Notes under the pieces: model-generated
What the model was told of the DNA's origin: nothing
The model's database searches: none
What the model saw: the letters and a program-made list of their open reading frames with translations, nothing else
Source of the DNA: Bacteroidia bacterium
GTDB taxonomy: Bacteria > Bacteroidota > Bacteroidia > Palsa-965
Reading direction: 5' to 3'
NCBI GenBank assembly: GCA_038237845.1
Contig: JBBRYH010000002.1
Location: 51,384 to 115,383 of the forward strand
Length of the DNA: 64,000 bases
In this document: positions 1-64,000 of the stretch, one piece after another
How the letters are laid out: each line of letters opens with the position of its first letter
How positions within the stretch are numbered: position 1 is the first letter of the stretch
Program-made: the position numbers and the translations under genes

Positions 1-253
1 CTATAAAACCAAAAATAATAGCGTATAAAATTGTAGTTAATAGCGGCTGAATCAAAACCCAAAGTGGTCCAAGTATTGATTGCTTATATAATGCTACAAA
101 ATCACGTCGCACCAAAAGCATAACTAAATCGCGATATTGCCACACACCTTTAAGATCAATGTTGTACCATTTATTCTTAGGTTTTAATATTATATCCCAG
201 CCTTCTTCTTCGGTGACAGTATCGACGGATGATGATGCAGTTGTACTATTCAT
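1..253 (-). CDS. ABC-2 type polysaccharide export permease (Wzm/RfbA-like), N-terminal part, truncated by window edge
   Basis: Not in ORF track. Translated by hand from ATG at 253: MNSTTASSSVDTVTEEEGWDIILKPKNKWYNIDLKGVWQYRDLVMLLVRRDFVALYKQSILGPLWVLIQPLLTT. The YRDL..LLVRRDF...YKQ.ILG.LW..IQPL pattern is typical of Wzm. Confidence 0.9.
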   Translation of the reverse strand, partial: MNSTTASSSVDTVTEEEGWDIILKPKNKWYNIDLKGVWQYRDLVMLLVRRDFVALYKQSILGPLWVLIQPLLTTILYAIIFGFI

Positions 254-283
254 TCGTATTTTCTAATGTGTATTCTGAAATGT

Positions 284-1639
284 TTAGGGATTTATAAATC
301 CAGCAAGTTCTTTTGCCTGTTGACGTAATTCACGAAGGGCAGTTGTTTCCCAAAGTGCGGATTTCCGCATTGGACCGATACACCACAATCCATTTTCCAA
401 ATTGCCTGAAGCATTTACAATCTTACCTTCCGCGGTGCAATTAATTCCAAGACCAAGTTCATCAGAAGTAACTTTACCTTGCTCCATTAAATTTTTTATA
501 ATTGGAAATTTTACTTTTCTATAATTCGATTCAGGGCCTGTACAATTAATTATTTTTTTAAATGTTCCAACCCTACTCTCATTCTCAAATTGATATTCAA
601 TTTCAATTCCATCTTTTGCAATTTTTGCTTTCGTAATGGATCCTTTGCCGATTTCAATTTGCCCCTCTTTTATTAGTTCATTTAAAACATTAAAAGATGC
701 ATTCGGAATACGATGTCTAGCAATTTCCCAAAAAGGTCGTAATCGTTTTAAAAAATATTTTCGCTCTTCAAGATTCCACTCTACCCAGATCCTTTGCGTT
801 AAAGGTCGTAGTCCATCAATTATAGAAGGCCACGGAATTTCCTTATTATTTTTTATAATTCCGCGAATCCAAAACCAAGTATCTCGAGGATGTAAATGTC
901 CCGGGTATTCAAGTTCAAATGGTTTTGAGGAAAGATCATGTGGCAATGGTAATCTACCTCTTCTCGAAATTAACTTCACTTTCCCTTGAAAGCCTCTCAT
1001 TTTTAATCCCAATACGACATCCACTGCTGTGAGTCCAGTGCCAACCAACAAAATATTTTCATCACCACTGATATTACTATAAATACGATCTAGCCAAGGC
1101 ATTGAAAAGTATCTTGGATCATTTTTTACGGGATGCCCATCTTCAAATAAATCTGCTGGTGGGAAATTCCCTAATGCTAAAATTACATGATCAGCACTTA
1201 ACAAAACTCCTGACTCTAAAGTAACCTGAAATCCGTCTTTGCTTTCTGTTAATAAAATCGCTTCATCAATTCGTATTTGCAAACGACCTTTATGTTGATG
1301 ATGAAAAAGTTCAAGATTTTCAATAATGTAATCGCCGTAAATTTTTCTTGGAACAAATGAATTTTTATTTATTTCTGGCAAAAGGTGATTATATCTAAAT
1401 TGATTTTCAAGAAGCCAATCTAAAAAATGTAATGGCTTTTCTTCGAACAGACTCATTCCACCAGCTACAACATTCAATGGTTGATGTGTAAAGTCATGAT
1501 GATATGCGACTCCACGGCCCAACTTTTCCGGATTACATTCCAGAAGAATAATTTCTGTTTCGGACGATTGTTGCAATAAATTCATAGCAACAAGAGTTCC
1601 TGATAAACCTCCTCCTACAATGACCACTTTTTTATTCAT
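284..1639 (-). CDS. FAD/NAD(P)-binding oxidoreductase (YdhS-like family)
   Basis: N-terminal GGGLSG Rossmann motif, GRGVAY, second dinucleotide motif GTGLTAVD, INCTGP, C-terminal LWETTA..ELR.QA. Confidence 0.85.
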   Translation of the reverse strand: MNKKVVIVGGGLSGTLVAMNLLQQSSETEIILLECNPEKLGRGVAYHHDFTHQPLNVVAGGMSLFEEKPLHFLDWLLENQFRYNHLLPEINKNSFVPRKIYGDYIIENLELFHHQHKGRLQIRIDEAILLTESKDGFQVTLESGVLLSADHVILALGNFPPADLFEDGHPVKNDPRYFSMPWLDRIYSNISGDENILLVGTGLTAVDVVLGLKMRGFQGKVKLISRRGRLPLPHDLSSKPFELEYPGHLHPRDTWFWIRGIIKNNKEIPWPSIIDGLRPLTQRIWVEWNLEERKYFLKRLRPFWEIARHRIPNASFNVLNELIKEGQIEIGKGSITKAKIAKDGIEIEYQFENESRVGTFKKIINCTGPESNYRKVKFPIIKNLMEQGKVTSDELGLGINCTAEGKIVNASGNLENGLWCIGPMRKSALWETTALRELRQQAKELAGFINP

Positions 1640-1658
1640 AAATTTTTATGAATTGATA

Positions 1659-2183
1659 CTATTTTGAAATTTCTTTCTTTTTGATTCCAGACAAAGCCAC
1701 TTTGAGTCGAAAGTTTTTTGCCATAGCATCGAAAGTTACAATGACAAAATTTTCTCCAACGAATTTTTCAATGTTAGCAGTAAAAGCTTTGAATTCACTT
1801 AATTTAAATTCTATTCGGTCTCCAATTTTTAATTCTTGCTCATCCACATCATCCAAAATAAATCCATGTTCAACAAAATATTTCAATCCCTCCATTTCCT
1901 CTTCTCTTATAATTGCTGGCTGGCCATTAAATCGCACATAATTTAATACCCCATTTTCATAACGAGGCTTATCCATTTCCTCCTTAGCAAGAAAAACAAA
2001 AACATATCCACTAATCAAGGGAGATTCAACTTTTTTTTTTCGGTCGCTCCATTGGCTCACTTTTTTTACGATCGGCAAATAACACTCAATGCCAGTCTCT
2101 TTAAATCGCTGACAAATTCTCTTTTCGTGCCTCACATTAACATAAAGCGCGAACCAATTTTTTATATTTTTATTCGTGACCAT
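1659..2183 (-). CDS. upxY: UpxY family transcription antiterminator (NusG paralog)
   Basis: WFALYV...EK, ECYLP, QWSDRKKKVESPLISGYVFV NGN domain and KOW-like C-terminus; lies upstream of polysaccharide genes. Confidence 0.92.
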   Translation of the reverse strand: MVTNKNIKNWFALYVNVRHEKRICQRFKETGIECYLPIVKKVSQWSDRKKKVESPLISGYVFVFLAKEEMDKPRYENGVLNYVRFNGQPAIIREEEMEGLKYFVEHGFILDDVDEQELKIGDRIEFKLSEFKAFTANIEKFVGENFVIVTFDAMAKNFRLKVALSGIKKKEISK

Positions 2184-2184
2184 T

Positions 2185-2231
2185 TACAGCTTCGCCACCT
2201 CAGTCACATTTGTAAATGCCCGGCCAGTGGA
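2185..2231 (-). promoter_or_regulatory. candidate ops-like pause / UpxY recruitment element
   Basis: Minus strand reads CCACTGGCCGGGCATTTACAAATGTGACTGAGGTGGCGAAGCTGTAA-ATG: a GC-rich hairpin followed by a GCGAAGC mini-hairpin 5 nt before the upxY start. Confidence 0.55.
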
Positions 2232-2249
2232 AATTATTTTTATTAAATA

Positions 2250-2780
2250 CTATTTGCTCCAGAGTAACAGAGGATGCATTCCAGGCTCCTTTATTTTCTC
2301 CAATTCAAATTCATCACTTGTATAATGTACGTATCGAATTTTTTTGTGAATCTTCTTTTCGGCTTTTTCAATCAGTCCAATCAAAAATGTTTTATCAATC
2401 TCACCTACTAAAACCAAATCAATAATATCAGTATTCTGTCCTTTCGCTAATTTCCCAACGAGATAAACTTTTTTAAGATCTCCCATACGCTGGAGAATAT
2501 AGTCTATCACATGATCAAGCCCCATGAGCTTCATGACAATACTATTGATGTCATTAAAAAGCGGATGTTCTGCGTTGGCTTTAAATACTTTTTTATTCCC
2601 ATCAAGATGAGAATTAATAAAACCGGCTTTTTCGAACTTATTAAGTTCTAAACGAATTGCATTTGTGGATTCTCCAAACTCTTCTTCCAGCCCACGGAGA
2701 TAGGCAGTAGCTGAACTGTTGAGAAAAAATTTCAACAATAGCTTGATACGCGTTTTTGATGAAATTAAGGTTTCTATCAA
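2250..2780 (-). CDS. ArsR-like winged-helix regulator with C-terminal nucleotidyltransferase-like domain
   Basis: LISSKTRIKLLLKFF, YLRGL..EFGESTNAIRLELN (HTH); C-terminal VYLVGKLAKGQNTDIIDLVLVG resembles the G-S..D-x-D NTase motif. TTG start. Confidence 0.75.
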   Translation of the reverse strand: MIETLISSKTRIKLLLKFFLNSSATAYLRGLEEEFGESTNAIRLELNKFEKAGFINSHLDGNKKVFKANAEHPLFNDINSIVMKLMGLDHVIDYILQRMGDLKKVYLVGKLAKGQNTDIIDLVLVGEIDKTFLIGLIEKAEKKIHKKIRYVHYTSDEFELEKIKEPGMHPLLLWSK

Positions 2781-2784
2781 CTTC

Positions 2785-2808
2785 GAGTAGTTTATCTACT
2801 CAAAAATA
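2785..2808 (-). promoter_or_regulatory. palindromic operator GAGTAG-N5-CTACTC abutting a TAnnTTTG -7 promoter element
   Basis: Perfect 6-bp arms at 2785-2790 and 2796-2801. The minus-strand TATTTTTG lies at 2801-2808. The palindrome ends 4 nt before the start codon of the wHTH gene. Confidence 0.6.
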
Positions 2809-2960
2809 GATTTTTATTTTAACAAAAAAAACTGTTTTGGGATAAAACTTTCTGCTTTCCAAATGGAGTAAAAACTATCTATAAATACGCTTCAAAGGAT
2901 CAAAAACCGAATTTTTAAAAAGTTAACTTTATTGGACTTTTTCTGAGTTTTATTAACATA

Positions 2961-2991
2961 AATGGGCCAAAACAAACAGTTTTAGCCCATT
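2961..2991 (-). terminator. stem-loop / probable terminator after wzc
   Basis: Minus strand AATGGGCTAAAAC-TGTTT-GTTTTGGCCCATT forms a 13-bp stem with one G-U pair. Confidence 0.6.
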
Positions 2992-3011
2992 ATTGAATGT
3001 TTTTTACGATT

Positions 3012-5441
3012 CTAATTCTTACCCGGCGAGGATTTAGGTTTGGCTGAGGAGCCATAACCGCCACCATATCCACCACCACCATAACTGCCATAACCGCCAC
3101 CATAGGAACCATATCCTTTATAATTATATCCATATCGGTTATAATAGTATTTGGACTTCCGACGTTTGACACCATTTAAAATAAATCCAAAGTGAACGTC
3201 AGGATTCAAAGAAGCAATTTCATGAGCATTCTGAAGTGATTCTCTAGAAGCAAATCGGGTATTCAATACAAAAATCAAAATACTTGCTTCTCTTACAAGA
3301 ACGAAGGCATCAGAAATCAAACCAATAGGAGGAGTGTCAATGATTACATATTCATAGTGTGCTTTACAATATTCAAAAATATCCTTCATTGCTTTTGAAG
3401 TGACAAGTTCAGAAGGATTTGGAGGAAGTGGTCCTGAAAGAATAGTGTCTAGATTTTCAATCTGAGTTTTTACAATTACATCTTCTATCTTGTCTTTACC
3501 TATTGCAACAGTCGAAATTCCTTTTCCACTAGGAAGATTCAAGCCTTTTTGAACCCTTGGTTTATGCAAATCCAACTCGAGTAGGACTACTTTCTTTCCT
3601 GTTTTCGCAATAGCAGCGGAAAGGTTCAATGAACAGAAAGTTTTCCCTTCACCTGGATTATTAGAAGTAAGGACAATTACTTTCGCCTTTTCGTCGGTAC
3701 TCATATATTGCAAATTCGTCCGAACTGTCCGGAATGATTCTGCCATAGGCGATTTTGGATCGTGTTCAACTGCTAAAGAAAGTTCTTTCATCATCTTATC
3801 GAAAACAATATCACCAAGTATCGGCAACTCGGTTGAACTTTTTAACTCTTCAAAAGTTTCAATTCGATGGAACAATATGACACGAACAAAAACAAGAATA
3901 AATGCAAGAATTAATCCAACACCCAAAAAGGTATAAATGATTTTCTTTTCATCAGGACTTACAACTCCTACATTTCTTGGACGTTCAATTATTTTGACGT
4001 CAGGAATAATGGCCGCTTTTGAAATTATCGCATTCGCACGTTTTTGTAATAGGAAAACAAACATATCCTGAAATGCTTTTTGACGACGCATAATATTTAA
4101 TAAACCGCGTTGTTTTAAAGGAAGCATTTGCAATTGGTCGTTGTAATATCCAATTTCTGTATTTACGCCTTCAATTTTTTCATTGATTGCTTTTCGAGAG
4201 TTCTTTATATAAATTAAGATATCTCTTTTGGTAGAATCGATCTGATTTCTAAGATTTTTTACGGCCTGATTTTGAGAGGTCCCGATTAGCAATACGGAAG
4301 ATAAAGCCTGGCGTTTATTATATAAATCATCCAATGTCGAAACTTGAAATTGATCATTCTCCAGAATATAAGCCGAAGGCGGAAGGAAAGTAGGATCTCT
4401 ATCTGCAATTACATAATTCTCCAAATCATCAAGTGATTTCTGCTGCAACTCAAGCGCCTTTTTATTTCCTTCATAACCACTGTATCGATCAAAATATTGG
4501 CCTGCCTGTCGATCTAAATCAATGACAGAATTTTTTTCCCGAAATTGTTGAAGGGTATCTTCAATATTATCTAGAATATTACTTACGTCTTCTAACTGTC
4601 GATCAATAAAAAACAAGGTGCTTTTATTGATTTCCAATTTAGAAATAAGTGAATTCTCCATATATACAGAAGCAAGCGTATCCAGAAACTTTGTGCTTCT
4701 TTCAGGCAAAACATCCTGAGAAGTTAATTTTAAAACATTTGTATAATCAGGATTCTCAACTGAAAGATGATCTAAAAATAATTTTGTGAGGTCTGCCAAT
4801 CGATGAGGCTGGATAAGGTAGTTGGCCATATTCGGACCAGTAATTGCACTTCCAATTACGTTACTCTTTTTAGACACCAGAATTCTCATTTGAGGATTTT
4901 CCAATTCTTCATTAAATTTTCCGTCGACTTTAGTTTCTTTTCCATCAAAAAGGAAAGTCAACTCATAATCATTTTTCGAAACAATTCTGAACTTCATCTT
5001 TTGTTCATAGAGGGAATTGTTCAGGACAAATATTTTTATGGAAAACGGCACACCGGAGTAAACCTCTGTTGTTCTAATACGTCCAACGAGAAAGTAAGAA
5101 ACGTCAAAGTCAAGTTTTAAAAGTGCTTTTTCAATTAAATCCTGAGATCTTAAAACCCGTATTTCATTCGAATTATCAACAAATGTTTTATATGAATTTC
5201 CATAATATTTTGTGTTTTCAGAAATTACACTTCCAGGATTATAGTCATCATTCGACTCTAACAACAAAGAACTACTGGAAGCATATATCTTATCCAATTT
5301 ATAGACATAAAATACGCCGATTGTATATGCAATTGCTCCAAACAATACCACAATCCACCAGTTCTTACGAACTATTGGAAGGATTTTTGCGAGGTCGTTC
5401 AGAGAAAAACCACCTTTGGGTGCTACAACTTTGTTCTTCAT
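3012..5441 (-). CDS. wzc: polysaccharide co-polymerase / BY-kinase (Wzc/GumC family)
   Basis: Two TM segments flanking a coiled-coil periplasmic region, Walker A SNNPGEGKT, A' ELDLHKP, Walker B VIIDTPP, and a C-terminal Tyr/Gly cluster. Confidence 0.93.
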   Translation of the reverse strand: MKNKVVAPKGGFSLNDLAKILPIVRKNWWIVVLFGAIAYTIGVFYVYKLDKIYASSSSLLLESNDDYNPGSVISENTKYYGNSYKTFVDNSNEIRVLRSQDLIEKALLKLDFDVSYFLVGRIRTTEVYSGVPFSIKIFVLNNSLYEQKMKFRIVSKNDYELTFLFDGKETKVDGKFNEELENPQMRILVSKKSNVIGSAITGPNMANYLIQPHRLADLTKLFLDHLSVENPDYTNVLKLTSQDVLPERSTKFLDTLASVYMENSLISKLEINKSTLFFIDRQLEDVSNILDNIEDTLQQFREKNSVIDLDRQAGQYFDRYSGYEGNKKALELQQKSLDDLENYVIADRDPTFLPPSAYILENDQFQVSTLDDLYNKRQALSSVLLIGTSQNQAVKNLRNQIDSTKRDILIYIKNSRKAINEKIEGVNTEIGYYNDQLQMLPLKQRGLLNIMRRQKAFQDMFVFLLQKRANAIISKAAIIPDVKIIERPRNVGVVSPDEKKIIYTFLGVGLILAFILVFVRVILFHRIETFEELKSSTELPILGDIVFDKMMKELSLAVEHDPKSPMAESFRTVRTNLQYMSTDEKAKVIVLTSNNPGEGKTFCSLNLSAAIAKTGKKVVLLELDLHKPRVQKGLNLPSGKGISTVAIGKDKIEDVIVKTQIENLDTILSGPLPPNPSELVTSKAMKDIFEYCKAHYEYVIIDTPPIGLISDAFVLVREASILIFVLNTRFASRESLQNAHEIASLNPDVHFGFILNGVKRRKSKYYYNRYGYNYKGYGSYGGGYGSYGGGGYGGGYGSSAKPKSSPGKN

Positions 5442-5848
5442 TTCGAAGGGCTAAATTACCAATAAAGAAAGACAGTTAAGTATATTTTTTTGGAATGTAT
5501 TGCCATCAAAACCTCCAATACTTAAGTTCCGACAAAATTGAACGAATTATAAATGCAAAAGTTGGTGATTTTATTCATTCGGACATAATACATGCGAAAA
5601 GCACTTTTTGATCATTTTGCGACATAAAAACTTACAATTTTTGAATTTATGTAGACAGTTTTCATCATTTACATCGTCAAATCTAGTCGGCTATTTACCA
5701 AATTTGAAAATGTTCATATCTATCCAAAAACAAAACGAACAATTCTTAATAATTCTCGTAAAATATATTGTTTAATTACCCCCTTTGCCCCACAATTTTG
5801 AGATATAATAATCTGACCTAAACCTATGGTAATTCCCTATTTATGGGT

Positions 5849-5856
5849 TATCTTTG
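5849..5856 (+). promoter_or_regulatory. Bacteroidota primary-sigma -7 element (TATCTTTG)
   Basis: Exact TAnnTTTG about 70 nt upstream of the ATG at 5927. Confidence 0.55.
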
Positions 5857-5926
5857 AAGTCTAACCATTAACGCCAGCATTGTAAATCAATTTGGAGATT
5901 TGCATTCACATCAAAAAGTTTTGACC

Positions 5927-8900
5927 ATGAAAAAAGCTACATATATTTTCGTAACCTGCCTCTTCATTTCATTGAGTTCGCGTGCAGGTGTTTTCACTTC
6001 TGTCGTTTCTGGCAATTACGGTTCATCAGGTACCTGGACTTTTACTGGTGCTGACGCGGATGGAATTCCGGATTCCGATGATGATGTTACCATTGCTGGT
6101 CCGCATACTATAACGCTTACAGCAGCTTCGAATGCAAAAACACTTGTAATTAATCCTACAGGAACCATTAATTTAAACAATACCCAGATGTCAGTTTGGG
6201 GAAGTTTTACAAATAATGGCAGTTCGACAGGTTTAGGAAGTTGGATTTTTCGTGGCTTTGGCACTTATTCTGGAAATCCAATTAATAATACAGGTGCGAT
6301 TTTCTTTTTCTCCAGTTATATTATTGCTCCAGGAGTAAATCTTTTTAAGAATGGAAGTATTACGGTTTCAAGTTTTTCCATTGTATCTAATAGAGGTTCT
6401 GTTAATCTTTTTGCAAATGGTCAAATGAACATTAATGCGAATGGAAAATGGATTAATGCTGCAGGTTCCAATTTGACATTATCTTTTAACCCTGTAATTA
6501 CCGGCATCCTTGATGCATCTGCAAACGCAAATACAGTAACCTATTCTACTGCTGGTTATAACCAGGTGCAAGCAATCAATTGTACCTATTACAATTTGAA
6601 TATTAACTCATCAGTTGTTGCAACAAAATCACTTACGGCGGCAATAAATATTTTGAATAACCTTACAATTGCACCATTAGTTACCTTGAATTGTGCAAAT
6701 AATAATATTAATCTTGGTGGGAATTGGAATAATGCTGCAAATACAAACTGTATGAATCTGGCTTCGGTCAATTTCACTGGCAGTGGAATTCAGACAATAA
6801 CTCGTACTGCTACAGAACAATTTAAGGATGTAAACTTAATGGGCACTGGTAGCGTAAAGTTAATGACCGATGTAAATATTTCTGGAACCAGTACACTAAC
6901 AAGCGGTACGCTTGATCCTAATACTTTTGTTTATCATCAAAAAGGTGTTTCCTGGTTAGGTAACGGTGGTGCATGTAATACAGCAAGTGCCGGAATTGTA
7001 ATGTTTGATGGTTTGCAAAATCAAACTTTAGGTGGAACCGTTGGAACAACATTTGGAAACCTGACCATCAACAATCCTGGATTTACTGTTACTTGTATAA
7101 CAACACAAACAGGTAGTGCTACTACTATTTTGAAAGCAGGGACATTTGATCCGGGCACAGTGGTGTTCCATCAAAAAGGAGCATTGTGGAATGCAAACGG
7201 AGGAACATTAAGTAACGTCTCAAGTGGTTCAATTACTTTCGATGGTACGGTTCCACAGTCAATCGGAGGAACTGTTGGTACATCATTTGGAAATATCATT
7301 ATCAATAGCACATCTACTGTTTCGCTTGCAAGAATTTTGGATGTAGCACAAACCTTAACCCTCCAAAGTGGGACGCTAGATGTTTCAGCAAGTTTTTTTG
7401 ATATTAATCTGTCAGGAAATTTTGTAAATAACGGAGGAACTTTAAATGCACAGAGTGGAACTGTTTATTTCACGGATATCGCACTTGCTGCACAAACTGT
7501 TAGTGGTACTGGTTCCACAAACTTTTTCAATATCACTTCTAATAATGTTACAGGTGGTGTTACAGTTACCTCTTCCATTATGAGAATTTCTGGTGTTTTA
7601 CAAATCAACACAATGAATTTTGGAACTAGTGGAACTGGAAAAATAAATTTAATAGCACCAAACGCAACTTCAACAGGAAAAATCGGTCCAGTACCTGCAG
7701 CTTCTTCACTTACAGGAACAGGTTGGAGCGTATTTTCATATATAAATGGTCCAGCAACTGCATACTGGCAATATTTGGGAACACCGATAAGTAATACGAC
7801 ACTTGCAGATTGGGATACGGATACTCGTTTTTATATGTCGGGTGTTGGTGGAAACGACGGAAATGCATGTTGTCCTATTTTCTATTCTGTTAGAACTTAT
7901 AGTCCAACAACAAATACATATACGAACGTTACTACTACAACAACAAGTCTTATAAAGGGTCGTGGTTATATGGTTTGGATGGCTGATAACTTACAATCAT
8001 TAACTGGCCCACTTCAATTTGATACTAAGGGCACACCGAATTTTGGAACTGTTAATCGTGCAGTTACTGCTGGCGGACCTGGTGCAGGATATAATTTGGT
8101 TAGTAATCCTTATGCATGTCCAATTACATATGCTAATGTTGTTGCTGCTTCCTCAGCTTCTTTAAATGCAAATTTTTTAATTCTCCAGGAGAACGGAAGT
8201 TATGTAACTAATCCAAATAGCGGAACAATTGCAGCTGCTCAAGGCTTCATGTGTATTGCTGGTGCAAACGGCAACATTACTTTTACGGAGAGTTGTAAAA
8301 ATGTTTTTGGTACTCCAAATATCATTAGACAAGCACAACCAACTGATTTCATTAGAATAGCTTCTGGTAACGGAACAAATGGACTTGGTGGAGAAACAGA
8401 AATTAAATTTACTTCTGATGCTCATAATGGAAAAGATTTCAATTCAGATATGCCTTTTCTAGCTAGTCCATATGATGATGCAACTAATATTTATACAACT
8501 GACAACGATGGACAGAACCTTTTATTAAATGCATTAGATGCTAATCAGGATGTTCTTGAAATTCCAATGTCTGTTTTATCAGGTACTCCTGGCAGTCAGC
8601 TTTTATCTTTCAAAGGAATCAATGGATTATCTGCCTATAGTTGTGCAACTTTGATTGATGTTACCTCTGGCGAAAAAACAGATTTACGTGCACATGATAC
8701 TTATTCCTTTAATGCAAATGGAGCTGGCGAAAAACATGATTTCATTTTACGCTTTGAGCGCGATGGAAATTGTCCTTTGAATGAACAAGGCATTGCAGCT
8801 TCTTTAGATGCTTCAACCAGAGTGTTTACAAACAATGGAAACATTCTTGTACAATTTGGATTTGAAGATCTAACTGATGTCGTGGTTACTGTTTTAAATG

Positions 8901-9043
8901 TTGCGGGACAGGAAGTATCAATTCCAAAAGGAATGACAGTTTCAAATGAAACTATTGCACTTGACAGTCCTGGTGCGCATGGTATTTATCTTGTTAAGAT
9001 TGCAAAAGGTGATGAAATTGTCACAAAGAAAATTTACTACTGA
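5927..9043 (+). CDS. large T9SS-secreted adhesin-like protein with beta-helix-like repeats
   Basis: Signal peptide MKKATYIFVTCLFISLSSRA from ATG 5927; G/T/N/S-rich ~80-aa repeats (GTLDP....HQKG..W..NGG...FDG...Q..GGTVGT.FGN); C-terminal CTD ending GIYLVKI......TKKIYY. Confidence 0.85.
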   Translation: MKKATYIFVTCLFISLSSRAGVFTSVVSGNYGSSGTWTFTGADADGIPDSDDDVTIAGPHTITLTAASNAKTLVINPTGTINLNNTQMSVWGSFTNNGSSTGLGSWIFRGFGTYSGNPINNTGAIFFFSSYIIAPGVNLFKNGSITVSSFSIVSNRGSVNLFANGQMNINANGKWINAAGSNLTLSFNPVITGILDASANANTVTYSTAGYNQVQAINCTYYNLNINSSVVATKSLTAAINILNNLTIAPLVTLNCANNNINLGGNWNNAANTNCMNLASVNFTGSGIQTITRTATEQFKDVNLMGTGSVKLMTDVNISGTSTLTSGTLDPNTFVYHQKGVSWLGNGGACNTASAGIVMFDGLQNQTLGGTVGTTFGNLTINNPGFTVTCITTQTGSATTILKAGTFDPGTVVFHQKGALWNANGGTLSNVSSGSITFDGTVPQSIGGTVGTSFGNIIINSTSTVSLARILDVAQTLTLQSGTLDVSASFFDINLSGNFVNNGGTLNAQSGTVYFTDIALAAQTVSGTGSTNFFNITSNNVTGGVTVTSSIMRISGVLQINTMNFGTSGTGKINLIAPNATSTGKIGPVPAASSLTGTGWSVFSYINGPATAYWQYLGTPISNTTLADWDTDTRFYMSGVGGNDGNACCPIFYSVRTYSPTTNTYTNVTTTTTSLIKGRGYMVWMADNLQSLTGPLQFDTKGTPNFGTVNRAVTAGGPGAGYNLVSNPYACPITYANVVAASSASLNANFLILQENGSYVTNPNSGTIAAAQGFMCIAGANGNITFTESCKNVFGTPNIIRQAQPTDFIRIASGNGTNGLGGETEIKFTSDAHNGKDFNSDMPFLASPYDDATNIYTTDNDGQNLLLNALDANQDVLEIPMSVLSGTPGSQLLSFKGINGLSAYSCATLIDVTSGEKTDLRAHDTYSFNANGAGEKHDFILRFERDGNCPLNEQGIAASLDASTRVFTNNGNILVQFGFEDLTDVVVTVLNVAGQEVSIPKGMTVSNETIALDSPGAHGIYLVKIAKGDEIVTKKIYY

Positions 9044-9057
9044 AATTGAATCTGCAA

Positions 9058-9288
9058 ATGAAATTCAATAAATATTTTCTCCTTACAGCAACAGTTTTGC
9101 TAATTGTGATTAGCATTCAAACCGGTCATGCACAACCGCCACCTCCTCCTCCACCAGTTGGAGGTCCGCCATGTTGGCCTCCTCCATGTGTTCCTGTTAA
9201 TTCCGGGATCATTTATGTAGTAGGTGCTGCCATTTTATTTGGTGCTTACGCATTGATCAAAACTCTCCGAGCACGCACAGCTGAATGA
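9058..9288 (+). CDS. 76-aa Pro-rich micro-protein with C-terminal exosortase sorting signal (PID-CTERM-like)
   Basis: Signal peptide ending GHA-Q, then QPPPPPPPVGGPPCWPPPC, motif VPVNSG, hydrophobic helix IIYVVGAAILFGAYALI and basic tail KTLRAR; immediately upstream of an exosortase. Confidence 0.8.
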   Translation: MKFNKYFLLTATVLLIVISIQTGHAQPPPPPPPVGGPPCWPPPCVPVNSGIIYVVGAAILFGAYALIKTLRARTAE

Positions 9289-9295
9289 TTCTTTG

Positions 9296-9832
9296 ATGAA
9301 GCTTTCATCACCTGAACGTCGTATCCTTCTTTTTGTAATCCTTTTTCTGGGTATTTATTTATCCTGGATGATGTTGTATGAATGGCTACTTCATCCTTGG
9401 GGAAAACTAGATACACTTGTAATTAACGACTCTTCTCAATGGGCAATTTTCCTACTCGAGAAAATGAATTTCCAAACGTTTACAGGTGATAACGCAACCA
9501 TTCGAACTCTTGGCATCGATGGAACACACGGGCTTTGGATTGGAGATCCCTGTAATGGAATCTCACTCTTCGCTTTATTTTTCAGTTTTATCCTAGCCTA
9601 TCCAGGAAGCTGGAAACATAAATTATGGTTTATTCCGGTTGGAATTACTGCAATTCACACCATGAATATTATTCGCATAACCAGTTTATGTATTATTGTT
9701 TTAAAAAAACCGAATTGGCTTGAATTTAATCATACTTATCTCTGGCAGATATTTATGTATGGATTTCTATTCCTGCTTTGGTTAATTTGGATTAAGAAAT
9801 TTTCTACCAAAGGAAACGTTCCTAAGTCATGA
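9296..9832 (+). CDS. exosortase/archaeosortase family protein (XrtF/XrtX-like)
   Basis: Multi-TM protein with the Cys-Arg-His triad in canonical contexts: IGDPCNG, NIIRI, FNHTY. Confidence 0.88.
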   Translation: MKLSSPERRILLFVILFLGIYLSWMMLYEWLLHPWGKLDTLVINDSSQWAIFLLEKMNFQTFTGDNATIRTLGIDGTHGLWIGDPCNGISLFALFFSFILAYPGSWKHKLWFIPVGITAIHTMNIIRITSLCIIVLKKPNWLEFNHTYLWQIFMYGFLFLLWLIWIKKFSTKGNVPKS

Positions 9833-10302
9833 CAAAAGAAATCAGAAGCAAAATCTTCATCGCAATTCTTCTTGTGGCTTACATTGCGACTGGTTTCTTC
9901 AGGGAATTTCTTTTCCTCAATATAAACGAACAAAGCAGAGTTACCTTTTATCACGATATTGATTCGCATGTTGCTTCATCCTTGCAATGGCTATCCTCTT
10001 TGAGTTATCCGACTCTTTATTATGCGAAATGGCCTTTAACACTATTTTTCACAACATTTTTTGGATTTTTAGCCGCTACAATTATTCGATTATGGTTCAA
10101 CGATAAAAATCTTGTAAAAATCACATGGCTTGCCTATGCGATTACATTTGGAGCAGGCTTACTCTTTTATCTTGCAGGTTCATTATCAGGAAACCGTGAA
10201 ACCACTTACGATTTGGCTAGATTTTTAGCTGGCTTAACCGAAACTCCTGCCCTATTGGTAATGTTATTGGCTTCTTTTCTGGCTATGCGTCGTAAGGCAT
10301 AA
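9829..10302 (+). CDS. exosortase-associated membrane protein
   Basis: About 4 TM helices, FFREFLF motif; ATGA overlap with the exosortase stop suggests translational coupling. Confidence 0.7.
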   Translation: MTKEIRSKIFIAILLVAYIATGFFREFLFLNINEQSRVTFYHDIDSHVASSLQWLSSLSYPTLYYAKWPLTLFFTTFFGFLAATIIRLWFNDKNLVKITWLAYAITFGAGLLFYLAGSLSGNRETTYDLARFLAGLTETPALLVMLLASFLAMRRKA

Positions 10303-10350
10303 TGGCCGAAGATTTTCTTACTTTTGCCCACGTTATTCATCTATACAAAT

Positions 10351-11625
10351 ATGAAAAAGGACACCGTAATATTCGATTTAATTAAAAAAGAACTGCATCG
10401 CCAGACCAGCGGAATTGAATTAATCGCATCTGAAAATTTTGTCAGTGCACAAGTGATGCAAGCAATGGGATCGGTGCTTACCAACAAATACGCTGAAGGG
10501 CTACCAGGAAAAAGATATTATGGTGGATGTGAAATTGTCGATCAAACAGAACAGTTAGCTATTGATCGTGCAAAATCATTGTTTAATGCAGAATGGGTAA
10601 ACGTACAACCGCATTCAGGTGCTCAAGCCAATGCTGCTGTAATGCTAGCTGTTTTAAAACCAGGAGATAAAATTCTCGGATTTGATTTATCACACGGTGG
10701 CCATTTAACGCATGGTTCTCCAGTAAATTTTTCAGGTAAACTTTATTCTCCCTCTTTTTATGGAGTAGAAAGAGAAACCGGATTAATTAATTATGATAAC
10801 GTAGAGAAGACTGCGAAAAAAGAAAAACCTAAATTAATTATTTGTGGTGCTTCTGCATATTCACGCGATTGGGATTATGTACGTTTAAGAAAAATCGCAG
10901 ATAGTGTTGGCGCATTATTGATGGCTGATATTTCTCATCCAGCAGGTTTGATTGCACGAGGTATTATGAATGACCCGATGCCGCATTGTCATATTGTTAC
11001 AACTACAACACATAAAACTTTACGTGGACCACGTGGAGGAATGATATTAATGGGAAAAGATTTCGAAAATCCATGGGGGTTAAAAACACCAAAGGGAGAA
11101 ATCAAAACAATGACAGCATTATTAGATGCGGCTGTTTTCCCAGGAACACAAGGCGGACCTTTAGAACATGTCATTGCTGCTAAAGCTGTTGCATTTGAAG
11201 AAGCACTTTCAGAAAGTTTCTTGAAATATGCAGTTCAAGTAGTAAAGAATGCTTCTGTCATGGCAGATGCATTTATGGATCGCGGATACAATGTAATTTC
11301 TGGAGGTACTGAAAATCATTGTATGTTAATTGATCTCAGAACAAAAAATATTACTGGTAAACAGGCTGAAAATGCTTTGGTAAAAGCAGATATAACTGTA
11401 AATAAAAACATGGTTCCTTTTGATGACAAATCCCCATTTGTTACTTCAGGAATTCGTGTTGGAACACCCGCAATTACTACCCGTGGAATTAAAGAAAAAC
11501 AAATTCCAAAAATCGTTGATTTGATTGATGAGGTAGTGATGAATCACGAGAATGAAACAAAAATTCTTGCTGTTAAAAAAGAGGTGAATAAAATTATGAA
11601 GGCGTATAAATTATTTGCCTATTAG
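10351..11625 (+). CDS. glyA: serine hydroxymethyltransferase
   Basis: [43 protein letters not shown]. Start set to ATG 10351 because the track's TTG lies in the TACTTTTG promoter (10319-10326). Confidence 0.98.
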
Positions 11626-11643
11626 TTATCTTTCAATAAAACT

Positions 11644-11679
11644 AAAAGAGGCTTGGAATTAATTTTTTAAGCCTTTTTT
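11644..11679. terminator. bidirectional intrinsic terminator
   Basis: AAAAGAGGCTT...AAGCCTTTTTT between convergent genes. Confidence 0.7.
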
Positions 11680-12319
11680 ATTTGGGTACAATTTCAATCG
11701 GCATCAATTTACCTTTGTTGGCATCAAATGCAGTCACGGTAATGATAGCAAAACTCGCGACGCGTTTCGTGTTAGGATGTTCTTGTTTACCACCTAATCG
11801 TTTTGCTTTTCTTGCCGGTTGCCATTTTGAAAGTTTACCTAAATAATAATAACAAACATTTTCTAATATTTCACCTGTAGAATCCTGATGTAGAATTGGA
11901 ATCTTATCACATGTTGCAAAACCATTTTTATCTACCGAAAAAATAAATCTTGCACTATCAGACCGAACAGAATCAGCCCAGGCAAATGAATAATTTGTTT
12001 CGCTGATGTATCCAATCCAATCAAAACCATTATCAGAATTCAATCCTTCTCGAATTGGAACTGGTGCAAAGGCATTTCTTACAGAATCTGTAAATACAAT
12101 TTGTTGTGTAGAAATCTCCGTTATTTGTTTTCGATACGATTTATTATCCCGATAAATAACTGTCATTTGAACGCTGAAGGAAGCAGAGACAGGAGCACGG
12201 TGAACAACAATTACTCCTGCAGGAATAGAATCGCGACTTTGCGAAAACACTTTTAATGTAAACAAACAAAGGAAAAACAAAAAAGGAAGTTTAAGTTTCA
12301 CTCCGCAGTTGAAACGCAT
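11678..12319 (-). CDS. exported hypothetical protein, TonB-C-like features
   Basis: Signal peptide ending VFS-Q; FIFSVDKNG and KWQPA are reminiscent of TonB C-terminal domains. Confidence 0.55.
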   Translation of the reverse strand: MRFNCGVKLKLPFLFFLCLFTLKVFSQSRDSIPAGVIVVHRAPVSASFSVQMTVIYRDNKSYRKQITEISTQQIVFTDSVRNAFAPVPIREGLNSDNGFDWIGYISETNYSFAWADSVRSDSARFIFSVDKNGFATCDKIPILHQDSTGEILENVCYYYLGKLSKWQPARKAKRLGGKQEHPNTKRVASFAIITVTAFDANKGKLMPIEIVPK

Positions 12320-12357
12320 TCACAAAATTAAGATTAAGATTGAATATTAACGATTAA

Positions 12358-13086
12358 CTATTTTTCAGAAGGAACATTAGTATTTTTTTCCATTGATTTT
12401 TTTTGCTGCTCATCCAATGGTGGTGAATTGAGTGGATAATCAAAAGGCGCATATCTCGAATTTTTTTGTTCTACAAGCAATGGATAAGAAGAGACAATTA
12501 CAAATACTTCACAATAATAACTTTCTAGAATTAGTGGAGATTTTCTGAATAATTTTTTCTTTTCATAATATCCTCCTGCATCACCCCAAATAGAAATCTG
12601 CTGACTTGTACGAGTTAATTCTTTCACCAACTCATCTGACATTTTAAATGTGTATTCTGGATCATCTAATACACGCTTTATTCTGCCTTTTGAATCGATC
12701 CACATTCCGATAACCAATGTATCAACTCGAGGAGTATCATTTGCGTTAAATTTAAAATTCATGTTTTCGACAAACAATTTTGAAAGCAATTGTGTTTCTC
12801 TCGGATAAACACGTTTAAGTTTCGGTGAATATACTGTGGAATCAAAAACCGGCACATTGTCTACTTCAATAATATTTCCCGCAATCGGATCAGTAACAGT
12901 CTTATTTTCTCTTACCATACTCACCTTCGAGAGATAATATTTATATTCTACTTTGACATAGGGAATAATATTGGATTTACGGACGTAAATAATTCCTTGA
13001 GGAATCTCCGCTACTTTTGGGATCGTATCCTGCGCAATTACAGAAATTACAATACAACTAAAAAATAAAACAATTAAGGTCTTCAT
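12358..13086 (-). CDS. exported hypothetical protein, probable paralog of 11678..12319
   Basis: Signal peptide ending VIA-Q; IPQGIIYVRK compares with IPAGVIVVHR, and MWIDSKG with FSVDKNG. Confidence 0.55.
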   Translation of the reverse strand: MKTLIVLFFSCIVISVIAQDTIPKVAEIPQGIIYVRKSNIIPYVKVEYKYYLSKVSMVRENKTVTDPIAGNIIEVDNVPVFDSTVYSPKLKRVYPRETQLLSKLFVENMNFKFNANDTPRVDTLVIGMWIDSKGRIKRVLDDPEYTFKMSDELVKELTRTSQQISIWGDAGGYYEKKKLFRKSPLILESYYCEVFVIVSSYPLLVEQKNSRYAPFDYPLNSPPLDEQQKKSMEKNTNVPSEK

Positions 13087-13101
13087 CGCCGCAAGAATTT
13101 A

Positions 13102-14760
13102 TTAAAGATCCTGCCCAATTTTGAAAAATGCTTTCATCTCTTCAGCGGTTTTGAATTCCTTCTCAACGGGTTTCAAACTAACTGTCCCCGAACCAACAGA
13201 AGGAAGTTTTGATAATTGATCGTTATCAGCATAAAATAATTTACCGTCTTTAACAGCCCAAATAATGTTAGAGGATTTTGGATTAAAATGAAAGCCTGCT
13301 AAAGATTGCGCATAATGATAATTGTATAAAGCTTTTTTATTTCTGTCAACCAAAAACAAATTCGCAAATTGTTCAGTATAGGTCTTACCATCGTCTTTAA
13401 AGTTTAAAACAATAATACCTCCTTGCGGATAAGAAGACGGGCAATCAGTATTATAAATACCAAATTCAGAAACTTCAAATACATGAATCAGATTTACCAA
13501 TTTATTTGCAGTTGCCTGATTTGTGGGATTACCCTGAACGTAATTTGCCGTAATAATTTGTCGACTCTTGAAATCCAAATAAGCATTATACTCACCCAAC
13601 TTTTTAGAATAATCAGCGAATTCCTTATTGTATTTCTCTAACGCAATTGCATAAGACTTTTCATCAAGTGCAGGATATACATCCAACATTATCACTTCAT
13701 TCCCTTTTGCCAATGCCAATTTATATTTATTCAAACCATTTCCATAGGATAATTTTATAGATTCCCAGGTTACATTGTACCATTTTACATCAAACTTCTG
13801 GGTCTTTTCATCCACCATAAAAATCATATTCTCATATGCCTGCATCTCAGGAAATTCTTTTGGATCAATTGCAACAGTAAAACGATTTTTCGTTAAATCA
13901 ACTTTCACTGGTTTGATTGGTTCACTTGGAGGACTTGGTATATGTTCTTCCCAAAATGGATTTACATTAGGGTTTGTAATGATGGAAGAATCTTTTTTCA
14001 CAGGAGTTAGCTTATCTTTTCCCAAATAATTCCAATTGCCTGCAAGCGTATCAAACCTGTATAGATTATATTTTACTCCTGATTCTTTCGAAGCAAACTC
14101 AACTTTCACTTTTTTATCTTTGGCTAGATAAACAGTTTTACCATTAATAAACCCAGTAATTTCCATCATGCCTGCAGATTCGAATTGATACGTCTGTCCC
14201 GCAGAATCGTATTGCATCGGAATTCCCGAAAGGAAAAAATCTACTTGATTACGAAATTCTCTATATTGAATATTTACATTTCCAGAAACAACATTTCCAT
14301 TTTCATCAACAAATGCATTTGCAGGGAATGTTACTTTTGTTCCATTGAGATGAGTAAATGTCCCTCCGCTTGTCGAACTGACATTATAAGAATGATTTTT
14401 AATAATTAGACCTTTTATTGGAGGAGCAACTCTTCTTTTTGAGCTAACTATTTGTGAATTACTAGAATTAATAGGATTGGTTGAATCGGAAATTAAAACT
14501 GTATTCGTTTGAACATTAGGAGATGTTGATTTTTTTGAATTGTTTGTATTAGGAAGTCCCTTGTAAATAAAAACTCCACATACAACTACTACAACAGTAG
14601 CCATCGATCCAAGAAACCAGCCAGATTTCCAGAATGGTTTTTTAATCACTGTTCCTGGTGCAGCATTATACTGCTTTAGTAATTCGTCGAAATTACGACC
14701 TGACAAAATCTCTTCCGAAGAAGGTTTTTGGCGATCGATATTGACTTTATATTTTTTCAT
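13102..14760 (-). CDS. single-pass membrane protein, probable anti-sigma factor with large extracytoplasmic domain
   Basis: Short cytoplasmic N-terminus (~45 aa), one TM helix, GTKVTFPANAFVD..G..VSG.V.IQYREF domain; directly follows the ECF sigma gene. Confidence 0.65.
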   Translation of the reverse strand: MKKYKVNIDRQKPSSEEILSGRNFDELLKQYNAAPGTVIKKPFWKSGWFLGSMATVVVVVCGVFIYKGLPNTNNSKKSTSPNVQTNTVLISDSTNPINSSNSQIVSSKRRVAPPIKGLIIKNHSYNVSSTSGGTFTHLNGTKVTFPANAFVDENGNVVSGNVNIQYREFRNQVDFFLSGIPMQYDSAGQTYQFESAGMMEITGFINGKTVYLAKDKKVKVEFASKESGVKYNLYRFDTLAGNWNYLGKDKLTPVKKDSSIITNPNVNPFWEEHIPSPPSEPIKPVKVDLTKNRFTVAIDPKEFPEMQAYENMIFMVDEKTQKFDVKWYNVTWESIKLSYGNGLNKYKLALAKGNEVIMLDVYPALDEKSYAIALEKYNKEFADYSKKLGEYNAYLDFKSRQIITANYVQGNPTNQATANKLVNLIHVFEVSEFGIYNTDCPSSYPQGGIIVLNFKDDGKTYTEQFANLFLVDRNKKALYNYHYAQSLAGFHFNPKSSNIIWAVKDGKLFYADNDQLSKLPSVGSGTVSLKPVEKEFKTAEEMKAFFKIGQDL

Positions 14761-14782
14761 GGCGATAGAATGCAAATAAATA

Positions 14783-15424
14783 TTATCCGTTTGTTCCTGT
14801 TGCTTTATTAAGATTTTTCAAACGCACTTTTTCCAAAAGAATTTTTTTGAGTTTTTCTAAAATGCGATATGTTTTCACTTTAGCATTATTTTCTGTGATC
14901 CCGAAAATGTCAGCAATTTCTTTGAATGCACGTTTTTCAAAAAAGCGCATCTCAACAAATTGCATATCGTCCTCCTCCAAATCAGTTACCGACTCTTTCA
15001 ATATTTCAATATAAGGTTCGTATTTATCCTCCACCATTTCCTCCACCATTTCGCCTAATCCAGCGGTATCCATATTCACTGTCCGCTTAGTTTGTTCCTT
15101 TCTGAAAGCAGTATACACTTCACTTTTCGCAATCCTGTATAACCAAGAAGCGAATGGAACACCTTTGAATTCATACTTATGCAAATTTGTCATTGCCTTT
15201 AAAAAAACCTGTGAACAAACATCATGTGCCAAATCTTTATCGTCAACGCGCTGCCAAACAAACAGGAATATCCTTTCGTAATATTTATTATACAAACCTT
15301 TAAACTGCTCAGGATCTTTCCTGGCACTTTCCACCAGAACCTGCTCATTTAGCATATCCTCATTGGTGGCATGATACTTCGAGATACCCTCCATAGTCGG
15401 GGGGTTAAGTGTTACTGACCGCAT
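14783..15424 (-). CDS. ECF RNA polymerase sigma-70 factor
   Basis: Region 2 (D....VFLKA...L..Y....VPFASWLYRIA) and region 4 (FKEIADIFGITENNAKVKTYR). Alternative start at 15394. Confidence 0.93.
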   Translation of the reverse strand: MRSVTLNPPTMEGISKYHATNEDMLNEQVLVESARKDPEQFKGLYNKYYERIFLFVWQRVDDKDLAHDVCSQVFLKAMTNLHKYEFKGVPFASWLYRIAKSEVYTAFRKEQTKRTVNMDTAGLGEMVEEMVEDKYEPYIEILKESVTDLEEDDMQFVEMRFFEKRAFKEIADIFGITENNAKVKTYRILEKLKKILLEKVRLKNLNKATGTNG

Positions 15425-15566
15425 CGCAACTTACTTAATTTACTAGTATAACGGTCTTCAATTGGAAAGATACACCACTTCGCAAAGAAATTGGTTATTA
15501 GTGATTGTTGTTTAAAGATTATGCATTTTCACTTTAACAAAAACTTGACTATCAGTTCTTTAAATG

Positions 15567-15600
15567 AAAAAAGGCGACTCATTTCTGAATCGCCTTTTTT
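15567..15600 (-). terminator. intrinsic terminator
   Basis: AAAAAAGGCGA...TCGCCTTTTTT, 15 nt after the stop of the 1479-aa gene. Confidence 0.8.
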
Positions 15601-15615
15601 AAAATTCGGTCTTAT

Positions 15616-18600
15616 TTAGTGACTGACTACCATTTTCTTAACAATCTTGTGATCGCCGAAAGTGAGTTCGTAGAAATAAACACCTTCTGGCAGCGTGCTA
15701 ACATCAACAGTCCACACATTTAACCCCATTTGCTGGACTTCTTCTAAGGAATTAATTGTCCTTCCCAACATATCGTGCAAAGTAATAATCACATTACCGT
15801 TTGAAGGCAAGTTGTATTGTAACATCGAAGAAGTTCCAGCAGGATTCGGATAAGCAACCATGTTTAATCCATCTGCAGTAGCCAGTTCAGGAACACTCAA
15901 CACACAAGGAGGATTTCGTTGGAAACAAATATCATCAATTGCCCATCCTTCTGTTTCAATGGAATTATCAGTTCCAAAACGGAATCTGAAAATTACCTGA
16001 CCAGCTTGTGAAAAACGAATATCGTGTTGCTGTTGAATCCATCCATTCGAAGTTCCACCAAAGTTTGGCTGCCATCCGTTTCCAAGTCCTGTTGCAGTTG
16101 CACTAATGTACCAATTCGGTTCAAGAGGAAGTCCTAATTGAGTCCAGGTGTTGCCCAAGTTAAACGAATACTCCACTACTCCACCATCTTTATTTGCTTC
16201 CGTCATGTAACGATTCCAGAATTCAAGATGATAACAATTAATAGTATCAACTGTAAATACAGGAAGGAAAAATGCTGTGGAATCATTGCGTAGATAATTC
16301 TGTTGTAAGCCCGTCATCCAACATTGTGTTCCACCATGCGCAGCATTGATAATATTTTTTGCCGGTGTTCCTTGTACAAAATCGGAATTTGAATTCGTAA
16401 ATCTTAAAGCATTCATCGTTGTCAATGGAGGAATTCCATTACCGATTTCAAAATTATTACAGTAAGGATAAGTTGCAAATGTATCCATGACCGAAACAAC
16501 CCATGTTGTTGTATCGTTTGAATGATTTGTATCTACCAAACCATTAGGTGCGCTAGACCAAATTTTGATCGTGTGCAGACCAGGTGAAGCTGTATTCCAT
16601 GGCAAAGAAAAAGTATGATTCTGAGTTGCACCGGGTGCAAGTGCTGGTCCAAAAGTTAATGGGTCTGTAACAATAATAGTGTTGTCAATTTTCAAAGTTA
16701 CATTAGCAGCATTAATTGCTATGGTACCCGTATTTTTGAAATTGATTTTCACATTGTCCGTTCCTGGTAATGGAAGCGGCGACACATTTCCAAAAGTTAT
16801 AGTATTCGTCGCAGCATCAATTGGAACAAATAATTCGAAGTCATCAATTGCCCAACCATCAACTGCAGTAAATACATTTCCATCAGAATTAAAAATATAT
16901 CGGAATTGAATTGGTGTTGGATAGTTGTTAAACATTGCAAGATTATATTTCGACTGGAAATAACCACCGCCATTTCCACTCCATCCTGGAAGAGTTGATG
17001 ATTGCAGATAAGATTGATTGTACCAGCTTGTAGCTAATGGATCAAATTGAACACCTAATACAATCCATGTAGCACCAAAATCATTGCTATATTCAATTCG
17101 ACCTCCATCATAGAAATTATCGCAACTGTACCATTGCCAGAATCGAAGTTCAACGTTTGAAATTGCAGAGAAGTCAAAGAATGGAGAATACAAATATTCA
17201 TTTGCATTATTGGCGTAAGGACCATTTAGATTTACTTCCCATGCATTTGTACCACTATGTGTTCCTGTAATTAAAGGTGCAGCTGGATTTCCCAATTGCC
17301 AAGATGGTGTTGTATTCGTCACAGCTACAAAGTTTTGCGGTCCTTCAAAATTATCTGACCAAGGCACTGTAAATACAGGCATTCCAAATAATGACTTACA
17401 CAGTGTGTCATTAAAATTATTTGTGTCAAGTGCTAATCCGGTCCAAGTACAAAGGCTATATGCACCTGTTGGCGAAATATACGTCGGTGTAAAAGTATAA
17501 GTAGTAGTTGCATTCGGATACAACGTTCCTGACCATGTTCCATTTACAGCAGGATTGAGTCCAACACGGTAAGCAACTGGAATTGAAGTAAGCGTATCAA
17601 TACCGAAGTTGCGAATTTTCACAATAACTGTGGTTGCTGTGTTAGCCAAGGATTGCGCTTGAGGCAGAACAATTTGTGTTATGCCAGCATCTACACTATC
17701 CGGATGATAAATATGAATATTGTCAAGGAATATTCCTGTTCCTGTATTCGGAATATCATAAGTAACCTTGGATTCAAAATCAATAATTAGATAAGGTGAA
17801 GGAAGGAAGGAAGTCAACATATAACGGTAAGTATCGTAAGTTGAGTTCGCAAGATTCGGTTGTAAATGTGGGGTAATCATTGTTCCATTCACTTTTACGC
17901 GGAAGTTGGTGTATTCATTTGAGTATTGAAACAATAATTTTGTATCAAATTCAAGAACGAGTGAAGTATAACCAGTTGTATTAACAATCAACCTTCCTTG
18001 TGCAAGCTGCTGATCGCAACGCGCCTGATCCCAAATATAAAATGGCGAAGCAATTATTGTATCTGAACCGAAATCCCAGTCCAAAGAACTTGTAGCATCA
18101 AATGCTAAACCTTCGCTACTTGCATTTCCTGCAGCAGATGAAAGTTGAACACGACCTTGTCCAGTATTTAACAAACAGAAATCAGTAAGACTTGAAGGTC
18201 CGCTTTCAAAATCATTTACATATGGAACAGTAACGCCTGCAGCAGTGCTATAGGAAACAATTACTGTATCATCAGGAATAAATCCATCTCCTGTTAGTGC
18301 AGTAAAAACTTTCAATGAATGAACACCAGCTGTATTATTCAATAAAGTTGTAAATGTATAATTGGAAAATTGAAGCGGAGTTAAGGTTCCATTCCATTGC
18401 TCAATTACCGGTGCTCCATTGTCAAGAATGTATCCGATATTCATTGGTCCTACAATATTATTCAAACCAACATTCTCAAAAGAAACGGTCAAAGGAATAT
18501 TTCCTTGCGGCAGACAAGAAGAAATGTCAGGTGCAACGATCGTTTCCATTTGAGCATCTTGTGGTGAAGGAAGTGCAATTAAGAAATCATCAATAGAATA

Positions 18601-20055
18601 ACCATCATAAATAACCGAAGCATCCGAGGTGAATACAAAACGGAATTGAACAGGACCTACTTCATTATTTAAAGTATCTAAACGGTAAGTAGATTTAATC
18701 CATCCCGCACTGTTTCCTGCCCAACCCGGAAGTCCACTTGAAGACAAGGTTGCAAAATTATACCAGTTGGTAGCTCGTGTATCATTCATGGTTCCAAGAA
18801 CACTCCATGTATTTCCATCACGCGTATACTCAACACGAACACCATCCCAGTAGGATTCGCAATTATAATTATGCCAGAAACTTAATTTTGCATTTACGGC
18901 ACTTGTAAAATCAAAAACAGGTGTAATTAAAAAACAATTTGCGTTGTTATCATATGCAGTGGTAAGATTAATATCCCATGCATCCGGTGCAGAATGTGAA
19001 CCGGTTGTTGCACCAAAAGCAGGCGCACCTAATTGCCAAAGTGAAGTAGTTGAAACGTTATTAACTGTAAACGTAGATGAGCCATCAAAATTTTCAAAAA
19101 ACGGGAAGGTGATTCCTGCATGCACAACGAATTGTGTGCAACCCGAAACTGGAAGAAGTGCCGTATTGGCTGCAGGTGATGCATCAAAAGCCTGAACATG
19201 ATAACAAATTGTATCTGAATCTGCAGCAGCAGGAATTAAACCCATCCAATGATTTCCAGAAACATTTGTCATGGCAACATTTTGTTGCGGACCATTATTA
19301 AGCGTATAAAATAATGTAGCTGATGCAATTCCACTTGCATCCGTAATGCTATCATTAATAGTAAAGGGACCTAAATTGTATACGTTTCCACTATAAAGTG
19401 CTGGAAGTTGAAAAATAAGCGGGGGCGTAAGTTCACTTGGAGATGCTGTGACCTTTAATGCATCTAAAAGCCATCCATAATTACCAACGTTTCCATTAGC
19501 ATTTCCATCGTACAATTTAAAACGGATTTTAACTTGCGCTGCGTTTCCTGCAAGTGCAGAAATATCAAAAGTTTCATGCTTCCACCAGGTTGCATTCGGG
19601 ACAGCAGCGTTATTACCGGGTGCCCAAATTGCATATGCTGAAGATGCAAATCGATTTCCCAATGCCTGAAAAGGTGCCGTTCCTAAATAGGAAGTATAGG
19701 TAACCAAATTCCATGTTACTCCGTTATCGTTCGAAACCTGAATTCTTGCGAAATCATTAAATTCAATTTTACAGATCTGATCAAATTCTAGAACAATACT
19801 TGAATTTCCAGTTGTATTGAACGCAGTTGTTGTCAACCATGAAGTATCAGCAGAAGCAACCTGATTCTTATAACTTGCAAGTCCTTGTGCATGCAAAGTC
19901 AAATCAGGAGTCCAAGTTGGATTTCCACTAGAAATAACAGAATCGGCTAGCTCAAAATTTTCATGGTAAACAATAGTTACCTGAGAAAACATTGATATTG
20001 AGGCCAAAAAAAGGGCGCAGAAAAGGGTAATTTTTTTCATGATTAATTTTTTCAT
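15616..20055 (-). CDS. large T9SS-secreted protein with repeated jelly-roll (MAM/cleaved-adhesin-like) and Ig/CARDB-like domains
   Basis: Signal peptide ending MFS-Q; repeated DG.R(V/I)EY...G.TW..LG, F.F.SD and GW.IDD modules; CTD AYPNP...GVYFY......KKMVV. Confidence 0.88.
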   Translation of the reverse strand: MKKLIMKKITLFCALFLASISMFSQVTIVYHENFELADSVISSGNPTWTPDLTLHAQGLASYKNQVASADTSWLTTTAFNTTGNSSIVLEFDQICKIEFNDFARIQVSNDNGVTWNLVTYTSYLGTAPFQALGNRFASSAYAIWAPGNNAAVPNATWWKHETFDISALAGNAAQVKIRFKLYDGNANGNVGNYGWLLDALKVTASPSELTPPLIFQLPALYSGNVYNLGPFTINDSITDASGIASATLFYTLNNGPQQNVAMTNVSGNHWMGLIPAAADSDTICYHVQAFDASPAANTALLPVSGCTQFVVHAGITFPFFENFDGSSTFTVNNVSTTSLWQLGAPAFGATTGSHSAPDAWDINLTTAYDNNANCFLITPVFDFTSAVNAKLSFWHNYNCESYWDGVRVEYTRDGNTWSVLGTMNDTRATNWYNFATLSSSGLPGWAGNSAGWIKSTYRLDTLNNEVGPVQFRFVFTSDASVIYDGYSIDDFLIALPSPQDAQMETIVAPDISSCLPQGNIPLTVSFENVGLNNIVGPMNIGYILDNGAPVIEQWNGTLTPLQFSNYTFTTLLNNTAGVHSLKVFTALTGDGFIPDDTVIVSYSTAAGVTVPYVNDFESGPSSLTDFCLLNTGQGRVQLSSAAGNASSEGLAFDATSSLDWDFGSDTIIASPFYIWDQARCDQQLAQGRLIVNTTGYTSLVLEFDTKLLFQYSNEYTNFRVKVNGTMITPHLQPNLANSTYDTYRYMLTSFLPSPYLIIDFESKVTYDIPNTGTGIFLDNIHIYHPDSVDAGITQIVLPQAQSLANTATTVIVKIRNFGIDTLTSIPVAYRVGLNPAVNGTWSGTLYPNATTTYTFTPTYISPTGAYSLCTWTGLALDTNNFNDTLCKSLFGMPVFTVPWSDNFEGPQNFVAVTNTTPSWQLGNPAAPLITGTHSGTNAWEVNLNGPYANNANEYLYSPFFDFSAISNVELRFWQWYSCDNFYDGGRIEYSNDFGATWIVLGVQFDPLATSWYNQSYLQSSTLPGWSGNGGGYFQSKYNLAMFNNYPTPIQFRYIFNSDGNVFTAVDGWAIDDFELFVPIDAATNTITFGNVSPLPLPGTDNVKINFKNTGTIAINAANVTLKIDNTIIVTDPLTFGPALAPGATQNHTFSLPWNTASPGLHTIKIWSSAPNGLVDTNHSNDTTTWVVSVMDTFATYPYCNNFEIGNGIPPLTTMNALRFTNSNSDFVQGTPAKNIINAAHGGTQCWMTGLQQNYLRNDSTAFFLPVFTVDTINCYHLEFWNRYMTEANKDGGVVEYSFNLGNTWTQLGLPLEPNWYISATATGLGNGWQPNFGGTSNGWIQQQHDIRFSQAGQVIFRFRFGTDNSIETEGWAIDDICFQRNPPCVLSVPELATADGLNMVAYPNPAGTSSMLQYNLPSNGNVIITLHDMLGRTINSLEEVQQMGLNVWTVDVSTLPEGVYFYELTFGDHKIVKKMVVSH

Positions 20056-20242
20056 AAAGTTTTCAAATATAGCACATTATGAGAAGGTAAACAAGTCAAA
20101 AAAAGATGTATTTTAAATATGAAATGAACAATGTTTTAAAAACTTGCTGATATTAATTAGTGGCTAAAAGTTGTAAAATAAAGTGTTACCGTGTTCACTC
20201 TTTTCATTTGCTACCTTTGCCTCAAATTATCACTATTCAATT

Positions 20243-21517
20243 ATGAGCAAGGCAAACGATCCAAAATTAAAATCATGGGTAAACGTACCCGTCAATTCAG
20301 ATTTTCCAATTCAAAATTTACCTTTTGGTATTTTTTGTAGTTCACAAAGAAGTGCTAGAGTCGGTGTTGCTATTGGTGATCAGATTTTAGATCTTAATGC
20401 TGTAGCTGAATTCGGATATTTTGATGCAATTCGCTTTGATAAAAAAGTTTTTTCTCAATCAACGCTGAATCCATTTATTGCTTTGGGAAAATCGATTACG
20501 TCTAGTGTTCGCGAAAGAATTTCCGAATTATTGGATGAGAAAAACAAGGCTTTACAAAGTCAAACTTCAGCAAGGGATACTTGTTTAATACCAATGAAAG
20601 ATGCTGAATTATTAATGCCCATACATATCGGAGATTATACCGATTTTTATTCTAGCATAGATCATGCAACCAACATGGGATTGATGTTACGCGACCCCGA
20701 AAATGCATTACTGCCAAATTGGAAACATATACCAGTAGGATATCATGGAAGATCATCCTCAATTATTGTAAACGGAGGATCTTTTTATCGACCAAAAGGA
20801 CAAACAAAAGCGCCAGATGCTAACATCCCTTCATTTGGACCTACTAAGGCATTAGATTTTGAATTAGAAACCGGATTTATTATTGGAAAATCTACCAAAA
20901 TGGGCGATTCAATTTCGACCGAAAATGCTGATGAATTTATTTTCGGAATGGTTTTATTTAATGACTGGAGCGCGCGTGATATTCAAGGATGGGAATATAT
21001 TCCACTCGGGCCATTTCTAGCAAAAAACTTTTGTTCCGTTGTTTCACCTTGGGTAGTTACCTTGGAAGCATTAGAACCTTTTCGTGAAGCTGGATACAAA
21101 CAAGTACCTGAAGTTCTTCCATATTTAAAATATTCAGGAGAAAAAAATCTTGCCATTCATTTGGAAGTGTCAATTGGTAATTCCAAAAATGAAGAAACTG
21201 TCGTTTCAAAGTCTGATTATAAATATATGTATTGGACAATGGAACAACAATTAGCGCATCATACAGTAAATGGTTGTAATATTAATGTAGGTGATTTGAT
21301 GGCATCAGGGACTATAAGTGGACCTGATCAAGGTTCGTATGGATCGATGATGGAAATTACTTGGCGCGGAACAAAACCATTAAAACTTATTGATGGAACA
21401 GAAAGAAAATACATCAACGACGGAGACAAAGTAATTATTCGAGGATGGTCTGAAAAGAATGGCGTTCGCATCGGGTTCGGCGAATGTTCATCAACAGTTT
21501 TACCTGCGAAAGATTAG
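20243..21517 (+). CDS. fahA: fumarylacetoacetase
   Basis: DFPIQNLPFG, GDYTDFYSS..HA.N.G, PVGYHGRSSS, LDFELE, NDWSARDIQ.WEY.PLGPF. ATG 20243 lies downstream of the TACCTTTG promoter at 20212-20219. Confidence 0.97.
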   Translation: MSKANDPKLKSWVNVPVNSDFPIQNLPFGIFCSSQRSARVGVAIGDQILDLNAVAEFGYFDAIRFDKKVFSQSTLNPFIALGKSITSSVRERISELLDEKNKALQSQTSARDTCLIPMKDAELLMPIHIGDYTDFYSSIDHATNMGLMLRDPENALLPNWKHIPVGYHGRSSSIIVNGGSFYRPKGQTKAPDANIPSFGPTKALDFELETGFIIGKSTKMGDSISTENADEFIFGMVLFNDWSARDIQGWEYIPLGPFLAKNFCSVVSPWVVTLEALEPFREAGYKQVPEVLPYLKYSGEKNLAIHLEVSIGNSKNEETVVSKSDYKYMYWTMEQQLAHHTVNGCNINVGDLMASGTISGPDQGSYGSMMEITWRGTKPLKLIDGTERKYINDGDKVIIRGWSEKNGVRIGFGECSSTVLPAKD

Positions 21518-21522
21518 TACTA

Positions 21523-22341
21523 ATGAAAAATATTTTTGTTTTTTGTTTTTGGTTTCTGATGCTTTTATTTGGAAATTCTTGTCATTCTGATAACTCAATA
21601 ATCAGCAAAAATGACTCCCTTAGTAAAATCGACTCCTCCATTATTTCCATTGAAACAGATTCCGGAAGATTAGAAATTATTCACAGAAAAAAAACAAACG
21701 AAGCTGACTTTTTTCTATTTTCAAAAAACGGAAAAATTCTTCAACAAGGGAATTACTTAGAAAATGAAGTTTCTGGTCCCTGGATAAAATTTGATGAAAA
21801 TGGAAATGCAATTAGCGCATATCACTTTTCAAAAGGCAAGGCAATTCATAAACTGGATTCTTCCGATTTTAATTTTGTGGTTTATTCGTCAAAGAATTTG
21901 GGAGCGAGTTTCTCCTATCCTAAAAATTGGAAGGAAGAATTCTCCAATGAGACCTCTGGCATTATTGCCTTTTCAAAAACGTTAAAGGATAAATCACCAA
22001 CCACGTTAGCCCATTTTAGTATTCGACACGAACAGCTTCAAAAAGGTGACAATCTTGAAAAATTAGGTCAAATGCAAATACAAAACTTGCATGAAAATGC
22101 TGATCGAGTTGAACTCGTAAATGAAATTTTTTACGAACAGGATTCGTGTCAAGTCCTCAGAAGATTCGGAATGTATTCTGATGATTCGGGTACCATAGGT
22201 TTCCTATATGCAATTCTTCTTAACCGAGATAATGTCTGGTTTCTAACTTGTGAATCCCCAAATAATGTTGCAGGTCAATTCTTAAATTACCAAGGTGTTT
22301 TTCAGGAAGTTTTAGAAAGTTTCAAATCATTGAAGAAATAG
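21523..22341 (+). CDS. probable lipoprotein with MORN-like and PsbP/DcrB-like regions
   Basis: Signal peptide with Cys (GNSC), G.Y......GPW..FDENG repeat, FSYPKNW, C-terminal FQEVLESFK. Confidence 0.6.
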   Translation: MKNIFVFCFWFLMLLFGNSCHSDNSIISKNDSLSKIDSSIISIETDSGRLEIIHRKKTNEADFFLFSKNGKILQQGNYLENEVSGPWIKFDENGNAISAYHFSKGKAIHKLDSSDFNFVVYSSKNLGASFSYPKNWKEEFSNETSGIIAFSKTLKDKSPTTLAHFSIRHEQLQKGDNLEKLGQMQIQNLHENADRVELVNEIFYEQDSCQVLRRFGMYSDDSGTIGFLYAILLNRDNVWFLTCESPNNVAGQFLNYQGVFQEVLESFKSLKK

Positions 22342-22411
22342 TTCTTCTGTATTTACACGTCTACTTGACTCATTTAAACTTGTTTTAGTATATTTAGGTC
22401 TGACCTCGAAT

Positions 22412-23158
22412 ATGAAATTTCGCAATTTACTTTTAATCCTATTCTTACTTTTTTCAAGTATTCTGGTTTCGCAGAATGTGGCTCATATTGTAAAATTTCA
22501 TTATGCTAAATTTACGGGTAAAGACATTTACATGTTGGGATATGATTTAGGCATTCGAAAAATGTGTTTTAATGTTAGCGGAGGAATTGGAAAAGGTTTT
22601 GACAATCAGTCTATCAATGCAAATCAGGTGGACGATAATATTGCCGTTCAAAAAGTAAAAGCTAGCCAAACAATATTTCCTGCGATAGAACCACCGAATA
22701 CGTATTTAGAAAGTTGCAATTCCACCTATAAAGTAAAACAGGCTCGTCTTGGTTTTACCGTCTATTTAAGAAGAAATGACACTTTAGGTAGAGCACCACA
22801 AACAGGATTGCATTTTGGAGTGGAGGCTATTTATTCTCAGATTGTCGAATCTCAAACCATTACTTATAAATCTGAGATTGATGAAATGCGGTATTCCTAT
22901 TCCGGAATAAATCATTTTAATACTTTTGGAGCAGGAACGCATGTGGGTTGGCAGTTTGCCTTAATTAAACAACATCTTTATCTTGACTTTCGTGCTGTAA
23001 TACCATTTTATTTCCCTTTTATGGATGAGCCTAATTTAAATAGTCCATTTGCTGGTAATAAATATGAATTGCAAACGAGTATCGGTTGGCACTTTTACAA
23101 AAGTCCAAAAGAAGATCAACCAAAAGGCGACGGAAATAAAGTCAGAAATAAAATCTGA
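22412..23158 (+). CDS. exported hypothetical protein, probable outer-membrane beta-barrel
   Basis: Signal peptide ending VS-Q, alternating amphipathic strands, late SIGWHF strand. Confidence 0.55.
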   Translation: MKFRNLLLILFLLFSSILVSQNVAHIVKFHYAKFTGKDIYMLGYDLGIRKMCFNVSGGIGKGFDNQSINANQVDDNIAVQKVKASQTIFPAIEPPNTYLESCNSTYKVKQARLGFTVYLRRNDTLGRAPQTGLHFGVEAIYSQIVESQTITYKSEIDEMRYSYSGINHFNTFGAGTHVGWQFALIKQHLYLDFRAVIPFYFPFMDEPNLNSPFAGNKYELQTSIGWHFYKSPKEDQPKGDGNKVRNKI

Positions 23159-23262
23159 TTATACATTTTAAGAAATGTAGTTTTTCCCAAGTACTCCTAC
23201 ATCGCATAGCTGAAATTTTGCGTAACTTCATCCTTGATTAATCCGAATATATCCGGACAAAC

Positions 23263-25494
23263 ATGGCTGAAAAAGATGCTGCCCCGATAATAGATCTTGA
23301 ACTCGAGCGTAAAGAAATATTAAGTCGATACCGAGAGTTGCTGAAAGCCTGCAAGCGAAAACTTGAAAAAGGTGATAAAGAAATCATACGTAAAGCTTTT
23401 GACGTTGCTCTTGAAGCGCATAAGGATATGCGTCGTAAATCCGGCGAGCCCTACATTTACCATCCTATTGCTGTAGCGCAAATTTGTGCAGAAGAAATTG
23501 GACTAGGAACAACTTCTGTTGTCTGTGCATTATTACATGACACTGTAGAAGACACTGAAATTACACTCGATGACATTAAGGGAATGTTCGGAGAGACCGT
23601 TTCAAAAATTATTGACGGACTCACAAAAATTTCAGGAGTTTTTGATACACAAACAAATTCTTTGCAGGCGGAAAATTTCCGTAAAATGTTGTTGACCCTT
23701 TCCGATGACATTCGTGTTATTCTTATAAAGTTGGCCGATCGTTTGCACAATATGCGAACGTTGGAATCCATGAAGCGTGACAAGCAATTGAAAATTGCCT
23801 CTGAAACACTTTATCTCTACGGTCCGCTTGCACATCGACTTGGATTAAATAAAATCAAAACGGAGTTAGAAGATTTAGGTTTGAAATTTACGGAAACTGA
23901 AATCTATGATGACATTTCACAAAAACTAAAAGAGACAGAACCAGAAAGAAAAAAATTCATCCAGAAATTCATTCAACCAATTAATGAAATTCTCGCGGAA
24001 CAAGGTTTTAAGGTGAGAGTAATCGGAAGACCGAAAAGTATTTTTTCAATCTATAATAAGATAAAATTCAAAGGTGTTCCATTCGAAGAAATATTTGACA
24101 TTTTCGCAATTCGAATTATCCTAAATACTCCAATAGAAATCGAAAAGGCTGATTGTTGGAGAGTTTATTCCATAGTAACTGATTTTTATCATCCAAGTCC
24201 TGATCGCCTTCGAGATTGGATTTCTACTCCGAAAGCAAATGGATATGAATCCTTGCATACTACAGTGATGGGCCCTGAAGGAAAATGGGTTGAAGTTCAA
24301 ATTCGTACTGAACGAATGGATGAATTGGCTGAGAAAGGTTATGCAGCACATTGGAAATATAAAGATTCAGTGAGCGGCACAGAAAGTAAGGAAAATCAGT
24401 TGGAAGAGTGGCTGCGGAAAATCAGAGAGATGTTGGAGAATCCAGAGGATAATGCATTGGATTTTATTGATGATTTTAAATTAAATCTCTTTGCTGAAGA
24501 AATATTTGTTTTTACTCCTTCAGGAGAAATGCGCACACTTCCTTTTGGTGCAACTGCATTGGATTTTGCATTTGAGATTCATACTAAGGTTGGTGAAAAA
24601 TGCATTGGCGCAAAGGTGAATCATAAATTAGTTCCTCTCAGTCACCAGGTGAAAAGCGGTGATCAAGTTGAAATTTTAACTTCTGTAAAACAAACTCCAA
24701 AAGAAGATTGGTTGGGATATGTTATTACAGCACGTGCAAAATCTAAAATTAAAAATGCTTTAAAAGAGGAAAAACGAAAAGTTGCAGAAGAAGGAAGAGA
24801 AATATTAGAGCGGAAATTTGATCACCAGAAAATCGATTTTACAGTTAAAAACATAAATGATTTTCAAACATTTTTACGTTTACCCAATCCTCAGGAATTG
24901 TTTTATCGAGTTGCAGTTGGTGTCATCGCCTTAAAGCACATTAAAACCTGGATTAAGGAAAAAGATAAACCAAAACTTTTAAAAGCAGAGCCTACACTTG
25001 AACAAGTGATCAAGGAAACGCGCGGTAAAAAAGCCGGAGATGATGCACTTGTTATTGGCGATAATCTGACAAAAATAGAATACAAACTTTCTCCTTGTTG
25101 CAATCCTATCCCAGGAGATGACGTATTTGGATTTATTACCATTGGGGAAGGAATCAAAATACATCGGGTAAACTGCCCGAATGCCTTATCAATGATGTCA
25201 AATTATGCCTATCGAATTGTAAAAGCAAGATGGACAGGTCAAGAGCAAATTTCATTTTTAGCAGGTATAAAAATTACTGGAATTGACGAAGTTGGATTGG
25301 TCAATAATGTCACCAAGATTATTTCAAATGAATTGAGTGTGAATATGCGTTCACTGAACTTTGATACGCATGATGGAATTTTTGATGGTATGATTATGCT
25401 TTTTGTTCATGACGCACAACACCTAACGGAGCTGATGAAAAAATTGAAAAAAGTAAATGGCGTATTGACAGTTTCAAGGATAAATCCGGATTAG
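23263..25494 (+). CDS. rel: bifunctional (p)ppGpp synthetase/hydrolase (RelA/SpoT homolog)
   Basis: RKSGEPYI.HP, LLHDTVED (HD intact), KLADRLHNMRT, GYESLHTTV, EVQIRT, TGS and ACT domains. Confidence 0.97.
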   Translation: MAEKDAAPIIDLELERKEILSRYRELLKACKRKLEKGDKEIIRKAFDVALEAHKDMRRKSGEPYIYHPIAVAQICAEEIGLGTTSVVCALLHDTVEDTEITLDDIKGMFGETVSKIIDGLTKISGVFDTQTNSLQAENFRKMLLTLSDDIRVILIKLADRLHNMRTLESMKRDKQLKIASETLYLYGPLAHRLGLNKIKTELEDLGLKFTETEIYDDISQKLKETEPERKKFIQKFIQPINEILAEQGFKVRVIGRPKSIFSIYNKIKFKGVPFEEIFDIFAIRIILNTPIEIEKADCWRVYSIVTDFYHPSPDRLRDWISTPKANGYESLHTTVMGPEGKWVEVQIRTERMDELAEKGYAAHWKYKDSVSGTESKENQLEEWLRKIREMLENPEDNALDFIDDFKLNLFAEEIFVFTPSGEMRTLPFGATALDFAFEIHTKVGEKCIGAKVNHKLVPLSHQVKSGDQVEILTSVKQTPKEDWLGYVITARAKSKIKNALKEEKRKVAEEGREILERKFDHQKIDFTVKNINDFQTFLRLPNPQELFYRVAVGVIALKHIKTWIKEKDKPKLLKAEPTLEQVIKETRGKKAGDDALVIGDNLTKIEYKLSPCCNPIPGDDVFGFITIGEGIKIHRVNCPNALSMMSNYAYRIVKARWTGQEQISFLAGIKITGIDEVGLVNNVTKIISNELSVNMRSLNFDTHDGIFDGMIMLFVHDAQHLTELMKKLKKVNGVLTVSRINPD

Positions 25495-25619
25495 AATGCC
25501 CCAATTACGAGGGTATGAAATTGTTATTAACCCGTTGATTATTTCCCTCATTCCAAGGTTCTTTTTTGCTTTCCTCCTATCCTTTTTGAGTACTTTTAGC
25601 CTTCGCTTTTAAGATAGCT

Positions 25620-26111
25620 ATGCCACAACAGGAAATACGAGAAACCGTTAAAAATATTTTCGCCGAACATCTCGGAAAACTCGGGCATCGCAAAACTCCT
25701 GAACGTTTCGCTATACTTGATGAAATTTACACGCAAGACGGGCATTTCGACATTGAGTCACTTTATGTTTTTATGAAAAACAAAAAGTATCGTGTAAGTC
25801 GAGCAACCCTTTACAATACAATTGAATTATTATTGGAATGTGGTTTAGTAACCCGTCACCAATTCGGAAGAAATCAAGCTCAATTTGAAAAGGCATACGC
25901 TTACAAACAACACGATCATTTGATCTGTCAAGATTGCAATAAGGTTTTTGAATTTTGTGATCCCAGAATTCAACAAATCAAAAAAACCACTGAAGAATTT
26001 CTTGCTTTCGAAATTACAACTCACTCCCTGAATTTCTTCGGACGTTGCAAAAGCCTTGCTTCAAAAGGTTCCTGCGAGAATTTAAAAACATCACCTAAAA
26101 GATTGTCATGA
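25620..26111 (+). CDS. fur: Fur family transcriptional regulator
   Basis: [30 protein letters not shown]. Confidence 0.92.
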
Positions 26112-26455
26112 GTTTTACTTACAACTTAGTCCAGAAACAACCGATTGCAATTTTTAATCTTTACGGTGAACTTATTGATCGTAATGAAGGTCAGAAAATT
26201 ATTGATGACGTTCAAAAATTTTCTGAAGAGGGTCAACATAATTTTATTCTTGAATTGTCCGAATTAAAATACATGAATAGTACAGGTTTGAATGTTTTAA
26301 TAAATGTTCTAACTAAATCCAGAAAAAACGGTGGTGAACTTGTTATTTGTGGTGTATCCAAAAAAGTTCAGGAATTGTTGCTGATAACAAAACTAAACTC
26401 GGTTTTTACAGTTACCGAAACAACTGAAGAAGCAATTGCAAAATTTAATGTTTAA
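26108..26455 (+). CDS. STAS domain anti-sigma factor antagonist
   Basis: LKYMNSTGL phospho-Ser motif, GGELVI, LLLITKL. Confidence 0.92.
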
Positions 26456-26464
26456 TAAAAAAAT

Positions 26465-27760
26465 ATGAAGGCAGAAGTTCTCCTAGGCCTCCAATGGGGC
26501 GATGAAGGAAAAGGTAAAATTGTAGATGTTCTTACTCCCAAGTATGATATTATTGCGCGTTTTCAAGGTGGGCCTAATGCCGGTCACACACTTGAATTCA
26601 ACGGCATTAAGCATGTACTACATACCATCCCATCCGGGATATTTCACGAAACAACAATGAACGTGATTGGAAACGGAGTGGTAATAGATCCAACCGTTCT
26701 AAAAAGAGAAATTGATAAGCTTAAAGAAATGGGAGTTGACGTTAAAAAACGTCTTGTTGTTTCGCGTAGAGCTCATCTTATTCTACCAACACATTGTTTG
26801 TTAGACAAAGCTTCTGAAGCTGCAAAAGGAAAAGAAAAAATCGGTTCAACGTTAAAAGGAATCGGACCTACATACATGGATAAAACCGGACGAAATGGTT
26901 TGCGAGTCGGTGATATTGACGCTTCTGATTTTAAAGAAAAATATAATACGCTGGTTGCAAAACATCGTGAACTTTTGAAATTTCATAATGCTGATGAAGA
27001 TCCAGCACCCTATGAAAAAGCGTGGTTCGAAGGGATTGAAACCTTACGCGAATTAACAAGAATTGATAGCGAACATTATGTCAATGAGGCTTTGGCTGCA
27101 GGAAAAAAAGTACTTGCCGAAGGTGCACAAGGATCATTATTGGATATTGATTTCGGAACTTATCCTTTTGTGACTTCTTCTAATACAATGTGTGCGGGTG
27201 CTTGCACAGGCTTAGGAATTGCGCCCGGAAGAATTGGTGGTGTAATTGGAATTTTCAAAGCCTATTGCACTCGTGTTGGAAGTGGACCATTCCCAACAGA
27301 ATTATTAGATACAGTTGAAGAAAATGGACCAGGAACACAAATGCGTAAAGTAGGAAATGAATTTGGCTCTACTACTGGCAGACCGCGTCGTTGTGGTTGG
27401 TTGGATATCCCAGCTTTGAAATATGCAATCATGATTAATGGCGTAACAGAATTAATTATGATGAAAGCTGATGTATTGAGTATTTTCGATACCATTCGTG
27501 TTTGTACTGCCTATAGAATTGATGGAAAAGTAATGGACAAACTTCCATACGATATCGTAAACAAAGTAATTGAGCCCGTCTATATCGATCTTAAAGGATG
27601 GAAAGCAGATCTTACTCAAACTACTTCAGCTGCAGAAATGCCAATGGAATTAAACGATTATATCGCCTTTATTGAAAGAGAAACTGGCGTCCCAATCAGT
27701 ATTGTTTCGGTTGGTCCTGACAGAAAACAAACTTTGTTAAGAAATGAAGTGTGGGCATGA
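26465..27760 (+). CDS. purA: adenylosuccinate synthetase
   Basis: QWGDEGKGK, GGPNAGHT, EGAQG, GTYPFVTSS, TTGRPRRCGW. Confidence 0.99.
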   Translation: MKAEVLLGLQWGDEGKGKIVDVLTPKYDIIARFQGGPNAGHTLEFNGIKHVLHTIPSGIFHETTMNVIGNGVVIDPTVLKREIDKLKEMGVDVKKRLVVSRRAHLILPTHCLLDKASEAAKGKEKIGSTLKGIGPTYMDKTGRNGLRVGDIDASDFKEKYNTLVAKHRELLKFHNADEDPAPYEKAWFEGIETLRELTRIDSEHYVNEALAAGKKVLAEGAQGSLLDIDFGTYPFVTSSNTMCAGACTGLGIAPGRIGGVIGIFKAYCTRVGSGPFPTELLDTVEENGPGTQMRKVGNEFGSTTGRPRRCGWLDIPALKYAIMINGVTELIMMKADVLSIFDTIRVCTAYRIDGKVMDKLPYDIVNKVIEPVYIDLKGWKADLTQTTSAAEMPMELNDYIAFIERETGVPISIVSVGPDRKQTLLRNEVWA

Positions 27761-27763
27761 TAA

Positions 27764-29350
27764 TTGTCCCCTTGGACCGAAATGCACCTACTGAAAACAA
27801 TTTTTATTTTTGCTTTTTCTATTCTGCTTTCGAAAGCGGCCTGGTCGCAAACACCTGAGAAAGGGAAGCAGATTAATCTTAAACATGCCAATTCCTTAAA
27901 AGGAAGTAAATCGGGATTTCAACGACTGATTGGTGCAGTTGAATTTGAACAGCAGGGCATGGTCATGACTTGCGATAGCGCACATTTTTTTACTGAAGCG
28001 AATTCCCTCGATGCATTCGGCCATGTACATATTCGGCAAGGTGATTCACTTAATATTTTTGGAGACTTATTGAAGTATGATGGAAATGCACGTACTGCAC
28101 AATTGAATAAGAATGTTCGAATGATTGATGCGGATATGACTTTGACAACCGATGCAATTCTTTATGATCTCAATGAAAAAACAGCAAGTTATTCTACTGG
28201 TGGAAAAATTATAAATAAAGAAAATACATTAACAAGTCAAATTGGAAGTTATTCCACTGAAGGAAAAATACTGACCTTCAAAAAAAATGTTGTTTTGGTT
28301 AATCCCGAATATGTAATGAAATGTGACACGTTGCGTTATTTGCCAATTTCAAAAACTTCCTATTTTCTGGGTCCAACAACAATAAAGGCAACTAACAATT
28401 CTAACTTTATTTATTGCGAGAATGGTTTTTATGATAGTGAAAATGATGTGTGTCAATTTCAAAAGAATGCCTATATCATTACCAAAGATCAAATTTTAAA
28501 AGGAGACAGTATTTGGTATAATCGGAAAATAGGAATTGGAAAGGCGATGAAGAATGTTGAAATTATTGACACAACACAAAAAATTACTATCAAAGGAGAT
28601 CTTGCGGTTCACAACGAGAATACAAATACTTCATTGATTACAGGAAACGCTTTATATATCCAGGCATTCACGGAAGATTCTCTCTTTTTACATGCAGACA
28701 CATTGAAGTCGATTACTATTTATGATTCAACCGAAGTAAAACAAAAGAATAAGAAAAAAGATCCTTTAGATACTATTGTAAAGGAACCTCAACGAATTGT
28801 TTTAGGTTATCATAATGTACGTTTTTTCAAAACCGACCTTCAAGGCAAGTGCGATTCTTTATCTTGGACTTCCAGCGATTCAACGATGACGCTATTTCAA
28901 GATCCTGTTTTATGGTCGGGTGGAAATCAATTAACCGCTGAAAAGGTTTCAATCATTACCAGTCATGGAGAAATCCTTCGATTAAATATGGACAACAATG
29001 CATTTATTGTTTCCGAGGAAGATAGTTCGCGCTTTAATCAGATTAAAGGAAAAAAAATGATAGGTTACTTTTCGAAAAATGAATTGTATAAAATATTTGT
29101 TGAAGGAAATGGCCAAACCTTATATTATGTAAAAGACAAGGGCATGATCATGGGCGTCAATAGAGCAGATTGCAGTAGCTTATTAATTAAAATTTCGGAC
29201 CAAGAAGTTCAATCCATTACATTTTACAATCATCCTGAAGCAACACTTTATCCCCCACTCGATCTTCCTCCCAAGGAAGCACTTTTAAAAGATTTCCGTT
29301 GGCGCGCTCCTGAACAACCCTTATCCGTTTTAGACCTGTTCCTAAAATAA
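27764..29350 (+). CDS. OstA-like (LptA/LptD N-terminal beta-jellyroll repeat) protein
   Basis: Signal peptide, CDSA, AFGHVHI.QGDS, LTS..G.Y, CDSL, GNGQTLYY. Start may be ATG 27782. Confidence 0.85.
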   Translation: MSPWTEMHLLKTIFIFAFSILLSKAAWSQTPEKGKQINLKHANSLKGSKSGFQRLIGAVEFEQQGMVMTCDSAHFFTEANSLDAFGHVHIRQGDSLNIFGDLLKYDGNARTAQLNKNVRMIDADMTLTTDAILYDLNEKTASYSTGGKIINKENTLTSQIGSYSTEGKILTFKKNVVLVNPEYVMKCDTLRYLPISKTSYFLGPTTIKATNNSNFIYCENGFYDSENDVCQFQKNAYIITKDQILKGDSIWYNRKIGIGKAMKNVEIIDTTQKITIKGDLAVHNENTNTSLITGNALYIQAFTEDSLFLHADTLKSITIYDSTEVKQKNKKKDPLDTIVKEPQRIVLGYHNVRFFKTDLQGKCDSLSWTSSDSTMTLFQDPVLWSGGNQLTAEKVSIITSHGEILRLNMDNNAFIVSEEDSSRFNQIKGKKMIGYFSKNELYKIFVEGNGQTLYYVKDKGMIMGVNRADCSSLLIKISDQEVQSITFYNHPEATLYPPLDLPPKEALLKDFRWRAPEQPLSVLDLFLK

Positions 29351-29407
29351 AATATTCATTAACCTTCCTGTTCTATTTTCTTTTTAAATTCCATAATTTA
29401 GCTCCAG

Positions 29408-30559
29408 ATGCCAAAAACTACCGAACACGAAGTTCATATCCTTCTGGGTTGCGCAGATGCCCGCGATTTATCACAAATACATATCGATGCCATTCGTCAT
29501 GTGTCTGCTGAATGGCGACAAAAGGGAATTGACATTGATTATCATACCATACGCGCTGCTGGAACGTTTGTAACGCCGGATGTGGTGATGGATATCAAAC
29601 GTACGATTGAACAAGAATTACGAAATAGTCAGGATGTAAAACGCCCAGTTCGTTTTTTTGTTCACATTCAAAGTCATGGACATCTTACTGAGAATTCCAG
29701 TAAAGAATATATTTCGCACGTTCATGATTTACATATCGTCGAAGGTTCGCCTTTAAATTGTGGTATGTTGAACGCCTCTTCACTTGGAATTGAATTGGAA
29801 CAAATGTTGCTTGCAGAAAAGCCAATTGTTGAATATCACGGAAAAAGTTACAAAGTGCAAACGGCCGATGACATTCGTAGACTTTTGAAATATGTATACA
29901 ATCACGATGGCTATTTGGCAGGAGATTGGATAAAAAGTATTGATTTGCTCAGAACGCATCCACGCAATCAGCGTACCGCACTCGAAAAAGCAATCAGAAA
30001 TGATGCAGATTTAAAAACATTGGATATTAAAGTAACTGCCGGCATTCAGGATTATTCTATTCATGCTTTGATAAGAGTTGATGGCGGTGAACCTGCCGCT
30101 CCATGGTGGGACCAAGTACAACATTACATTAGAGATCACAGTAGAAATGAACGTTTACGAAAAGAAACATTATTAGCGCAGGCAGAAACACAAAAACCAT
30201 TAGCAGGATTGGTTTGCATGTCTGATCCAAGAATGTCTTCGTGTATTGCTGCAGCACAATATTATCTTGCCTTAAAAGATTTGGCCACAGGTTCAGACTA
30301 TATGCCGAATACAGTTTTTAATATTTCTGGAAGCAACTTTGATATTCCTCTAACTCCTTTTGGACCTTATGTAATTGCGGGATTCTATTATAGCGTCCAC
30401 TATTTAAATCTCACTGATCAAATGGTTATGGGATATGACCCAATGCAAACAGATCGCATCATGGCGAAAATTGAAAATGATCCGCTGATGAGTATGATTG
30501 TAAAAAAATACAAGGTGAATTTAATTCCTGTAAATCAGATTGACGTCACTCCACAGTAA
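29408..30559 (+). CDS. beta-carbonic-anhydrase-like protein with two tandem domains, the second degenerate
   Basis: GCADAR, RAAG, QSH...NCG in the N-terminal half; CMSDPR, FNISG, YYSVHYL....MVMGY in the C-terminal half. Confidence 0.6.
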   Translation: MPKTTEHEVHILLGCADARDLSQIHIDAIRHVSAEWRQKGIDIDYHTIRAAGTFVTPDVVMDIKRTIEQELRNSQDVKRPVRFFVHIQSHGHLTENSSKEYISHVHDLHIVEGSPLNCGMLNASSLGIELEQMLLAEKPIVEYHGKSYKVQTADDIRRLLKYVYNHDGYLAGDWIKSIDLLRTHPRNQRTALEKAIRNDADLKTLDIKVTAGIQDYSIHALIRVDGGEPAAPWWDQVQHYIRDHSRNERLRKETLLAQAETQKPLAGLVCMSDPRMSSCIAAAQYYLALKDLATGSDYMPNTVFNISGSNFDIPLTPFGPYVIAGFYYSVHYLNLTDQMVMGYDPMQTDRIMAKIENDPLMSMIVKKYKVNLIPVNQIDVTPQ

Positions 30560-30561
30560 AA

Positions 30562-30651
30562 TGATTTGTAGATTTCAGATGGTTGATTTGCTGATTTCAA
30601 ATTAGAAATTCAGTCAATCATTTATAATCTGTAACCTGAAAATTTGAAATC
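30562..30651. repeat. imperfect palindrome built from short GATTT/AAATC repeats between convergent genes
   Basis: GATTTCAAATT (30593-30603) is the exact reverse complement of AATTTGAAATC (30641-30651); several more GATTT units lie on the left arm. Confidence 0.6.
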
Positions 30652-30654
30652 GTT

Positions 30655-31143
30655 TTATCCTACCAACATTCTTGCATGCCAACTTTTTTTCATGGGAACC
30701 TCCCATTTAGTAGCCATTTCTTCTTTCGTACCAAGAAGATTGTTAAAGACAATAGTATCTTCTGTTAAAACACCTTTCTCAACCAACTGCTCGAATTCTT
30801 GAAGTTTCGTACCTCGAATAATATTATTCTCATCACGAAAAGTTACAAGTAAGCGATCAAAGAAATTCACGAGATAATCTTTCTCTAATTGTTGAATAAA
30901 ACGAACTGATTTATCAATACCGCATCCACTTGCGCTCGCGGCATTTTCATCAACAAGTACAATTACAAAACGATTGTAAATCACATCAATGGTTGCTAAC
31001 ATCATGTTTCCGTGAGAAGACCATTCCAACAAAAACATCGCTGCTTTCTTTTTCATTTCAGCAATTTCTATATCTGTGAGATTTCTATCAGCCTGGTAAA
31101 TCCAGACTTTAGAATGATTCGGCATTTCGTTAAAACTTAACAT
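30655..31143 (-). CDS. conserved Bacteroidota hypothetical protein
   Basis: SKVWIYQADR, WSSHG, ASGCGIDKS, FDR, T.VFNN, SWH; no Walker A motif. Confidence 0.75.
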   Translation of the reverse strand: MLSFNEMPNHSKVWIYQADRNLTDIEIAEMKKKAAMFLLEWSSHGNMMLATIDVIYNRFVIVLVDENAASASGCGIDKSVRFIQQLEKDYLVNFFDRLLVTFRDENNIIRGTKLQEFEQLVEKGVLTEDTIVFNNLLGTKEEMATKWEVPMKKSWHARMLVG

Positions 31144-31176
31144 CTCAGTTATTCTTATTTGTCGGTTAAAAATTGG

Positions 31177-31968
31177 CTATAAATCTATTGCGCTTGCAAT
31201 CAATTCAGCAACATCCATCACTTTTGTTTTCTCCTCTTTATTGAAATGCTTTACTCCATCGGTCATCATCGTCATACAGAATGGGCATCCAGTTGCGATC
31301 ACATCAGGATTCAGTTCTAATGCTTCTCCTGTACGTTCCACATTAACTTCCTTATCACCTTTTTCGGCTTCCTTGAACATCTGTGCACCACCAGCACCAC
31401 AACAAAGTCCATTTTGTTTACTGCGTTTCATTTCTACTAATTCTGAATCTAGATTCTGAATTACAGAACGTGGAGCTTCATACTCATTGTTAGCACGACC
31501 TAAATAACAAGGATCGTGAAAAGTTATTTTTTTCCCTTTGAATGCGCCACCTTGCACTTTTAGTTTTCCAGCATCTATTAATTCCTGAACAAGTTGAGTA
31601 TGATGTATTACCTCATATTCGCCGCCAAGTCCTGGATATTCATTCTTAATAGTATTAAAGCAATGCGGACAACCAGTTACAATTTTCTTTACGTTGTAAG
31701 CATTCAACACAGTAATATTATTCATAGCCTGCATCTGGAACAGAAATTCATTTCCAGCACGCTTTGCAGGATCACCAGTGCAACCTTCTTCTGTTCCAAG
31801 AACCGCAAATTTTATTTTTACATGATCTAGAATTCGGATAATTGCTTTTGTGATTTTTTTCGCACGATCATCAAAACTACCTGCACAACCTACCCAAAAT
31901 AAAATTTCAGGTGTTTCGCCTTTAGCAAGCATTTCTGCCATTGTCGGTACGTGAATTGGTTCAGCCAC
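31177..31968 (-). CDS. CCG-domain Fe-S protein (HdrB/GlpC/FadF C-terminal type)
   Basis: FWVGC, CTGD, CPHC, HDPCYLGR, CCGAGG, CPFC. Confidence 0.92.
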   Translation of the reverse strand: MAEPIHVPTMAEMLAKGETPEILFWVGCAGSFDDRAKKITKAIIRILDHVKIKFAVLGTEEGCTGDPAKRAGNEFLFQMQAMNNITVLNAYNVKKIVTGCPHCFNTIKNEYPGLGGEYEVIHHTQLVQELIDAGKLKVQGGAFKGKKITFHDPCYLGRANNEYEAPRSVIQNLDSELVEMKRSKQNGLCCGAGGAQMFKEAEKGDKEVNVERTGEALELNPDVIATGCPFCMTMMTDGVKHFNKEEKTKVMDVAELIASAIDL

Positions 31969-31979
31969 GGGAATAAATA

Positions 31980-32402
31980 TTATTTTTCAAAAACTTGAAT
32001 TATTTCATTTCTCTCCACGAGTTCAGTAAATTTTCCAGTGTAACGTGTTGCACGCACCATATGGTTATCGATCCAATGATAATTTCCTCCACGAGGTTTT
32101 CCCATAAGTAATCCATGCCACTGAAAACCTTTTTTTTTCAACCAAGCTTCTGTTACTTCACGATGTTCTTCTGTTCTAGAAGTAAAAAATGTAATCACAT
32201 GACCTTCTTCAAACCATTTTTGAATTGTTACCAATGCTTCAGGATAAAGCGTTGCATCAATCATCCGTTCTGGTTCCTCATTTGGAATATCATCACATAT
32301 AGTTCCGTCAATATCGATGAGAAAATTTTTTACATGTGAAGGCAATACAGGAGAAATTTTCTTTCCGTTTTCTTCGATGTCAACTAATTTCAAATCAGTC
32401 AT
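31980..32402 (-). CDS. small capless HAD-superfamily phosphatase
   Basis: Motif I DIDGT, motif II FTSR, GKP, WIDN. Confidence 0.8.
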   Translation of the reverse strand: MTDLKLVDIEENGKKISPVLPSHVKNFLIDIDGTICDDIPNEEPERMIDATLYPEALVTIQKWFEEGHVITFFTSRTEEHREVTEAWLKKKGFQWHGLLMGKPRGGNYHWIDNHMVRATRYTGKFTELVERNEIIQVFEK

Positions 32403-32442
32403 TTTATTTTTCAGTCTTTTACTAATAACTATTGGCTAATAA

Positions 32443-33765
32443 CTATTCTTCATTCGCCCAATTCAAACGATCCATTTGAGAAAATTGCCAAGGCGCCGAA
32501 TTATTCTCAATATTTGTCATCATCATATTCAATTCATTCGGAGCTGCAGATTGTTCCATCACTTGAAAACGACGAAGATCCATGATGATTGAAAGGGGAT
32601 CAATATTTACAGGACATTCTTGCACGCAAGCATTACACGAAGTACAAGCCCATATTTCTTCTCCGGAAATATAATCTCCGAATAAAAATTTTCCATCGTC
32701 AATAAATTTCCCGCTATTCTTATCCAGATTTTTTCCTACTTCTTCTAAACGATCTCTTGTATCCATCATTATTTTACGAGGAGAAAGTTTTTTTCCAGTA
32801 ATATTTGCAGGACAAGATGAAGTACAGCGACCACATTCTGTACACGAATATGCATCCATCAATTGTTTCCAAGAAAGGTCCTGCACATCTTTTGCACCAA
32901 ATCGCAAAGGAGTTTCTGGTGCAGGTGGTGGAACAAAAGAAGGATCAAGCATTGCTTTTACTTCGGTAGTGACAGAATCCAGATTTGTAAATTCTCCTTT
33001 TGCTTTCAGATTTGAATAGTAGGTATTCGGAAATGCAAGAATAACATGGAAATGTTTTGAATACGGTAAATAATTCATGAAGCCAAGAATACCGAGAATA
33101 TGAAACCACCAAGTGAAACGTTCTGTCAATACCAAAGAAGGAATGGAAGCGTTTCCAAATACTTCAGATAAATGAGATGAAATCGGAAATGCATTTGGAG
33201 AAAGGTTGATGTTGTAATGTGAGAAATGTATTCCCTGCAAACGAAAATCAGCTGCATTCATAAAAAGAAAAGCAGTCATTAAGGCCATTTCCAAAATGAG
33301 AATATAGTTAGCATCTGAGCGAGGCCATCCATCTAAATCTTTACTGCGCAAACGTTTGATGTGTGCAACATTTCTGCGAAGAAAAAAAACAAGACAACCA
33401 ATAAAAACAAGAGCGCCGAGAATTTCAAAAGTTGCAATCAGAAATGTATAAAGCGGGCCGAGGAAAGAAAGAAAACGATGTGTTCCAACTGCTCCATCAA
33501 CAATAATTTCTAAAACTTCAATATTGATGACGATAAATCCAACGTAAACAAAAATGTGCATGATTGCCGGAAGCGGTCGTGTTACCATTTTTGATTGACC
33601 CAGTGCCACACGAAATAAAGTCTTCCATCGCATGGATTTATTATCACTTCGGTCAACTGGTTTACCAATAAGAATATTGCGGCGAATTTTCCGAACATTA
33701 ATGGTAAAGATGATGACTCCTGCAAGAAACAGGATAACAAAAACAATGTTGGTAATGTATTCCAT
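32443..33765 (-). CDS. membrane-anchored 4Fe-4S dicluster oxidoreductase (FadF N-terminal type)
   Basis: About 5 TM helices with conserved His, PYSKHFH, CTECGRCTSSCP and CTSCNACVQECP. Confidence 0.9.
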   Translation of the reverse strand: MEYITNIVFVILFLAGVIIFTINVRKIRRNILIGKPVDRSDNKSMRWKTLFRVALGQSKMVTRPLPAIMHIFVYVGFIVINIEVLEIIVDGAVGTHRFLSFLGPLYTFLIATFEILGALVFIGCLVFFLRRNVAHIKRLRSKDLDGWPRSDANYILILEMALMTAFLFMNAADFRLQGIHFSHYNINLSPNAFPISSHLSEVFGNASIPSLVLTERFTWWFHILGILGFMNYLPYSKHFHVILAFPNTYYSNLKAKGEFTNLDSVTTEVKAMLDPSFVPPPAPETPLRFGAKDVQDLSWKQLMDAYSCTECGRCTSSCPANITGKKLSPRKIMMDTRDRLEEVGKNLDKNSGKFIDDGKFLFGDYISGEEIWACTSCNACVQECPVNIDPLSIIMDLRRFQVMEQSAAPNELNMMMTNIENNSAPWQFSQMDRLNWANEE

Positions 33766-33788
33766 TCTCTGTTCGGTCTGTAAACTGA

Positions 33789-34781
33789 TTACGGCTGCTT
33801 AGGAGGAGGTGGTGTACTTGTTTTTTTCTTTTTATCGCGACCAAAAATTGACAAATAACGTTTCGGATGAGCGGTGAGATCAATAATCAAAGCGTCCAGA
33901 TCAGCATTTGATTTGACTAGACCATCATAAAGCTTTTTGTCATTTACCAATAAACCAATTGTTCCTTCACCACGATTAATTTTATCCATAATCAACGCCG
34001 TTCTTGCCATTACTGAGCTAGCACTGTCAATCACAGATTTTAATTGTGATTTAGCAATGCTGTCGCTGATATTTGCGAAATTATTAATGGCTTTAGTTAG
34101 CGGCTCATTATTTTTTGCAAGGTTGGTTGAAATAGATTGAATCTTTAAAAGAATATCAGAAAAGCGTGCTGATTCAGAAGCTACCATTGTATCAAGACGA
34201 AAAGAAGTCTTTTCAAATGAAGAAAGTGAATTTCTAATACTCGCAAAACTTGCGACTAAATCTTCACGGGCATTTTGATTCATTACCGCTTGAAAAACCT
34301 GCACAACAGAATCAACAGAAGAAACAAGACTCTCTAATTTTTTCTTTAATGGGATTACCATCGCACTAACTTGATCCTTTATGCCTTGTTCATTGCCACC
34401 AATAAGCGTGTCTTTGTCCTTTACTGGCTTTCCACCAGGATGAGTTGTAATTCGAATGGCTTTATAACCTAATAGACCATCACTGAAAATTTCACAAAAT
34501 GAACTATCTGTTAGAATAGCATTATCGTCAGTTACTATAAAATGCACAATGAGTTTATTGGTCTTGGGATCCATTTTTACATCCCGAACAGTTCCGATTT
34601 TAAAACCATTGATTTGAACTGTATTGTTTGAAGTCAAACCATCAACATCAGAATAAACAGCGTAAAGATCTATATTGGTATTGAAAATGTCACGTCCCTT
34701 AAGAAAATTAAAGCCATAGACTGTAATTGCTACAGCAACCACCACAACAATTCCGGTTCTAATTTCTTTAGTGATTTTCAC
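33789..34781 (-). CDS. MlaD/MCE family protein
   Basis: N-terminal TM, GL.....V.INGFKIG.V, GLLG, helical tail with GEGTIG.LVND..LY; TAAATTTG promoter at 34809-34816. Confidence 0.92.
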   Translation of the reverse strand: MKITKEIRTGIVVVVAVAITVYGFNFLKGRDIFNTNIDLYAVYSDVDGLTSNNTVQINGFKIGTVRDVKMDPKTNKLIVHFIVTDDNAILTDSSFCEIFSDGLLGYKAIRITTHPGGKPVKDKDTLIGGNEQGIKDQVSAMVIPLKKKLESLVSSVDSVVQVFQAVMNQNAREDLVASFASIRNSLSSFEKTSFRLDTMVASESARFSDILLKIQSISTNLAKNNEPLTKAINNFANISDSIAKSQLKSVIDSASSVMARTALIMDKINRGEGTIGLLVNDKKLYDGLVKSNADLDALIIDLTAHPKRYLSIFGRDKKKKTSTPPPPKQP

Positions 34782-34882
34782 AGGTAATTTTTCGATTCAA
34801 TTGAAGTGCAAATTTACAAAAAATACTGCTTGAGAAGTGAGAAGAAAATAATTTGAAAATTGCATAACACCCAACAAATCAA

Positions 34883-36205
34883 CTACTTCCCTCCTGTCAG
34901 CTTTTTAGCTTCATCAAGTGTTAGCCGTTTACCATTCGAATCAAAGGCAACCACAAAGGCTTCTGTAAAACCTTTTTTCTTCAATTCATTCTGTCTGGTT
35001 ATTGCGTCGCCTTGCGTGTTATAGGAACCTGCAGTGTATTTGAAACTTCCTTTTGACTCATATTTCCAGATATCTTTTACTCCCTTAAATTCAGATGCGC
35101 CATCCTTCAATATTTTATCCGAGGAAAGAATTTGCACTCTATAAATCACCGTCAATACGTTGGGTGGAACGAGCATAATTTCAGAATCAATTTTAGGCTT
35201 TTCTGAAACGGTGTCCTTCGGAATTACAATTGCTACGGAATCGATTTTAGGTTTAGTTCCCGCTTTAGGATTAACATAATTCACCGCTTTTCTCAGTCCT
35301 GAGGTATCCGAAACTTCAGGTTCATAAGGTTTCATTTTTTCTATTTCGTCGGTATATTTTTTACTAGTTCCTTCTAATTCATCCTTCCATTTTCGAAAAG
35401 CTCGGAAAATAGAAGCAGCCATATGATTCTGACCTTTTTCAAGACTTAGGAATTTTTCCTCTTGAGGATTAGAAAGAAATCCAGTTTCAATTAATACGGA
35501 AGGCATACTTGTTTTCCATAGTACAAGAAAACCTGCTTGCTTTACACCATCATTATCACGACCCGCATTGCTCGAAAATTGCTCCTGACAAAGCTGTGCA
35601 AAACGCATACTTTCTTCCAAGTATTCATTTTGATAAGTACTGAATATAATTTCCGCTTCGTCAGAATTAATATCGAGATTATAATTGTTCTGATAATTAT
35701 CTTCCATTAATACGGCATCATTCTCTCGTTTTGCAACATCCAAGTTTCCATCTGTTTTATGTAAACCCATAACATAAGTTGCCGAACCATGAGCCGTTTC
35801 ATTACACACATCATGGTACTTTCCGTTGGCCATTTTCTTTCGAACACAAGCTGAATTACAATGCACACAAATAAAAATATCCGCATGGTTACGATTGGCA
35901 ATCGCTGCACGTTCATTTAATTCAACAAAAACATCTGTTGTTCGAGTGTAAATAACTTTAATTTCCGGAAAATTCGATTCTATATATTTCCCGAGTTTAA
36001 GCGAAACGGCCAAAGCAATGTCTTTTTCTTTCACAAGATCGCCATGACAACCGGGATCCTTTCCGCCGTGACCTGCATCAATACATACCACTTTAATCTT
36101 TTTGCTATCTGGTCTGATTATTGTTGCAAATGAGGCGGTCAGCAACAACACGAATGCTGAAACTGTTAATAGAATAAAGGGATTTTTAGCAATTCTTCTC
36201 ACCAT
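34883..36205 (-). CDS. N-acetylmuramoyl-L-alanine amidase (Amidase_3) with C-terminal SPOR-like domain
   Basis: DAGHGGKDPG, EKDI.L, VHCN, MPSVLIETGF, C-terminal YRVQI...AFVVAF. Confidence 0.93.
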   Translation of the reverse strand: MVRRIAKNPFILLTVSAFVLLLTASFATIIRPDSKKIKVVCIDAGHGGKDPGCHGDLVKEKDIALAVSLKLGKYIESNFPEIKVIYTRTTDVFVELNERAAIANRNHADIFICVHCNSACVRKKMANGKYHDVCNETAHGSATYVMGLHKTDGNLDVAKRENDAVLMEDNYQNNYNLDINSDEAEIIFSTYQNEYLEESMRFAQLCQEQFSSNAGRDNDGVKQAGFLVLWKTSMPSVLIETGFLSNPQEEKFLSLEKGQNHMAASIFRAFRKWKDELEGTSKKYTDEIEKMKPYEPEVSDTSGLRKAVNYVNPKAGTKPKIDSVAIVIPKDTVSEKPKIDSEIMLVPPNVLTVIYRVQILSSDKILKDGASEFKGVKDIWKYESKGSFKYTAGSYNTQGDAITRQNELKKKGFTEAFVVAFDSNGKRLTLDEAKKLTGGK

Positions 36206-36239
36206 TTAAATAACGCTGAGCGGGTCTTTTTATTTAGTT

Positions 36240-38834
36240 TTGGGCCACTCTAATACTATAAAGCAAAAATACCGCCAAACCTTGGATAGCCTCTCTCAGA
36301 AACATGTACTTTTCAGACGCTTTTTGTTAATAAGCGTGCTGTTTTTAGGTACACTTCAAGGTTTCTGTTCAGCAGGTGATACCATTCCGCAGGGTGATAC
36401 TTCAAAAAATGTTAAAACAGTTAAACTAGGTACCACCTTAAAAGATATTGTAATCTACAGCGCACAGGATTCAATGTTCTTTGATCTCATTGCTCAAAAA
36501 GTATTTCTCTACGATAGCGCTGCAGTTGATTATACTGATGTTAGTTTACGTGCCGATTATATAGAAATCGATTTTAAAAATAGTGTCGTTTCTGCTGAAG
36601 GAAAAAAGGACAGCACCAATAAATACATTGAGAAAGCCATGATCACACAGGCAGATCAGACTTTTTATGGTGAAAAACTGAGTTTCAATTTTGAAACAGG
36701 AAAAGGAAAAGTCTCAGAAGTAAATACGGAACAAGGAGGAGGATTCTTACTTGCCGAGACCGTAAAAAAAGATACAGGTTCTGTTATTTACGGTTACAGA
36801 GGGCAATTTACCACTTGCGATTTGGATCATCCCCATTATGCTATTCGAGCTAAGAAGATGAAGATTATTCAGAATGATAAAATTATAACGGGTCCTGCCT
36901 ATCTTGAAATTGCTGATGTTCCTACTCCACTAGCTGTTCCATTTGGTTTTTTCCCAAATAAAAAAGGAAGAAAATCAGGGATATTAATTCCTTCGTATGG
37001 TGAATCGCCAACACTTGGTTTCTTCTTGAAGGATGGTGGATATTATTGGGGAGCGAGTGATAGATTCGACATGTCGCTGCGTGGCGATATTTATTCCAAA
37101 GGAAGTTGGGGTGCAAAATTGTATACGAATTATAAGGTTCGTTATAAATACAGCGGAAGCGTCAATTTAAAATATGCCAGAATTCTTACTGGCGATCGGG
37201 AACTTCCAACTACGAGAGTAATCAGAAATGATTTTTTTATTAATTGGTATCATACGCAGGATCCAAAATTCAATCCATCCATTCGCTTTTCTGCCAATGT
37301 AAATGCTGGATCAAGTACCTACAACTCGATTAATTCCGACAGGCCTAGTGATTATCTATCCAGCATTTTTAATTCCAATGTTTCAGCTTCAAAATCATTT
37401 AAAATTGGAGTTTTATCTGCGAATCTTAGACACTCCCAGAATACGATTACGCACAATGTGGATATGACTATTCCTCAAATTGCTTTTTCCGTAAATCGAT
37501 TTTATCCTTTTAAAAATTCAAAAAACCCTTCGAATAAATGGTATGACAAAATCGGGGTTTCATATAGCTCTGAATTTCAAAATAATTTAAATGTCGGCGA
37601 TTCGCTTTTCAGAAAAGAATACAGACCCTTATTAAAAGATAATTTCAGAAATGGAATCCGTCAAAGTCTTCCTATTGCAACTTCTTTTAATGTTTTAAAA
37701 CATTTTACATTAACTCCAGCACTTTCTTTTAATTCGGTAACCCAATTTCGAACCATCAATAAAACCTGGAATGCAGATTCAAACCGAATCGAAATCGATA
37801 CAGTAAATGGTACAAGAATGAATTTTGATTGGAGTGCAAGTCTTACCTTAAGCACACGAATGTTCGGAATGTATTACATGAATGGCTCTCGTTTTTCAGT
37901 TATCAGACATACACTTACTCCGAATATTTCATTTACATACATGCCAGATTTTACCGATAGCAAGTATGGATTTTACAAAACCGTTCAAAACAATTCATCT
38001 GGAAGTACCGAAAAATATTCAGTTTTTGAAGGTGGAATTTATGGGTCCTCTCCTCAAGGAAAATTAGGAACTATCGGCTTTGGTTTGCTAAATTCATTTG
38101 AAGGAAAACGAAGATTAAAACCAACCGATTCAACAGGTATTGCTCAACGTGTTTCATTAATTGATGCTTTGAACGGAGGATTCTCCTATAATTTAATAGC
38201 AGATCATTTTAATTGGTCTTATTTAAATGCAGGATTAAGAATGAAACTTTTCAAAAAAATAGATTTCAGCGCTGCTGTAATTGGCGATCCTTACAAAATG
38301 AGTGCAGAAGGAATTCGAATTGAAAGATTTGAATGGAGGGATAAAAAAAGAATTGCACGATTAACAGGAGCCAATTTAAGTATCGGAACCAGTTTAAGAA
38401 AAGGTGGCATTTCCGCAACAAACGAACGTACTTCCTCCAGAGGGACAGATGCAGAATTGAACATGATAAATTCCAATCCAAATGCCTATGTGGATTTCAA
38501 TATTCCCTGGAGTTTGAATCTGAGTTTCATTTTAAATTATTCAAAACCATTACTAAATGAAACATTCACACAAAGCATGCACATTGGAGGCGATTTAAAC
38601 GTTACTCCAAAATGGAAAGTAGGTTTCGATTCAAATTATGATTTACAACGTGGACAGTTTTCTTATGCTTCGATTAACTGTTACCGCGATTTGCATTGTT
38701 GGGAATTACAATTTAATTGGATTCCATTTGGCATTCGCCAGAGCTATAACATTACACTGAATGTAAAATCTGCTGTTTTGCAGGATCTTAAGCTTAACAG
38801 AAAACGTGATTGGTACGATTTTTCAGGAAGATAA
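36240..38834 (+). CDS. lptD: LPS-assembly protein LptD-like outer-membrane protein
   Basis: FTTCD..HPHY, PTPL.VPFGFFP, SGILIPSYGE, GG.Y, C-terminal RDLHCWE.F.W.PFG. Confidence 0.85.
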   Translation: MGHSNTIKQKYRQTLDSLSQKHVLFRRFLLISVLFLGTLQGFCSAGDTIPQGDTSKNVKTVKLGTTLKDIVIYSAQDSMFFDLIAQKVFLYDSAAVDYTDVSLRADYIEIDFKNSVVSAEGKKDSTNKYIEKAMITQADQTFYGEKLSFNFETGKGKVSEVNTEQGGGFLLAETVKKDTGSVIYGYRGQFTTCDLDHPHYAIRAKKMKIIQNDKIITGPAYLEIADVPTPLAVPFGFFPNKKGRKSGILIPSYGESPTLGFFLKDGGYYWGASDRFDMSLRGDIYSKGSWGAKLYTNYKVRYKYSGSVNLKYARILTGDRELPTTRVIRNDFFINWYHTQDPKFNPSIRFSANVNAGSSTYNSINSDRPSDYLSSIFNSNVSASKSFKIGVLSANLRHSQNTITHNVDMTIPQIAFSVNRFYPFKNSKNPSNKWYDKIGVSYSSEFQNNLNVGDSLFRKEYRPLLKDNFRNGIRQSLPIATSFNVLKHFTLTPALSFNSVTQFRTINKTWNADSNRIEIDTVNGTRMNFDWSASLTLSTRMFGMYYMNGSRFSVIRHTLTPNISFTYMPDFTDSKYGFYKTVQNNSSGSTEKYSVFEGGIYGSSPQGKLGTIGFGLLNSFEGKRRLKPTDSTGIAQRVSLIDALNGGFSYNLIADHFNWSYLNAGLRMKLFKKIDFSAAVIGDPYKMSAEGIRIERFEWRDKKRIARLTGANLSIGTSLRKGGISATNERTSSRGTDAELNMINSNPNAYVDFNIPWSLNLSFILNYSKPLLNETFTQSMHIGGDLNVTPKWKVGFDSNYDLQRGQFSYASINCYRDLHCWELQFNWIPFGIRQSYNITLNVKSAVLQDLKLNRKRDWYDFSGR

Positions 38835-38902
38835 TACCAAAATTTGCACAATACGTTTTTCCTTTCTTTCTACTCTTATATTTACGGTCAAATAAATCTT
38901 TC

Positions 38903-40312
38903 ATGAAAAAAATATTTCTGGCAATTTTTACCTTATCAGCCTTCACCTTTATTTTCTTTTCTTTTAAAAATGGCGAAGTACAACAGGTAAATTCAACTGA
39001 TAGTGATTCTCTTGTAATTTCAAAAATTTATCAAGAAGGTTATGCCGATTGGGGCGCCTATACTACACTTAAAGGTCTTTGTGAAAAAGCACCAAAACGA
39101 TTGGCAGGTTCACCAGGTGCTCAAGTAGCTGTTGAATATATGGAGCAAGTAATGAAGGACGCGCATTTCGACAAAGTCTGGTTGCAGCCTTGTATGGTTC
39201 CACATTGGGAGCGCGGAAAACACGAAACAGGACACATCATTTCAGCGGATGGAAAAACAAATTACGAAGTGAATGTTGCTGCTCTTGGTGGTTCATTGGC
39301 TACTCCTGACAAAGGACTTACTGCAGAAATTATCGAGGTGAAGTCATTTGAAGAATTAGAAAAACTAGGAAAAGAACAGATCCAAGGCAAAATTGTTTTT
39401 TTTAATCATCCATTTGATGACAGAAAAATTTCAACATTTGGTGCTTATGGCGAGGCAGTTGAATATCGTTGGCAAGGTCCACCTAGTGCTGAAAAATTTG
39501 GTGCTGTCGGATGTATTGTACGCTCAGTTACCAGTTCTATAGATACATTTCCACATACCGGAACGATGCGCAATGATTCTTTGGCTGCAAAAATTCCTTC
39601 CGCTGCCATTGCAACAAAAGATGCTGAATTTTTATCTTCCTTACTTGCAAAACAGAAGGGTGTAAAATTTTATTTGAAGATGTCTTGTAAATGGTTTAAG
39701 GATGAAAAATCTTATAATGTCATTGGCGAAATAACAGGCAGCGAACATCCTGAAGAAATAATTGTTGTAGGTGGACATCTAGATGCATGGGAATTAGGAG
39801 ATGGCGCACAGGATGATGGCGCTGGTGTTACAGGCGCTTTTGAAGCGGTAAATCTTTTTAAAATTTTAGGTATTCGTCCAAAGCATACTATTCGTTGTGT
39901 ATGTTTTATGAACGAAGAAAATGGTGGACGTGGCGGAAAAGCTTATGCTGATGAAGCTGATAAAAAGAAGGAAAAGCACATTGCAGCAATTGAATCCGAT
40001 GCGGGTGGATTTACACCAAGAGGATTTGGTTTGGATATGCTTTCTTCGAAAAAAGATAAAGTGCAAAGTTGGGCTCCTCTCTTTCTCCCTTATGGCGTTT
40101 ATGATTTCAGTCATGGCGGAGGTGGATCTGATATCGGACCTTTAGGAAAATCGGGTACTCCACTGATCGGACTAGAACCAGATGGCTCTCGTTATTTTGA
40201 TTATCATCATACGGAGGACGACGTTTTCAAAAATGTTAATCGTAGAGAATTACAGGCCGGTGCAGCTTCAATGGCAGCGTTAATTTATTTAATTGACAAG
40301 TACGGACTATAA
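38903..40312 (+). CDS. M28 family metallopeptidase (carboxypeptidase Q-like)
   Basis: GGHLDAW, GAQDDGAG, NEENG, ESD.G, YFDYHHT; signal-like N-terminus from ATG 38903. Confidence 0.92.
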   Translation: MKKIFLAIFTLSAFTFIFFSFKNGEVQQVNSTDSDSLVISKIYQEGYADWGAYTTLKGLCEKAPKRLAGSPGAQVAVEYMEQVMKDAHFDKVWLQPCMVPHWERGKHETGHIISADGKTNYEVNVAALGGSLATPDKGLTAEIIEVKSFEELEKLGKEQIQGKIVFFNHPFDDRKISTFGAYGEAVEYRWQGPPSAEKFGAVGCIVRSVTSSIDTFPHTGTMRNDSLAAKIPSAAIATKDAEFLSSLLAKQKGVKFYLKMSCKWFKDEKSYNVIGEITGSEHPEEIIVVGGHLDAWELGDGAQDDGAGVTGAFEAVNLFKILGIRPKHTIRCVCFMNEENGGRGGKAYADEADKKKEKHIAAIESDAGGFTPRGFGLDMLSSKKDKVQSWAPLFLPYGVYDFSHGGGGSDIGPLGKSGTPLIGLEPDGSRYFDYHHTEDDVFKNVNRRELQAGAASMAALIYLIDKYGL

Positions 40313-40406
40313 CCCAATAGAAAAAAGCTATCTTGGTTAGAAGTATTTCTGACTACTTTTGATCTACGATAATATTAATAATCAAATCATATAAAAATTA
40401 AATCCT

Positions 40407-40724
40407 ATGGCAATTGAAATCACAGACGCCAACTTTGAAGAAGTGGTAATGAAAGCAACTCAACCTGTATTGGTAGACTTTTGGGCAGAATGGTGTGGAC
40501 CATGTCGCATGGTTGGACCGGTAGTTGAAGAAATCTCTAAAGATTATGACGGAAAAGCTGTTGTTGGAAAAGTAGATGTGGATAGTAATCCTGAAATTTC
40601 GATGAAATTTGGTATTCGTAACATTCCTACAATACTTTTCTTTAAAGGTGGACAAGTAGTAGATAAGCAAGTTGGTGCTGCTGCTAAAAATGTATTGACT
40701 GCAAAACTTGATGCACATATGTAA
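40407..40724 (+). CDS. trxA: thioredoxin
   Basis: DFWAEWCGPC, IRNIPT. Confidence 0.98.
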   Translation: MAIEITDANFEEVVMKATQPVLVDFWAEWCGPCRMVGPVVEEISKDYDGKAVVGKVDVDSNPEISMKFGIRNIPTILFFKGGQVVDKQVGAAAKNVLTAKLDAHM

Positions 40725-40739
40725 TTTGAAATAATTCTG

Positions 40740-40772
40740 AAAAAGGCAGGTCTCATAAGATCTGCCTTTTTT
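40740..40772 (+). terminator. intrinsic terminator
   Basis: AAAAAGGCAG...CTGCCTTTTTTT. Confidence 0.8.
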
Positions 40773-40886
40773 TATTTTACACGAATTCCTTACTAATTCG
40801 AATTTGGAATAGAAAAGAAAAATGCATCAATTGACGATTCGTTATTCATTAGCATATTCGTACCTTTAGTAATTCGAACAACATTT

Positions 40887-41816
40887 ATGGCACTCAATCA
40901 CCAGGAACTTCAGCAATTCACACATCTTGAGCTTTTAGCTCGTCAGGTGGTGGAAGGCTTTATTACGGGTCTTCATAAAAGTCCTTTTCATGGTTTTTCT
41001 GTTGAGTTTGCAGAACATCGTTTGTATAACAGTGGAGAACCTACAAAACATATTGACTGGAAGCTTTATGGAAAAACAGACAAAATGTTTATCAAGCGCT
41101 ATGAGGAGGAAACAAATCTTCGTTGTCAATTAGTGATCGATCATTCCGCCTCGATGTATTTTCCAATGCCAGAGAAAGGAAAGAAGGAAGTTTTAAATAA
41201 GATTACATTTTCAGTCCAGTGCGCAGCAGCAATTTCCGAATTATTGAAAATGCAACGTGATGCTGTTGGTCTCAGTGTATTTGCTGAGGAAGTTGAAGTG
41301 CATACCCCAGCAAGAAGTAGTAATGTCCATCAAAAATTATTATTCAGCGAATTAGAAAAATTACTCGAACCGCTGAAACCTGAAGAACACAAAAAAACGT
41401 TCGCTGTAGAAGCATTACATCAAATTGCCGAAAGTATTCACAAACGTTCATTGGTAATTATCTTCAGCGACATGTTTGATTCTAGAACAGGATCTGAAGA
41501 TCTTTTTTCGGCCTTACAACATCTACGTCATAATCGACATGAAGTAATCTTATTTCATGTTACAGATAAAAAACATGAAATGGAATTTGACTTTGACAAC
41601 AGACCCTACACATTTGTAGATATGGAATCTGGCGAAGAAGTAAAAGTTCAGCCGAATGAGATAAAGGCAACTTATCTCAATTCAATAAACGAGTTTAAGC
41701 ACGAATTAAAATTGCGTTGTGGCCAGTTTCGAATTGACTTTGTAGAAGCGGATATAAATGACGGCTTTAAGCAGGTTCTTCTACCTTATTTGATGAAGAG
41801 AACAAGAATGCTCTAA
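40887..41816 (+). CDS. DUF58 (MoxR-associated vWA-like) protein
   Basis: G.HKSP.HG.SVEFAEHR.Y..GE....IDWK, K.YEEETN, D.SASM, IFSD. Confidence 0.93.
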   Translation: MALNHQELQQFTHLELLARQVVEGFITGLHKSPFHGFSVEFAEHRLYNSGEPTKHIDWKLYGKTDKMFIKRYEEETNLRCQLVIDHSASMYFPMPEKGKKEVLNKITFSVQCAAAISELLKMQRDAVGLSVFAEEVEVHTPARSSNVHQKLLFSELEKLLEPLKPEEHKKTFAVEALHQIAESIHKRSLVIIFSDMFDSRTGSEDLFSALQHLRHNRHEVILFHVTDKKHEMEFDFDNRPYTFVDMESGEEVKVQPNEIKATYLNSINEFKHELKLRCGQFRIDFVEADINDGFKQVLLPYLMKRTRML

Positions 41817-41927
41817 ACAATAAGATAATTGACCATTTTTCATCGACGGGTCAAAGCACTTTATTTTTGATTACCGTAATAAGGGGCACTAGAAACCTAT
41901 ACCTTTGTGCCGCTATTAACAACGGTA

Positions 41928-43886
41928 ATGTCTAAAGACGACCATCATCATTTACACAGCAAGGTTACTTTCGCCGGTCTCCTTGTAACGCTCGGAATCA
42001 TTTACGGCGACATCGGAACCTCCCCGCTCTACGTTCTTAAATCGATCGTAGACAAAAACCCGATTAACAGCGAAATTGTTCTCGGTGGTTTATCCCTTAT
42101 TTTCTGGACACTTACTTTACAGACGACAATTAAATATGTCATCATTACACTTCGAGCGGATAATAATGGTGAAGGTGGAATTTTTGCCCTTTACGCTTTA
42201 GTTCGAAGAACAAAGAGAAAATGGTTGCTAGTTCCTGCTATTTTAGGTGGTTCCATGTTACTTGCAGATGGAATTATCACTCCGCCGATTTCAGTTTCTT
42301 CAGCTATTGAAGGTTTGCGCGTTTTCAGTCCCAACATTAATACTATTCCCATTGTAATAGGAATCCTTGCCGGACTTTTTGTTATTCAACAATTCGGTAC
42401 ACGATTCGTTGGTCGTTTCTTTGGACCTGTGATGCTTGTATGGTTTGGAATGCTTGCTGTTCTTGGAGTTTGGATGATTCATTCAAATCCTCATGTGCTT
42501 ATGGCATTGAGTCCACATTATGCCTTTCAACTTCTAACACAACATCCTGGTTCCTTAACCTTATTGGGTGCAGTTTTCCTTTGTACTACAGGCGCTGAAG
42601 CACTTTATTCTGATTTGGGACATTGCGGCAGAAAAAACGTTCGTGCAACATGGTTTTTTGTAAAAACCGCTTTAGTTCTTAATTATTTTGGACAAGGTGC
42701 GTGGTTACTTCAAAATGAAGGTAAACTGATGTCGTCTTTTAAAGGAGGAAATCCTTTTTTCTCCATGATGCCGGAATGGTTTTACGGAACAGGAATTGTA
42801 ATTGCAACTGCAGCTGCAATTATTGCAAGTCAAGCCTTAATCAGCGGATCTTTTACACTTATCAACGAAGCCATCCGTTTAAATCTTTGGCCTAAAGTCA
42901 GAATTAAATATCCTTCCAATCTCAAAGGACAGTTATACATTCCTTCTATTAATTGGTTTTTACTGAGTGGATGTATTGGAGTTACTTTGTTTTTCCGTGA
43001 GTCAAGTAACATGGAAGCAGCTTATGGGCTTGCTATTGTGATTACAATGTTGATGACAACAATTTTGCTCAGTTATTATTTATTAATGAAACGTGCTCCG
43101 GTATGGTCAGTACTTTTATTATTGGCCGTTTACTTAACTATTGAGTCTTTATTCTTGATTGCAAACCTTGGGAAATTTATTCATGGTGGTTACATCACTT
43201 TGATGATTGCAACGTTATTGACAACAGTTATGTGGATTTGGTATGATGCACGAAAAATTCGAAACCGATATGTTGAATTTGAAAATCTTACACCTTACCT
43301 AAGTTTATTCGACAAACTAAGTCGCGACACTTCCATTCCGAAATTTGCAACACATTTAGTTTATCTAACAAGTGCGGATCATAAGGAAGAAATTGAATCT
43401 AAAATTATTTATTCGGTGCTTCAAAAAAGTCCAAAGCGAGCTGATGTATATTGGTTTGTTCATGTGCATGGAACTGACCAACCTTATACCATGGAATATA
43501 AAGTAACACAATTGGTAAAAGGAGAAGTTTTCAGAATTGACTTTTATCTGGGATTCCGTGTACCACCGCGCATCAACGTTTTATTCAGAAAAGTTGTAGG
43601 TGAGATGGTTTTGAATCACGAAGTGGATATTACCAGTCGTTATGAATCCTTGAAAGAAAAAAATGTAATCGGAGATTTCCGTTTTGTTGTGCTTGAAAAA
43701 TATCTTTCAAATGACAACGAATTACCGATTTACGAAAAAATCATCCTCGACATTTATGACCTTATTAAGCCACTTACACTTTCTGAAGAAGGTGCATTTG
43801 GTTTAGATACAAGTTCAGTTACAGTGGAAAAGGTGCCGATTGTAATTAATCCATCAAAACAAATTCATTTAAAGCGTTTAGAATAG
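41928..43886 (+). CDS. kup: KUP/HAK/KT potassium transporter
   Basis: LGIIYGDIGTSPLY, ADNNGEGG, DGIITP.ISV.SA.EG, TGAEALYSDLGH, GQLYIP. ATG 41928 follows TACCTTTG (41900-41907). Confidence 0.96.
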   Translation: MSKDDHHHLHSKVTFAGLLVTLGIIYGDIGTSPLYVLKSIVDKNPINSEIVLGGLSLIFWTLTLQTTIKYVIITLRADNNGEGGIFALYALVRRTKRKWLLVPAILGGSMLLADGIITPPISVSSAIEGLRVFSPNINTIPIVIGILAGLFVIQQFGTRFVGRFFGPVMLVWFGMLAVLGVWMIHSNPHVLMALSPHYAFQLLTQHPGSLTLLGAVFLCTTGAEALYSDLGHCGRKNVRATWFFVKTALVLNYFGQGAWLLQNEGKLMSSFKGGNPFFSMMPEWFYGTGIVIATAAAIIASQALISGSFTLINEAIRLNLWPKVRIKYPSNLKGQLYIPSINWFLLSGCIGVTLFFRESSNMEAAYGLAIVITMLMTTILLSYYLLMKRAPVWSVLLLLAVYLTIESLFLIANLGKFIHGGYITLMIATLLTTVMWIWYDARKIRNRYVEFENLTPYLSLFDKLSRDTSIPKFATHLVYLTSADHKEEIESKIIYSVLQKSPKRADVYWFVHVHGTDQPYTMEYKVTQLVKGEVFRIDFYLGFRVPPRINVLFRKVVGEMVLNHEVDITSRYESLKEKNVIGDFRFVVLEKYLSNDNELPIYEKIILDIYDLIKPLTLSEEGAFGLDTSSVTVEKVPIVINPSKQIHLKRLE

Positions 43887-43950
43887 AGCCAAATTATATA
43901 ATTTACACTCGGTTAAATACCATTATTACTTCTTTCAGACTACATTATCC

Positions 43951-44499
43951 TTGCCTACAAAAATCGCACTGCCGCCAGAAAGTGAAATCATTGCCTTGTT
44001 AAAAGCAAGAGATGAGAAGGGCCTACGTGTGCTTTATGATCATTACTCCGCTGCATTATATGGAGTAATTTTTCGGATTGTATTAGAAAAGGAAACGGCT
44101 GAGGATGTACTCCAGGAGTCGTTTATTAAAATTTGGAACAATGTAGCCTCCTACGATTCTTCAAAAGGACGCTTATATACTTGGCTTTTGAATATTGCTA
44201 GGAATACTGCCATTGACAAAACCAGGTCTAAAAATTTCAGAAAAGAAAGTAAAGTCTACAGCCTTGAAGATTTCGTATATACCGTAGATAAAAGCCATAA
44301 CCACTCTACAGCCATAGATCATATCGGTCTTAAAAAGTTTGTAGATGAATTAAAACCTGAGCAAAAGCAGTTGATAGACTTGCTTTATTTTGGTGGATAT
44401 ACACAATCAGAAGCAGCAGAAGAATTAAAGCTGCCGCTTGGAACAGTAAAAACAAGAGTAAAAGCAGCTTTAATTAAGCTACGCGAAATATTGAAATGA
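43951..44499 (+). CDS. ECF sigma factor (SigK-like)
   Basis: LYD.YS..LYG, EDVLQE.F.KIW, TWLLNIARN.AID, YTQSE.AE.L..PLGTVKTR. Confidence 0.94.
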   Translation: MPTKIALPPESEIIALLKARDEKGLRVLYDHYSAALYGVIFRIVLEKETAEDVLQESFIKIWNNVASYDSSKGRLYTWLLNIARNTAIDKTRSKNFRKESKVYSLEDFVYTVDKSHNHSTAIDHIGLKKFVDELKPEQKQLIDLLYFGGYTQSEAAEELKLPLGTVKTRVKAALIKLREILK

Positions 44500-45341
44500 C
44501 AAACGAAGAATACATATCCTCTGGCATCCTCGAGACTTATGCGCTCGGTGCTGCAACGCCTGCTGAAAAGCTGGACGTAGAGAATATGCTTTCATCATCC
44601 GAGGAAATTAGAAAAGCCCTGGATCTTATTCAAAAAGATCTTGAAGTTTATCTAACGCTTCATGCTATAGAACCTGATGAGCGTTTGAAAGAAAAAGTTC
44701 TTGATGCAGTTAAAAAGGATCAGGCTTCAAACCCTTCCATTGAAAATGGAAAAATCATTTCATTAGTTAAAGAATCAAATTCTACTCGACTAAAGAACTA
44801 CGCAATAGCAGCTTCTTTAATACTTGTTGTAAGTATTGCAATTAATTTTTCTCAATGGAGAAACGGAAATTCGTTGAAAGCAGAAAAATTGCAACAAGAC
44901 ACTATTCTGTCAGCTGAAAAAACGCAGAAAATGTTTTTTGCTTCTATGATGGTTTCATCGCAGGAAAAATTGGATAGCGCAATGGAGGAATTGAAATTCA
45001 TTAGGAATCCAATGACTCAAAATATTGCTTTGAATAGTATGGTGAAGGGTCATCCAATGAAAGCAACCATTTATTGGGATATGAAATCAATGCAAGTAGC
45101 CGTGGATCCTTTAACACTTCCAGCAACTGCATCCGACGAAAAATATGTTTTGTGGGCAGTGATAGATGGTAAGGCAGTAAATGAAGGCAACTTTGAAATG
45201 AATGCAAACACAGGAATGCTGATGATGAAAGTAATTCCCGAAGCAGAAGCATTTGCTATCAGCTTGGAAAAGTCTGGAGATATTCCTGTTGCTGAAGGTC
45301 CTATTTATGTAATGGGAAAACCAAGTCCTACTGCTCCCTGA
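44496..45341 (+). CDS. anti-sigma factor (RskA-like)
   Basis: YISSGILE.Y.LG, one TM, Y.LWA..DG, FAISLE; ATGA overlap with the sigma gene. Confidence 0.9.
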   Translation: MTNEEYISSGILETYALGAATPAEKLDVENMLSSSEEIRKALDLIQKDLEVYLTLHAIEPDERLKEKVLDAVKKDQASNPSIENGKIISLVKESNSTRLKNYAIAASLILVVSIAINFSQWRNGNSLKAEKLQQDTILSAEKTQKMFFASMMVSSQEKLDSAMEELKFIRNPMTQNIALNSMVKGHPMKATIYWDMKSMQVAVDPLTLPATASDEKYVLWAVIDGKAVNEGNFEMNANTGMLMMKVIPEAEAFAISLEKSGDIPVAEGPIYVMGKPSPTAP

Positions 45342-45381
45342 TTTTTACGATATTTACTTCGTTTTAAATCGGTGATTATCC

Positions 45382-46380
45382 ATGCGTTTAATTTTATCGG
45401 CTTTAATTGCTGCGACTTTTCTCCTTTCAGGGGCTTGCAAGAATGAGCTTGATATTCTGGACAATTATCATTCAGAATTAGTTCTTTATGGAATTTTGAA
45501 TCCAGCAGACACTGTTCATTACATCCGTGTTTCAAAAGTTTTTATTGGTGAAGGAAATGCATTAGTCGCTGCACAGAATCAGGATAGTATTGGCTTTTCT
45601 CCAGGAACCATGCAGGTAAAAATTGAGCAATGGAAGAATGGTGTTTTGCAAAATACTTATTTGCTCACAGAAGACAGAACGATTCCACGTGATTCGGGTG
45701 TTTTTGTTTATCCCTATCAAGTTCTTTTTCGATCTCGATTTACCGTTACTCAGGATGGAAGTACTTATAAAGTTATTGCGACTGACTTAACAAAAGGAAC
45801 TTCTGCAAATGCAGAAACTGCCATTGTTCAAAATGTTTCGGTAATAGAACCCTTTAGTAATTCTACACCAATTAATTTGTGGGATACAACCACCATTCGA
45901 TTCAAATGGAAGTCTGGTGTTTTTGGAAAACGATATAAGTATACGATTCGATTTCATTATACAGAACAGTTTATCTACGACACAACTGAAACCTCTGAAC
46001 ATTTTCTGGATTGGGAAATCGGACAAGTGGATGCACCAAGTATTGCAGGAAATGAAACGATGATACTTTACCAGGAACGAGAGAACTTTTTACGTACACT
46101 TTCACAACGCATCCCACAGAACAATTATGTAAGAAGAATTGCAGGGAAAATGGATTTTATTTTTCTCGGGGCTGGAGAAGAGCTCGCAACTTATCTTGAT
46201 GTTCAGGTTGCTAATTCAAATTCATCTGCTTCATTACAACCTTACAGTAATATTAATGGCGGTTTAGGTTTATTTTCCGCAAGAACAACGAATGTATTTT
46301 CGGGGTATTGGCTAGATGCGAATACTCGTTATCAGATGCGCATCAGCACTATTACACAAGGATTAAATTTTGTTCGATAG
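45382..46380 (+). CDS. lipoprotein, DUF4249-like
   Basis: Lipobox SGAC, LYGILN, YIRVSK.F, C-terminal YSNINGGLGLFSAR. Confidence 0.75.
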   Translation: MRLILSALIAATFLLSGACKNELDILDNYHSELVLYGILNPADTVHYIRVSKVFIGEGNALVAAQNQDSIGFSPGTMQVKIEQWKNGVLQNTYLLTEDRTIPRDSGVFVYPYQVLFRSRFTVTQDGSTYKVIATDLTKGTSANAETAIVQNVSVIEPFSNSTPINLWDTTTIRFKWKSGVFGKRYKYTIRFHYTEQFIYDTTETSEHFLDWEIGQVDAPSIAGNETMILYQERENFLRTLSQRIPQNNYVRRIAGKMDFIFLGAGEELATYLDVQVANSNSSASLQPYSNINGGLGLFSARTTNVFSGYWLDANTRYQMRISTITQGLNFVR

Positions 46381-46384
46381 CTAT

Positions 46385-48784
46385 TTATTGTTTTACAAAT
46401 CTAGCTACACGACTATTTCCTTTGCTATCCAGTAACTGAATTAAATAAATTCCCGCTGATAGATTTCCGATTTCCAAAGTCAGCATTTTTGAATATGGTA
46501 CGGGCGTAACTTTTTTTACAATTTTCCCATTTGTATCAAATATCTCTACAGACAAATAGGTATTATTTTGTTCCGAAAAATCAATATGAATCTGATCAGT
46601 TGAAGGATTTGGCCAAATAATTATGGGTTCAGGAAAAATGCCATTTTCCGTCACATCCGTTACCCAAGCAATATTCAACATTGCAAGATTGGGGTGATAC
46701 TTATAACCAATGGTTGCAAAATTTCCACCAACATACAATTGATTTTGAGAAACCTGCATCGTTTCAGGAAATGAATTAGGCGAAGGAGACCAAGCATCAT
46801 ACAAACCATCGCCTAAATCATAATTACATAAATACGGTTTTATTAAATTTCCATTTACCACAGTGAATGCACCTGCAATAAATAAGTCATTGTTCCATCT
46901 TGCAAACCCATGTATGTAATTTCCAATAACAGGATTAAATGGCAACAGATTTCCTGTTGTTGTGTCCACTGCGGCAAAATAATTTCTGCTTTGTCCAGAA
47001 ACATTCAAAAACCATCCACCTAAATATAGTTGATCATTAAATAAATCAATATCATAAATCCCATCGTCAGTATTGCAAACCCATGACCAGTCTGCAAGCC
47101 CAGTTGATTTACTTAAACGTGCCAGATTATCTCTGAATTGACCGCCACATTGCGTAAAAAATCCTGCAACATAAACATTGTTGTTATCAAGAATAATTTT
47201 GTTTACTGTTCCGGCAGACCCAGGATTCCAAAGCGTGGCACTCCCTGTTGAAATATTTACACTTCCGATATTATTTCTACTTTGATTTCCCAGCGTGGTA
47301 AAATTTCCTCCAAGAAATAAATTTGTATTGTCAGAAACCATTGTACGTACAGCTCCATTTATTCCTGGATTAAACGCATTCAAAGATCCGCTCGAAATAT
47401 CCATGGAAGCAAGTTTGCTTCTTGACAGGCCATTAATAGTATTGAAACTGCCGGCAATGAAAAGATTTGTATTATCAATAGCCAAACAATTAACAGGTAA
47501 ATCGACAATTGGATTCCAGTTTGTAGCAATCTTCGAATTTATATTAATAGAACACAGATTTTTTCTTAAAACACCACCAGCTCCAGAAAAATCTCCTCCA
47601 ATCCAAACTTTGCCTGCAATATTTGCTGGAAGAATTGAAGTTGCACCATTATTAAGTTTCGGATTCCAAACGATTACAGTCCCAAGAGAATCCAACAACA
47701 CCTTCCCTGCATTATAACAAGTATCCGTTCCAATTTTATGAAAGGTTCCTGCAACATACAATGAGGTAGAATCTTCATTTGGAGCAATGTCATATACCAC
47801 ACCATCTGCAGAAGGATTCCAAGCTTTCAAATTCAAGAGAGTATCCAAACAGGCAAGATGCATTCGTGAAAGAGAATGTGATGTGGTAAAGTTTCCTGCA
47901 ATAAAAATTTCATCTCCAATAATTTCAACATCTTTTACAAAACCATTCAATTGCGCATTGTATTGTTGTTGTACAACACCTGAAGTGAGATCAAGAAGTC
48001 CAATGCCGGGTGAGTTATAACTTGCAAAAGCTAAAAAGTCACCAGCAACAAAAAGTTTGTTATGAAATATTGAAATAGATTTTACTGGACCAAATACTTG
48101 AGGAATCGCAGTCCACACAGAATTACCCCAGCCGCGATAGGTACCATTAATCGGATCTAATTTTCCCAAATAAGAAATGACACCATTCCCAACAGAAGTA
48201 AAATCGCCGCCTACAATTACAGAAAAGCCAACTACATCAGGACACAAAGAATAAATCGGACCATCGGCATTTGGATCGAAAGGAGTTATAGAATCATCAT
48301 CGAGCGTAATTGCAGCACCACGAAGTCGCGTCTCTCCACCAAAAATTGTAAAATCACCTCCAATAAAAAGAGTATTCCAACCAATAGATAAATCAAAAAC
48401 TTCTCCATTGGGATTAGGAATAAAATTCACATCCACATTTCCTTGAGGCGTTAATCTAAATAAATTAAAACAGTCAATGTTGCCAACTTTTCCAAATAGT
48501 CCGCCGACATAAATGAATCCTTGAGTGTCTCTAATCATACAATTTATTTTCCCATTAACCTTGGGAAAATTTGTCGCAAGAATTGCATTGGAAGAATCGA
48601 GAGCAATAAAATTTCCAGTTACAGGAGCTACCTGATCGAAATTTCCGCCTACAAACAATAAACTATCTTTTAATGCAATGGCGTTTACAGGTCCGTTGGG
48701 CGACCACAAAGTTGTATCGGTAATCTGAGCATTACTCCTGATTCCGCATAAAACAAGCCCTAAACATACCAGTAATATCCTCAT
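46385..48784 (-). CDS. T9SS-secreted beta-propeller repeat protein
   Basis: Signal peptide ending SNA-Q; many WNP..NG.V......LYVGG.FT...G..R..LA repeats; CTD IWPNP...GIYLIQ......RFVKQ. Confidence 0.88.
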   Translation of the reverse strand: MRILLVCLGLVLCGIRSNAQITDTTLWSPNGPVNAIALKDSLLFVGGNFDQVAPVTGNFIALDSSNAILATNFPKVNGKINCMIRDTQGFIYVGGLFGKVGNIDCFNLFRLTPQGNVDVNFIPNPNGEVFDLSIGWNTLFIGGDFTIFGGETRLRGAAITLDDDSITPFDPNADGPIYSLCPDVVGFSVIVGGDFTSVGNGVISYLGKLDPINGTYRGWGNSVWTAIPQVFGPVKSISIFHNKLFVAGDFLAFASYNSPGIGLLDLTSGVVQQQYNAQLNGFVKDVEIIGDEIFIAGNFTTSHSLSRMHLACLDTLLNLKAWNPSADGVVYDIAPNEDSTSLYVAGTFHKIGTDTCYNAGKVLLDSLGTVIVWNPKLNNGATSILPANIAGKVWIGGDFSGAGGVLRKNLCSININSKIATNWNPIVDLPVNCLAIDNTNLFIAGSFNTINGLSRSKLASMDISSGSLNAFNPGINGAVRTMVSDNTNLFLGGNFTTLGNQSRNNIGSVNISTGSATLWNPGSAGTVNKIILDNNNVYVAGFFTQCGGQFRDNLARLSKSTGLADWSWVCNTDDGIYDIDLFNDQLYLGGWFLNVSGQSRNYFAAVDTTTGNLLPFNPVIGNYIHGFARWNNDLFIAGAFTVVNGNLIKPYLCNYDLGDGLYDAWSPSPNSFPETMQVSQNQLYVGGNFATIGYKYHPNLAMLNIAWVTDVTENGIFPEPIIIWPNPSTDQIHIDFSEQNNTYLSVEIFDTNGKIVKKVTPVPYSKMLTLEIGNLSAGIYLIQLLDSKGNSRVARFVKQ

Positions 48785-48897
48785 TTTGACCGTTCATTAA
48801 GGCAAGTCTGCCGATTCAAAAATAGGTAATCATTCACTCGAAAAAAACTTAGTATCTTCGCCATGCTTTAAAAACACTTCCGTTTAACGGATTACCA

Positions 48898-49950
48898 ATG
48901 AAAAAACTAATTCTTTTCTGTTCCCTCGGCTTCATTTTTTCAACCTGTTCCACTGATCTTGATATTCTGGATGATTGGAAAGAAACAATGGTTGTTTATG
49001 GACTTTTAGATACAACACAGGCCAAACAATACATTCGAATTGAAAAGGCATTTCTCGGGCCTGACAATGCACTTTCAATGGCACAAAATTATGACTCCAT
49101 TAATTATCTAAACAACCTTGATGTTTGGTTAAAAGAAATTGATGCAAATGGTATTCTTGTCATGGCTTACCAATTGAGTCCTGATACTTTAACCAATAAG
49201 GATGATGGTATTTTTGCTTTTCCTCAGCAGGTTGTCTATTCTATGCCAACTGCGAATTCTTTACCCTTCCTTTCTACACATTCCTACAAAATAGAAGTGA
49301 CTAACCTTTCTACAGGAGTTACAGTGAATGCTACCACATCTTTAGTTGGTGATTTTATTATTTCTCGTCCTTCCGGCACAACACTTGACATTAGAAAAAT
49401 TACTGTCAATAGCCAGATTATTATGGAATGGAATGGTTCTGCTAACGCTCGTGTCTATCAAATTGCTGGTCGTTTCCATTATCGTGAACGGGATCAAAAT
49501 AATGTCATTACAAACAAGGTTACTCCTGATTGGATGATTAGAACTGTTAAGACAGAAGAAAACAATTCAACTACTTTACAGCATATCGATTTTGATCCTA
49601 ATAGCTTTTATAAATTCCTTTCGACAATATTGGTCAATGACCCCAATGTTAGTGCGAGAGAAGCTGATTATATTGAATTCGTTGTTTATGCGGGTGGTGT
49701 AGAACTCAACACGTACATGGAAGTGAATGCACCATCAACCACTTTAGTCCAAGAAAAGCCAACTTATACGAATATCAATAATGGTCTTGGTCTATTTTCT
49801 GCCCGTTATCAGAAATTTACAAATCCAATGACTTTGACTTTGTCAACAGAGGATACACTTGCGATGGGTCGATACTCTTGTCATCTTCAGTTTCTGGACA
49901 GAAACGAAACCATTCTTAATAATTCGGATTTACCTCCGGGCTGCCAATAA
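48898..49950 (+). CDS. lipoprotein, DUF4249-like, paralog of 45382..46380
   Basis: Lipobox FSTC, VYGLLD, YIRIEKAF, YTNINNGLGLFSAR. Confidence 0.75.
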   Translation: MKKLILFCSLGFIFSTCSTDLDILDDWKETMVVYGLLDTTQAKQYIRIEKAFLGPDNALSMAQNYDSINYLNNLDVWLKEIDANGILVMAYQLSPDTLTNKDDGIFAFPQQVVYSMPTANSLPFLSTHSYKIEVTNLSTGVTVNATTSLVGDFIISRPSGTTLDIRKITVNSQIIMEWNGSANARVYQIAGRFHYRERDQNNVITNKVTPDWMIRTVKTEENNSTTLQHIDFDPNSFYKFLSTILVNDPNVSAREADYIEFVVYAGGVELNTYMEVNAPSTTLVQEKPTYTNINNGLGLFSARYQKFTNPMTLTLSTEDTLAMGRYSCHLQFLDRNETILNNSDLPPGCQ

Positions 49951-49970
49951 GATTTTAGAAGTTAATTATG

Positions 49971-50000
49971 AAACGGCACTTCCTATTGAAGTGCCGTTTT
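49971..50000 (+). terminator. intrinsic terminator
   Basis: AAACGGCACTTC-CTATT-GAAGTGCCGTTTT perfect stem. Confidence 0.75.
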
Positions 50001-50059
50001 GTCATGTACAAACCCCTTATAATTCAGGGTTTCCTGTCAAATATGCCCTAAATAACGGG

Positions 50060-50075
50060 TGGCATAACTATTGAC
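50060..50075 (+). promoter_or_regulatory. sigma54-like -24/-12 promoter upstream of dnaK
   Basis: TGGCA-TAACTA-TTGAC compared with consensus TGGCA-N6-TTGC; 40 nt before the ATG. Confidence 0.55.
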
Positions 50076-50115
50076 TATTAGGCCTTGTAATTATTAAATA
50101 AAAACACATAATAAC

Positions 50116-52023
50116 ATGGGCAAAATCATAGGAATCGATTTAGGAACAACAAACTCTTGCGTATCTGTAATGGAAGGTAATGAGCCGGTTGTAATTCCAA
50201 ATAGTGAGGGTCACAGAACTACTCCTTCTATCGTGGCATTTGTTGAAAACGGAGAACGTAAAGTAGGTGAACCTGCCAAACGTCAGGCGATAACAAATCC
50301 TACAAAAACTGTTTATTCAATTAAACGTTTCATGGGTCACCTTTTTGAAGAGGTCACCGTTGAAGCAACTCGAGTACCGTATAAAGTTGTAAAAGGGGAC
50401 AACAACACTCCACGCGTTCAAATTGATGATCGCAAATATAGTCCGCAAGAAATTTCTGCAATGATTCTTCAGAAAATGAAGAAGACTGCTGAAGATTATC
50501 TTGGAACCGAAGTAACAGAGGCAGTTATTACTGTTCCTGCATATTTTAACGATGCACAACGTCAGGCTACAAAAGAGGCTGGTGAAATTGCCGGATTAAA
50601 AGTCCGTCGAATCATCAATGAGCCTACCGCAGCAGCACTTGCTTATGGTCTCGACAAAAAGAATCAGGAAATGAAAATCGTTGTTTTTGACTGCGGTGGT
50701 GGAACTCATGATGTTTCCGTTCTTGAATTAGGCGATGGAGTATTCGAAGTAAAATCTACGGATGGCGATACACACTTAGGTGGAGATGATTTCGATCAAA
50801 AAATTATTGACTGGTTAGTAGCCGAATTCAAATCTGAAAATGGTTTAGATCTTTCTAAAGATCCTATGGCACTTCAGCGTTTGAAAGAAGGTGCAGAGAA
50901 AGCGAAAATTGAATTATCAAGCGCAGCATCTACTGAAATCAACTTGCCTTATATCATGCCGGTCGATGGAATACCAAAACATCTTGTGCGCACGCTTACA
51001 CGTGCAAAATTTGAACAACTTGTTGATGATTTGATTCGTCGTACGATTGAGCCTTGCAAAACTGCATTGAAAAATTCAGGTTATAGTGTAAGTGATATCA
51101 ATGAAGTAATTCTTGTTGGAGGATCAACACGTATTCCTGCAATTGTTGATGCAGTTCAAAAATTCTTCGGTAAAGCGCCTTCAAAAGGTGTAAATCCGGA
51201 TGAAGTTGTTGCAATTGGAGCAGCCATTCAAGGAGGTGTATTAACTGGAGAAGTAAAAGATGTATTGTTACTTGATGTATCTCCACTTTCACTAGGGATC
51301 GAAACTTTCGGTGGCGTTTGTACAAAACTTATCGAAGCAAATACAACGATTCCAACAAAAAAATCAGAAACATTTTCTACCGCTTCCGATAATCAACCTT
51401 CTGTAGAGATTCATATCCTACAAGGCGAGCGTCCGATGGCAAAAGACAATCGTACACTTGGAAGATTTGTCCTTGATGGAATTCCTTCAGCACCACGTGG
51501 AACACCACAAATTGAAGTAACATTTGATGTGGATGCTAATGGTATTCTAAATGTTAGTGCAAAAGATAAGAACTCAGGTAAATCGCAGAACATTCGCATT
51601 GAAGCTTCAAGCGGGCTCTCGAAAGATGAGATTGAAAAAATGAAACGTGAAGCTGAACTCAATGCTGATGCAGATAAAAAAGCAAAAGAAGAAGCTGAAA
51701 AAATCAATCAGGCTGACGGACTTATTTTCCAGACCGAAAAGCAATTGAAAGAGTACGGCGACAAACTTCCTGCGGATAAAAAAGCTCCGATTGAAGAAGC
51801 TCTTGCAGAATTAAAAACTGCACATGCAGATAAAAACATTCCCGCAATTGATGCTGGTCTTGCAAAGTTGCAAACTGTTGTGCAAGGAATGTATGAGGCA
51901 ATGAAAGGTGCAGAAGGTGCTCCTGGAGCTGAAAATGCTAATCCGAATCCGGAACAAAACGGAAAAGATTCTGAAGTGCAGGATGTAGATTTTGAAGAGG
52001 TGAAAGAAGAAGAGAAAAAGTAA
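50116..52023 (+). CDS. dnaK: chaperone DnaK (Hsp70)
   Basis: [39 protein letters not shown]. Confidence 0.99.
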
Positions 52024-52095
52024 TCCTTCGATATGTCCCTTTTTAAATTGCAGGGACAAATCAAGATTACAAATTGAGTAAATTAAAATAGAACG

Positions 52096-52132
52096 GCCGC
52101 TTCTGTGAGAAATCTACAGAAGCGGTTTTTTT
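52096..52132 (+). terminator. intrinsic terminator of dnaK
   Basis: CCGCTTCTGT...ACAGAAGCGG followed by a T7 tract. Confidence 0.85.
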
Positions 52133-52216
52133 ATTACACAATGCTGAACTCTTAGTAAATTTGAAATTTTCACATTAGCAATCTACACCTCTATTTTCTT
52201 GAGTATCTTTCAAGCA

Positions 52217-53326
52217 ATGAAAGACGCTCTCCGCGGATTAACTTTTATTTTGCTCCGTATCTTCCCTCTTGTTCTTATACTGGCAATGATAGGCGGTTTT
52301 ACCTATTATTCTTTTCATGTTCCTTTCATGTTGGATGATTTTGCATTCCGCACTGCAATGGATGAAAAAGGCATTCTAGAAAATGTTTCTTTCTTTTATA
52401 AAACATTTAACGGCCGATTTTCTTCGCATTTCTTTTTGTGCACAGTAATAGACATTTTTAATCGTCACGAATCGTTGCTTTTCATTTATCGATTCACGAT
52501 GCTTTTCTTATTTGTCATTTCACTGGCTCATCTCATTAAAAATTATCTGAGGGTATTTAGGAATAAAACTATTGACCTTTTTCAATCTTACTTCTGGTCA
52601 GCATTTATAACTTCTTTTCTTTTCTTTTTTTACTTTGCAGGGCGAATAGAATTGTGGTTTTGGATTTCCTCTACAGGAGTTTATCTGATCAGTCTTATTA
52701 TTGGAATGACTGCATTTTCACTTTTGCTTTCCGAAAAATCCTCAAAATGGAAATTGATTCTTGTGGCTATTTTATTTTTCCTTATTGGCGGATTATCAGA
52801 ATCGTATGCAATAATGTATTTAATTATTCTTCTTTTCCTTGCATTAAAACACATTAGAAATAATGCTTTTATAAAAAAGAATAAATTTAATTTTCGCTTG
52901 GTCTTAACCTTCTTAATCCTGGGATTGATTCTTAATTTGATTTCTGTTGGATCACACAACCGTTTAAATCAACTTCAGGAATTTGCATTTCCATATGCAT
53001 TTAAAAACACATTACATTCTCTGGCATTTGTTTTTTTGCGCTACAAATATTTTCTTTTGGAACTAGGGCTTACATTAACATTAATCCTATTTTCTCAATT
53101 TCATTACCCGAAGAATTTCCAAGGCTGGAAACATTTTTTTTATACCTCATTTATCGTTTTTATTTTCATTTTCATTTCCTTCCTTATGCCTTGCTATATT
53201 TTATCAGACATCGTTCCGGATCGGGCTGCTGCTTTTGGGTATTTTGCTGGTGTATTATTCCTATTCGATTATTTTATTTTCAGAAGCAATTTAATTTTAG
53301 TAAATAAAAAAAGGCTACTCCATTAA
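52217..53326 (+). CDS. polytopic membrane protein, GT-C-fold glycosyltransferase-like
   Basis: DD motif (LDDF) after TM1, NGRF, about 10 TM helices, Phe-rich. Confidence 0.6.
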   Translation: MKDALRGLTFILLRIFPLVLILAMIGGFTYYSFHVPFMLDDFAFRTAMDEKGILENVSFFYKTFNGRFSSHFFLCTVIDIFNRHESLLFIYRFTMLFLFVISLAHLIKNYLRVFRNKTIDLFQSYFWSAFITSFLFFFYFAGRIELWFWISSTGVYLISLIIGMTAFSLLLSEKSSKWKLILVAILFFLIGGLSESYAIMYLIILLFLALKHIRNNAFIKKNKFNFRLVLTFLILGLILNLISVGSHNRLNQLQEFAFPYAFKNTLHSLAFVFLRYKYFLLELGLTLTLILFSQFHYPKNFQGWKHFFYTSFIVFIFIFISFLMPCYILSDIVPDRAAAFGYFAGVLFLFDYFIFRSNLILVNKKRLLH

Positions 53327-53340
53327 GAATAACCTTTTTT
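53306..53340. terminator. weak bidirectional terminator
   Basis: AAAAAAAGGCTA...TAACCTTTTTT between convergent genes. Confidence 0.45.
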
Positions 53341-53360
53341 CATTGATACTATTTAATTTT

Positions 53361-55340
53361 TTAATGTACAATCACTATTCGTTCTGTACCGATGATTTCA
53401 CCATTTTCAGATTTCACTTGCACAAAATAAAGACCTGTACTTAAATGAGAAACATCAATCGATTTATTTGCATTTAAATGTTGTGGAGAAATGACTACTC
53501 TACCACCGAGATCGATAATGTCCACTAAACTATTTTCATTATCGTTATTTAATCCTGAAATAATAATCATATCATTGGCAGGATTCGGATAAACTGAAAA
53601 AGTATTTCCAGAACTTGCTTCATGAATACCAGATTGATCCTGACTTGCAGGATAACGCCCCCCAAAAACTGGCCGCATCATCAATGAACCATCAAAAATG
53701 GATTGGTTCCAATTTCCAGAAGTGTTGTAATAGATTTTATCTGAATGATCTGTATTATAATCAAAACCAATATATAAACGATCAATAGCCTGTTGTTCCC
53801 AACCTATATAATAAGTTTGACCGGCACTTAGTTGTATTACAACACTATCAATATCGTAACTGAAAAAACGATTCATGGTTTCAAAATTGTAATCAGGTGT
53901 CTGATGTGTTTTAGAATAAATCACTGTTCCTGGCTGATTTCCGCCATCAGACCAGACTTTCAATGTAAATTCTCGAAGCAATAAATTTGTGATATCATTT
54001 ATTGGAAGAAAATACATCTGAATAGCAGTCAAAGTATCCACTGCTCCAATTGGCATACTTGGTGGCATGGTGAATTTATACGCCAACTGCGAATATTGTC
54101 CGTATAATCCATATCCTACTTCTGCGGTTCCATCATCATAAGCATAATAATTATAAAAAGACTGGTGAAAATCTGCAGAGTCAACACGAGCACCATCAAT
54201 TAGTTTATGTCGGATCGTGTAATATCCAGAATCCCCAGAATTGAAAGTTAAAAAACCAGGAAAATTAGTTGGATAAATAGCAGGATGCGAATGTGCAGGA
54301 GTATTGCTATACCCAATTTGATTAAATGGTAAGAGGGTTGCTCCGCCTCCTGAATAATTATAAATAGAAGTTCCGGCTTCATCCAGAATATCATATTTAT
54401 AAGTAACATTTCTACCCGTACTGACGGTGTCATTATTTCTAATTGTAATTCCTACAAAATCAATCATACTTTGATTGGGTTTGTAATGACGAGCAGGCAT
54501 AGATTGAAAATCAGTAATGAAAGAAGGCATTTCATAAACAAAAGATGCTTCTTTGACAATGGAATCATTTATTGATCTTGCCGATTTCAAATAAACATCA
54601 TCAAGGTGCCAATGGTCATTACTTCCACTTTGCGTTGCGTAATTATGAAAACGGAATCGAAAACCGGAAGTAAAATAAGAAGCACTATCTAACTTGACTA
54701 GAACTAAATGAAAACTAGTATCTGATCCTGCATTGTATCCTTCTTTAAACCAGATTTTTTTCCAATTCAAACTAAATTGATTTGCATTCCAGGCAGGAAT
54801 ATTAAAATCTAACAAAAAAGAATCCTGCGCATTCGGCATATATCCACGACCACCGGGTTGATACCAAAAACTCAGATAAACTGAATCTCCAACTGTAAAT
54901 CCCGTTAAGTCAATTGGTCTTGACATTAATTCATCACACCGTCCGGTACTTGAAGCAGAAGCCAATGTTACGTATGGTTCACCATTCCATTGTAATCCAT
55001 CAAACGTACAAACACCAATATTTATCGGAGAAATGGCCCAAGTTCTATTGATAAAAACACCTGGTCCTACTAAATTTGAAATAATTGATCCATCCAATTC
55101 CCACAACGAGGTATCAGGTCGATGCGACTCGTAATCAAATTTATCTCTAAGTCCTAAAGAAGTCAATACGATTGTATCTGTAGGAAATGACGCTGCAGAT
55201 CGTTGGCTTGCAAACCGCGCTGCATCGGCAATTTGTATTGGATTGGCAGACAAAGGAACAAGTACTTCCTGTGCCATAAGATTTTTGTTTACAAAAATCA
55301 AAGTCATTACAAACGAAAATAGGATAAGGGTCTTCTTCAT
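53361..55340 (-). CDS. T9SS type A sorting domain protein
   Basis: Signal peptide ending LMA-Q, D.WHLD.V, YYAYDDGTAE, GSLMMRPVFG, CTD VYPNPA...GLYFV. Confidence 0.88.
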   Translation of the reverse strand: MKKTLILFSFVMTLIFVNKNLMAQEVLVPLSANPIQIADAARFASQRSAASFPTDTIVLTSLGLRDKFDYESHRPDTSLWELDGSIISNLVGPGVFINRTWAISPINIGVCTFDGLQWNGEPYVTLASASSTGRCDELMSRPIDLTGFTVGDSVYLSFWYQPGGRGYMPNAQDSFLLDFNIPAWNANQFSLNWKKIWFKEGYNAGSDTSFHLVLVKLDSASYFTSGFRFRFHNYATQSGSNDHWHLDDVYLKSARSINDSIVKEASFVYEMPSFITDFQSMPARHYKPNQSMIDFVGITIRNNDTVSTGRNVTYKYDILDEAGTSIYNYSGGGATLLPFNQIGYSNTPAHSHPAIYPTNFPGFLTFNSGDSGYYTIRHKLIDGARVDSADFHQSFYNYYAYDDGTAEVGYGLYGQYSQLAYKFTMPPSMPIGAVDTLTAIQMYFLPINDITNLLLREFTLKVWSDGGNQPGTVIYSKTHQTPDYNFETMNRFFSYDIDSVVIQLSAGQTYYIGWEQQAIDRLYIGFDYNTDHSDKIYYNTSGNWNQSIFDGSLMMRPVFGGRYPASQDQSGIHEASSGNTFSVYPNPANDMIIISGLNNDNENSLVDIIDLGGRVVISPQHLNANKSIDVSHLSTGLYFVQVKSENGEIIGTERIVIVH

Positions 55341-55361
55341 GCTATAACTAATTTACAAACT

Positions 55362-56150
55362 TTAAATCGAATCAACTTTATTTTTATCATTTGTAACTCT
55401 TAAATCAAGCATTGCGCCTTGAATTAATTTCCTATCACGGCCCGGTTTTGGTTCCTGACTGTAAACCGTTGCATTTAAAGTATCCTTTACACCTGGATCA
55501 GCCACTAGCAACCATTCGAGACCTAAATCAATCATTTTTCCTCTTGCTTGTCTGAAAGTCATACCTACCAAATTAGGAACAGGAAATCCTTGTCCACTAT
55601 CCTCCTCACCCCTACCATAATATAATACAACTTTTGCTCCTTTAAGAATCGGAGTACCGGGCTCTATTCGCTTTCCATTATATTCTTGCTTTACAATACA
55701 TCCGTTGCAAGGATTATCAATAATCTGCGGTGCTGCAATCAATCCATAACTTTCACAAACAGCCAATGCTTGACGAAGCGAAAGATCTTCCAGTTTTGGC
55801 ATATTAATACTCGGAGGCAATAAAGCTGTTACGTAGAGATAAACCTTTCTTCCTTCTTTGACTTTTGCGCCTGGCTCAGGATCTTGTTTTAAAACTATTC
55901 CTTTTTCAATTTTAGGATCCCAAAGCGAGTCGATAATTTCGTAATCTATTTTTTTATCGGAAACAAAAGCTTCAAGTTGTTTTAATTTTAAACTTTTAAA
56001 ATCAGGAACTAAAACAAAATCATTGTGTTTAGTATACGAACCTAACCAAGCAAAAATGATGTAGAAAAATAAAGGGAGTGCAACAATTGCAATACCTAAA
56101 TTGATCAGAAATACACGACTTTTTAAAAATGCAATAATATTTTTTACCAT
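55362..56150 (-). CDS. PASTA domain-containing protein
   Basis: N-terminal TM and three PASTA repeats (VPDF...QDP.PG, MPKL, VPNLVG...QEP.PG). Confidence 0.92.
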   Translation of the reverse strand: MVKNIIAFLKSRVFLINLGIAIVALPLFFYIIFAWLGSYTKHNDFVLVPDFKSLKLKQLEAFVSDKKIDYEIIDSLWDPKIEKGIVLKQDPEPGAKVKEGRKVYLYVTALLPPSINMPKLEDLSLRQALAVCESYGLIAAPQIIDNPCNGCIVKQEYNGKRIEPGTPILKGAKVVLYYGRGEEDSGQGFPVPNLVGMTFRQARGKMIDLGLEWLLVADPGVKDTLNATVYSQEPKPGRDRKLIQGAMLDLRVTNDKNKVDSI

Positions 56151-56154
56151 AATC

Positions 56155-58860
56155 TTATGCAGGCTGCTGGGCCTGTTTCTTCTTTCGTGCAAATGCGAAT
56201 TCCAGAATCCGATCCATAAATTCGTAAGGCTTGTAATGATTGATTGCTGCTTGATGAAAAATACAAGTTGCAGGAGTCATTCCTGGCAAAGAATTCACTT
56301 CAATAATAACTGTTTCAACTTTATCAGGGCTAAATACCCGCACGAAAGCATCAATCCGGGTATAACCCTGAATATTTAACAGACGTGCTGCTGCTCCCAA
56401 GGTTGCCTTTACCTGATCAGAAATCAACTGTCTATCTTTTGAATTCAGCGCATATCTCGCAGGAGTAATATTCTGTCCTTGTCCTGCAAGAAATTTTTCT
56501 TCTAGTGAAAGTACTTCACCTTCGGAAAGTGCTTCTGAAGCTTCAAACACTTCATACTGCAACTCCCCTTTTTCATTCAGGCTGGTGAGCATTCCACCCG
56601 TAACTTCAATAAAATGTTTGGCGTCTTTTTTACTGATTAATTCTTCTATCAAAAAAACGTTTTTACGTGGGAATTCTTCCTTTGCTTTAATTTTCAGAAT
56701 ATCCGTTTTTGCTTGATCAAATGTTTCTGTCTTGCGGAAAATTAAATCAGCAAAAGTTTCAAGTTCCAATTTTGTTTTGATTCGGCGAACAGCAGAACTA
56801 CAACCATCATCCACCGGCTTGGCAATGAATGGCCATTTAATGTTTTTATTAATGTTTTCTAGAACAGTTTCTCTTTGGGAATTCCAATCCTCTTCAGTAA
56901 CAAGCATGTGCGCTGCTGCAAGAAAACCGTTCTGCATTAGAATTTCATTTGTCTTATACTTATCAATTGTAATTTCTGAACTTGCTTTTCCTGAGCCATT
57001 GTATGGAAGTCCAAGTGCATCCAATTTTTCTTGAATTGCCCCATCTTCTCCCGGTCGACCATGCAATCCAATAAATACTGCATCGCACATACTTGCTAAT
57101 TCTTCATATGAAATTTTGCGCGGCGCTGCCAAAGCAGAAGTTGAGGAATACGTATGTGTAAGGGAATAACAGCTATCTATGATACGTTGAACTACAGGGT
57201 GAACTTTCCAATTATCAATTTTATCTTTTATGTCATCGGCATTATCCTTCAATAAAATATTGATCGGAATTACAAACAATTGATGTTCTTCATTACTTCC
57301 TGTTAGAAATACAGGGAAAGGCGCATACTTGGTAGAAGAAGAAAGTTTTTCATAAATATTTCTTCCACTTTCTACTGAAATATGTCGTTCAGAAGAATAG
57401 CCTCCTAATATAACAGCCACTTTAATTTTAGATTCATTTTTCGTACGGAGGTGATGCATTGCTTCATCTAAATGAATTAAGAGATGATCATAACGGTGTG
57501 CGAACTTGTCGCCCCTGATCCTGCAACGCAAAGAAGTATGAATAATAAATGTGAGGAATTGAGAAGGATTCAATCCAATTTCTGCAGCCTGATGGAAGAA
57601 AAATGACGAAGGCATCATTCCGGAAGTTGTATTCGGGTCATTAAGATAAATCACGCTGTCTTTTGTAATAAATCCATCGATACGGGCATAAACATCAAAC
57701 TCCAAAGCAGAAAACAATCGTTCACATTCCGTTCGTATTTTTTCAATTTGATCCTCCGGCAATTCAATCGGCGTAATTTTTCTTGATAGTCCGGGCAAAT
57801 ACTTTGAACGATAATCAAAAAGTTCTTTTCCTTTTCTAATTTCAGTTGGAGGAAGGGCAACAGCTTTTTCATTTTCATCTTCCACTACGATGCACGAAAA
57901 TTCTTTTCCTTCAATAAAACCTTCAATTAAAATTTCACTTTCTGCGTCGAGTGACTCCATAAATAATGGAGCATCATTTTTTGAAAAATAATTTTCTATA
58001 GTCGCTAATAATACATCGGGGTGAAAACTAATTTCAGTTGTTTTACCAAAATGAACCATCAATGGCATTCCGATTCCTTCTCGGATATCCGAAAGCGTCC
58101 TAACATATTCATTTTTCTCCTCTTCATTCAATTTTCCCCACTCTTGCGAATGAATTGATCTTGTAAAGAAACTTTTATTAACAGCTCTTTCAAAACCTTC
58201 GAAATTTTCTTTTTGCAAAATGGATATTCCAATGGACGAACCTTGCGTAGCCGATTTAATCACCAATGGAAAACCAATTTCTTTCTTTGCCTTTTCGAAT
58301 ATTTTATTTTTGTCTGAACCAAACCATTCGCCTCTTTTCAAAGCAAAAAAAGCTGGCGATGCAAAACCTGCATTTACCATTAATTGTTTCTGAATCGCCT
58401 TATCAATTCCTATTGCTGATGGTAAAACTCCACTTCCAGAATAAGGAATTCCAAGATATTCGAACATTCCCTGAATTCTTCCATCTTCACCGAAAGGTCC
58501 ATGTAAACATAAAAAAGCAAAATCTATTTTCTGCTTAATTTCATCTGTCGACAATCTTTTACCGAGCAAAGCAGCCATCGCTTCAATTTGTTCTGCATCG
58601 GGATTTAGGCTTTCAGCATAGACTTGAAATTCACCTGCTGAATCAGGAACCATTTCCAATGGCGGATAAAAATCTCTAATGCTTCCTTTATAAACAAACT
58701 CCCAGTTCAGTAAAATGAATTTCCCGAAACTGTCAACGAAAATAGGAACGGGCTCAAAGAGCGCTTTGTTCAAATTATCATATACCGTTCTTCCTCCAGC
58801 AAAGGAAATTTCGCGCTCTTTAGAAACGCCGCCAAAAAAGATGCCAACACGTATTTTCAT
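56155..58860 (-). CDS. ddl: tandem double D-alanine--D-alanine ligase (two Ddl modules in one ~900-aa chain)
   Basis: Two copies each of GG.S.ER.IS, LHG..GEDG, RID and (D/E).N...GM. ATG 58860 is supported by TATCTTTG at 58869-58876. Confidence 0.92.
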   Translation of the reverse strand: MKIRVGIFFGGVSKEREISFAGGRTVYDNLNKALFEPVPIFVDSFGKFILLNWEFVYKGSIRDFYPPLEMVPDSAGEFQVYAESLNPDAEQIEAMAALLGKRLSTDEIKQKIDFAFLCLHGPFGEDGRIQGMFEYLGIPYSGSGVLPSAIGIDKAIQKQLMVNAGFASPAFFALKRGEWFGSDKNKIFEKAKKEIGFPLVIKSATQGSSIGISILQKENFEGFERAVNKSFFTRSIHSQEWGKLNEEEKNEYVRTLSDIREGIGMPLMVHFGKTTEISFHPDVLLATIENYFSKNDAPLFMESLDAESEILIEGFIEGKEFSCIVVEDENEKAVALPPTEIRKGKELFDYRSKYLPGLSRKITPIELPEDQIEKIRTECERLFSALEFDVYARIDGFITKDSVIYLNDPNTTSGMMPSSFFFHQAAEIGLNPSQFLTFIIHTSLRCRIRGDKFAHRYDHLLIHLDEAMHHLRTKNESKIKVAVILGGYSSERHISVESGRNIYEKLSSSTKYAPFPVFLTGSNEEHQLFVIPINILLKDNADDIKDKIDNWKVHPVVQRIIDSCYSLTHTYSSTSALAAPRKISYEELASMCDAVFIGLHGRPGEDGAIQEKLDALGLPYNGSGKASSEITIDKYKTNEILMQNGFLAAAHMLVTEEDWNSQRETVLENINKNIKWPFIAKPVDDGCSSAVRRIKTKLELETFADLIFRKTETFDQAKTDILKIKAKEEFPRKNVFLIEELISKKDAKHFIEVTGGMLTSLNEKGELQYEVFEASEALSEGEVLSLEEKFLAGQGQNITPARYALNSKDRQLISDQVKATLGAAARLLNIQGYTRIDAFVRVFSPDKVETVIIEVNSLPGMTPATCIFHQAAINHYKPYEFMDRILEFAFARKKKQAQQPA

Positions 58861-59089
58861 AGGCCAAACAAAGATAAGGGTTTGAACCACCTTACTACCA
58901 ATGAAAGAAGCAGGTTTTCAATAAGTGTTGTTAAAAACTTATCAAGTGCAATTTCTACAATGCGCAGAGACAATCTTTAAGGGTCATAATAGGCCAAAAG
59001 TGCCTATTGGCTTCCATTTTCCCCTAAAAAATTAGCCAATATTTACCTTTATGTAAAGTTGAGGGAAAAATTTAAATTAGATTTACCAC

Positions 59090-60181
59090 TTGGGTTTACT
59101 TCGATTCTTACTGGCATTATCTGTCCTTATTTCGCACACTTCTCCTCTTTTTGGGTTGAACTTCGTTGGCGGCGACTTGGCTGTACAAGCATTTTTCATT
59201 ATTTCGGGATTTTATATGAGCATGATCCTAAATGAAAAGTATATTGGAAGTAATGGCTCCTTCCGTCTTTTCATAACCAATAGATTTCTTCGACTTTTTC
59301 CAGCATATTGGTTTGTTATTGTTTTAATAATTTCGTTTTCCTGTTTTGTTGGAATATACACGCATGGTCGAAATTGGGTAAGCTTAAATGCTTGGTATCA
59401 ATATGGGAATGAACTTAGTTTGACAAGTATCTTCTTCTTAGGCTTAACTAATTTATTTATTTTCTTTCAAGATGCAGTGATGTTTTTGGGCTTGAATCCG
59501 ATGACTGGTAATTTATTTTTTAGCCCCGATTTTCTAAATACTCATCCTCAAATTCATACTTTTTTACTTATTCCACCCGCATGGAGCATCAGTACCGAAT
59601 TATTTTTTTATCTGCTGGCACCTTTTGTTCTTAAAAAAGGACTAAAACTAATTTTACCAATTATGGTGCTTTCTTTGGCGCTACGTTTTTTCCTGTATAG
59701 TAAAGGCCTTAATCATGACCCATGGACCTACCGTTTTTTTCCAACCGAACTTATTTTCTTCCTTCTTGGTAATATATCTTATCGTTTTTATAAAATTTTA
59801 GTTACTTACAATTTGAATAAACATTTCTTGAAATTTGTTTGGCTTTTTATAATTTGTCTGATAATTATTTACTGGAATATTGACTTTGAGTATAAAAAGA
59901 TTTTTTTCTTACTAATGTTTTGTGTGGCGATGCCCTTTATTTTTATTCATTCGAAAGCTAATACAATTGACAATTACATTGGGAATTTATCCTATCCGAT
60001 GTATATTTCACATCTATTTATTCTATCTATTGTAACTACATTAAAAATACATTTTTTAGGACCTATTAACCTTGCTACTATTTTTCTTACAGTAGCTTTA
60101 TCCATCTTTATAAATCGATTTGTAGTCAACAAAATTGAACAAAAACGTCAGAAGAGATTAAAACCATTAGATATTTCCTGA
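59090..60181 (+). CDS. acyltransferase 3 (OafA/YrhL) family membrane O-acyltransferase
   Basis: LRF.LAL.V...H, AV..FFIISGF, RFLRLFP, WSISTE..FY, G.LSY..YI.H. Confidence 0.92.
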   Translation: MGLLRFLLALSVLISHTSPLFGLNFVGGDLAVQAFFIISGFYMSMILNEKYIGSNGSFRLFITNRFLRLFPAYWFVIVLIISFSCFVGIYTHGRNWVSLNAWYQYGNELSLTSIFFLGLTNLFIFFQDAVMFLGLNPMTGNLFFSPDFLNTHPQIHTFLLIPPAWSISTELFFYLLAPFVLKKGLKLILPIMVLSLALRFFLYSKGLNHDPWTYRFFPTELIFFLLGNISYRFYKILVTYNLNKHFLKFVWLFIICLIIIYWNIDFEYKKIFFLLMFCVAMPFIFIHSKANTIDNYIGNLSYPMYISHLFILSIVTTLKIHFLGPINLATIFLTVALSIFINRFVVNKIEQKRQKRLKPLDIS

Positions 60182-60748
60182 AAGAAGGAATAATTTAAAT
60201 TTCTGAAATGCTCTTGCACGGTGACTGATAGTATTCTTTTTTTCTAAATCCATTTCTGCAAACGATTTACTTTGGCCTTCCGGAATAAATATTGGATCAT
60301 AACCGAATCCATTACTTCCAACTTTCATGTTTGCAATTTCACCTTTGACAATTCCTTCAAATAATTTTTCCTCTGTCCCATTTAAGTACGCAATAACAGT
60401 CCTAAATTGAGCGGATCTATTTTTTATATTTGCCAACTCTTCTAATATTTTTTCCATATTTCTATCTGCATTCTTTTCTTCACCCGCATAACGAGCAGAA
60501 AAAACTCCAGGCCGGCCGTTTAGACTTTCAATTTCTAATCCAGTATCATCGGCAAAACATGCGTTCCCTGTAGCAGCAAAAACAAACCTTGCTTTTTGAA
60601 GTGCATTTGCTTCTAGGGTATTACCTGTCTCAGGCAATTCATTTTTAAAAAGAAGAGGGTCCAAACCGACGATATTTATTTTTCCTTCGAGAATTGAATT
60701 TATTTCTCGAATTTTATTTGGGTTCTGACTTGCAAAAATAATATTCAT
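60167..60748 (-). CDS. rdgB: non-canonical purine NTP pyrophosphatase (RdgB/HAM1)
   Basis: FAS.N..K..E, ETG.T...NA..KA, ADDTGL, PGVFSARYAG, GFGYDPIF, SHR.RA. Confidence 0.96.
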   Translation of the reverse strand: MNIIFASQNPNKIREINSILEGKINIVGLDPLLFKNELPETGNTLEANALQKARFVFAATGNACFADDTGLEIESLNGRPGVFSARYAGEEKNADRNMEKILEELANIKNRSAQFRTVIAYLNGTEEKLFEGIVKGEIANMKVGSNGFGYDPIFIPEGQSKSFAEMDLEKKNTISHRARAFQKFKLFLLSGNI

Positions 60749-60823
60749 ACAACGAAAGTAAACATTCATTGAAGTCAAAACACCCAAAAAATGGTCAAAA
60801 TCGCTATCTTGTGACCCGTTAAT

Positions 60824-61741
60824 ATGAACGAGATTAACCCCAATTCTAGTCCCGAAAAAAAGATTTCATTGATGATTATCGGCGCTCAAAAAGCTGGTAC
60901 AACTTCATTGAAAAATTATCTTGGCCAGCATCCTGACCTAGAAACTCATCCACATAAAGAGTTCAGCCATTTTTTTGATGCGAATGAATATTCGAAAGGC
61001 TCCGATGTGGCATTCCAAAAATATTTTGATGAAACTTCAAGTAAACCTTTATTTATTGCCAAAAATGCTGGTTTATTTGTAAGTGAGCCTGGAATTCTAA
61101 GATTAAAAGAGCACAATAAGGATTGCAAATTGGTTTTTATGCTACGGAATCCTATCGAAAGAACTTACTCCTCTTTTTTAATGGAAAAAAATTATGGAGC
61201 AATAAAAGGTTCTTTTGAATCTCTCGAACCAATTATACGTAAGAACGATATTACTGATTGGCGTTTTGAATTTTTTGTTGGCATGAGTTTATATTGCAAT
61301 CATTTGAGCATGCTTCAGAAACATTTTAATAAAGACCAAATGAAAATTATCAGATATGCAGATTTTAAAAATAATCCAGCTGCAATCTGTACTGACCTTT
61401 TTAAATGGTTGAAGGTGGATGAAACTTTTGTGCCTGATACGTCTGTAAAACATAACGTAACACACGTAAATAGGTCATCAAACTATGGAAGATTTGTAGT
61501 TCAATTACTCCGTAATCATAGTCCATTGAAGAAAATTGCAAGAATTATGATGCCTGGTAAAATGGATTATAAGGTAGGTGAAATGCTTAGGAATATTAAT
61601 AAGACAAATAGGCTCCATTCCAAAATGCCAGAAAGTATGTACCATCTTTTACGTGAATATTATGAACCTTTTAATAATGAATTGAGCGAAATGACTGGAA
61701 TAGATTTTTCTGATTGGAACCAAAAAGCACACAAAAAATAA
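60824..61741 (+). CDS. PAPS-dependent sulfotransferase
   Basis: 5'-PSB motif GAQKAGTTSL and 3'-PB motif LRNPIERTYS. Confidence 0.92.
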   Translation: MNEINPNSSPEKKISLMIIGAQKAGTTSLKNYLGQHPDLETHPHKEFSHFFDANEYSKGSDVAFQKYFDETSSKPLFIAKNAGLFVSEPGILRLKEHNKDCKLVFMLRNPIERTYSSFLMEKNYGAIKGSFESLEPIIRKNDITDWRFEFFVGMSLYCNHLSMLQKHFNKDQMKIIRYADFKNNPAAICTDLFKWLKVDETFVPDTSVKHNVTHVNRSSNYGRFVVQLLRNHSPLKKIARIMMPGKMDYKVGEMLRNINKTNRLHSKMPESMYHLLREYYEPFNNELSEMTGIDFSDWNQKAHKK

Positions 61742-61797
61742 ATTAGATTTTATTCCTAGCATAAGTATAAACGGCATAACAGAAAGTTGATCCATTA

Positions 61798-62481
61798 ATG
61801 AATAACGAAGAATGCAGAAAAATCTGGATCAAAGAAAAACTGGAAAAAATTCCTTCAGGAAATCGATTGCTGGATGCAGGAGCAGGAGAACAACAATACA
61901 AATCATTTTGTTCTCATTTAAAATATGTTTCTCAAGATTTTGCCGCTTACAAACCAGAAAATCTTGATCAAGGCTTGCAAATGCAAAACTGGGATTATGG
62001 AAAATTGGATATTATCTCCGACATTACTTCCATACCAGAACCGGAAGGCAGTTTTGACGTTATACTTTGCACAGAAGTTTTTGAACATATCCCTGATCCT
62101 ATAAAAGCTATTGCAGAGTTTTCAAGATTGCTGCGAAAAGGTGGGAAATTAATTATTACTGCACCTTTTACTAGCATGACGCATTTCGCTCCGTATCACT
62201 TTGCAACCGGTTTCAACAGATATTTTTTTGAACATCATTTACCGGCACACTCATTTTCAATTGAAGAATTATCATTTAATGGAAATTATTTTGATGTTGT
62301 AGGCCAGGAATTAAACCGTATCGATCACATTGCCATTAAATACGCAAATGATAAACCAAGTTGGCTGGAATACCAAGCACTTAAACTGGTTAAAAAAATG
62401 AACAATCGATTTGAAGCAAAAGGAAATCGATCTACCGAATTATTAGCCTTGGGAATTCATATTGTAGGAACAAAAGTTTGA
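61798..62481 (+). CDS. class I SAM-dependent methyltransferase
   Basis: LLDAGAG, FDVILCTEVFEHI, LLRKGG.LIITAPF. Confidence 0.9.
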   Translation: MNNEECRKIWIKEKLEKIPSGNRLLDAGAGEQQYKSFCSHLKYVSQDFAAYKPENLDQGLQMQNWDYGKLDIISDITSIPEPEGSFDVILCTEVFEHIPDPIKAIAEFSRLLRKGGKLIITAPFTSMTHFAPYHFATGFNRYFFEHHLPAHSFSIEELSFNGNYFDVVGQELNRIDHIAIKYANDKPSWLEYQALKLVKKMNNRFEAKGNRSTELLALGIHIVGTKV

Positions 62482-62486
62482 TACAA

Positions 62487-63506
62487 ATGAAAACTCCGAA
62501 AATATCTGTCATCCTACCTTGCTATAATGCAGAAGAATATTTGCGGGAATCCATTGATAGCATTCTTAATCAATCCTTTTCAGATTTCGAATTGATAATA
62601 ATAAATGATGGCTCAACCGATTCTACATTTCAAATAATTTCGGAGTATAAGGATGATCGAATTATTTTGATTTTAAACGAAACGAATCTTGGCTTAATTA
62701 GAACATTGAACATTGGAATTAGCAAATCGAGAGGGGAATTAGTAGCTCGAATGGACGCAGATGATATTTCCAGACCCGAACGGTTTCAAAAACAGTTGGA
62801 ATATTTATTGAAACATCCCAAAGTTGGCGTTTGCGGAACTTGGATGCATATGATCCACAATCAAACCATTTATAAACAACGCTATCTGCTTTCCGATCAA
62901 ATTAAATCCGTTTTACTTTTCGCCAATCCCATTGTCCATCCTTCAGTCATGTTTCGAAAATCAATTTTTGAAAATGAAAATGAAATTTACAATTCTAATT
63001 ATCCACATGCAGAAGATTATGCATTATGGGTTTCACTGATTGAAAAAACAGAATTCGCAATTATCGATGAACCACTTTTTGAATATAGAGCTCATACGAA
63101 TCAGGTAAGTAGAAATTTTAACGAAATTCAACGTGCATCAGTTAAACAAGCGCAGCAAATAATTCTCGATAAGCTACAACTTGATTGCACAGATGAAGAA
63201 AAGGAAATCCAGTTTTCTTTATATATTGAAGAATATCAAAAAACAAATAATTATTATTCTTCTGTTGAAAAATGGTTGTCAAAATTAATTGTGGCGAATC
63301 AGGCAACAAAATTTTTCAACGAAAATATTTTCAGAAATATTGTAGGCGAATGGTGGTTTCGTGTCAATCGTGAATTGGCACCTTCTGGTTTCGGAAGCTA
63401 TTCTCGTTTCAAAAACTCTCCGCTTTCAGCTAAATACGAACCTTCAGCAACAGCGATTGCAAAAATCAGAGTCAAGTCCATTCTAAAAGCAAGAAAGAAA
63501 AACTAA
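62487..63506 (+). CDS. glycosyltransferase family 2
   Basis: ISVILPCYN, INDGSTD, RMDADD, HPSVM, AEDY.LW. Confidence 0.95.
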   Translation: MKTPKISVILPCYNAEEYLRESIDSILNQSFSDFELIIINDGSTDSTFQIISEYKDDRIILILNETNLGLIRTLNIGISKSRGELVARMDADDISRPERFQKQLEYLLKHPKVGVCGTWMHMIHNQTIYKQRYLLSDQIKSVLLFANPIVHPSVMFRKSIFENENEIYNSNYPHAEDYALWVSLIEKTEFAIIDEPLFEYRAHTNQVSRNFNEIQRASVKQAQQIILDKLQLDCTDEEKEIQFSLYIEEYQKTNNYYSSVEKWLSKLIVANQATKFFNENIFRNIVGEWWFRVNRELAPSGFGSYSRFKNSPLSAKYEPSATAIAKIRVKSILKARKKN

Positions 63507-63507
63507 A

Positions 63508-64000
63508 ATGCAGGCAAACGCGCTCTGGGATTATTTTAAGTTTCGCATCCGAGGTCTTCCTAAACCCGATGAGAAACCATTTGCATTTATTAAGGCAGGC
63601 GATCTAATTTTTGATATCGGAGCTAATCTTGGAAATTACAGTGATTTATTTTTGAGTAAAAAAGCAAAAGTGATTGCAATTGAACCTCAAACTTATTGCA
63701 TAGACTTTTTAAAATTACGTTTTAGAAAACATTCAGATATTACTATTTTAAAATGTGGGATTGGATCCAAAGAAGAAGAAAAAGAATTAATGGTTTCCTC
63801 TGCTCATACATTATCATCTTTCAATTCAGAATGGGTCGAAGGCGTAAATAAAACAGAACGATTTAAGCCGAGTAATGCTGTTTGGGAAAAGAAAGAAAAG
63901 ATTCCCATGCATACATTAGACTATCTCATTAAAAAATTCGGTATTCCTGATTATCTGAAAATTGATGTGGAAGGATATGAGAAGGAAGTTTTGAGAGGTT
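63508..64000 (+). CDS. FkbM family methyltransferase, truncated by window edge
   Basis: Not in ORF track. Translated by hand from ATG 63508: FDIGANLG, VIAIEP, TLD, LKIDVEGYE.EVL.G. Confidence 0.92.
   Translation, partial: MQANALWDYFKFRIRGLPKPDEKPFAFIKAGDLIFDIGANLGNYSDLFLSKKAKVIAIEPQTYCIDFLKLRFRKHSDITILKCGIGSKEEEKELMVSSAHTLSSFNSEWVEGVNKTERFKPSNAVWEKKEKIPMHTLDYLIKKFGIPDYLKIDVEGYEKEVLRG

What the first reader, a model, noticed from the sequence alone, without database searches (positions are those of the whole stretch)
5927..10302. Dedicated exosortase cassette: T9SS adhesin, Pro-rich micro-substrate, exosortase and partner membrane protein
Seen: four co-oriented, tightly packed genes (gaps of 14 and 7 nt, then a 4-nt overlap) behind one TATCTTTG promoter element. 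They encode a 1038-aa T9SS-CTD protein, a 76-aa protein with a tripartite C-terminal sorting signal, a Cys/Arg/His exosortase and a 4-TM protein. Known: exosortases cleave C-terminal motif-TM-basic signals, and the layout resembles the bioinformatically defined Bacteroidota XrtF and XrtX/PID-CTERM systems, which I do not know to be characterised experimentally. Inference: two C-terminal sorting machineries (T9SS and exosortase) are coupled in one operon. The large protein lacks an exosortase signal, so the sortase may exist only to mature a tiny peptide that anchors, chaperones or regulates the T9SS cargo.
Basis: partly seen in the sequence, partly recalled or inferred. Interest (0 to 1): 0.85.

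Follow-up and report, generated by a model that had tools for sequence, protein, structure and literature searches.

The report
XrtX exosortase cassette with tiny substrate
This is a real four-gene cassette of a catalogued but untested protein-sorting system (exosortase XrtX), whose only apparent substrate is a tiny proline-rich peptide and which sits beside a gliding-adhesin-like surface protein.

Summary
Four co-oriented genes lie at 5927-10302 with gaps of 14 and 7 nt and a 4-nt overlap.

- **Exosortase:** it scores 174.3 bits on NCBIfam exosortase X (cut-off 170). Cys86, Arg127 and His146 are invariant in 37 homologues.
- **4-TM protein:** it matches the XrtX-associated family (E 3.7e-14, below cut-off). 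It is predicted to bind XrtX (score 0.67, best control 0.01).
- **76-aa protein:** it is a diverged PID-CTERM micro-protein. Its motif is PVN instead of PID, so the curated model misses it. Its orthologues next to XrtX in relatives do match. It is the only such tail found, and XrtX the only exosortase, in this genome.
- **1038-aa protein:** it is a type A T9SS cargo. Its C-terminal ~400 residues match the Flavobacterium adhesins RemA and RemZ at profile level.
- **Neighbourhood:** the order wzc(-)|adhesin-micro-xrtX-partner recurs widely in Bacteroidia MAGs. The adhesin is adjacent in 42 of 67 informative loci, so the link is conserved but not universal.

Verdict: a new member of the XrtX/PID-CTERM kind, which is known only from bioinformatics. 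Coupling to T9SS cargo rests on neighbourhood alone, and no covalent or physical link is shown. Moderate interest, chiefly as a minimal model for exosortase chemistry.

The parts
3012..5441 (-). Wzc-like polysaccharide co-polymerase and tyrosine kinase, transcribed divergently. A conserved neighbour of the cassette.
   Evidence: Pfam Wzz 8.7e-08, AAA_31 1.2e-14 and GNVR 5.8e-04. A homologue lies on the opposite strand upstream in 51 of 67 informative loci.
5849..5856 (+). TATCTTTG, a match to the Bacteroidota -7 promoter consensus TAnnTTTG (the consensus is recalled, not from a call).
   Evidence: It lies 70 nt upstream of the ATG. The motif class is not enriched in the window (65 found, 89 expected). 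TAACTTTG is present in 4 of 4 close relatives aligned.
5927..9043 (+). 1038-aa T9SS type A cargo. It has a signal peptide, a beta-solenoid at about 22-620, two beta-sandwich domains at about 650-945, and a CTD at 964-1037. The C-terminal module is RemA/RemZ-like.
   Evidence: TIGR04183 25.5 bits against cut-off 23. The AF2 model has mean pLDDT 87.5. The family profile matches RemZ at E 2.4e-27 and RemA at E 3.8e-27. 29 of 29 homologues carry the CTD.
9058..9288 (+). 76-aa micro-protein, a diverged PID-CTERM substrate. Parts: signal peptide (about aa 1-24), Pro-rich stretch, CWPPPC-VPVNSG (aa 39-50, nt 9172-9207), TM (aa 51-67), basic tail (aa 68-76).
   Evidence: NF046080 gives no match. Orthologues next to XrtX do match it. 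It is conserved upstream of xrtX in 68 of 80 loci by phmmer, plus 6 intact and one broken copy (L070) found by eye.
9296..9832 (+). Exosortase X (XrtX), 178 aa. Catalytic candidates are Cys86 (nt 9551-9553), Arg127 (9674-9676) and His146 (9731-9733).
   Evidence: NF046081 174.3 bits against cut-off 170. The three residues are invariant in 37 sequences. It is the only exosortase in the genome.
9829..10302 (+). XrtX-associated 4-TM membrane protein. It overlaps xrtX by 4 nt.
   Evidence: NF046082 E 3.7e-14, 52.7 bits, below the cut-off of 75. Four hydrophobic segments. Adjacent in 67 of 80 loci. Predicted complex with XrtX scores 0.67 against a best control of 0.01.

Best explanation
The locus is an XrtX-type exosortase cassette.

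**Shown by sequence and comparison.**
- XrtX is a short polytopic membrane protein with invariant Cys, Arg and His.
- It is encoded with its family-specific 4-TM partner and, immediately upstream, a PID-CTERM-type micro-protein.
- The micro-protein consists of little more than a signal peptide, about 20 Pro-rich residues with a CWPPPC pair, the sorting motif (here PVN instead of PID), one TM helix and a basic tail.

**Inferred from what is established for exosortases, archaeosortase and rhombosortase.**
- The micro-protein is exported by Sec and held in the inner membrane by its C-terminal helix.
- The XrtX-partner complex cleaves it at or near the PVN motif.
- The new C-terminus of the roughly 21-23-residue peptide is passed to an unknown acceptor, either a lipid or a sugar.

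**Inferred from the conserved neighbourhood only.** This product acts in the same cell-surface pathway as the RemA/RemZ-like T9SS adhesin encoded upstream and the Wzc polysaccharide export machinery encoded divergently.
For: **Family assignment.**
- XrtX scores 174.3 bits against cut-off 170. The partner has E 3.7e-14.
- Cys86, Arg127 and His146 are invariant in 37 sequences.

**The micro-protein as substrate.**
- It is the only ORF in the 3.94-Mb genome (100% complete) with a P[VILA][DNE]-TM-basic tail that plausibly belongs to a gene. The pattern returned 2 of 28554 tails; the other is a 49-aa ORF with no related motif. A looser scan listed 42 TM-basic tails, none with a related motif.
- There is one exosortase in the genome.
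- In relatives, PID_CTERM matches fall directly beside XrtX, for example in G031, G038, G020 and G011.
- Database homologues of the micro-protein with PxD pass the PID_CTERM cut-off in 6 of 8 scanned. The two PVN forms score 14.8 and 12.2 bits.
- In 69 of 69 micro-protein/XrtX pairs, a Cys-x(3-6)-Cys precedes P[IVLA][DN]. It is CWPPPC in 51 of them.

**The partner.** The complex prediction for XrtX and the partner scores 0.67 against a best control of 0.01.
- That mark was reached by 58 of 80 solved complexes and 2 of 110 mismatched pairs.
- The runs agree in at least 90% of contacts and the partner pLDDT is at least 80.
- My own alignments were used, so these counts hold only roughly.
- No solved relative of XrtX exists by sequence (0 PDB hits at E<=1), so a pass from memory is unlikely.
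- The interface includes XrtX residues 84-102 and 144-169, which flank Cys86 and His146.

**Neighbourhood.**
- The adhesin link survives rearrangements. In L057, L059 and L060 it lies beyond wzc. In L074 and L077 it is inverted downstream. In G028, G031, G033, G036 and G038 a related gene lies within 1-8 kb of xrtX.

**Genetics of the nearest studied cousin.** xrtF and its partner are both needed for surface colonisation and biofilm in F. johnsoniae (PMC10936215, passages).
Against: - The curated PID_CTERM model does not match the window's micro-protein at E<=10.
- The partner is below its curated cut-off (52.7 against 75 bits).
- No cleavage, adduct or expression data exist. No RNA run holds the locus.
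- The adhesin is absent from the immediate neighbourhood in 25 of 67 informative loci.
- XrtX homologues in another class have neither the micro-protein nor the adhesin next door.
- The genome has at least 150 T9SS CTD proteins, so adjacency in a single genome means little on its own.
- The 80 loci are the best 80 of 175 hits and are related to each other, so the counts overstate independence. At 60% XrtX identity there are 12 clusters, 9 of them informative, and 5 of those have an adjacent adhesin.
Confidence: 0.7

Rival explanations
1. The T9SS adhesin, Wzc and glyA are neighbours of the mic-xrtX-partner core only through inherited gene order in one Bacteroidia lineage. There is no functional coupling between T9SS cargo and the exosortase.
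For: - glyA, an unrelated housekeeping gene, is just as conserved downstream (44 ORF hits in 80 loci).
- 25 of 67 informative loci lack an adjacent adhesin.
- XrtX in another class lacks it.
- T9SS cargo genes are very common in this genome (at least 150).
Against: - The link persists through rearrangements and across families.
- Among the 41 relatives, I cross-tabulated by hand. 27 of the 28 genomes with XrtX at 124 bits or more have an adhesin-family hit at E<=1e-15. Only 2 of the other 12 do. One of those two, and the single exception among the 28, sit at contig ends. Related genomes are not independent, and G013 (unpublished) is among those counted.
Confidence: 0.3
2. The micro-protein is not a cleaved substrate. 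It is a small stable membrane subunit or regulator of the XrtX-partner complex, or a pseudo-substrate that gates it.
For: - It carries almost no cargo, only about 20 residues between the signal peptide and the motif.
- It is always encoded singly next to the enzyme in this genus.
- The D-to-N change in the motif is tolerated without any XrtX column unique to that group.
Against: - It has the full tripartite architecture of sortase-type signals.
- Its relatives match a curated sorting-domain model.
- Other genomes carry 3-5 PID-CTERM proteins, some 209-222 aa long, scattered away from xrtX. That fits substrates better than subunits.
Confidence: 0.12
3. The processed peptide is covalently or tightly joined to the T9SS adhesin as its anchor, chaperone or regulator, so that two sorting systems act on one surface structure.
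For: - Only the conserved adjacency.
- The near-invariant Cys pair in cassette-linked micro-proteins, which could form disulfides.
Against: - No fused form was found among longer proteins (0 of 212 candidates at E<=0.01, which is weak evidence).
- The CWPPPC micro-protein also occurs in loci without an adjacent adhesin (L061-L063, L079, L081, L086).
- The adhesin family alignment shows no invariant Cys.
Confidence: 0.1

Closest known systems
XrtX / PID-CTERM / XrtX-associated protein (NCBIfam NF046081, NF046080, NF046082)
   Same: - The exosortase passes the XrtX cut-off.
- The partner matches NF046082 at E 3.7e-14.
- The micro-protein is orthologous to proteins that pass the PID_CTERM cut-off.
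- The mic-xrtX-partner gene order is the same.
   Different: - The motif is PVN-S-G rather than P-I/V-D-G-G, and the tail is AYALIKTLRAR rather than GGKK. The curated model therefore finds nothing here.
- This variant is shared by the 5 closest loci, L032-L036.
- I could not read the curators' text for these models, so I cannot say whether the adhesin and Wzc linkage is already noted there.
XrtF system of Flavobacterium johnsoniae (Fjoh_1448 and Fjoh_1449)
   Same: - It is a short Bacteroidota exosortase with a downstream partner membrane protein.
- The window's enzyme also exceeds the XrtF cut-off (95.9 against 90 bits).
- XrtF and its partner have surface-colonisation and biofilm phenotypes (PMC10936215, passages).
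   Different: - XrtX outscores XrtF.
- The partner does not match the XrtF-associated family at E<=0.1.
- XrtF targets are reported as unknown (PMC12188702, passage), whereas here a candidate substrate is encoded next door.
PEP-CTERM / XrtA (EpsH) exosortase systems
   Same: - Tripartite C-terminal signal and a Cys/Arg/His polytopic enzyme.
- Genomic association with polysaccharide export genes, here Wzc (PMC12188702 and PMC7468200, passages).
   Different: - Those systems typically pair one enzyme with many larger, often glycosylation-prone substrates.
- Here there is one enzyme and one micro-peptide with almost no Ser or Thr.
- The enzyme covers only model positions 131-252 of the Pfam EpsH model.
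RemA and RemZ, T9SS-secreted surface adhesins of F. johnsoniae (PDB 8gl6, 8gl8)
   Same: - The adhesin-family profile aligns over about 340-380 positions to the C-terminal 360-410 residues of RemA and RemZ, including the NLxGNPYxSxI block and the type A CTD (E 3.8e-27 and 2.4e-27).
   Different: - The window sequence alone gives no PDB hit at E<=0.001.
- The N-terminal beta-solenoid is not matched significantly.
- No lectin domain was found in the window protein.
MYXO-CTERM / myxosortase
   Same: - A tripartite C-terminal tag with an invariant Cys just before the helix. There the Cys is required for cleavage and is proposed to be lipidated (PMC11980579, passages).
- The cassette micro-proteins have a near-invariant Cys pair in the same place.
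   Different: - The processing enzyme is of a different family (CPBP, not exosortase).
- More distant PID-CTERM proteins lack the Cys pair.

Membership tests
XrtX exosortase (NF046081) | Score at or above the curated cut-off of 170 bits, and the best-scoring exosortase subfamily | tested here: met
   174.3 bits. The next best is XrtF at 95.9.
XrtX exosortase (NF046081) | Conserved Cys, Arg and His of exosortases and archaeosortases | tested here: met
   C86, R127 and H146 are invariant in 37 sequences and in 8 sequences.
XrtX system | Adjacent XrtX-associated membrane protein (NF046082, cut-off 75 bits) | tested here: inconclusive
   52.7 bits, E 3.7e-14, below the cut-off. It is orthologous by position in 67 of 80 loci. 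It is predicted to bind XrtX (0.67 against 0.01).
PID-CTERM sorting domain (NF046080) | C-terminal match at or above 26 bits | tested here: not met
   No match at E<=10 in the protein or in the whole genome. Homologues with D in the motif pass in 6 of 8 scanned. PVN forms score 12-15 bits.
PID-CTERM sorting domain (NF046080) | Tripartite architecture (motif, TM helix, basic tail) behind a signal peptide, encoded with XrtX | tested here: met
XrtF system | XrtF-associated protein (TIGR04127, accession recalled) next to the exosortase | tested here: not met
   The downstream protein matches only NF046082 and, weakly, CcmD at E<=0.1.
T9SS type A cargo | C-terminal type A sorting domain, an N-terminal signal peptide, and T9SS machinery in the genome | tested here: met
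   TIGR04183 25.5 against 23 bits. Pfam is below gathering (18 against 27). An N-terminal hydrophobic segment spans residues 4-18. PorU scores 1298 bits in the genome.
RemA/RemZ-like adhesin | Homology to RemA/RemZ beyond the CTD; lectin domain; role in gliding | tested here: inconclusive
   The C-terminal module matches at profile level (E about 1e-27). There is no single-sequence hit and no lectin domain. A role in gliding cannot be tested here.
Wzc (PCP-2a) neighbour | Wzz domain, GNVR, a P-loop tyrosine kinase domain and a Tyr-rich tail | tested here: met
   The Tyr/Gly-rich tail is visible in the translation.

The most novel reading that the evidence does not exclude
XrtX and its partner convert the micro-protein into a lipid- or sugar-linked peptide of about 22 residues, capped with a polyproline stretch and a Cys loop. 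That peptide is the dedicated tether or receptor for the RemA-like T9SS adhesin, or for the Wzc-exported polysaccharide that the adhesin binds. An inner-membrane exosortase and the outer-membrane T9SS would then jointly build one surface structure.
Probability: 0.12. Interest if true: 0.8.

Novelty: new member of a known kind. Interest (0 to 1): 0.5.

Why it matters
**A minimal model for exosortase chemistry.** Exosortases are widespread, yet where they cleave and what they attach is still described as unknown in the passages I read (PMC7468200, PMC11980579). This cassette has one enzyme, one predicted partner subunit and one substrate of about 50 mature residues whose product would be about 22 residues. 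That is about as simple a test case as one could want for intact-mass spectrometry of the reaction.

**An annotation gap.** The curated PID-CTERM model misses the PVN variant and scores most of this genus below its cut-off. These substrates are therefore labelled 'hypothetical' in public records.

**A testable link.** The recurrent neighbourhood with a RemA/RemZ-like T9SS adhesin and Wzc gives a concrete hypothesis connecting exosortase function to surface adhesion in Bacteroidota. It parallels the XrtF biofilm phenotype in F. johnsoniae.

Tried and rejected
- **Fold of the large protein.** Foldseek of the whole model against the PDB gave no useful match (best E 2.7e-4, TM 0.06). The ESM Atlas returned only hypothetical Bacteroidota clusters. 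Pfam on 29 homologues added only sporadic Laminin_G_3 (3), G8 (2) and PKD (1).
- **Enzyme-motif covariation.** No XrtX alignment column is unique to the six PVN carriers.
- **Fused forms of the micro-protein.** None of 212 longer candidates scored E<=0.01. This is weak evidence.
- **Expression.** No RNA holder was listed for the locus. I did not lay reads, because only DNA contig runs were offered.
- **Promoter and terminator scans.** The sigma-70 and terminator scans were at chance level (20 against 22.3 expected, 3 against 4.2 expected). TAnnTTTG is not enriched.
- **The long wzc-adhesin spacer.** No Rfam family matched in 1-16000. The 485-nt spacer has no repeats and no second copy in the genome.
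- **Not a real gene?** I considered and rejected the idea that the micro-ORF is not a gene. It is conserved in position and motif in 74 of 80 loci.
- **An XrtF system?** I considered and rejected this. The partner family does not match, and XrtX outscores XrtF.
- **Sources I could not see.** The curators' comments for NF046080-82, all supplementary files, and the 2012 RemA paper. The link of remA with wza, wzc and remC is recalled from memory, not read.
- **Unpublished genome.** G013 is one of the 41 relatives counted, and it is locus L017.

Full report
**Observation.**
- The window holds four co-oriented ORFs: 5927-9043 (1038 aa), 9058-9288 (76 aa), 9296-9832 (178 aa) and 9829-10302 (157 aa). 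The gaps are 14 and 7 nt and the overlap is 4 nt.
- TATCTTTG lies at 5849-5856, 70 nt before the first ATG. The class TAnnTTTG is not enriched in the window (65 found, 89 expected), so on its own it is only suggestive.
- The four closest relatives aligned all carry TAACTTTG just ahead of their start codon.
- A sigma-70 and terminator scan of 5400-11800 was at chance level and shows no terminator-like site in the spacers between the four genes.

**The enzyme and its partner.**
- The 178-aa protein scores 174.3 bits on NCBIfam exosortase X (cut-off 170). It scores 95.9 on XrtF (cut-off 90) and lower on other subfamilies.
- Cys86, Arg127 and His146 are invariant in 37 aligned homologues.
- It is the only exosortase or archaeosortase match in the 3.94-Mb, 100%-complete genome.
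- The 157-aa protein has four hydrophobic segments. It matches the XrtX-associated membrane protein family at E 3.7e-14, but at 52.7 bits, below the cut-off of 75.
- A complex prediction for the two, run with my own alignments of 37 rows each, scored 0.67 in its median run against a best control of 0.01.
  - That mark was reached by 58 of 80 solved complexes and 2 of 110 mismatched pairs.
  - The runs agree in at least 90% of contacts, and the partner pLDDT is at least 80.
  - The counts hold only roughly with my own alignments.
  - The interface includes XrtX residues 84-102 and 144-169, next to Cys86 and His146, and the partner's last helix with its invariant Pro140.
  - The PDB holds no sequence relative of XrtX, so this pass is unlikely to be recall of a solved complex.
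  - This supports binding but does not show it.

**The micro-protein.**
- Its layout is: a signal peptide (hydrophobic 7-25, with Gln after a GHA site), a run of Pro, CWPPPC, VPVNSG, a 17-residue hydrophobic helix, and KTLRARTAE.
- The curated PID_CTERM model (NF046080, 25 positions) does not match it or anything else in the genome at E<=10.
- In relatives, however, PID_CTERM matches fall directly beside XrtX.
- Database homologues of the micro-protein that carry Asp in the motif pass the cut-off in 6 of 8 scanned. The two PVN forms score 14.8 and 12.2 bits.
- The window protein is therefore a diverged PID-CTERM protein. The D-to-N form is shared with the five closest loci (6 of 69 pairs; the other 63 have D).
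- A genome-wide scan of 28554 stop-to-stop tails returned this ORF and one unrelated 49-aa ORF. A looser TM-plus-basic scan listed 42 tails, none with a related motif.
- In this genome the system is thus one enzyme with one substrate.
- PID_CTERM hits above the cut-off in relatives sit in open frames of 33-222 codons, and 13 of 15 are under 100. Those I read are signal peptide plus Pro/Gly-rich filler plus tag.
- In all 69 cassette pairs, a Cys-x(3-6)-Cys precedes the motif, and it is CWPPPC in 51. More distant PID-CTERM proteins lack the Cys pair.
- No longer, fused form was found (weak evidence).
- Public sources name the homologues 'hypothetical protein'.

**The large protein.**
- It carries a type A T9SS CTD (TIGR04183 25.5 against 23 bits). 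Pfam is below gathering.
- The genome has PorU (1298 bits) and at least 150 CTD matches.
- An AlphaFold2 model built from 29 homologues has mean pLDDT 87.5. It shows a beta-solenoid (about 22-620), two beta-sandwich domains (about 650-945) and the CTD.
- Whole-model Foldseek and the ESM Atlas gave nothing specific.
- A profile of the family matches the C-terminal 360-410 residues of the F. johnsoniae T9SS substrates RemZ and RemA (E 2.4e-27 and 3.8e-27). The match includes the NLxGNPYxSxI block. The single sequence gives no PDB hit.
- All 29 of 29 homologues have the CTD.
- RemA is described as a mobile surface adhesin and lectin of the gliding machinery (PMC8269157 and PMC12618676, passages). 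I recall, but could not read, that remA was studied together with wza, wzc and remC.

**Neighbourhood.**
- XrtX occurs in 34 of 41 relatives at E<=1e-5, and in 21 of them over the cut-off.
- In 80 public loci, all MAGs labelled Flavobacteriales or Bacteroidia (the best 80 of 175 hits):
  - The micro-protein is directly upstream of xrtX in 68 by phmmer. Six more intact copies and one broken copy (L070) were found by eye. Three loci are cut at the contig end, and two have it inverted downstream.
  - The partner is adjacent in 67 and within the locus in 73.
  - Among the 67 loci with at least 3 kb upstream, the adhesin homologue is adjacent in 42 and within the locus in 49. Wzc is divergent upstream in 51.
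- Single-linkage clusters give a fairer picture of independence. At 70% XrtX identity there are 40 clusters, 31 of them informative, 19 with an adjacent adhesin. At 60% there are 12 clusters, 9 informative, 5 with an adjacent adhesin.
- The link survives rearrangement (L057, L059, L060, L074, L077, L110).
- In other families a related gene lies 1-8 kb from xrtX in G028, G031, G033, G036 and G038, but not in G027 or G030.
- In a phylum-wide sample, XrtX passes its cut-off in 52 of 301 genomes. In another class it sits in sugar-biosynthesis loci with neither the micro-protein nor the adhesin next door.

**Interpretation.**
- The classification as an XrtX/PID-CTERM cassette is secure.
- Cleavage of the micro-protein by the XrtX-partner complex, and transfer of the roughly 22-residue peptide to an unknown acceptor, is inferred by analogy. 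Exosortases are proposed to cleave near the motif and conjugate the new C-terminus to an unidentified compound (PMC7468200, passage). They are thought to act as transpeptidases (PMC11980579, passage).
- Functional coupling to the RemA-like adhesin and to Wzc rests on the conserved neighbourhood only. It is plausible given the general association of exosortases with EPS, and given the XrtF biofilm and colonisation phenotype (PMC12188702 and PMC10936215, passages).
- The term PID-CTERM occurs in no paper of the library. The hits for 'XrtX' and 'exosortase X' whose titles and abstract starts I saw (20 of 24) do not concern this system. Two further searches on exosortases brought up no work on it.

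**Verdict.** This is a real and well-conserved system. It is a new member of a kind that is known but experimentally untouched. It has a motif variant that escapes the curated model, and a recurrent link to T9SS cargo that is not described in the papers I could search. Interest is moderate.

Noticed in passing
window 5442-5926: The wzc-adhesin spacer is 485 nt here. In the four closest relatives it is roughly 60-100 nt. The extra sequence has no Rfam match, no repeats and no second copy in the genome.
   Followed up: partly
window 3012-3110 (- strand, C-terminus of Wzc): Wzc ends in a long Tyr/Gly-rich tail (YGSYGGGYGSYGGGGYGGGYG). Homologues in other loci have similar GYGYGYG tails.
   Followed up: no
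window 1659-2780 (- strand): Downstream of wzc lie a 176-aa protein with no Pfam match and a NusG/UpxY-like protein (PF02357, 5.7e-17). The second suggests antitermination control of a polysaccharide locus.
   Followed up: no
window 11678-13086 (- strand): Two neighbouring secreted-looking proteins (213 and 242 aa) have no Pfam match. Similar pairs follow glyA in relatives L044 and L051.
   Followed up: no
L075, L092, L094, L100, L111: In this lineage xrtX and its partner gene are separated by about 6.5-7.7 kb. The micro-protein has a different Cys pair and motif (CGGPFPPC-P-I/V-P-L-D).
   Followed up: no
G000:C12:35632-38406: A second, 1616-codon paralogue of the adhesin (28% identity, E 5e-20) lies away from xrtX. 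Similar paralogues of about 1615 aa exist in several genomes of the genus.
   Followed up: no
L070 7618-7740; L077 7869-8528: Possible decay or assembly errors. In L070 the micro-protein frame lacks a start and a signal peptide. In L077 xrtX is split into 90- and 98-aa ORFs.
   Followed up: no
L123, L125-L127, L131 (another class of the phylum): XrtX homologues above the cut-off sit among sugar-nucleotide and transferase genes. Some are followed by a 157-172-aa membrane protein that my partner profile did not recognise. None has an adjacent PID-type micro-protein.
   Followed up: partly

Follow-up and report, generated by a model that had tools for sequence, protein, structure and literature searches.

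Exosortases are widespread yet little studied, and a 2018 review described the bacterial enzymes as still without experimental analysis at that time (PMC6098224). The same review presents archaeosortase A as experimentally analyzed, with C-terminal cleavage and covalent lipid anchoring (PMC6098224). The PGF-CTERM/archaeosortase A system of Haloferax volcanii is archaeal, with a large S-layer cargo and archaeal lipids, whereas the distantly homologous exosortase X (XrtX) considered here is encoded in a 64,000-nucleotide stretch of Bacteroidia DNA (the window). PEP-CTERM/exosortase A (EpsH), found in exopolysaccharide loci, shares with the window a homologous enzyme family, a tripartite C-terminal signal, and a Wzc-type kinase as neighbor (10.1101/2023.06.07.544157). 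In PEP-CTERM systems, however, one enzyme serves many substrates, which often carry real domains, while the window pairs one enzyme with one cargo-less peptide; the motifs also differ, and the window's system is restricted to Bacteroidota. Other tripartite signals place a Cys just before the hydrophobic segment, as the window's predicted substrate does (10.1101/2023.06.07.544157), but the enzymes that process those signals are glutamic-type intramembrane proteases with no relation to exosortases, and in the window's family the Cys pair is not universal.

The closest described system is PID-CTERM/XrtX, which is already catalogued in the form of database models (NCBIfam NF046080, NF046081, and NF046082; PF28310). 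We found no paper that names it: a literature search returned nothing on XrtX or PID-CTERM, and the matches to "exosortase X" were unrelated by title and abstract. The window resembles this system in the build of the substrate (a signal peptide, a short Pro/Gly-rich middle, P-x-D/N-G-G, a helix, and a basic tail) and in the position of the substrate gene directly ahead of the genes for XrtX and a partner protein. The window's copy differs in that it is not matched by NF046080, has P-V-N-S-G rather than P-[IV]-D-G-G immediately ahead of the helix, and continues into a 17-residue helix that is longer than the canonical one and lacks the usual GG-KK stop.

The window's cassette departs only modestly from a system that is catalogued but unstudied. 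To that system it adds a sub-threshold, D-to-N sub-clade of PID-CTERM variants, a clean one-to-one XrtX/substrate case in a complete genome, and region-wise selection figures in which the 20-residue product is the constrained part. We consider it likely that the micro-protein encoded by the window is the single dedicated substrate of the XrtX downstream of it, and a cargo-less member of PID-CTERM with a D-to-N motif. One enzyme and one cargo-less substrate of 2 kDa would make a simple system in which to approach the exosortase cut site and the attachment of the product.

The micro-protein and its sorting motif

The micro-protein gene lies at 9058..9288 on the plus strand (76 codons plus stop) and is predicted to encode a divergent PID-CTERM-type sorting substrate. 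Its frame opens with ATG at 9058 and closes with TGA at 9286-9288. An in-frame TTG at 9046 would add four residues; we prefer the ATG because the homologues begin at the MK-x-NKY position. The signal peptide and the transmembrane segment were assigned by eye, with the usual rules applied to the sequence. Residues 1-25 (9058..9132, plus strand) form the predicted signal peptide MKFNKYFLLTATVLLIVISIQTGHA, with two Lys, a hydrophobic core of 15 residues, Gly at −3, and Ala at −1, so that the predicted signal peptidase I site falls between HA and Q. The predicted mature peptide QPPPPPPPVGGPPCWPPPC follows (residues 26-44; 9133..9189, plus strand), with 12 Pro, 2 Cys, and 2 Gly among its 19 residues; counted with V45, it has 20 residues and a mass of about 2.0 kDa.

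The signature motif VPVNSG (residues 45-50; 9190..9207, plus strand) is a variant of P-[IV]-D-G-G. The remainder (9208..9285, plus strand) consists of the 17-residue hydrophobic segment IIYVVGAAILFGAYALI at residues 51-67 and the tail KTLRARTAE at residues 68-76, with three basic residues. Read in this way, the micro-protein has a tripartite tail at its extreme C-terminus in addition to the N-terminal signal peptide. A preliminary description of this DNA had given the same parse (a 25-residue signal peptide, a mature stretch with 12 Pro and 2 Cys, VPVNSG, a transmembrane segment, and KTLRAR), and every one of its counts is correct. Searches of the micro-protein against Pfam and NCBIfam returned merely low-complexity noise, and matches to BimA, YhaL, and UL42 were dismissed as such. 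In a promoter and terminator scan, sites were no commoner than in shuffled sequences.

The PID-CTERM model NF046080 covers 25 positions and has a cut-off of 26 bits. It finds neither the window's micro-protein nor any match in the genome translated in six frames, even at E≤10. Among the 26 aligned family members, however, 19 match the model (best E 1.6e-11), and its cut-off is reached in 4 of 24 sampled genomes of the same genus. The family motif grades from PVNSG through PVNGG, PVDNG, and PVDGG to PIDGG. In a set of 85 non-redundant micro-proteins that is heavily weighted towards the window's genus, PVNSG occurs in 2 and PVNGG in 14. The Asn arose independently in one further locus, as PLNGG (L126), and some homologues carry Pfam PF28310.

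Because 19 of the 26 family members match NF046080 and the motif grades to PIDGG, we take VPVNSG to be a D-to-N (and G-to-S) variant of PID-CTERM rather than a separate signal. The preliminary description had set the motif apart from PID-CTERM. It does differ from VPIDGG and does go unmatched by NF046080, but the gradation within the family argues against the separation. The sub-clade with P-V-N-G/S-G, a longer helix, and no GG-KK escapes the curated model. An annotation gap is the consequence: its genes stay "hypothetical," and XrtX then seems to be without a substrate. With the Asp of the motif replaced by Asn and a longer helix that lacks GG-KK, recognition of the tail by XrtX is therefore an assumption.

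Exosortase X and its probable single substrate

The gene for XrtX (179 aa; 9293..9832, plus strand) starts 4 nt downstream of the micro-protein gene. Its product reaches 174.3 bits with NF046081 (cut-off 170), which is the best and specific match. The closely related enzyme model for XrtF of Flavobacteriia (TIGR04128) is also matched, with 95.9 bits for a cut-off of 90. XrtF, too, has a small partner membrane protein and is not known to have an assigned substrate. In the window, the putative XrtX-associated membrane protein (157 aa; 9829..10302, plus strand) begins in a 4-nt overlap with the XrtX stop; it scores 52.7 bits with NF046082, under the cut-off of 75, and its position and homology are conserved across loci.

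The candidate catalytic residues of XrtX are Cys87 (9551-9553), Arg128 (9674-9676), and His147 (9731-9733). Across 40 XrtX-like sequences, Cys87 and Arg128 are invariant and His147 is 97% conserved, and a second alignment agrees, as expected of the exosortase/archaeosortase superfamily (TIGR04178). Cys, Arg, and His form the suspected catalytic triad of exosortases and archaeosortases according to a preprint by Haft, in which dedicated one-to-one systems in consecutive genes are a recognized pattern (10.1101/2023.06.07.544157).

The genome that contains the window (100% complete, 1.3% contamination) has a single exosortase-family match. A search of its 36,964 ORFs of at least 40 aa with a profile of sorting tails gave the window's ORF as the sole match (E 2.2e-12; next 1.7). 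The profile was built from 85 PID-type tails, the window's own among them, and the informative result is therefore the absence of a second match. One enzyme is accompanied by one probable substrate: XrtX and the micro-protein are an exclusive pair in this genome.

The pairing extends to related loci. A PID-like micro-protein is present in 17 of the 21 closest XrtX loci (L001-L021) and in none of 59 more distant exosortase loci; three of the closest (L014, L017, and L018) have an XrtX-like gene and no PID-like ORF within 3 kb. In a comparison of 30 loci, one per family, 20 have an XrtX-like gene no more than 3 kb from the micro-protein and 10 do not. When XrtX was aligned for 38 pairs (8 with the N-type motif, 30 with the D-type), no column separated the motif types, and there is therefore no sign of co-adaptation to the N or D motif. 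A complex prediction of XrtX, its partner, and residues 26-76 of the micro-protein scored 0.06 against a mark of 0.32; it was run without controls and is evidence neither way. An earlier regular-expression scan of the genome for sorting tails had returned 15 matches, with the window's ORF alone convincing.

Proposed processing

The Q-rule of Bacteroidetes holds that Gln at +1 of a signal peptidase I site is converted to pyroglutamate (PMC5837995). All 26 aligned family members have Gln at this position. The genome encodes a 329-aa, lipoprotein-like M28 protein that matches solved glutamine cyclotransferases (E 1.6e-83); the plant-type glutaminyl cyclase (PF05096) is absent from the genome, and the animal-type enzyme is present. 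Both elements of the Q-rule, an invariant Q26 and a glutaminyl cyclase homologue, are thus found together. The earlier proposal that the Gln at +1 is prone to cyclization is supported by these observations and by the rule as published (PMC5837995).

Cleavage by signal peptidase with pyroglutamate formation, followed by processing by XrtX, is well supported by inference. In the first step, the micro-protein would be exported by Sec and cut by signal peptidase I between A25 and Q26, after which the genome's glutaminyl cyclase would turn Q26 into pyroglutamate. The C-terminal helix and basic tail would retain the intermediate in the inner membrane, where XrtX, presumably through Cys87, Arg128, and His147, would recognize and cut P-V-N-S-G and hand the peptide of about 20 residues to an acceptor. 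Archaeosortase A is the only reason to propose a lipid in this role. The expected product is a peptide of about 2 kDa bound to the cell envelope, blocked at its N-terminus and rich in proline, with a C-W-P-P-P-C pair that in this clade could form disulfides.

This scheme retains much of the doubly processed product of the preliminary description: the build is that of such an exosortase substrate, and XrtX, with conserved C87/R128/H147, starts 4 nt downstream, although we infer the individual steps. The lipid anchor and the protease resistance proposed in the same place would be possible further properties of the product. The accompanying term "RiPP-like" applies loosely, because the exosortase is the sole modifying enzyme encoded nearby. 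No RiPP-type enzyme was found near the micro-protein, whose neighbors are a protein of the type IX secretion system (T9SS), XrtX, its partner, glyA, and Wzc.

The two Cys of the product invite comparison with the core hinge of IgG1, Cys-Pro-Pro-Cys, in which two Cys within a polyproline stretch form paired inter-chain disulfides. The hinge belongs to an unrelated protein and serves as an analogy only; its Cys are spaced by 2 residues, those of CWPPPC by 4. Because Cys four residues apart in a rigid polyproline segment lie far from each other, inter-molecular pairing would be favored, and disulfides between molecules seem at least as likely as the internal loop of the preliminary description.

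A conserved neighborhood

In the window, a gene for a Wzc-like polysaccharide co-polymerase/tyrosine autokinase (3012..5441, minus strand; TIGR01007, 163.3 bits) is divergent from the cassette, and the plus strand then carries, in order, the genes for the T9SS protein, the micro-protein, XrtX, its partner, and glyA. The T9SS protein is a type IX-secreted surface protein with a type A C-terminal domain (5927..9043, plus strand; TIGR04183, 25.5 bits, cut-off 23), and its gene ends 14 nt before that of the micro-protein. It has 1,038 or 1,047 residues, the database copy starting at 5927 and the ORF being open from a TTG at 5900. The downstream glyA (serine hydroxymethyltransferase; 10351..11625, plus strand) is a conserved neighbor that is probably functionally unrelated to the cassette. 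Same-genus loci (L001-L010 and most of L088-L108) preserve the sequence of T9SS cargo, micro-protein, XrtX, its partner, and glyA, packed in the manner of an operon. A Wzc homologue stands divergent beside the cassette in 11 other loci (L012-L018, L123, L126, L132, and L133), and the window's Wzc-like protein also has sub-threshold scores with two XrtA-associated models, TIGR03018 and TIGR03007. The arrangement is reminiscent of the polysaccharide loci that house PEP-CTERM/exosortase A systems.

A wider survey of the neighborhood took in 30 families, each represented by a single PID-CTERM locus. A same-strand ORF of at least 150 aa ends no more than 600 nt upstream in 24 of these loci, and all 24 were scanned. 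In 15 of the 30 loci, a T9SS type A domain is present in the ORF immediately preceding the micro-protein, with 14 scores above the cut-off and one of 21.3 bits (L121). In 13 of the 30, the upstream ORF aligns to the window's T9SS protein, mostly over residues 450-1045 and at 23-35% identity. The window's genome is very rich in T9SS cargo (284 first-look candidates; 150 were scored, and all passed). From these candidates and an assumed 3,400 genes we estimated a baseline of 8.4%, at which the binomial chance of at least 15 upstream T9SS ORFs among 30 is 3e-9, a test that overstates independence because the families share ancestry. In two genomes (G028 and G033), the T9SS cargo and the micro-protein are still paired beside glyA, with XrtX about 5.5 and 14 kb away.

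The T9SS protein itself yields few clues. Its sequence has no match in the PDB, its Atlas matches are confined to unnamed T9SS clusters, and its 120 homologues are annotated at most as "T9SS type A sorting domain-containing protein." Pfam finds the sorting tail only, together with a weak G8 match in one relative. An AF2 model of the C-terminal 488 residues predicts tandem beta-sandwiches (pLDDT 84.7), for which the structural matches were generic FnIII/Ig-like folds, with query TM-scores of at most 0.16.

The recurrence of the micro-proteins beside one T9SS family and Wzc suggests a link, in Bacteroidota, between exosortase processing and the assembly of surface proteins or capsule. A specific version of this idea is that the processed peptide serves as a membrane-tethered adaptor, which would tie the upstream T9SS protein, or an exopolysaccharide, to the envelope through CWPPPC disulfides or polyproline binding. 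The type A domain directly upstream in half of the family loci, with its low binomial probability, favors such a role, as do the 13 upstream ORFs homologous to the window's T9SS protein and the persistence of the cargo-micro-protein pair where XrtX has moved 5-14 kb away. Two positions of the cargo point in the same direction: C915 and C958 are Cys in 6/10 and 7/10 of the proteins beside Cys-pair micro-proteins and in 0/6 beside Cys-less ones. That pattern, however, is confounded by phylogeny and is compatible with a disulfide inside the cargo. The synteny, moreover, may be inherited rather than functional, the families not being fully independent, and the other half of the family-level loci have no T9SS neighbor. 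The topology also poses a difficulty: type IX cargo is finally displayed on the cell surface, but an exosortase works at the inner membrane. The modeled C-terminal half of the cargo, for its part, shows only generic beta-sandwiches.

On balance, we regard an adaptor function as rather unlikely. If it were true, cargo-less PID-CTERM micro-proteins would be the missing link that holds or hands over one family of T9SS surface proteins at the Bacteroidota envelope, and the exosortase and type IX pathways would meet at this locus. The polysaccharide made by Wzc would perhaps be bound as well, and in this clade the link would consist of paired C-W-P-P-P-C disulfides.

Conservation and selection

A word-indexed search recovered 25 homologues of the micro-protein (61-80 aa; E 1e-37 to 2e-6), and identity to the family members across the full length ranges from 38 to 84%. 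The invariant positions of the 26-member family alignment are Q26, P30-P33, C39, W40, P41-P43, C44, P46, and G50, and the whole of CWPPPC is therefore invariant. In a codon comparison with 22 distinct relatives, pS is 0.56-0.81, which places synonymous sites near saturation. For the four closest loci (L001-L004), the values are 0.10-0.13 for pN, 0.61-0.65 for pS, and 0.07-0.12 for dN/dS; saturation precluded a ratio for five more distant pairs. The preliminary description had staked its reading in part on conservation of the ORF, and conservation is what the 25 homologues and these ratios establish. The stretch at 9058..9288 is a real gene under strong purifying selection.

Selection is distributed unevenly along the gene. 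When all pairs are added together, the signal peptide has a pN/pS of 0.64, the motif, helix, and tail 0.44, and the mature 20 residues 0.125, with pS at about 0.72 in each of the three regions. Constraint peaks in the mature 20 residues and is lowest in the signal peptide. With pN/pS low and pS high in the mature part, it is the amino acids that are constrained and not the DNA.

These figures bear on whether the micro-protein is cut at all. It could instead remain uncleaved as a single-pass membrane subunit, regulator, or pseudo-substrate of the XrtX-partner or Wzc machinery, with its Pro/Cys stub in the periplasm. A protein with no cargo domain whatever would fit this role, as would the strict one-to-one pairing with XrtX, the spacing reminiscent of translational coupling, the recurrent Wzc-like neighbor, and a sorting tail whose pN/pS of 0.44 indicates moderate constraint. 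Yet constraint is strongest on the mature 20 residues and not on the helix. The tail, furthermore, is built like cleaved sorting signals, XrtX retains its Cys/Arg/His, and an uncleaved micro-protein would leave XrtX without any other recognizable substrate in the genome. We judge such an uncleaved role to be quite unlikely and keep to the micro-protein as a processed substrate of XrtX.

Cargo-less micro-proteins across Bacteroidia

PID-CTERM is found above its cut-off in 176 of 401 Bacteroidia genomes and at E≤1e-4 in 93 of 202 genera among these genomes; some of the 176 are complete assemblies in a single contig. Of 150 matches listed (95 further matches exist), 144 fall in frames of under 150 aa, measured from stop to stop, and the remaining six have 153, 169, 173, 194, 209, and 222 aa. 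In the one longer form that was inspected (L082, 209 aa), the middle is of low complexity and no folded domain is evident by eye. Across Bacteroidia the tag is almost confined to micro-proteins.

The mature parts of the 85 non-redundant micro-proteins have a median length of 19 residues and consist of 47% Pro, 10% Gly, and 9% Cys, and a crude cleavage rule places Gln at +1 in 64 of them. Mature parts could be parsed in 84, with two Cys in 66 and none in 15. Because 15 of the 84 have no mature Cys, the Cys pair is a clade feature and not a family-wide trait; CWPPPC and related C-x(3-5)-C forms are nevertheless frequent.

A free bioactive or signaling molecule, RiPP-like, pyroglutamyl, and proline-rich, would be another possible outcome of the same processing, and the small size, blocked N-terminus, and high constraint on the mature part agree with it. 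The family-wide diversity of the mature parts, with 15 of 84 Cys-less, is better accounted for by a spacer or anchor, and sortase-type signals usually keep their products attached. Since genes for modifying enzymes, exporters, or receptors are also absent from the vicinity, we consider release of the peptide very improbable, and an envelope-bound product of XrtX remains the preferred reading. That 9058..9288 is a chance ORF or a non-coding stretch rich in proline codons, as its shortness, low complexity, and one close homologue annotated merely as "hypothetical protein" (P0003) might suggest, is refuted by a frame kept across families while synonymous sites approach saturation and the mature amino acids stay nearly fixed.

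A profile of the family alignment, run against 1.84 billion representative proteins, gave 1,196 matches at E≤1e-3, of which 98 reach E≤1e-10. Among 212 candidates, none was a longer relative of the micro-protein, which is weak evidence. The best 150 of the 1,196 matches have 54-155 aa (median 77), and the extra length of the longer ones that were inspected has simple causes: in P0157 the start was called too far upstream, and P0188 joins two micro-proteins in tandem. Among these best 150, as recovered with a profile built from the CWPPPC clade, the exact CWPPPC occurs in 70; the motif was located in 126, and in 110 of these C-x(3-5)-C stands just ahead of it.

Cysteines and Paralogues of the Upstream Cargo

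Two cysteines of the type IX-secreted (T9SS) surface protein encoded upstream of the micro-protein, Cys915 (window 8642-8644) and Cys958 (8771-8773), were compared across the cargo ORFs of the fetched loci L116-L144. Where the adjoining micro-protein carries two cysteines in its predicted mature part, these alignment columns hold Cys in 6/10 and 7/10 cargos, respectively, whereas neither does so in any of the six cargos beside Cys-less micro-proteins, a pattern for which phylogeny is a confounder. The two columns could also simply represent a disulfide internal to the cargo.

Type IX cargo is highly abundant in the source genome, where a first-look search for the type A sorting domain gave 284 candidates; 150 of these were scored, and all 150 were above the cut-off. 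The C-terminal region of the upstream protein has a sole paralogue there (G000:C12:37240-38412, 26% identity), and no second PID-like tail was found elsewhere in a genome-wide search.

Neighboring and Variant Loci

Beside the XrtX cassette, which includes the cargo, the micro-protein, XrtX, and the XrtX-associated membrane protein, lies the head of a polysaccharide locus (1659-5441, minus strand), oriented away from the cassette. It encodes an UpxY-family antiterminator (1659-2183), an unassigned 176-aa ORF (2250-2780), and a Wzc-like tyrosine autokinase (3012-5441) with a Tyr/Gly-rich tail, all on the minus strand. A Wzc homologue adjoins the XrtX cassette in 11 further loci. In three loci from Vicingaceae-type MAGs (L014, L017, and L018), an XrtX-like gene with 40-42% identity adjoins a Wzc homologue, and no PID-like micro-protein was found within 3 kb of it.

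Elsewhere in the window, three consecutive minus-strand ORFs of 213, 242, and 557 aa (11678-14775) had no NCBIfam match at E ≤ 1e-5. No NCBIfam model named a 329-aa lipoprotein-like M28 protein of the source genome (G000:C49; L149:1183-2172); its match to bacterial glutamine cyclotransferases of known structure had an E-value of 1.6e-83.

The arrangement of the micro-protein genes also varies. At L019, the micro-protein, with several cysteines, is encoded 3′ of the membrane protein gene, and in some genomes PID-CTERM micro-protein genes occur as tandem pairs or triplets (G262:C1:2472948-2473424; G189:C41:103855-112259). The 155-aa database protein P0188 consists of two PID-CTERM micro-proteins joined head-to-tail, by fusion or read-through.
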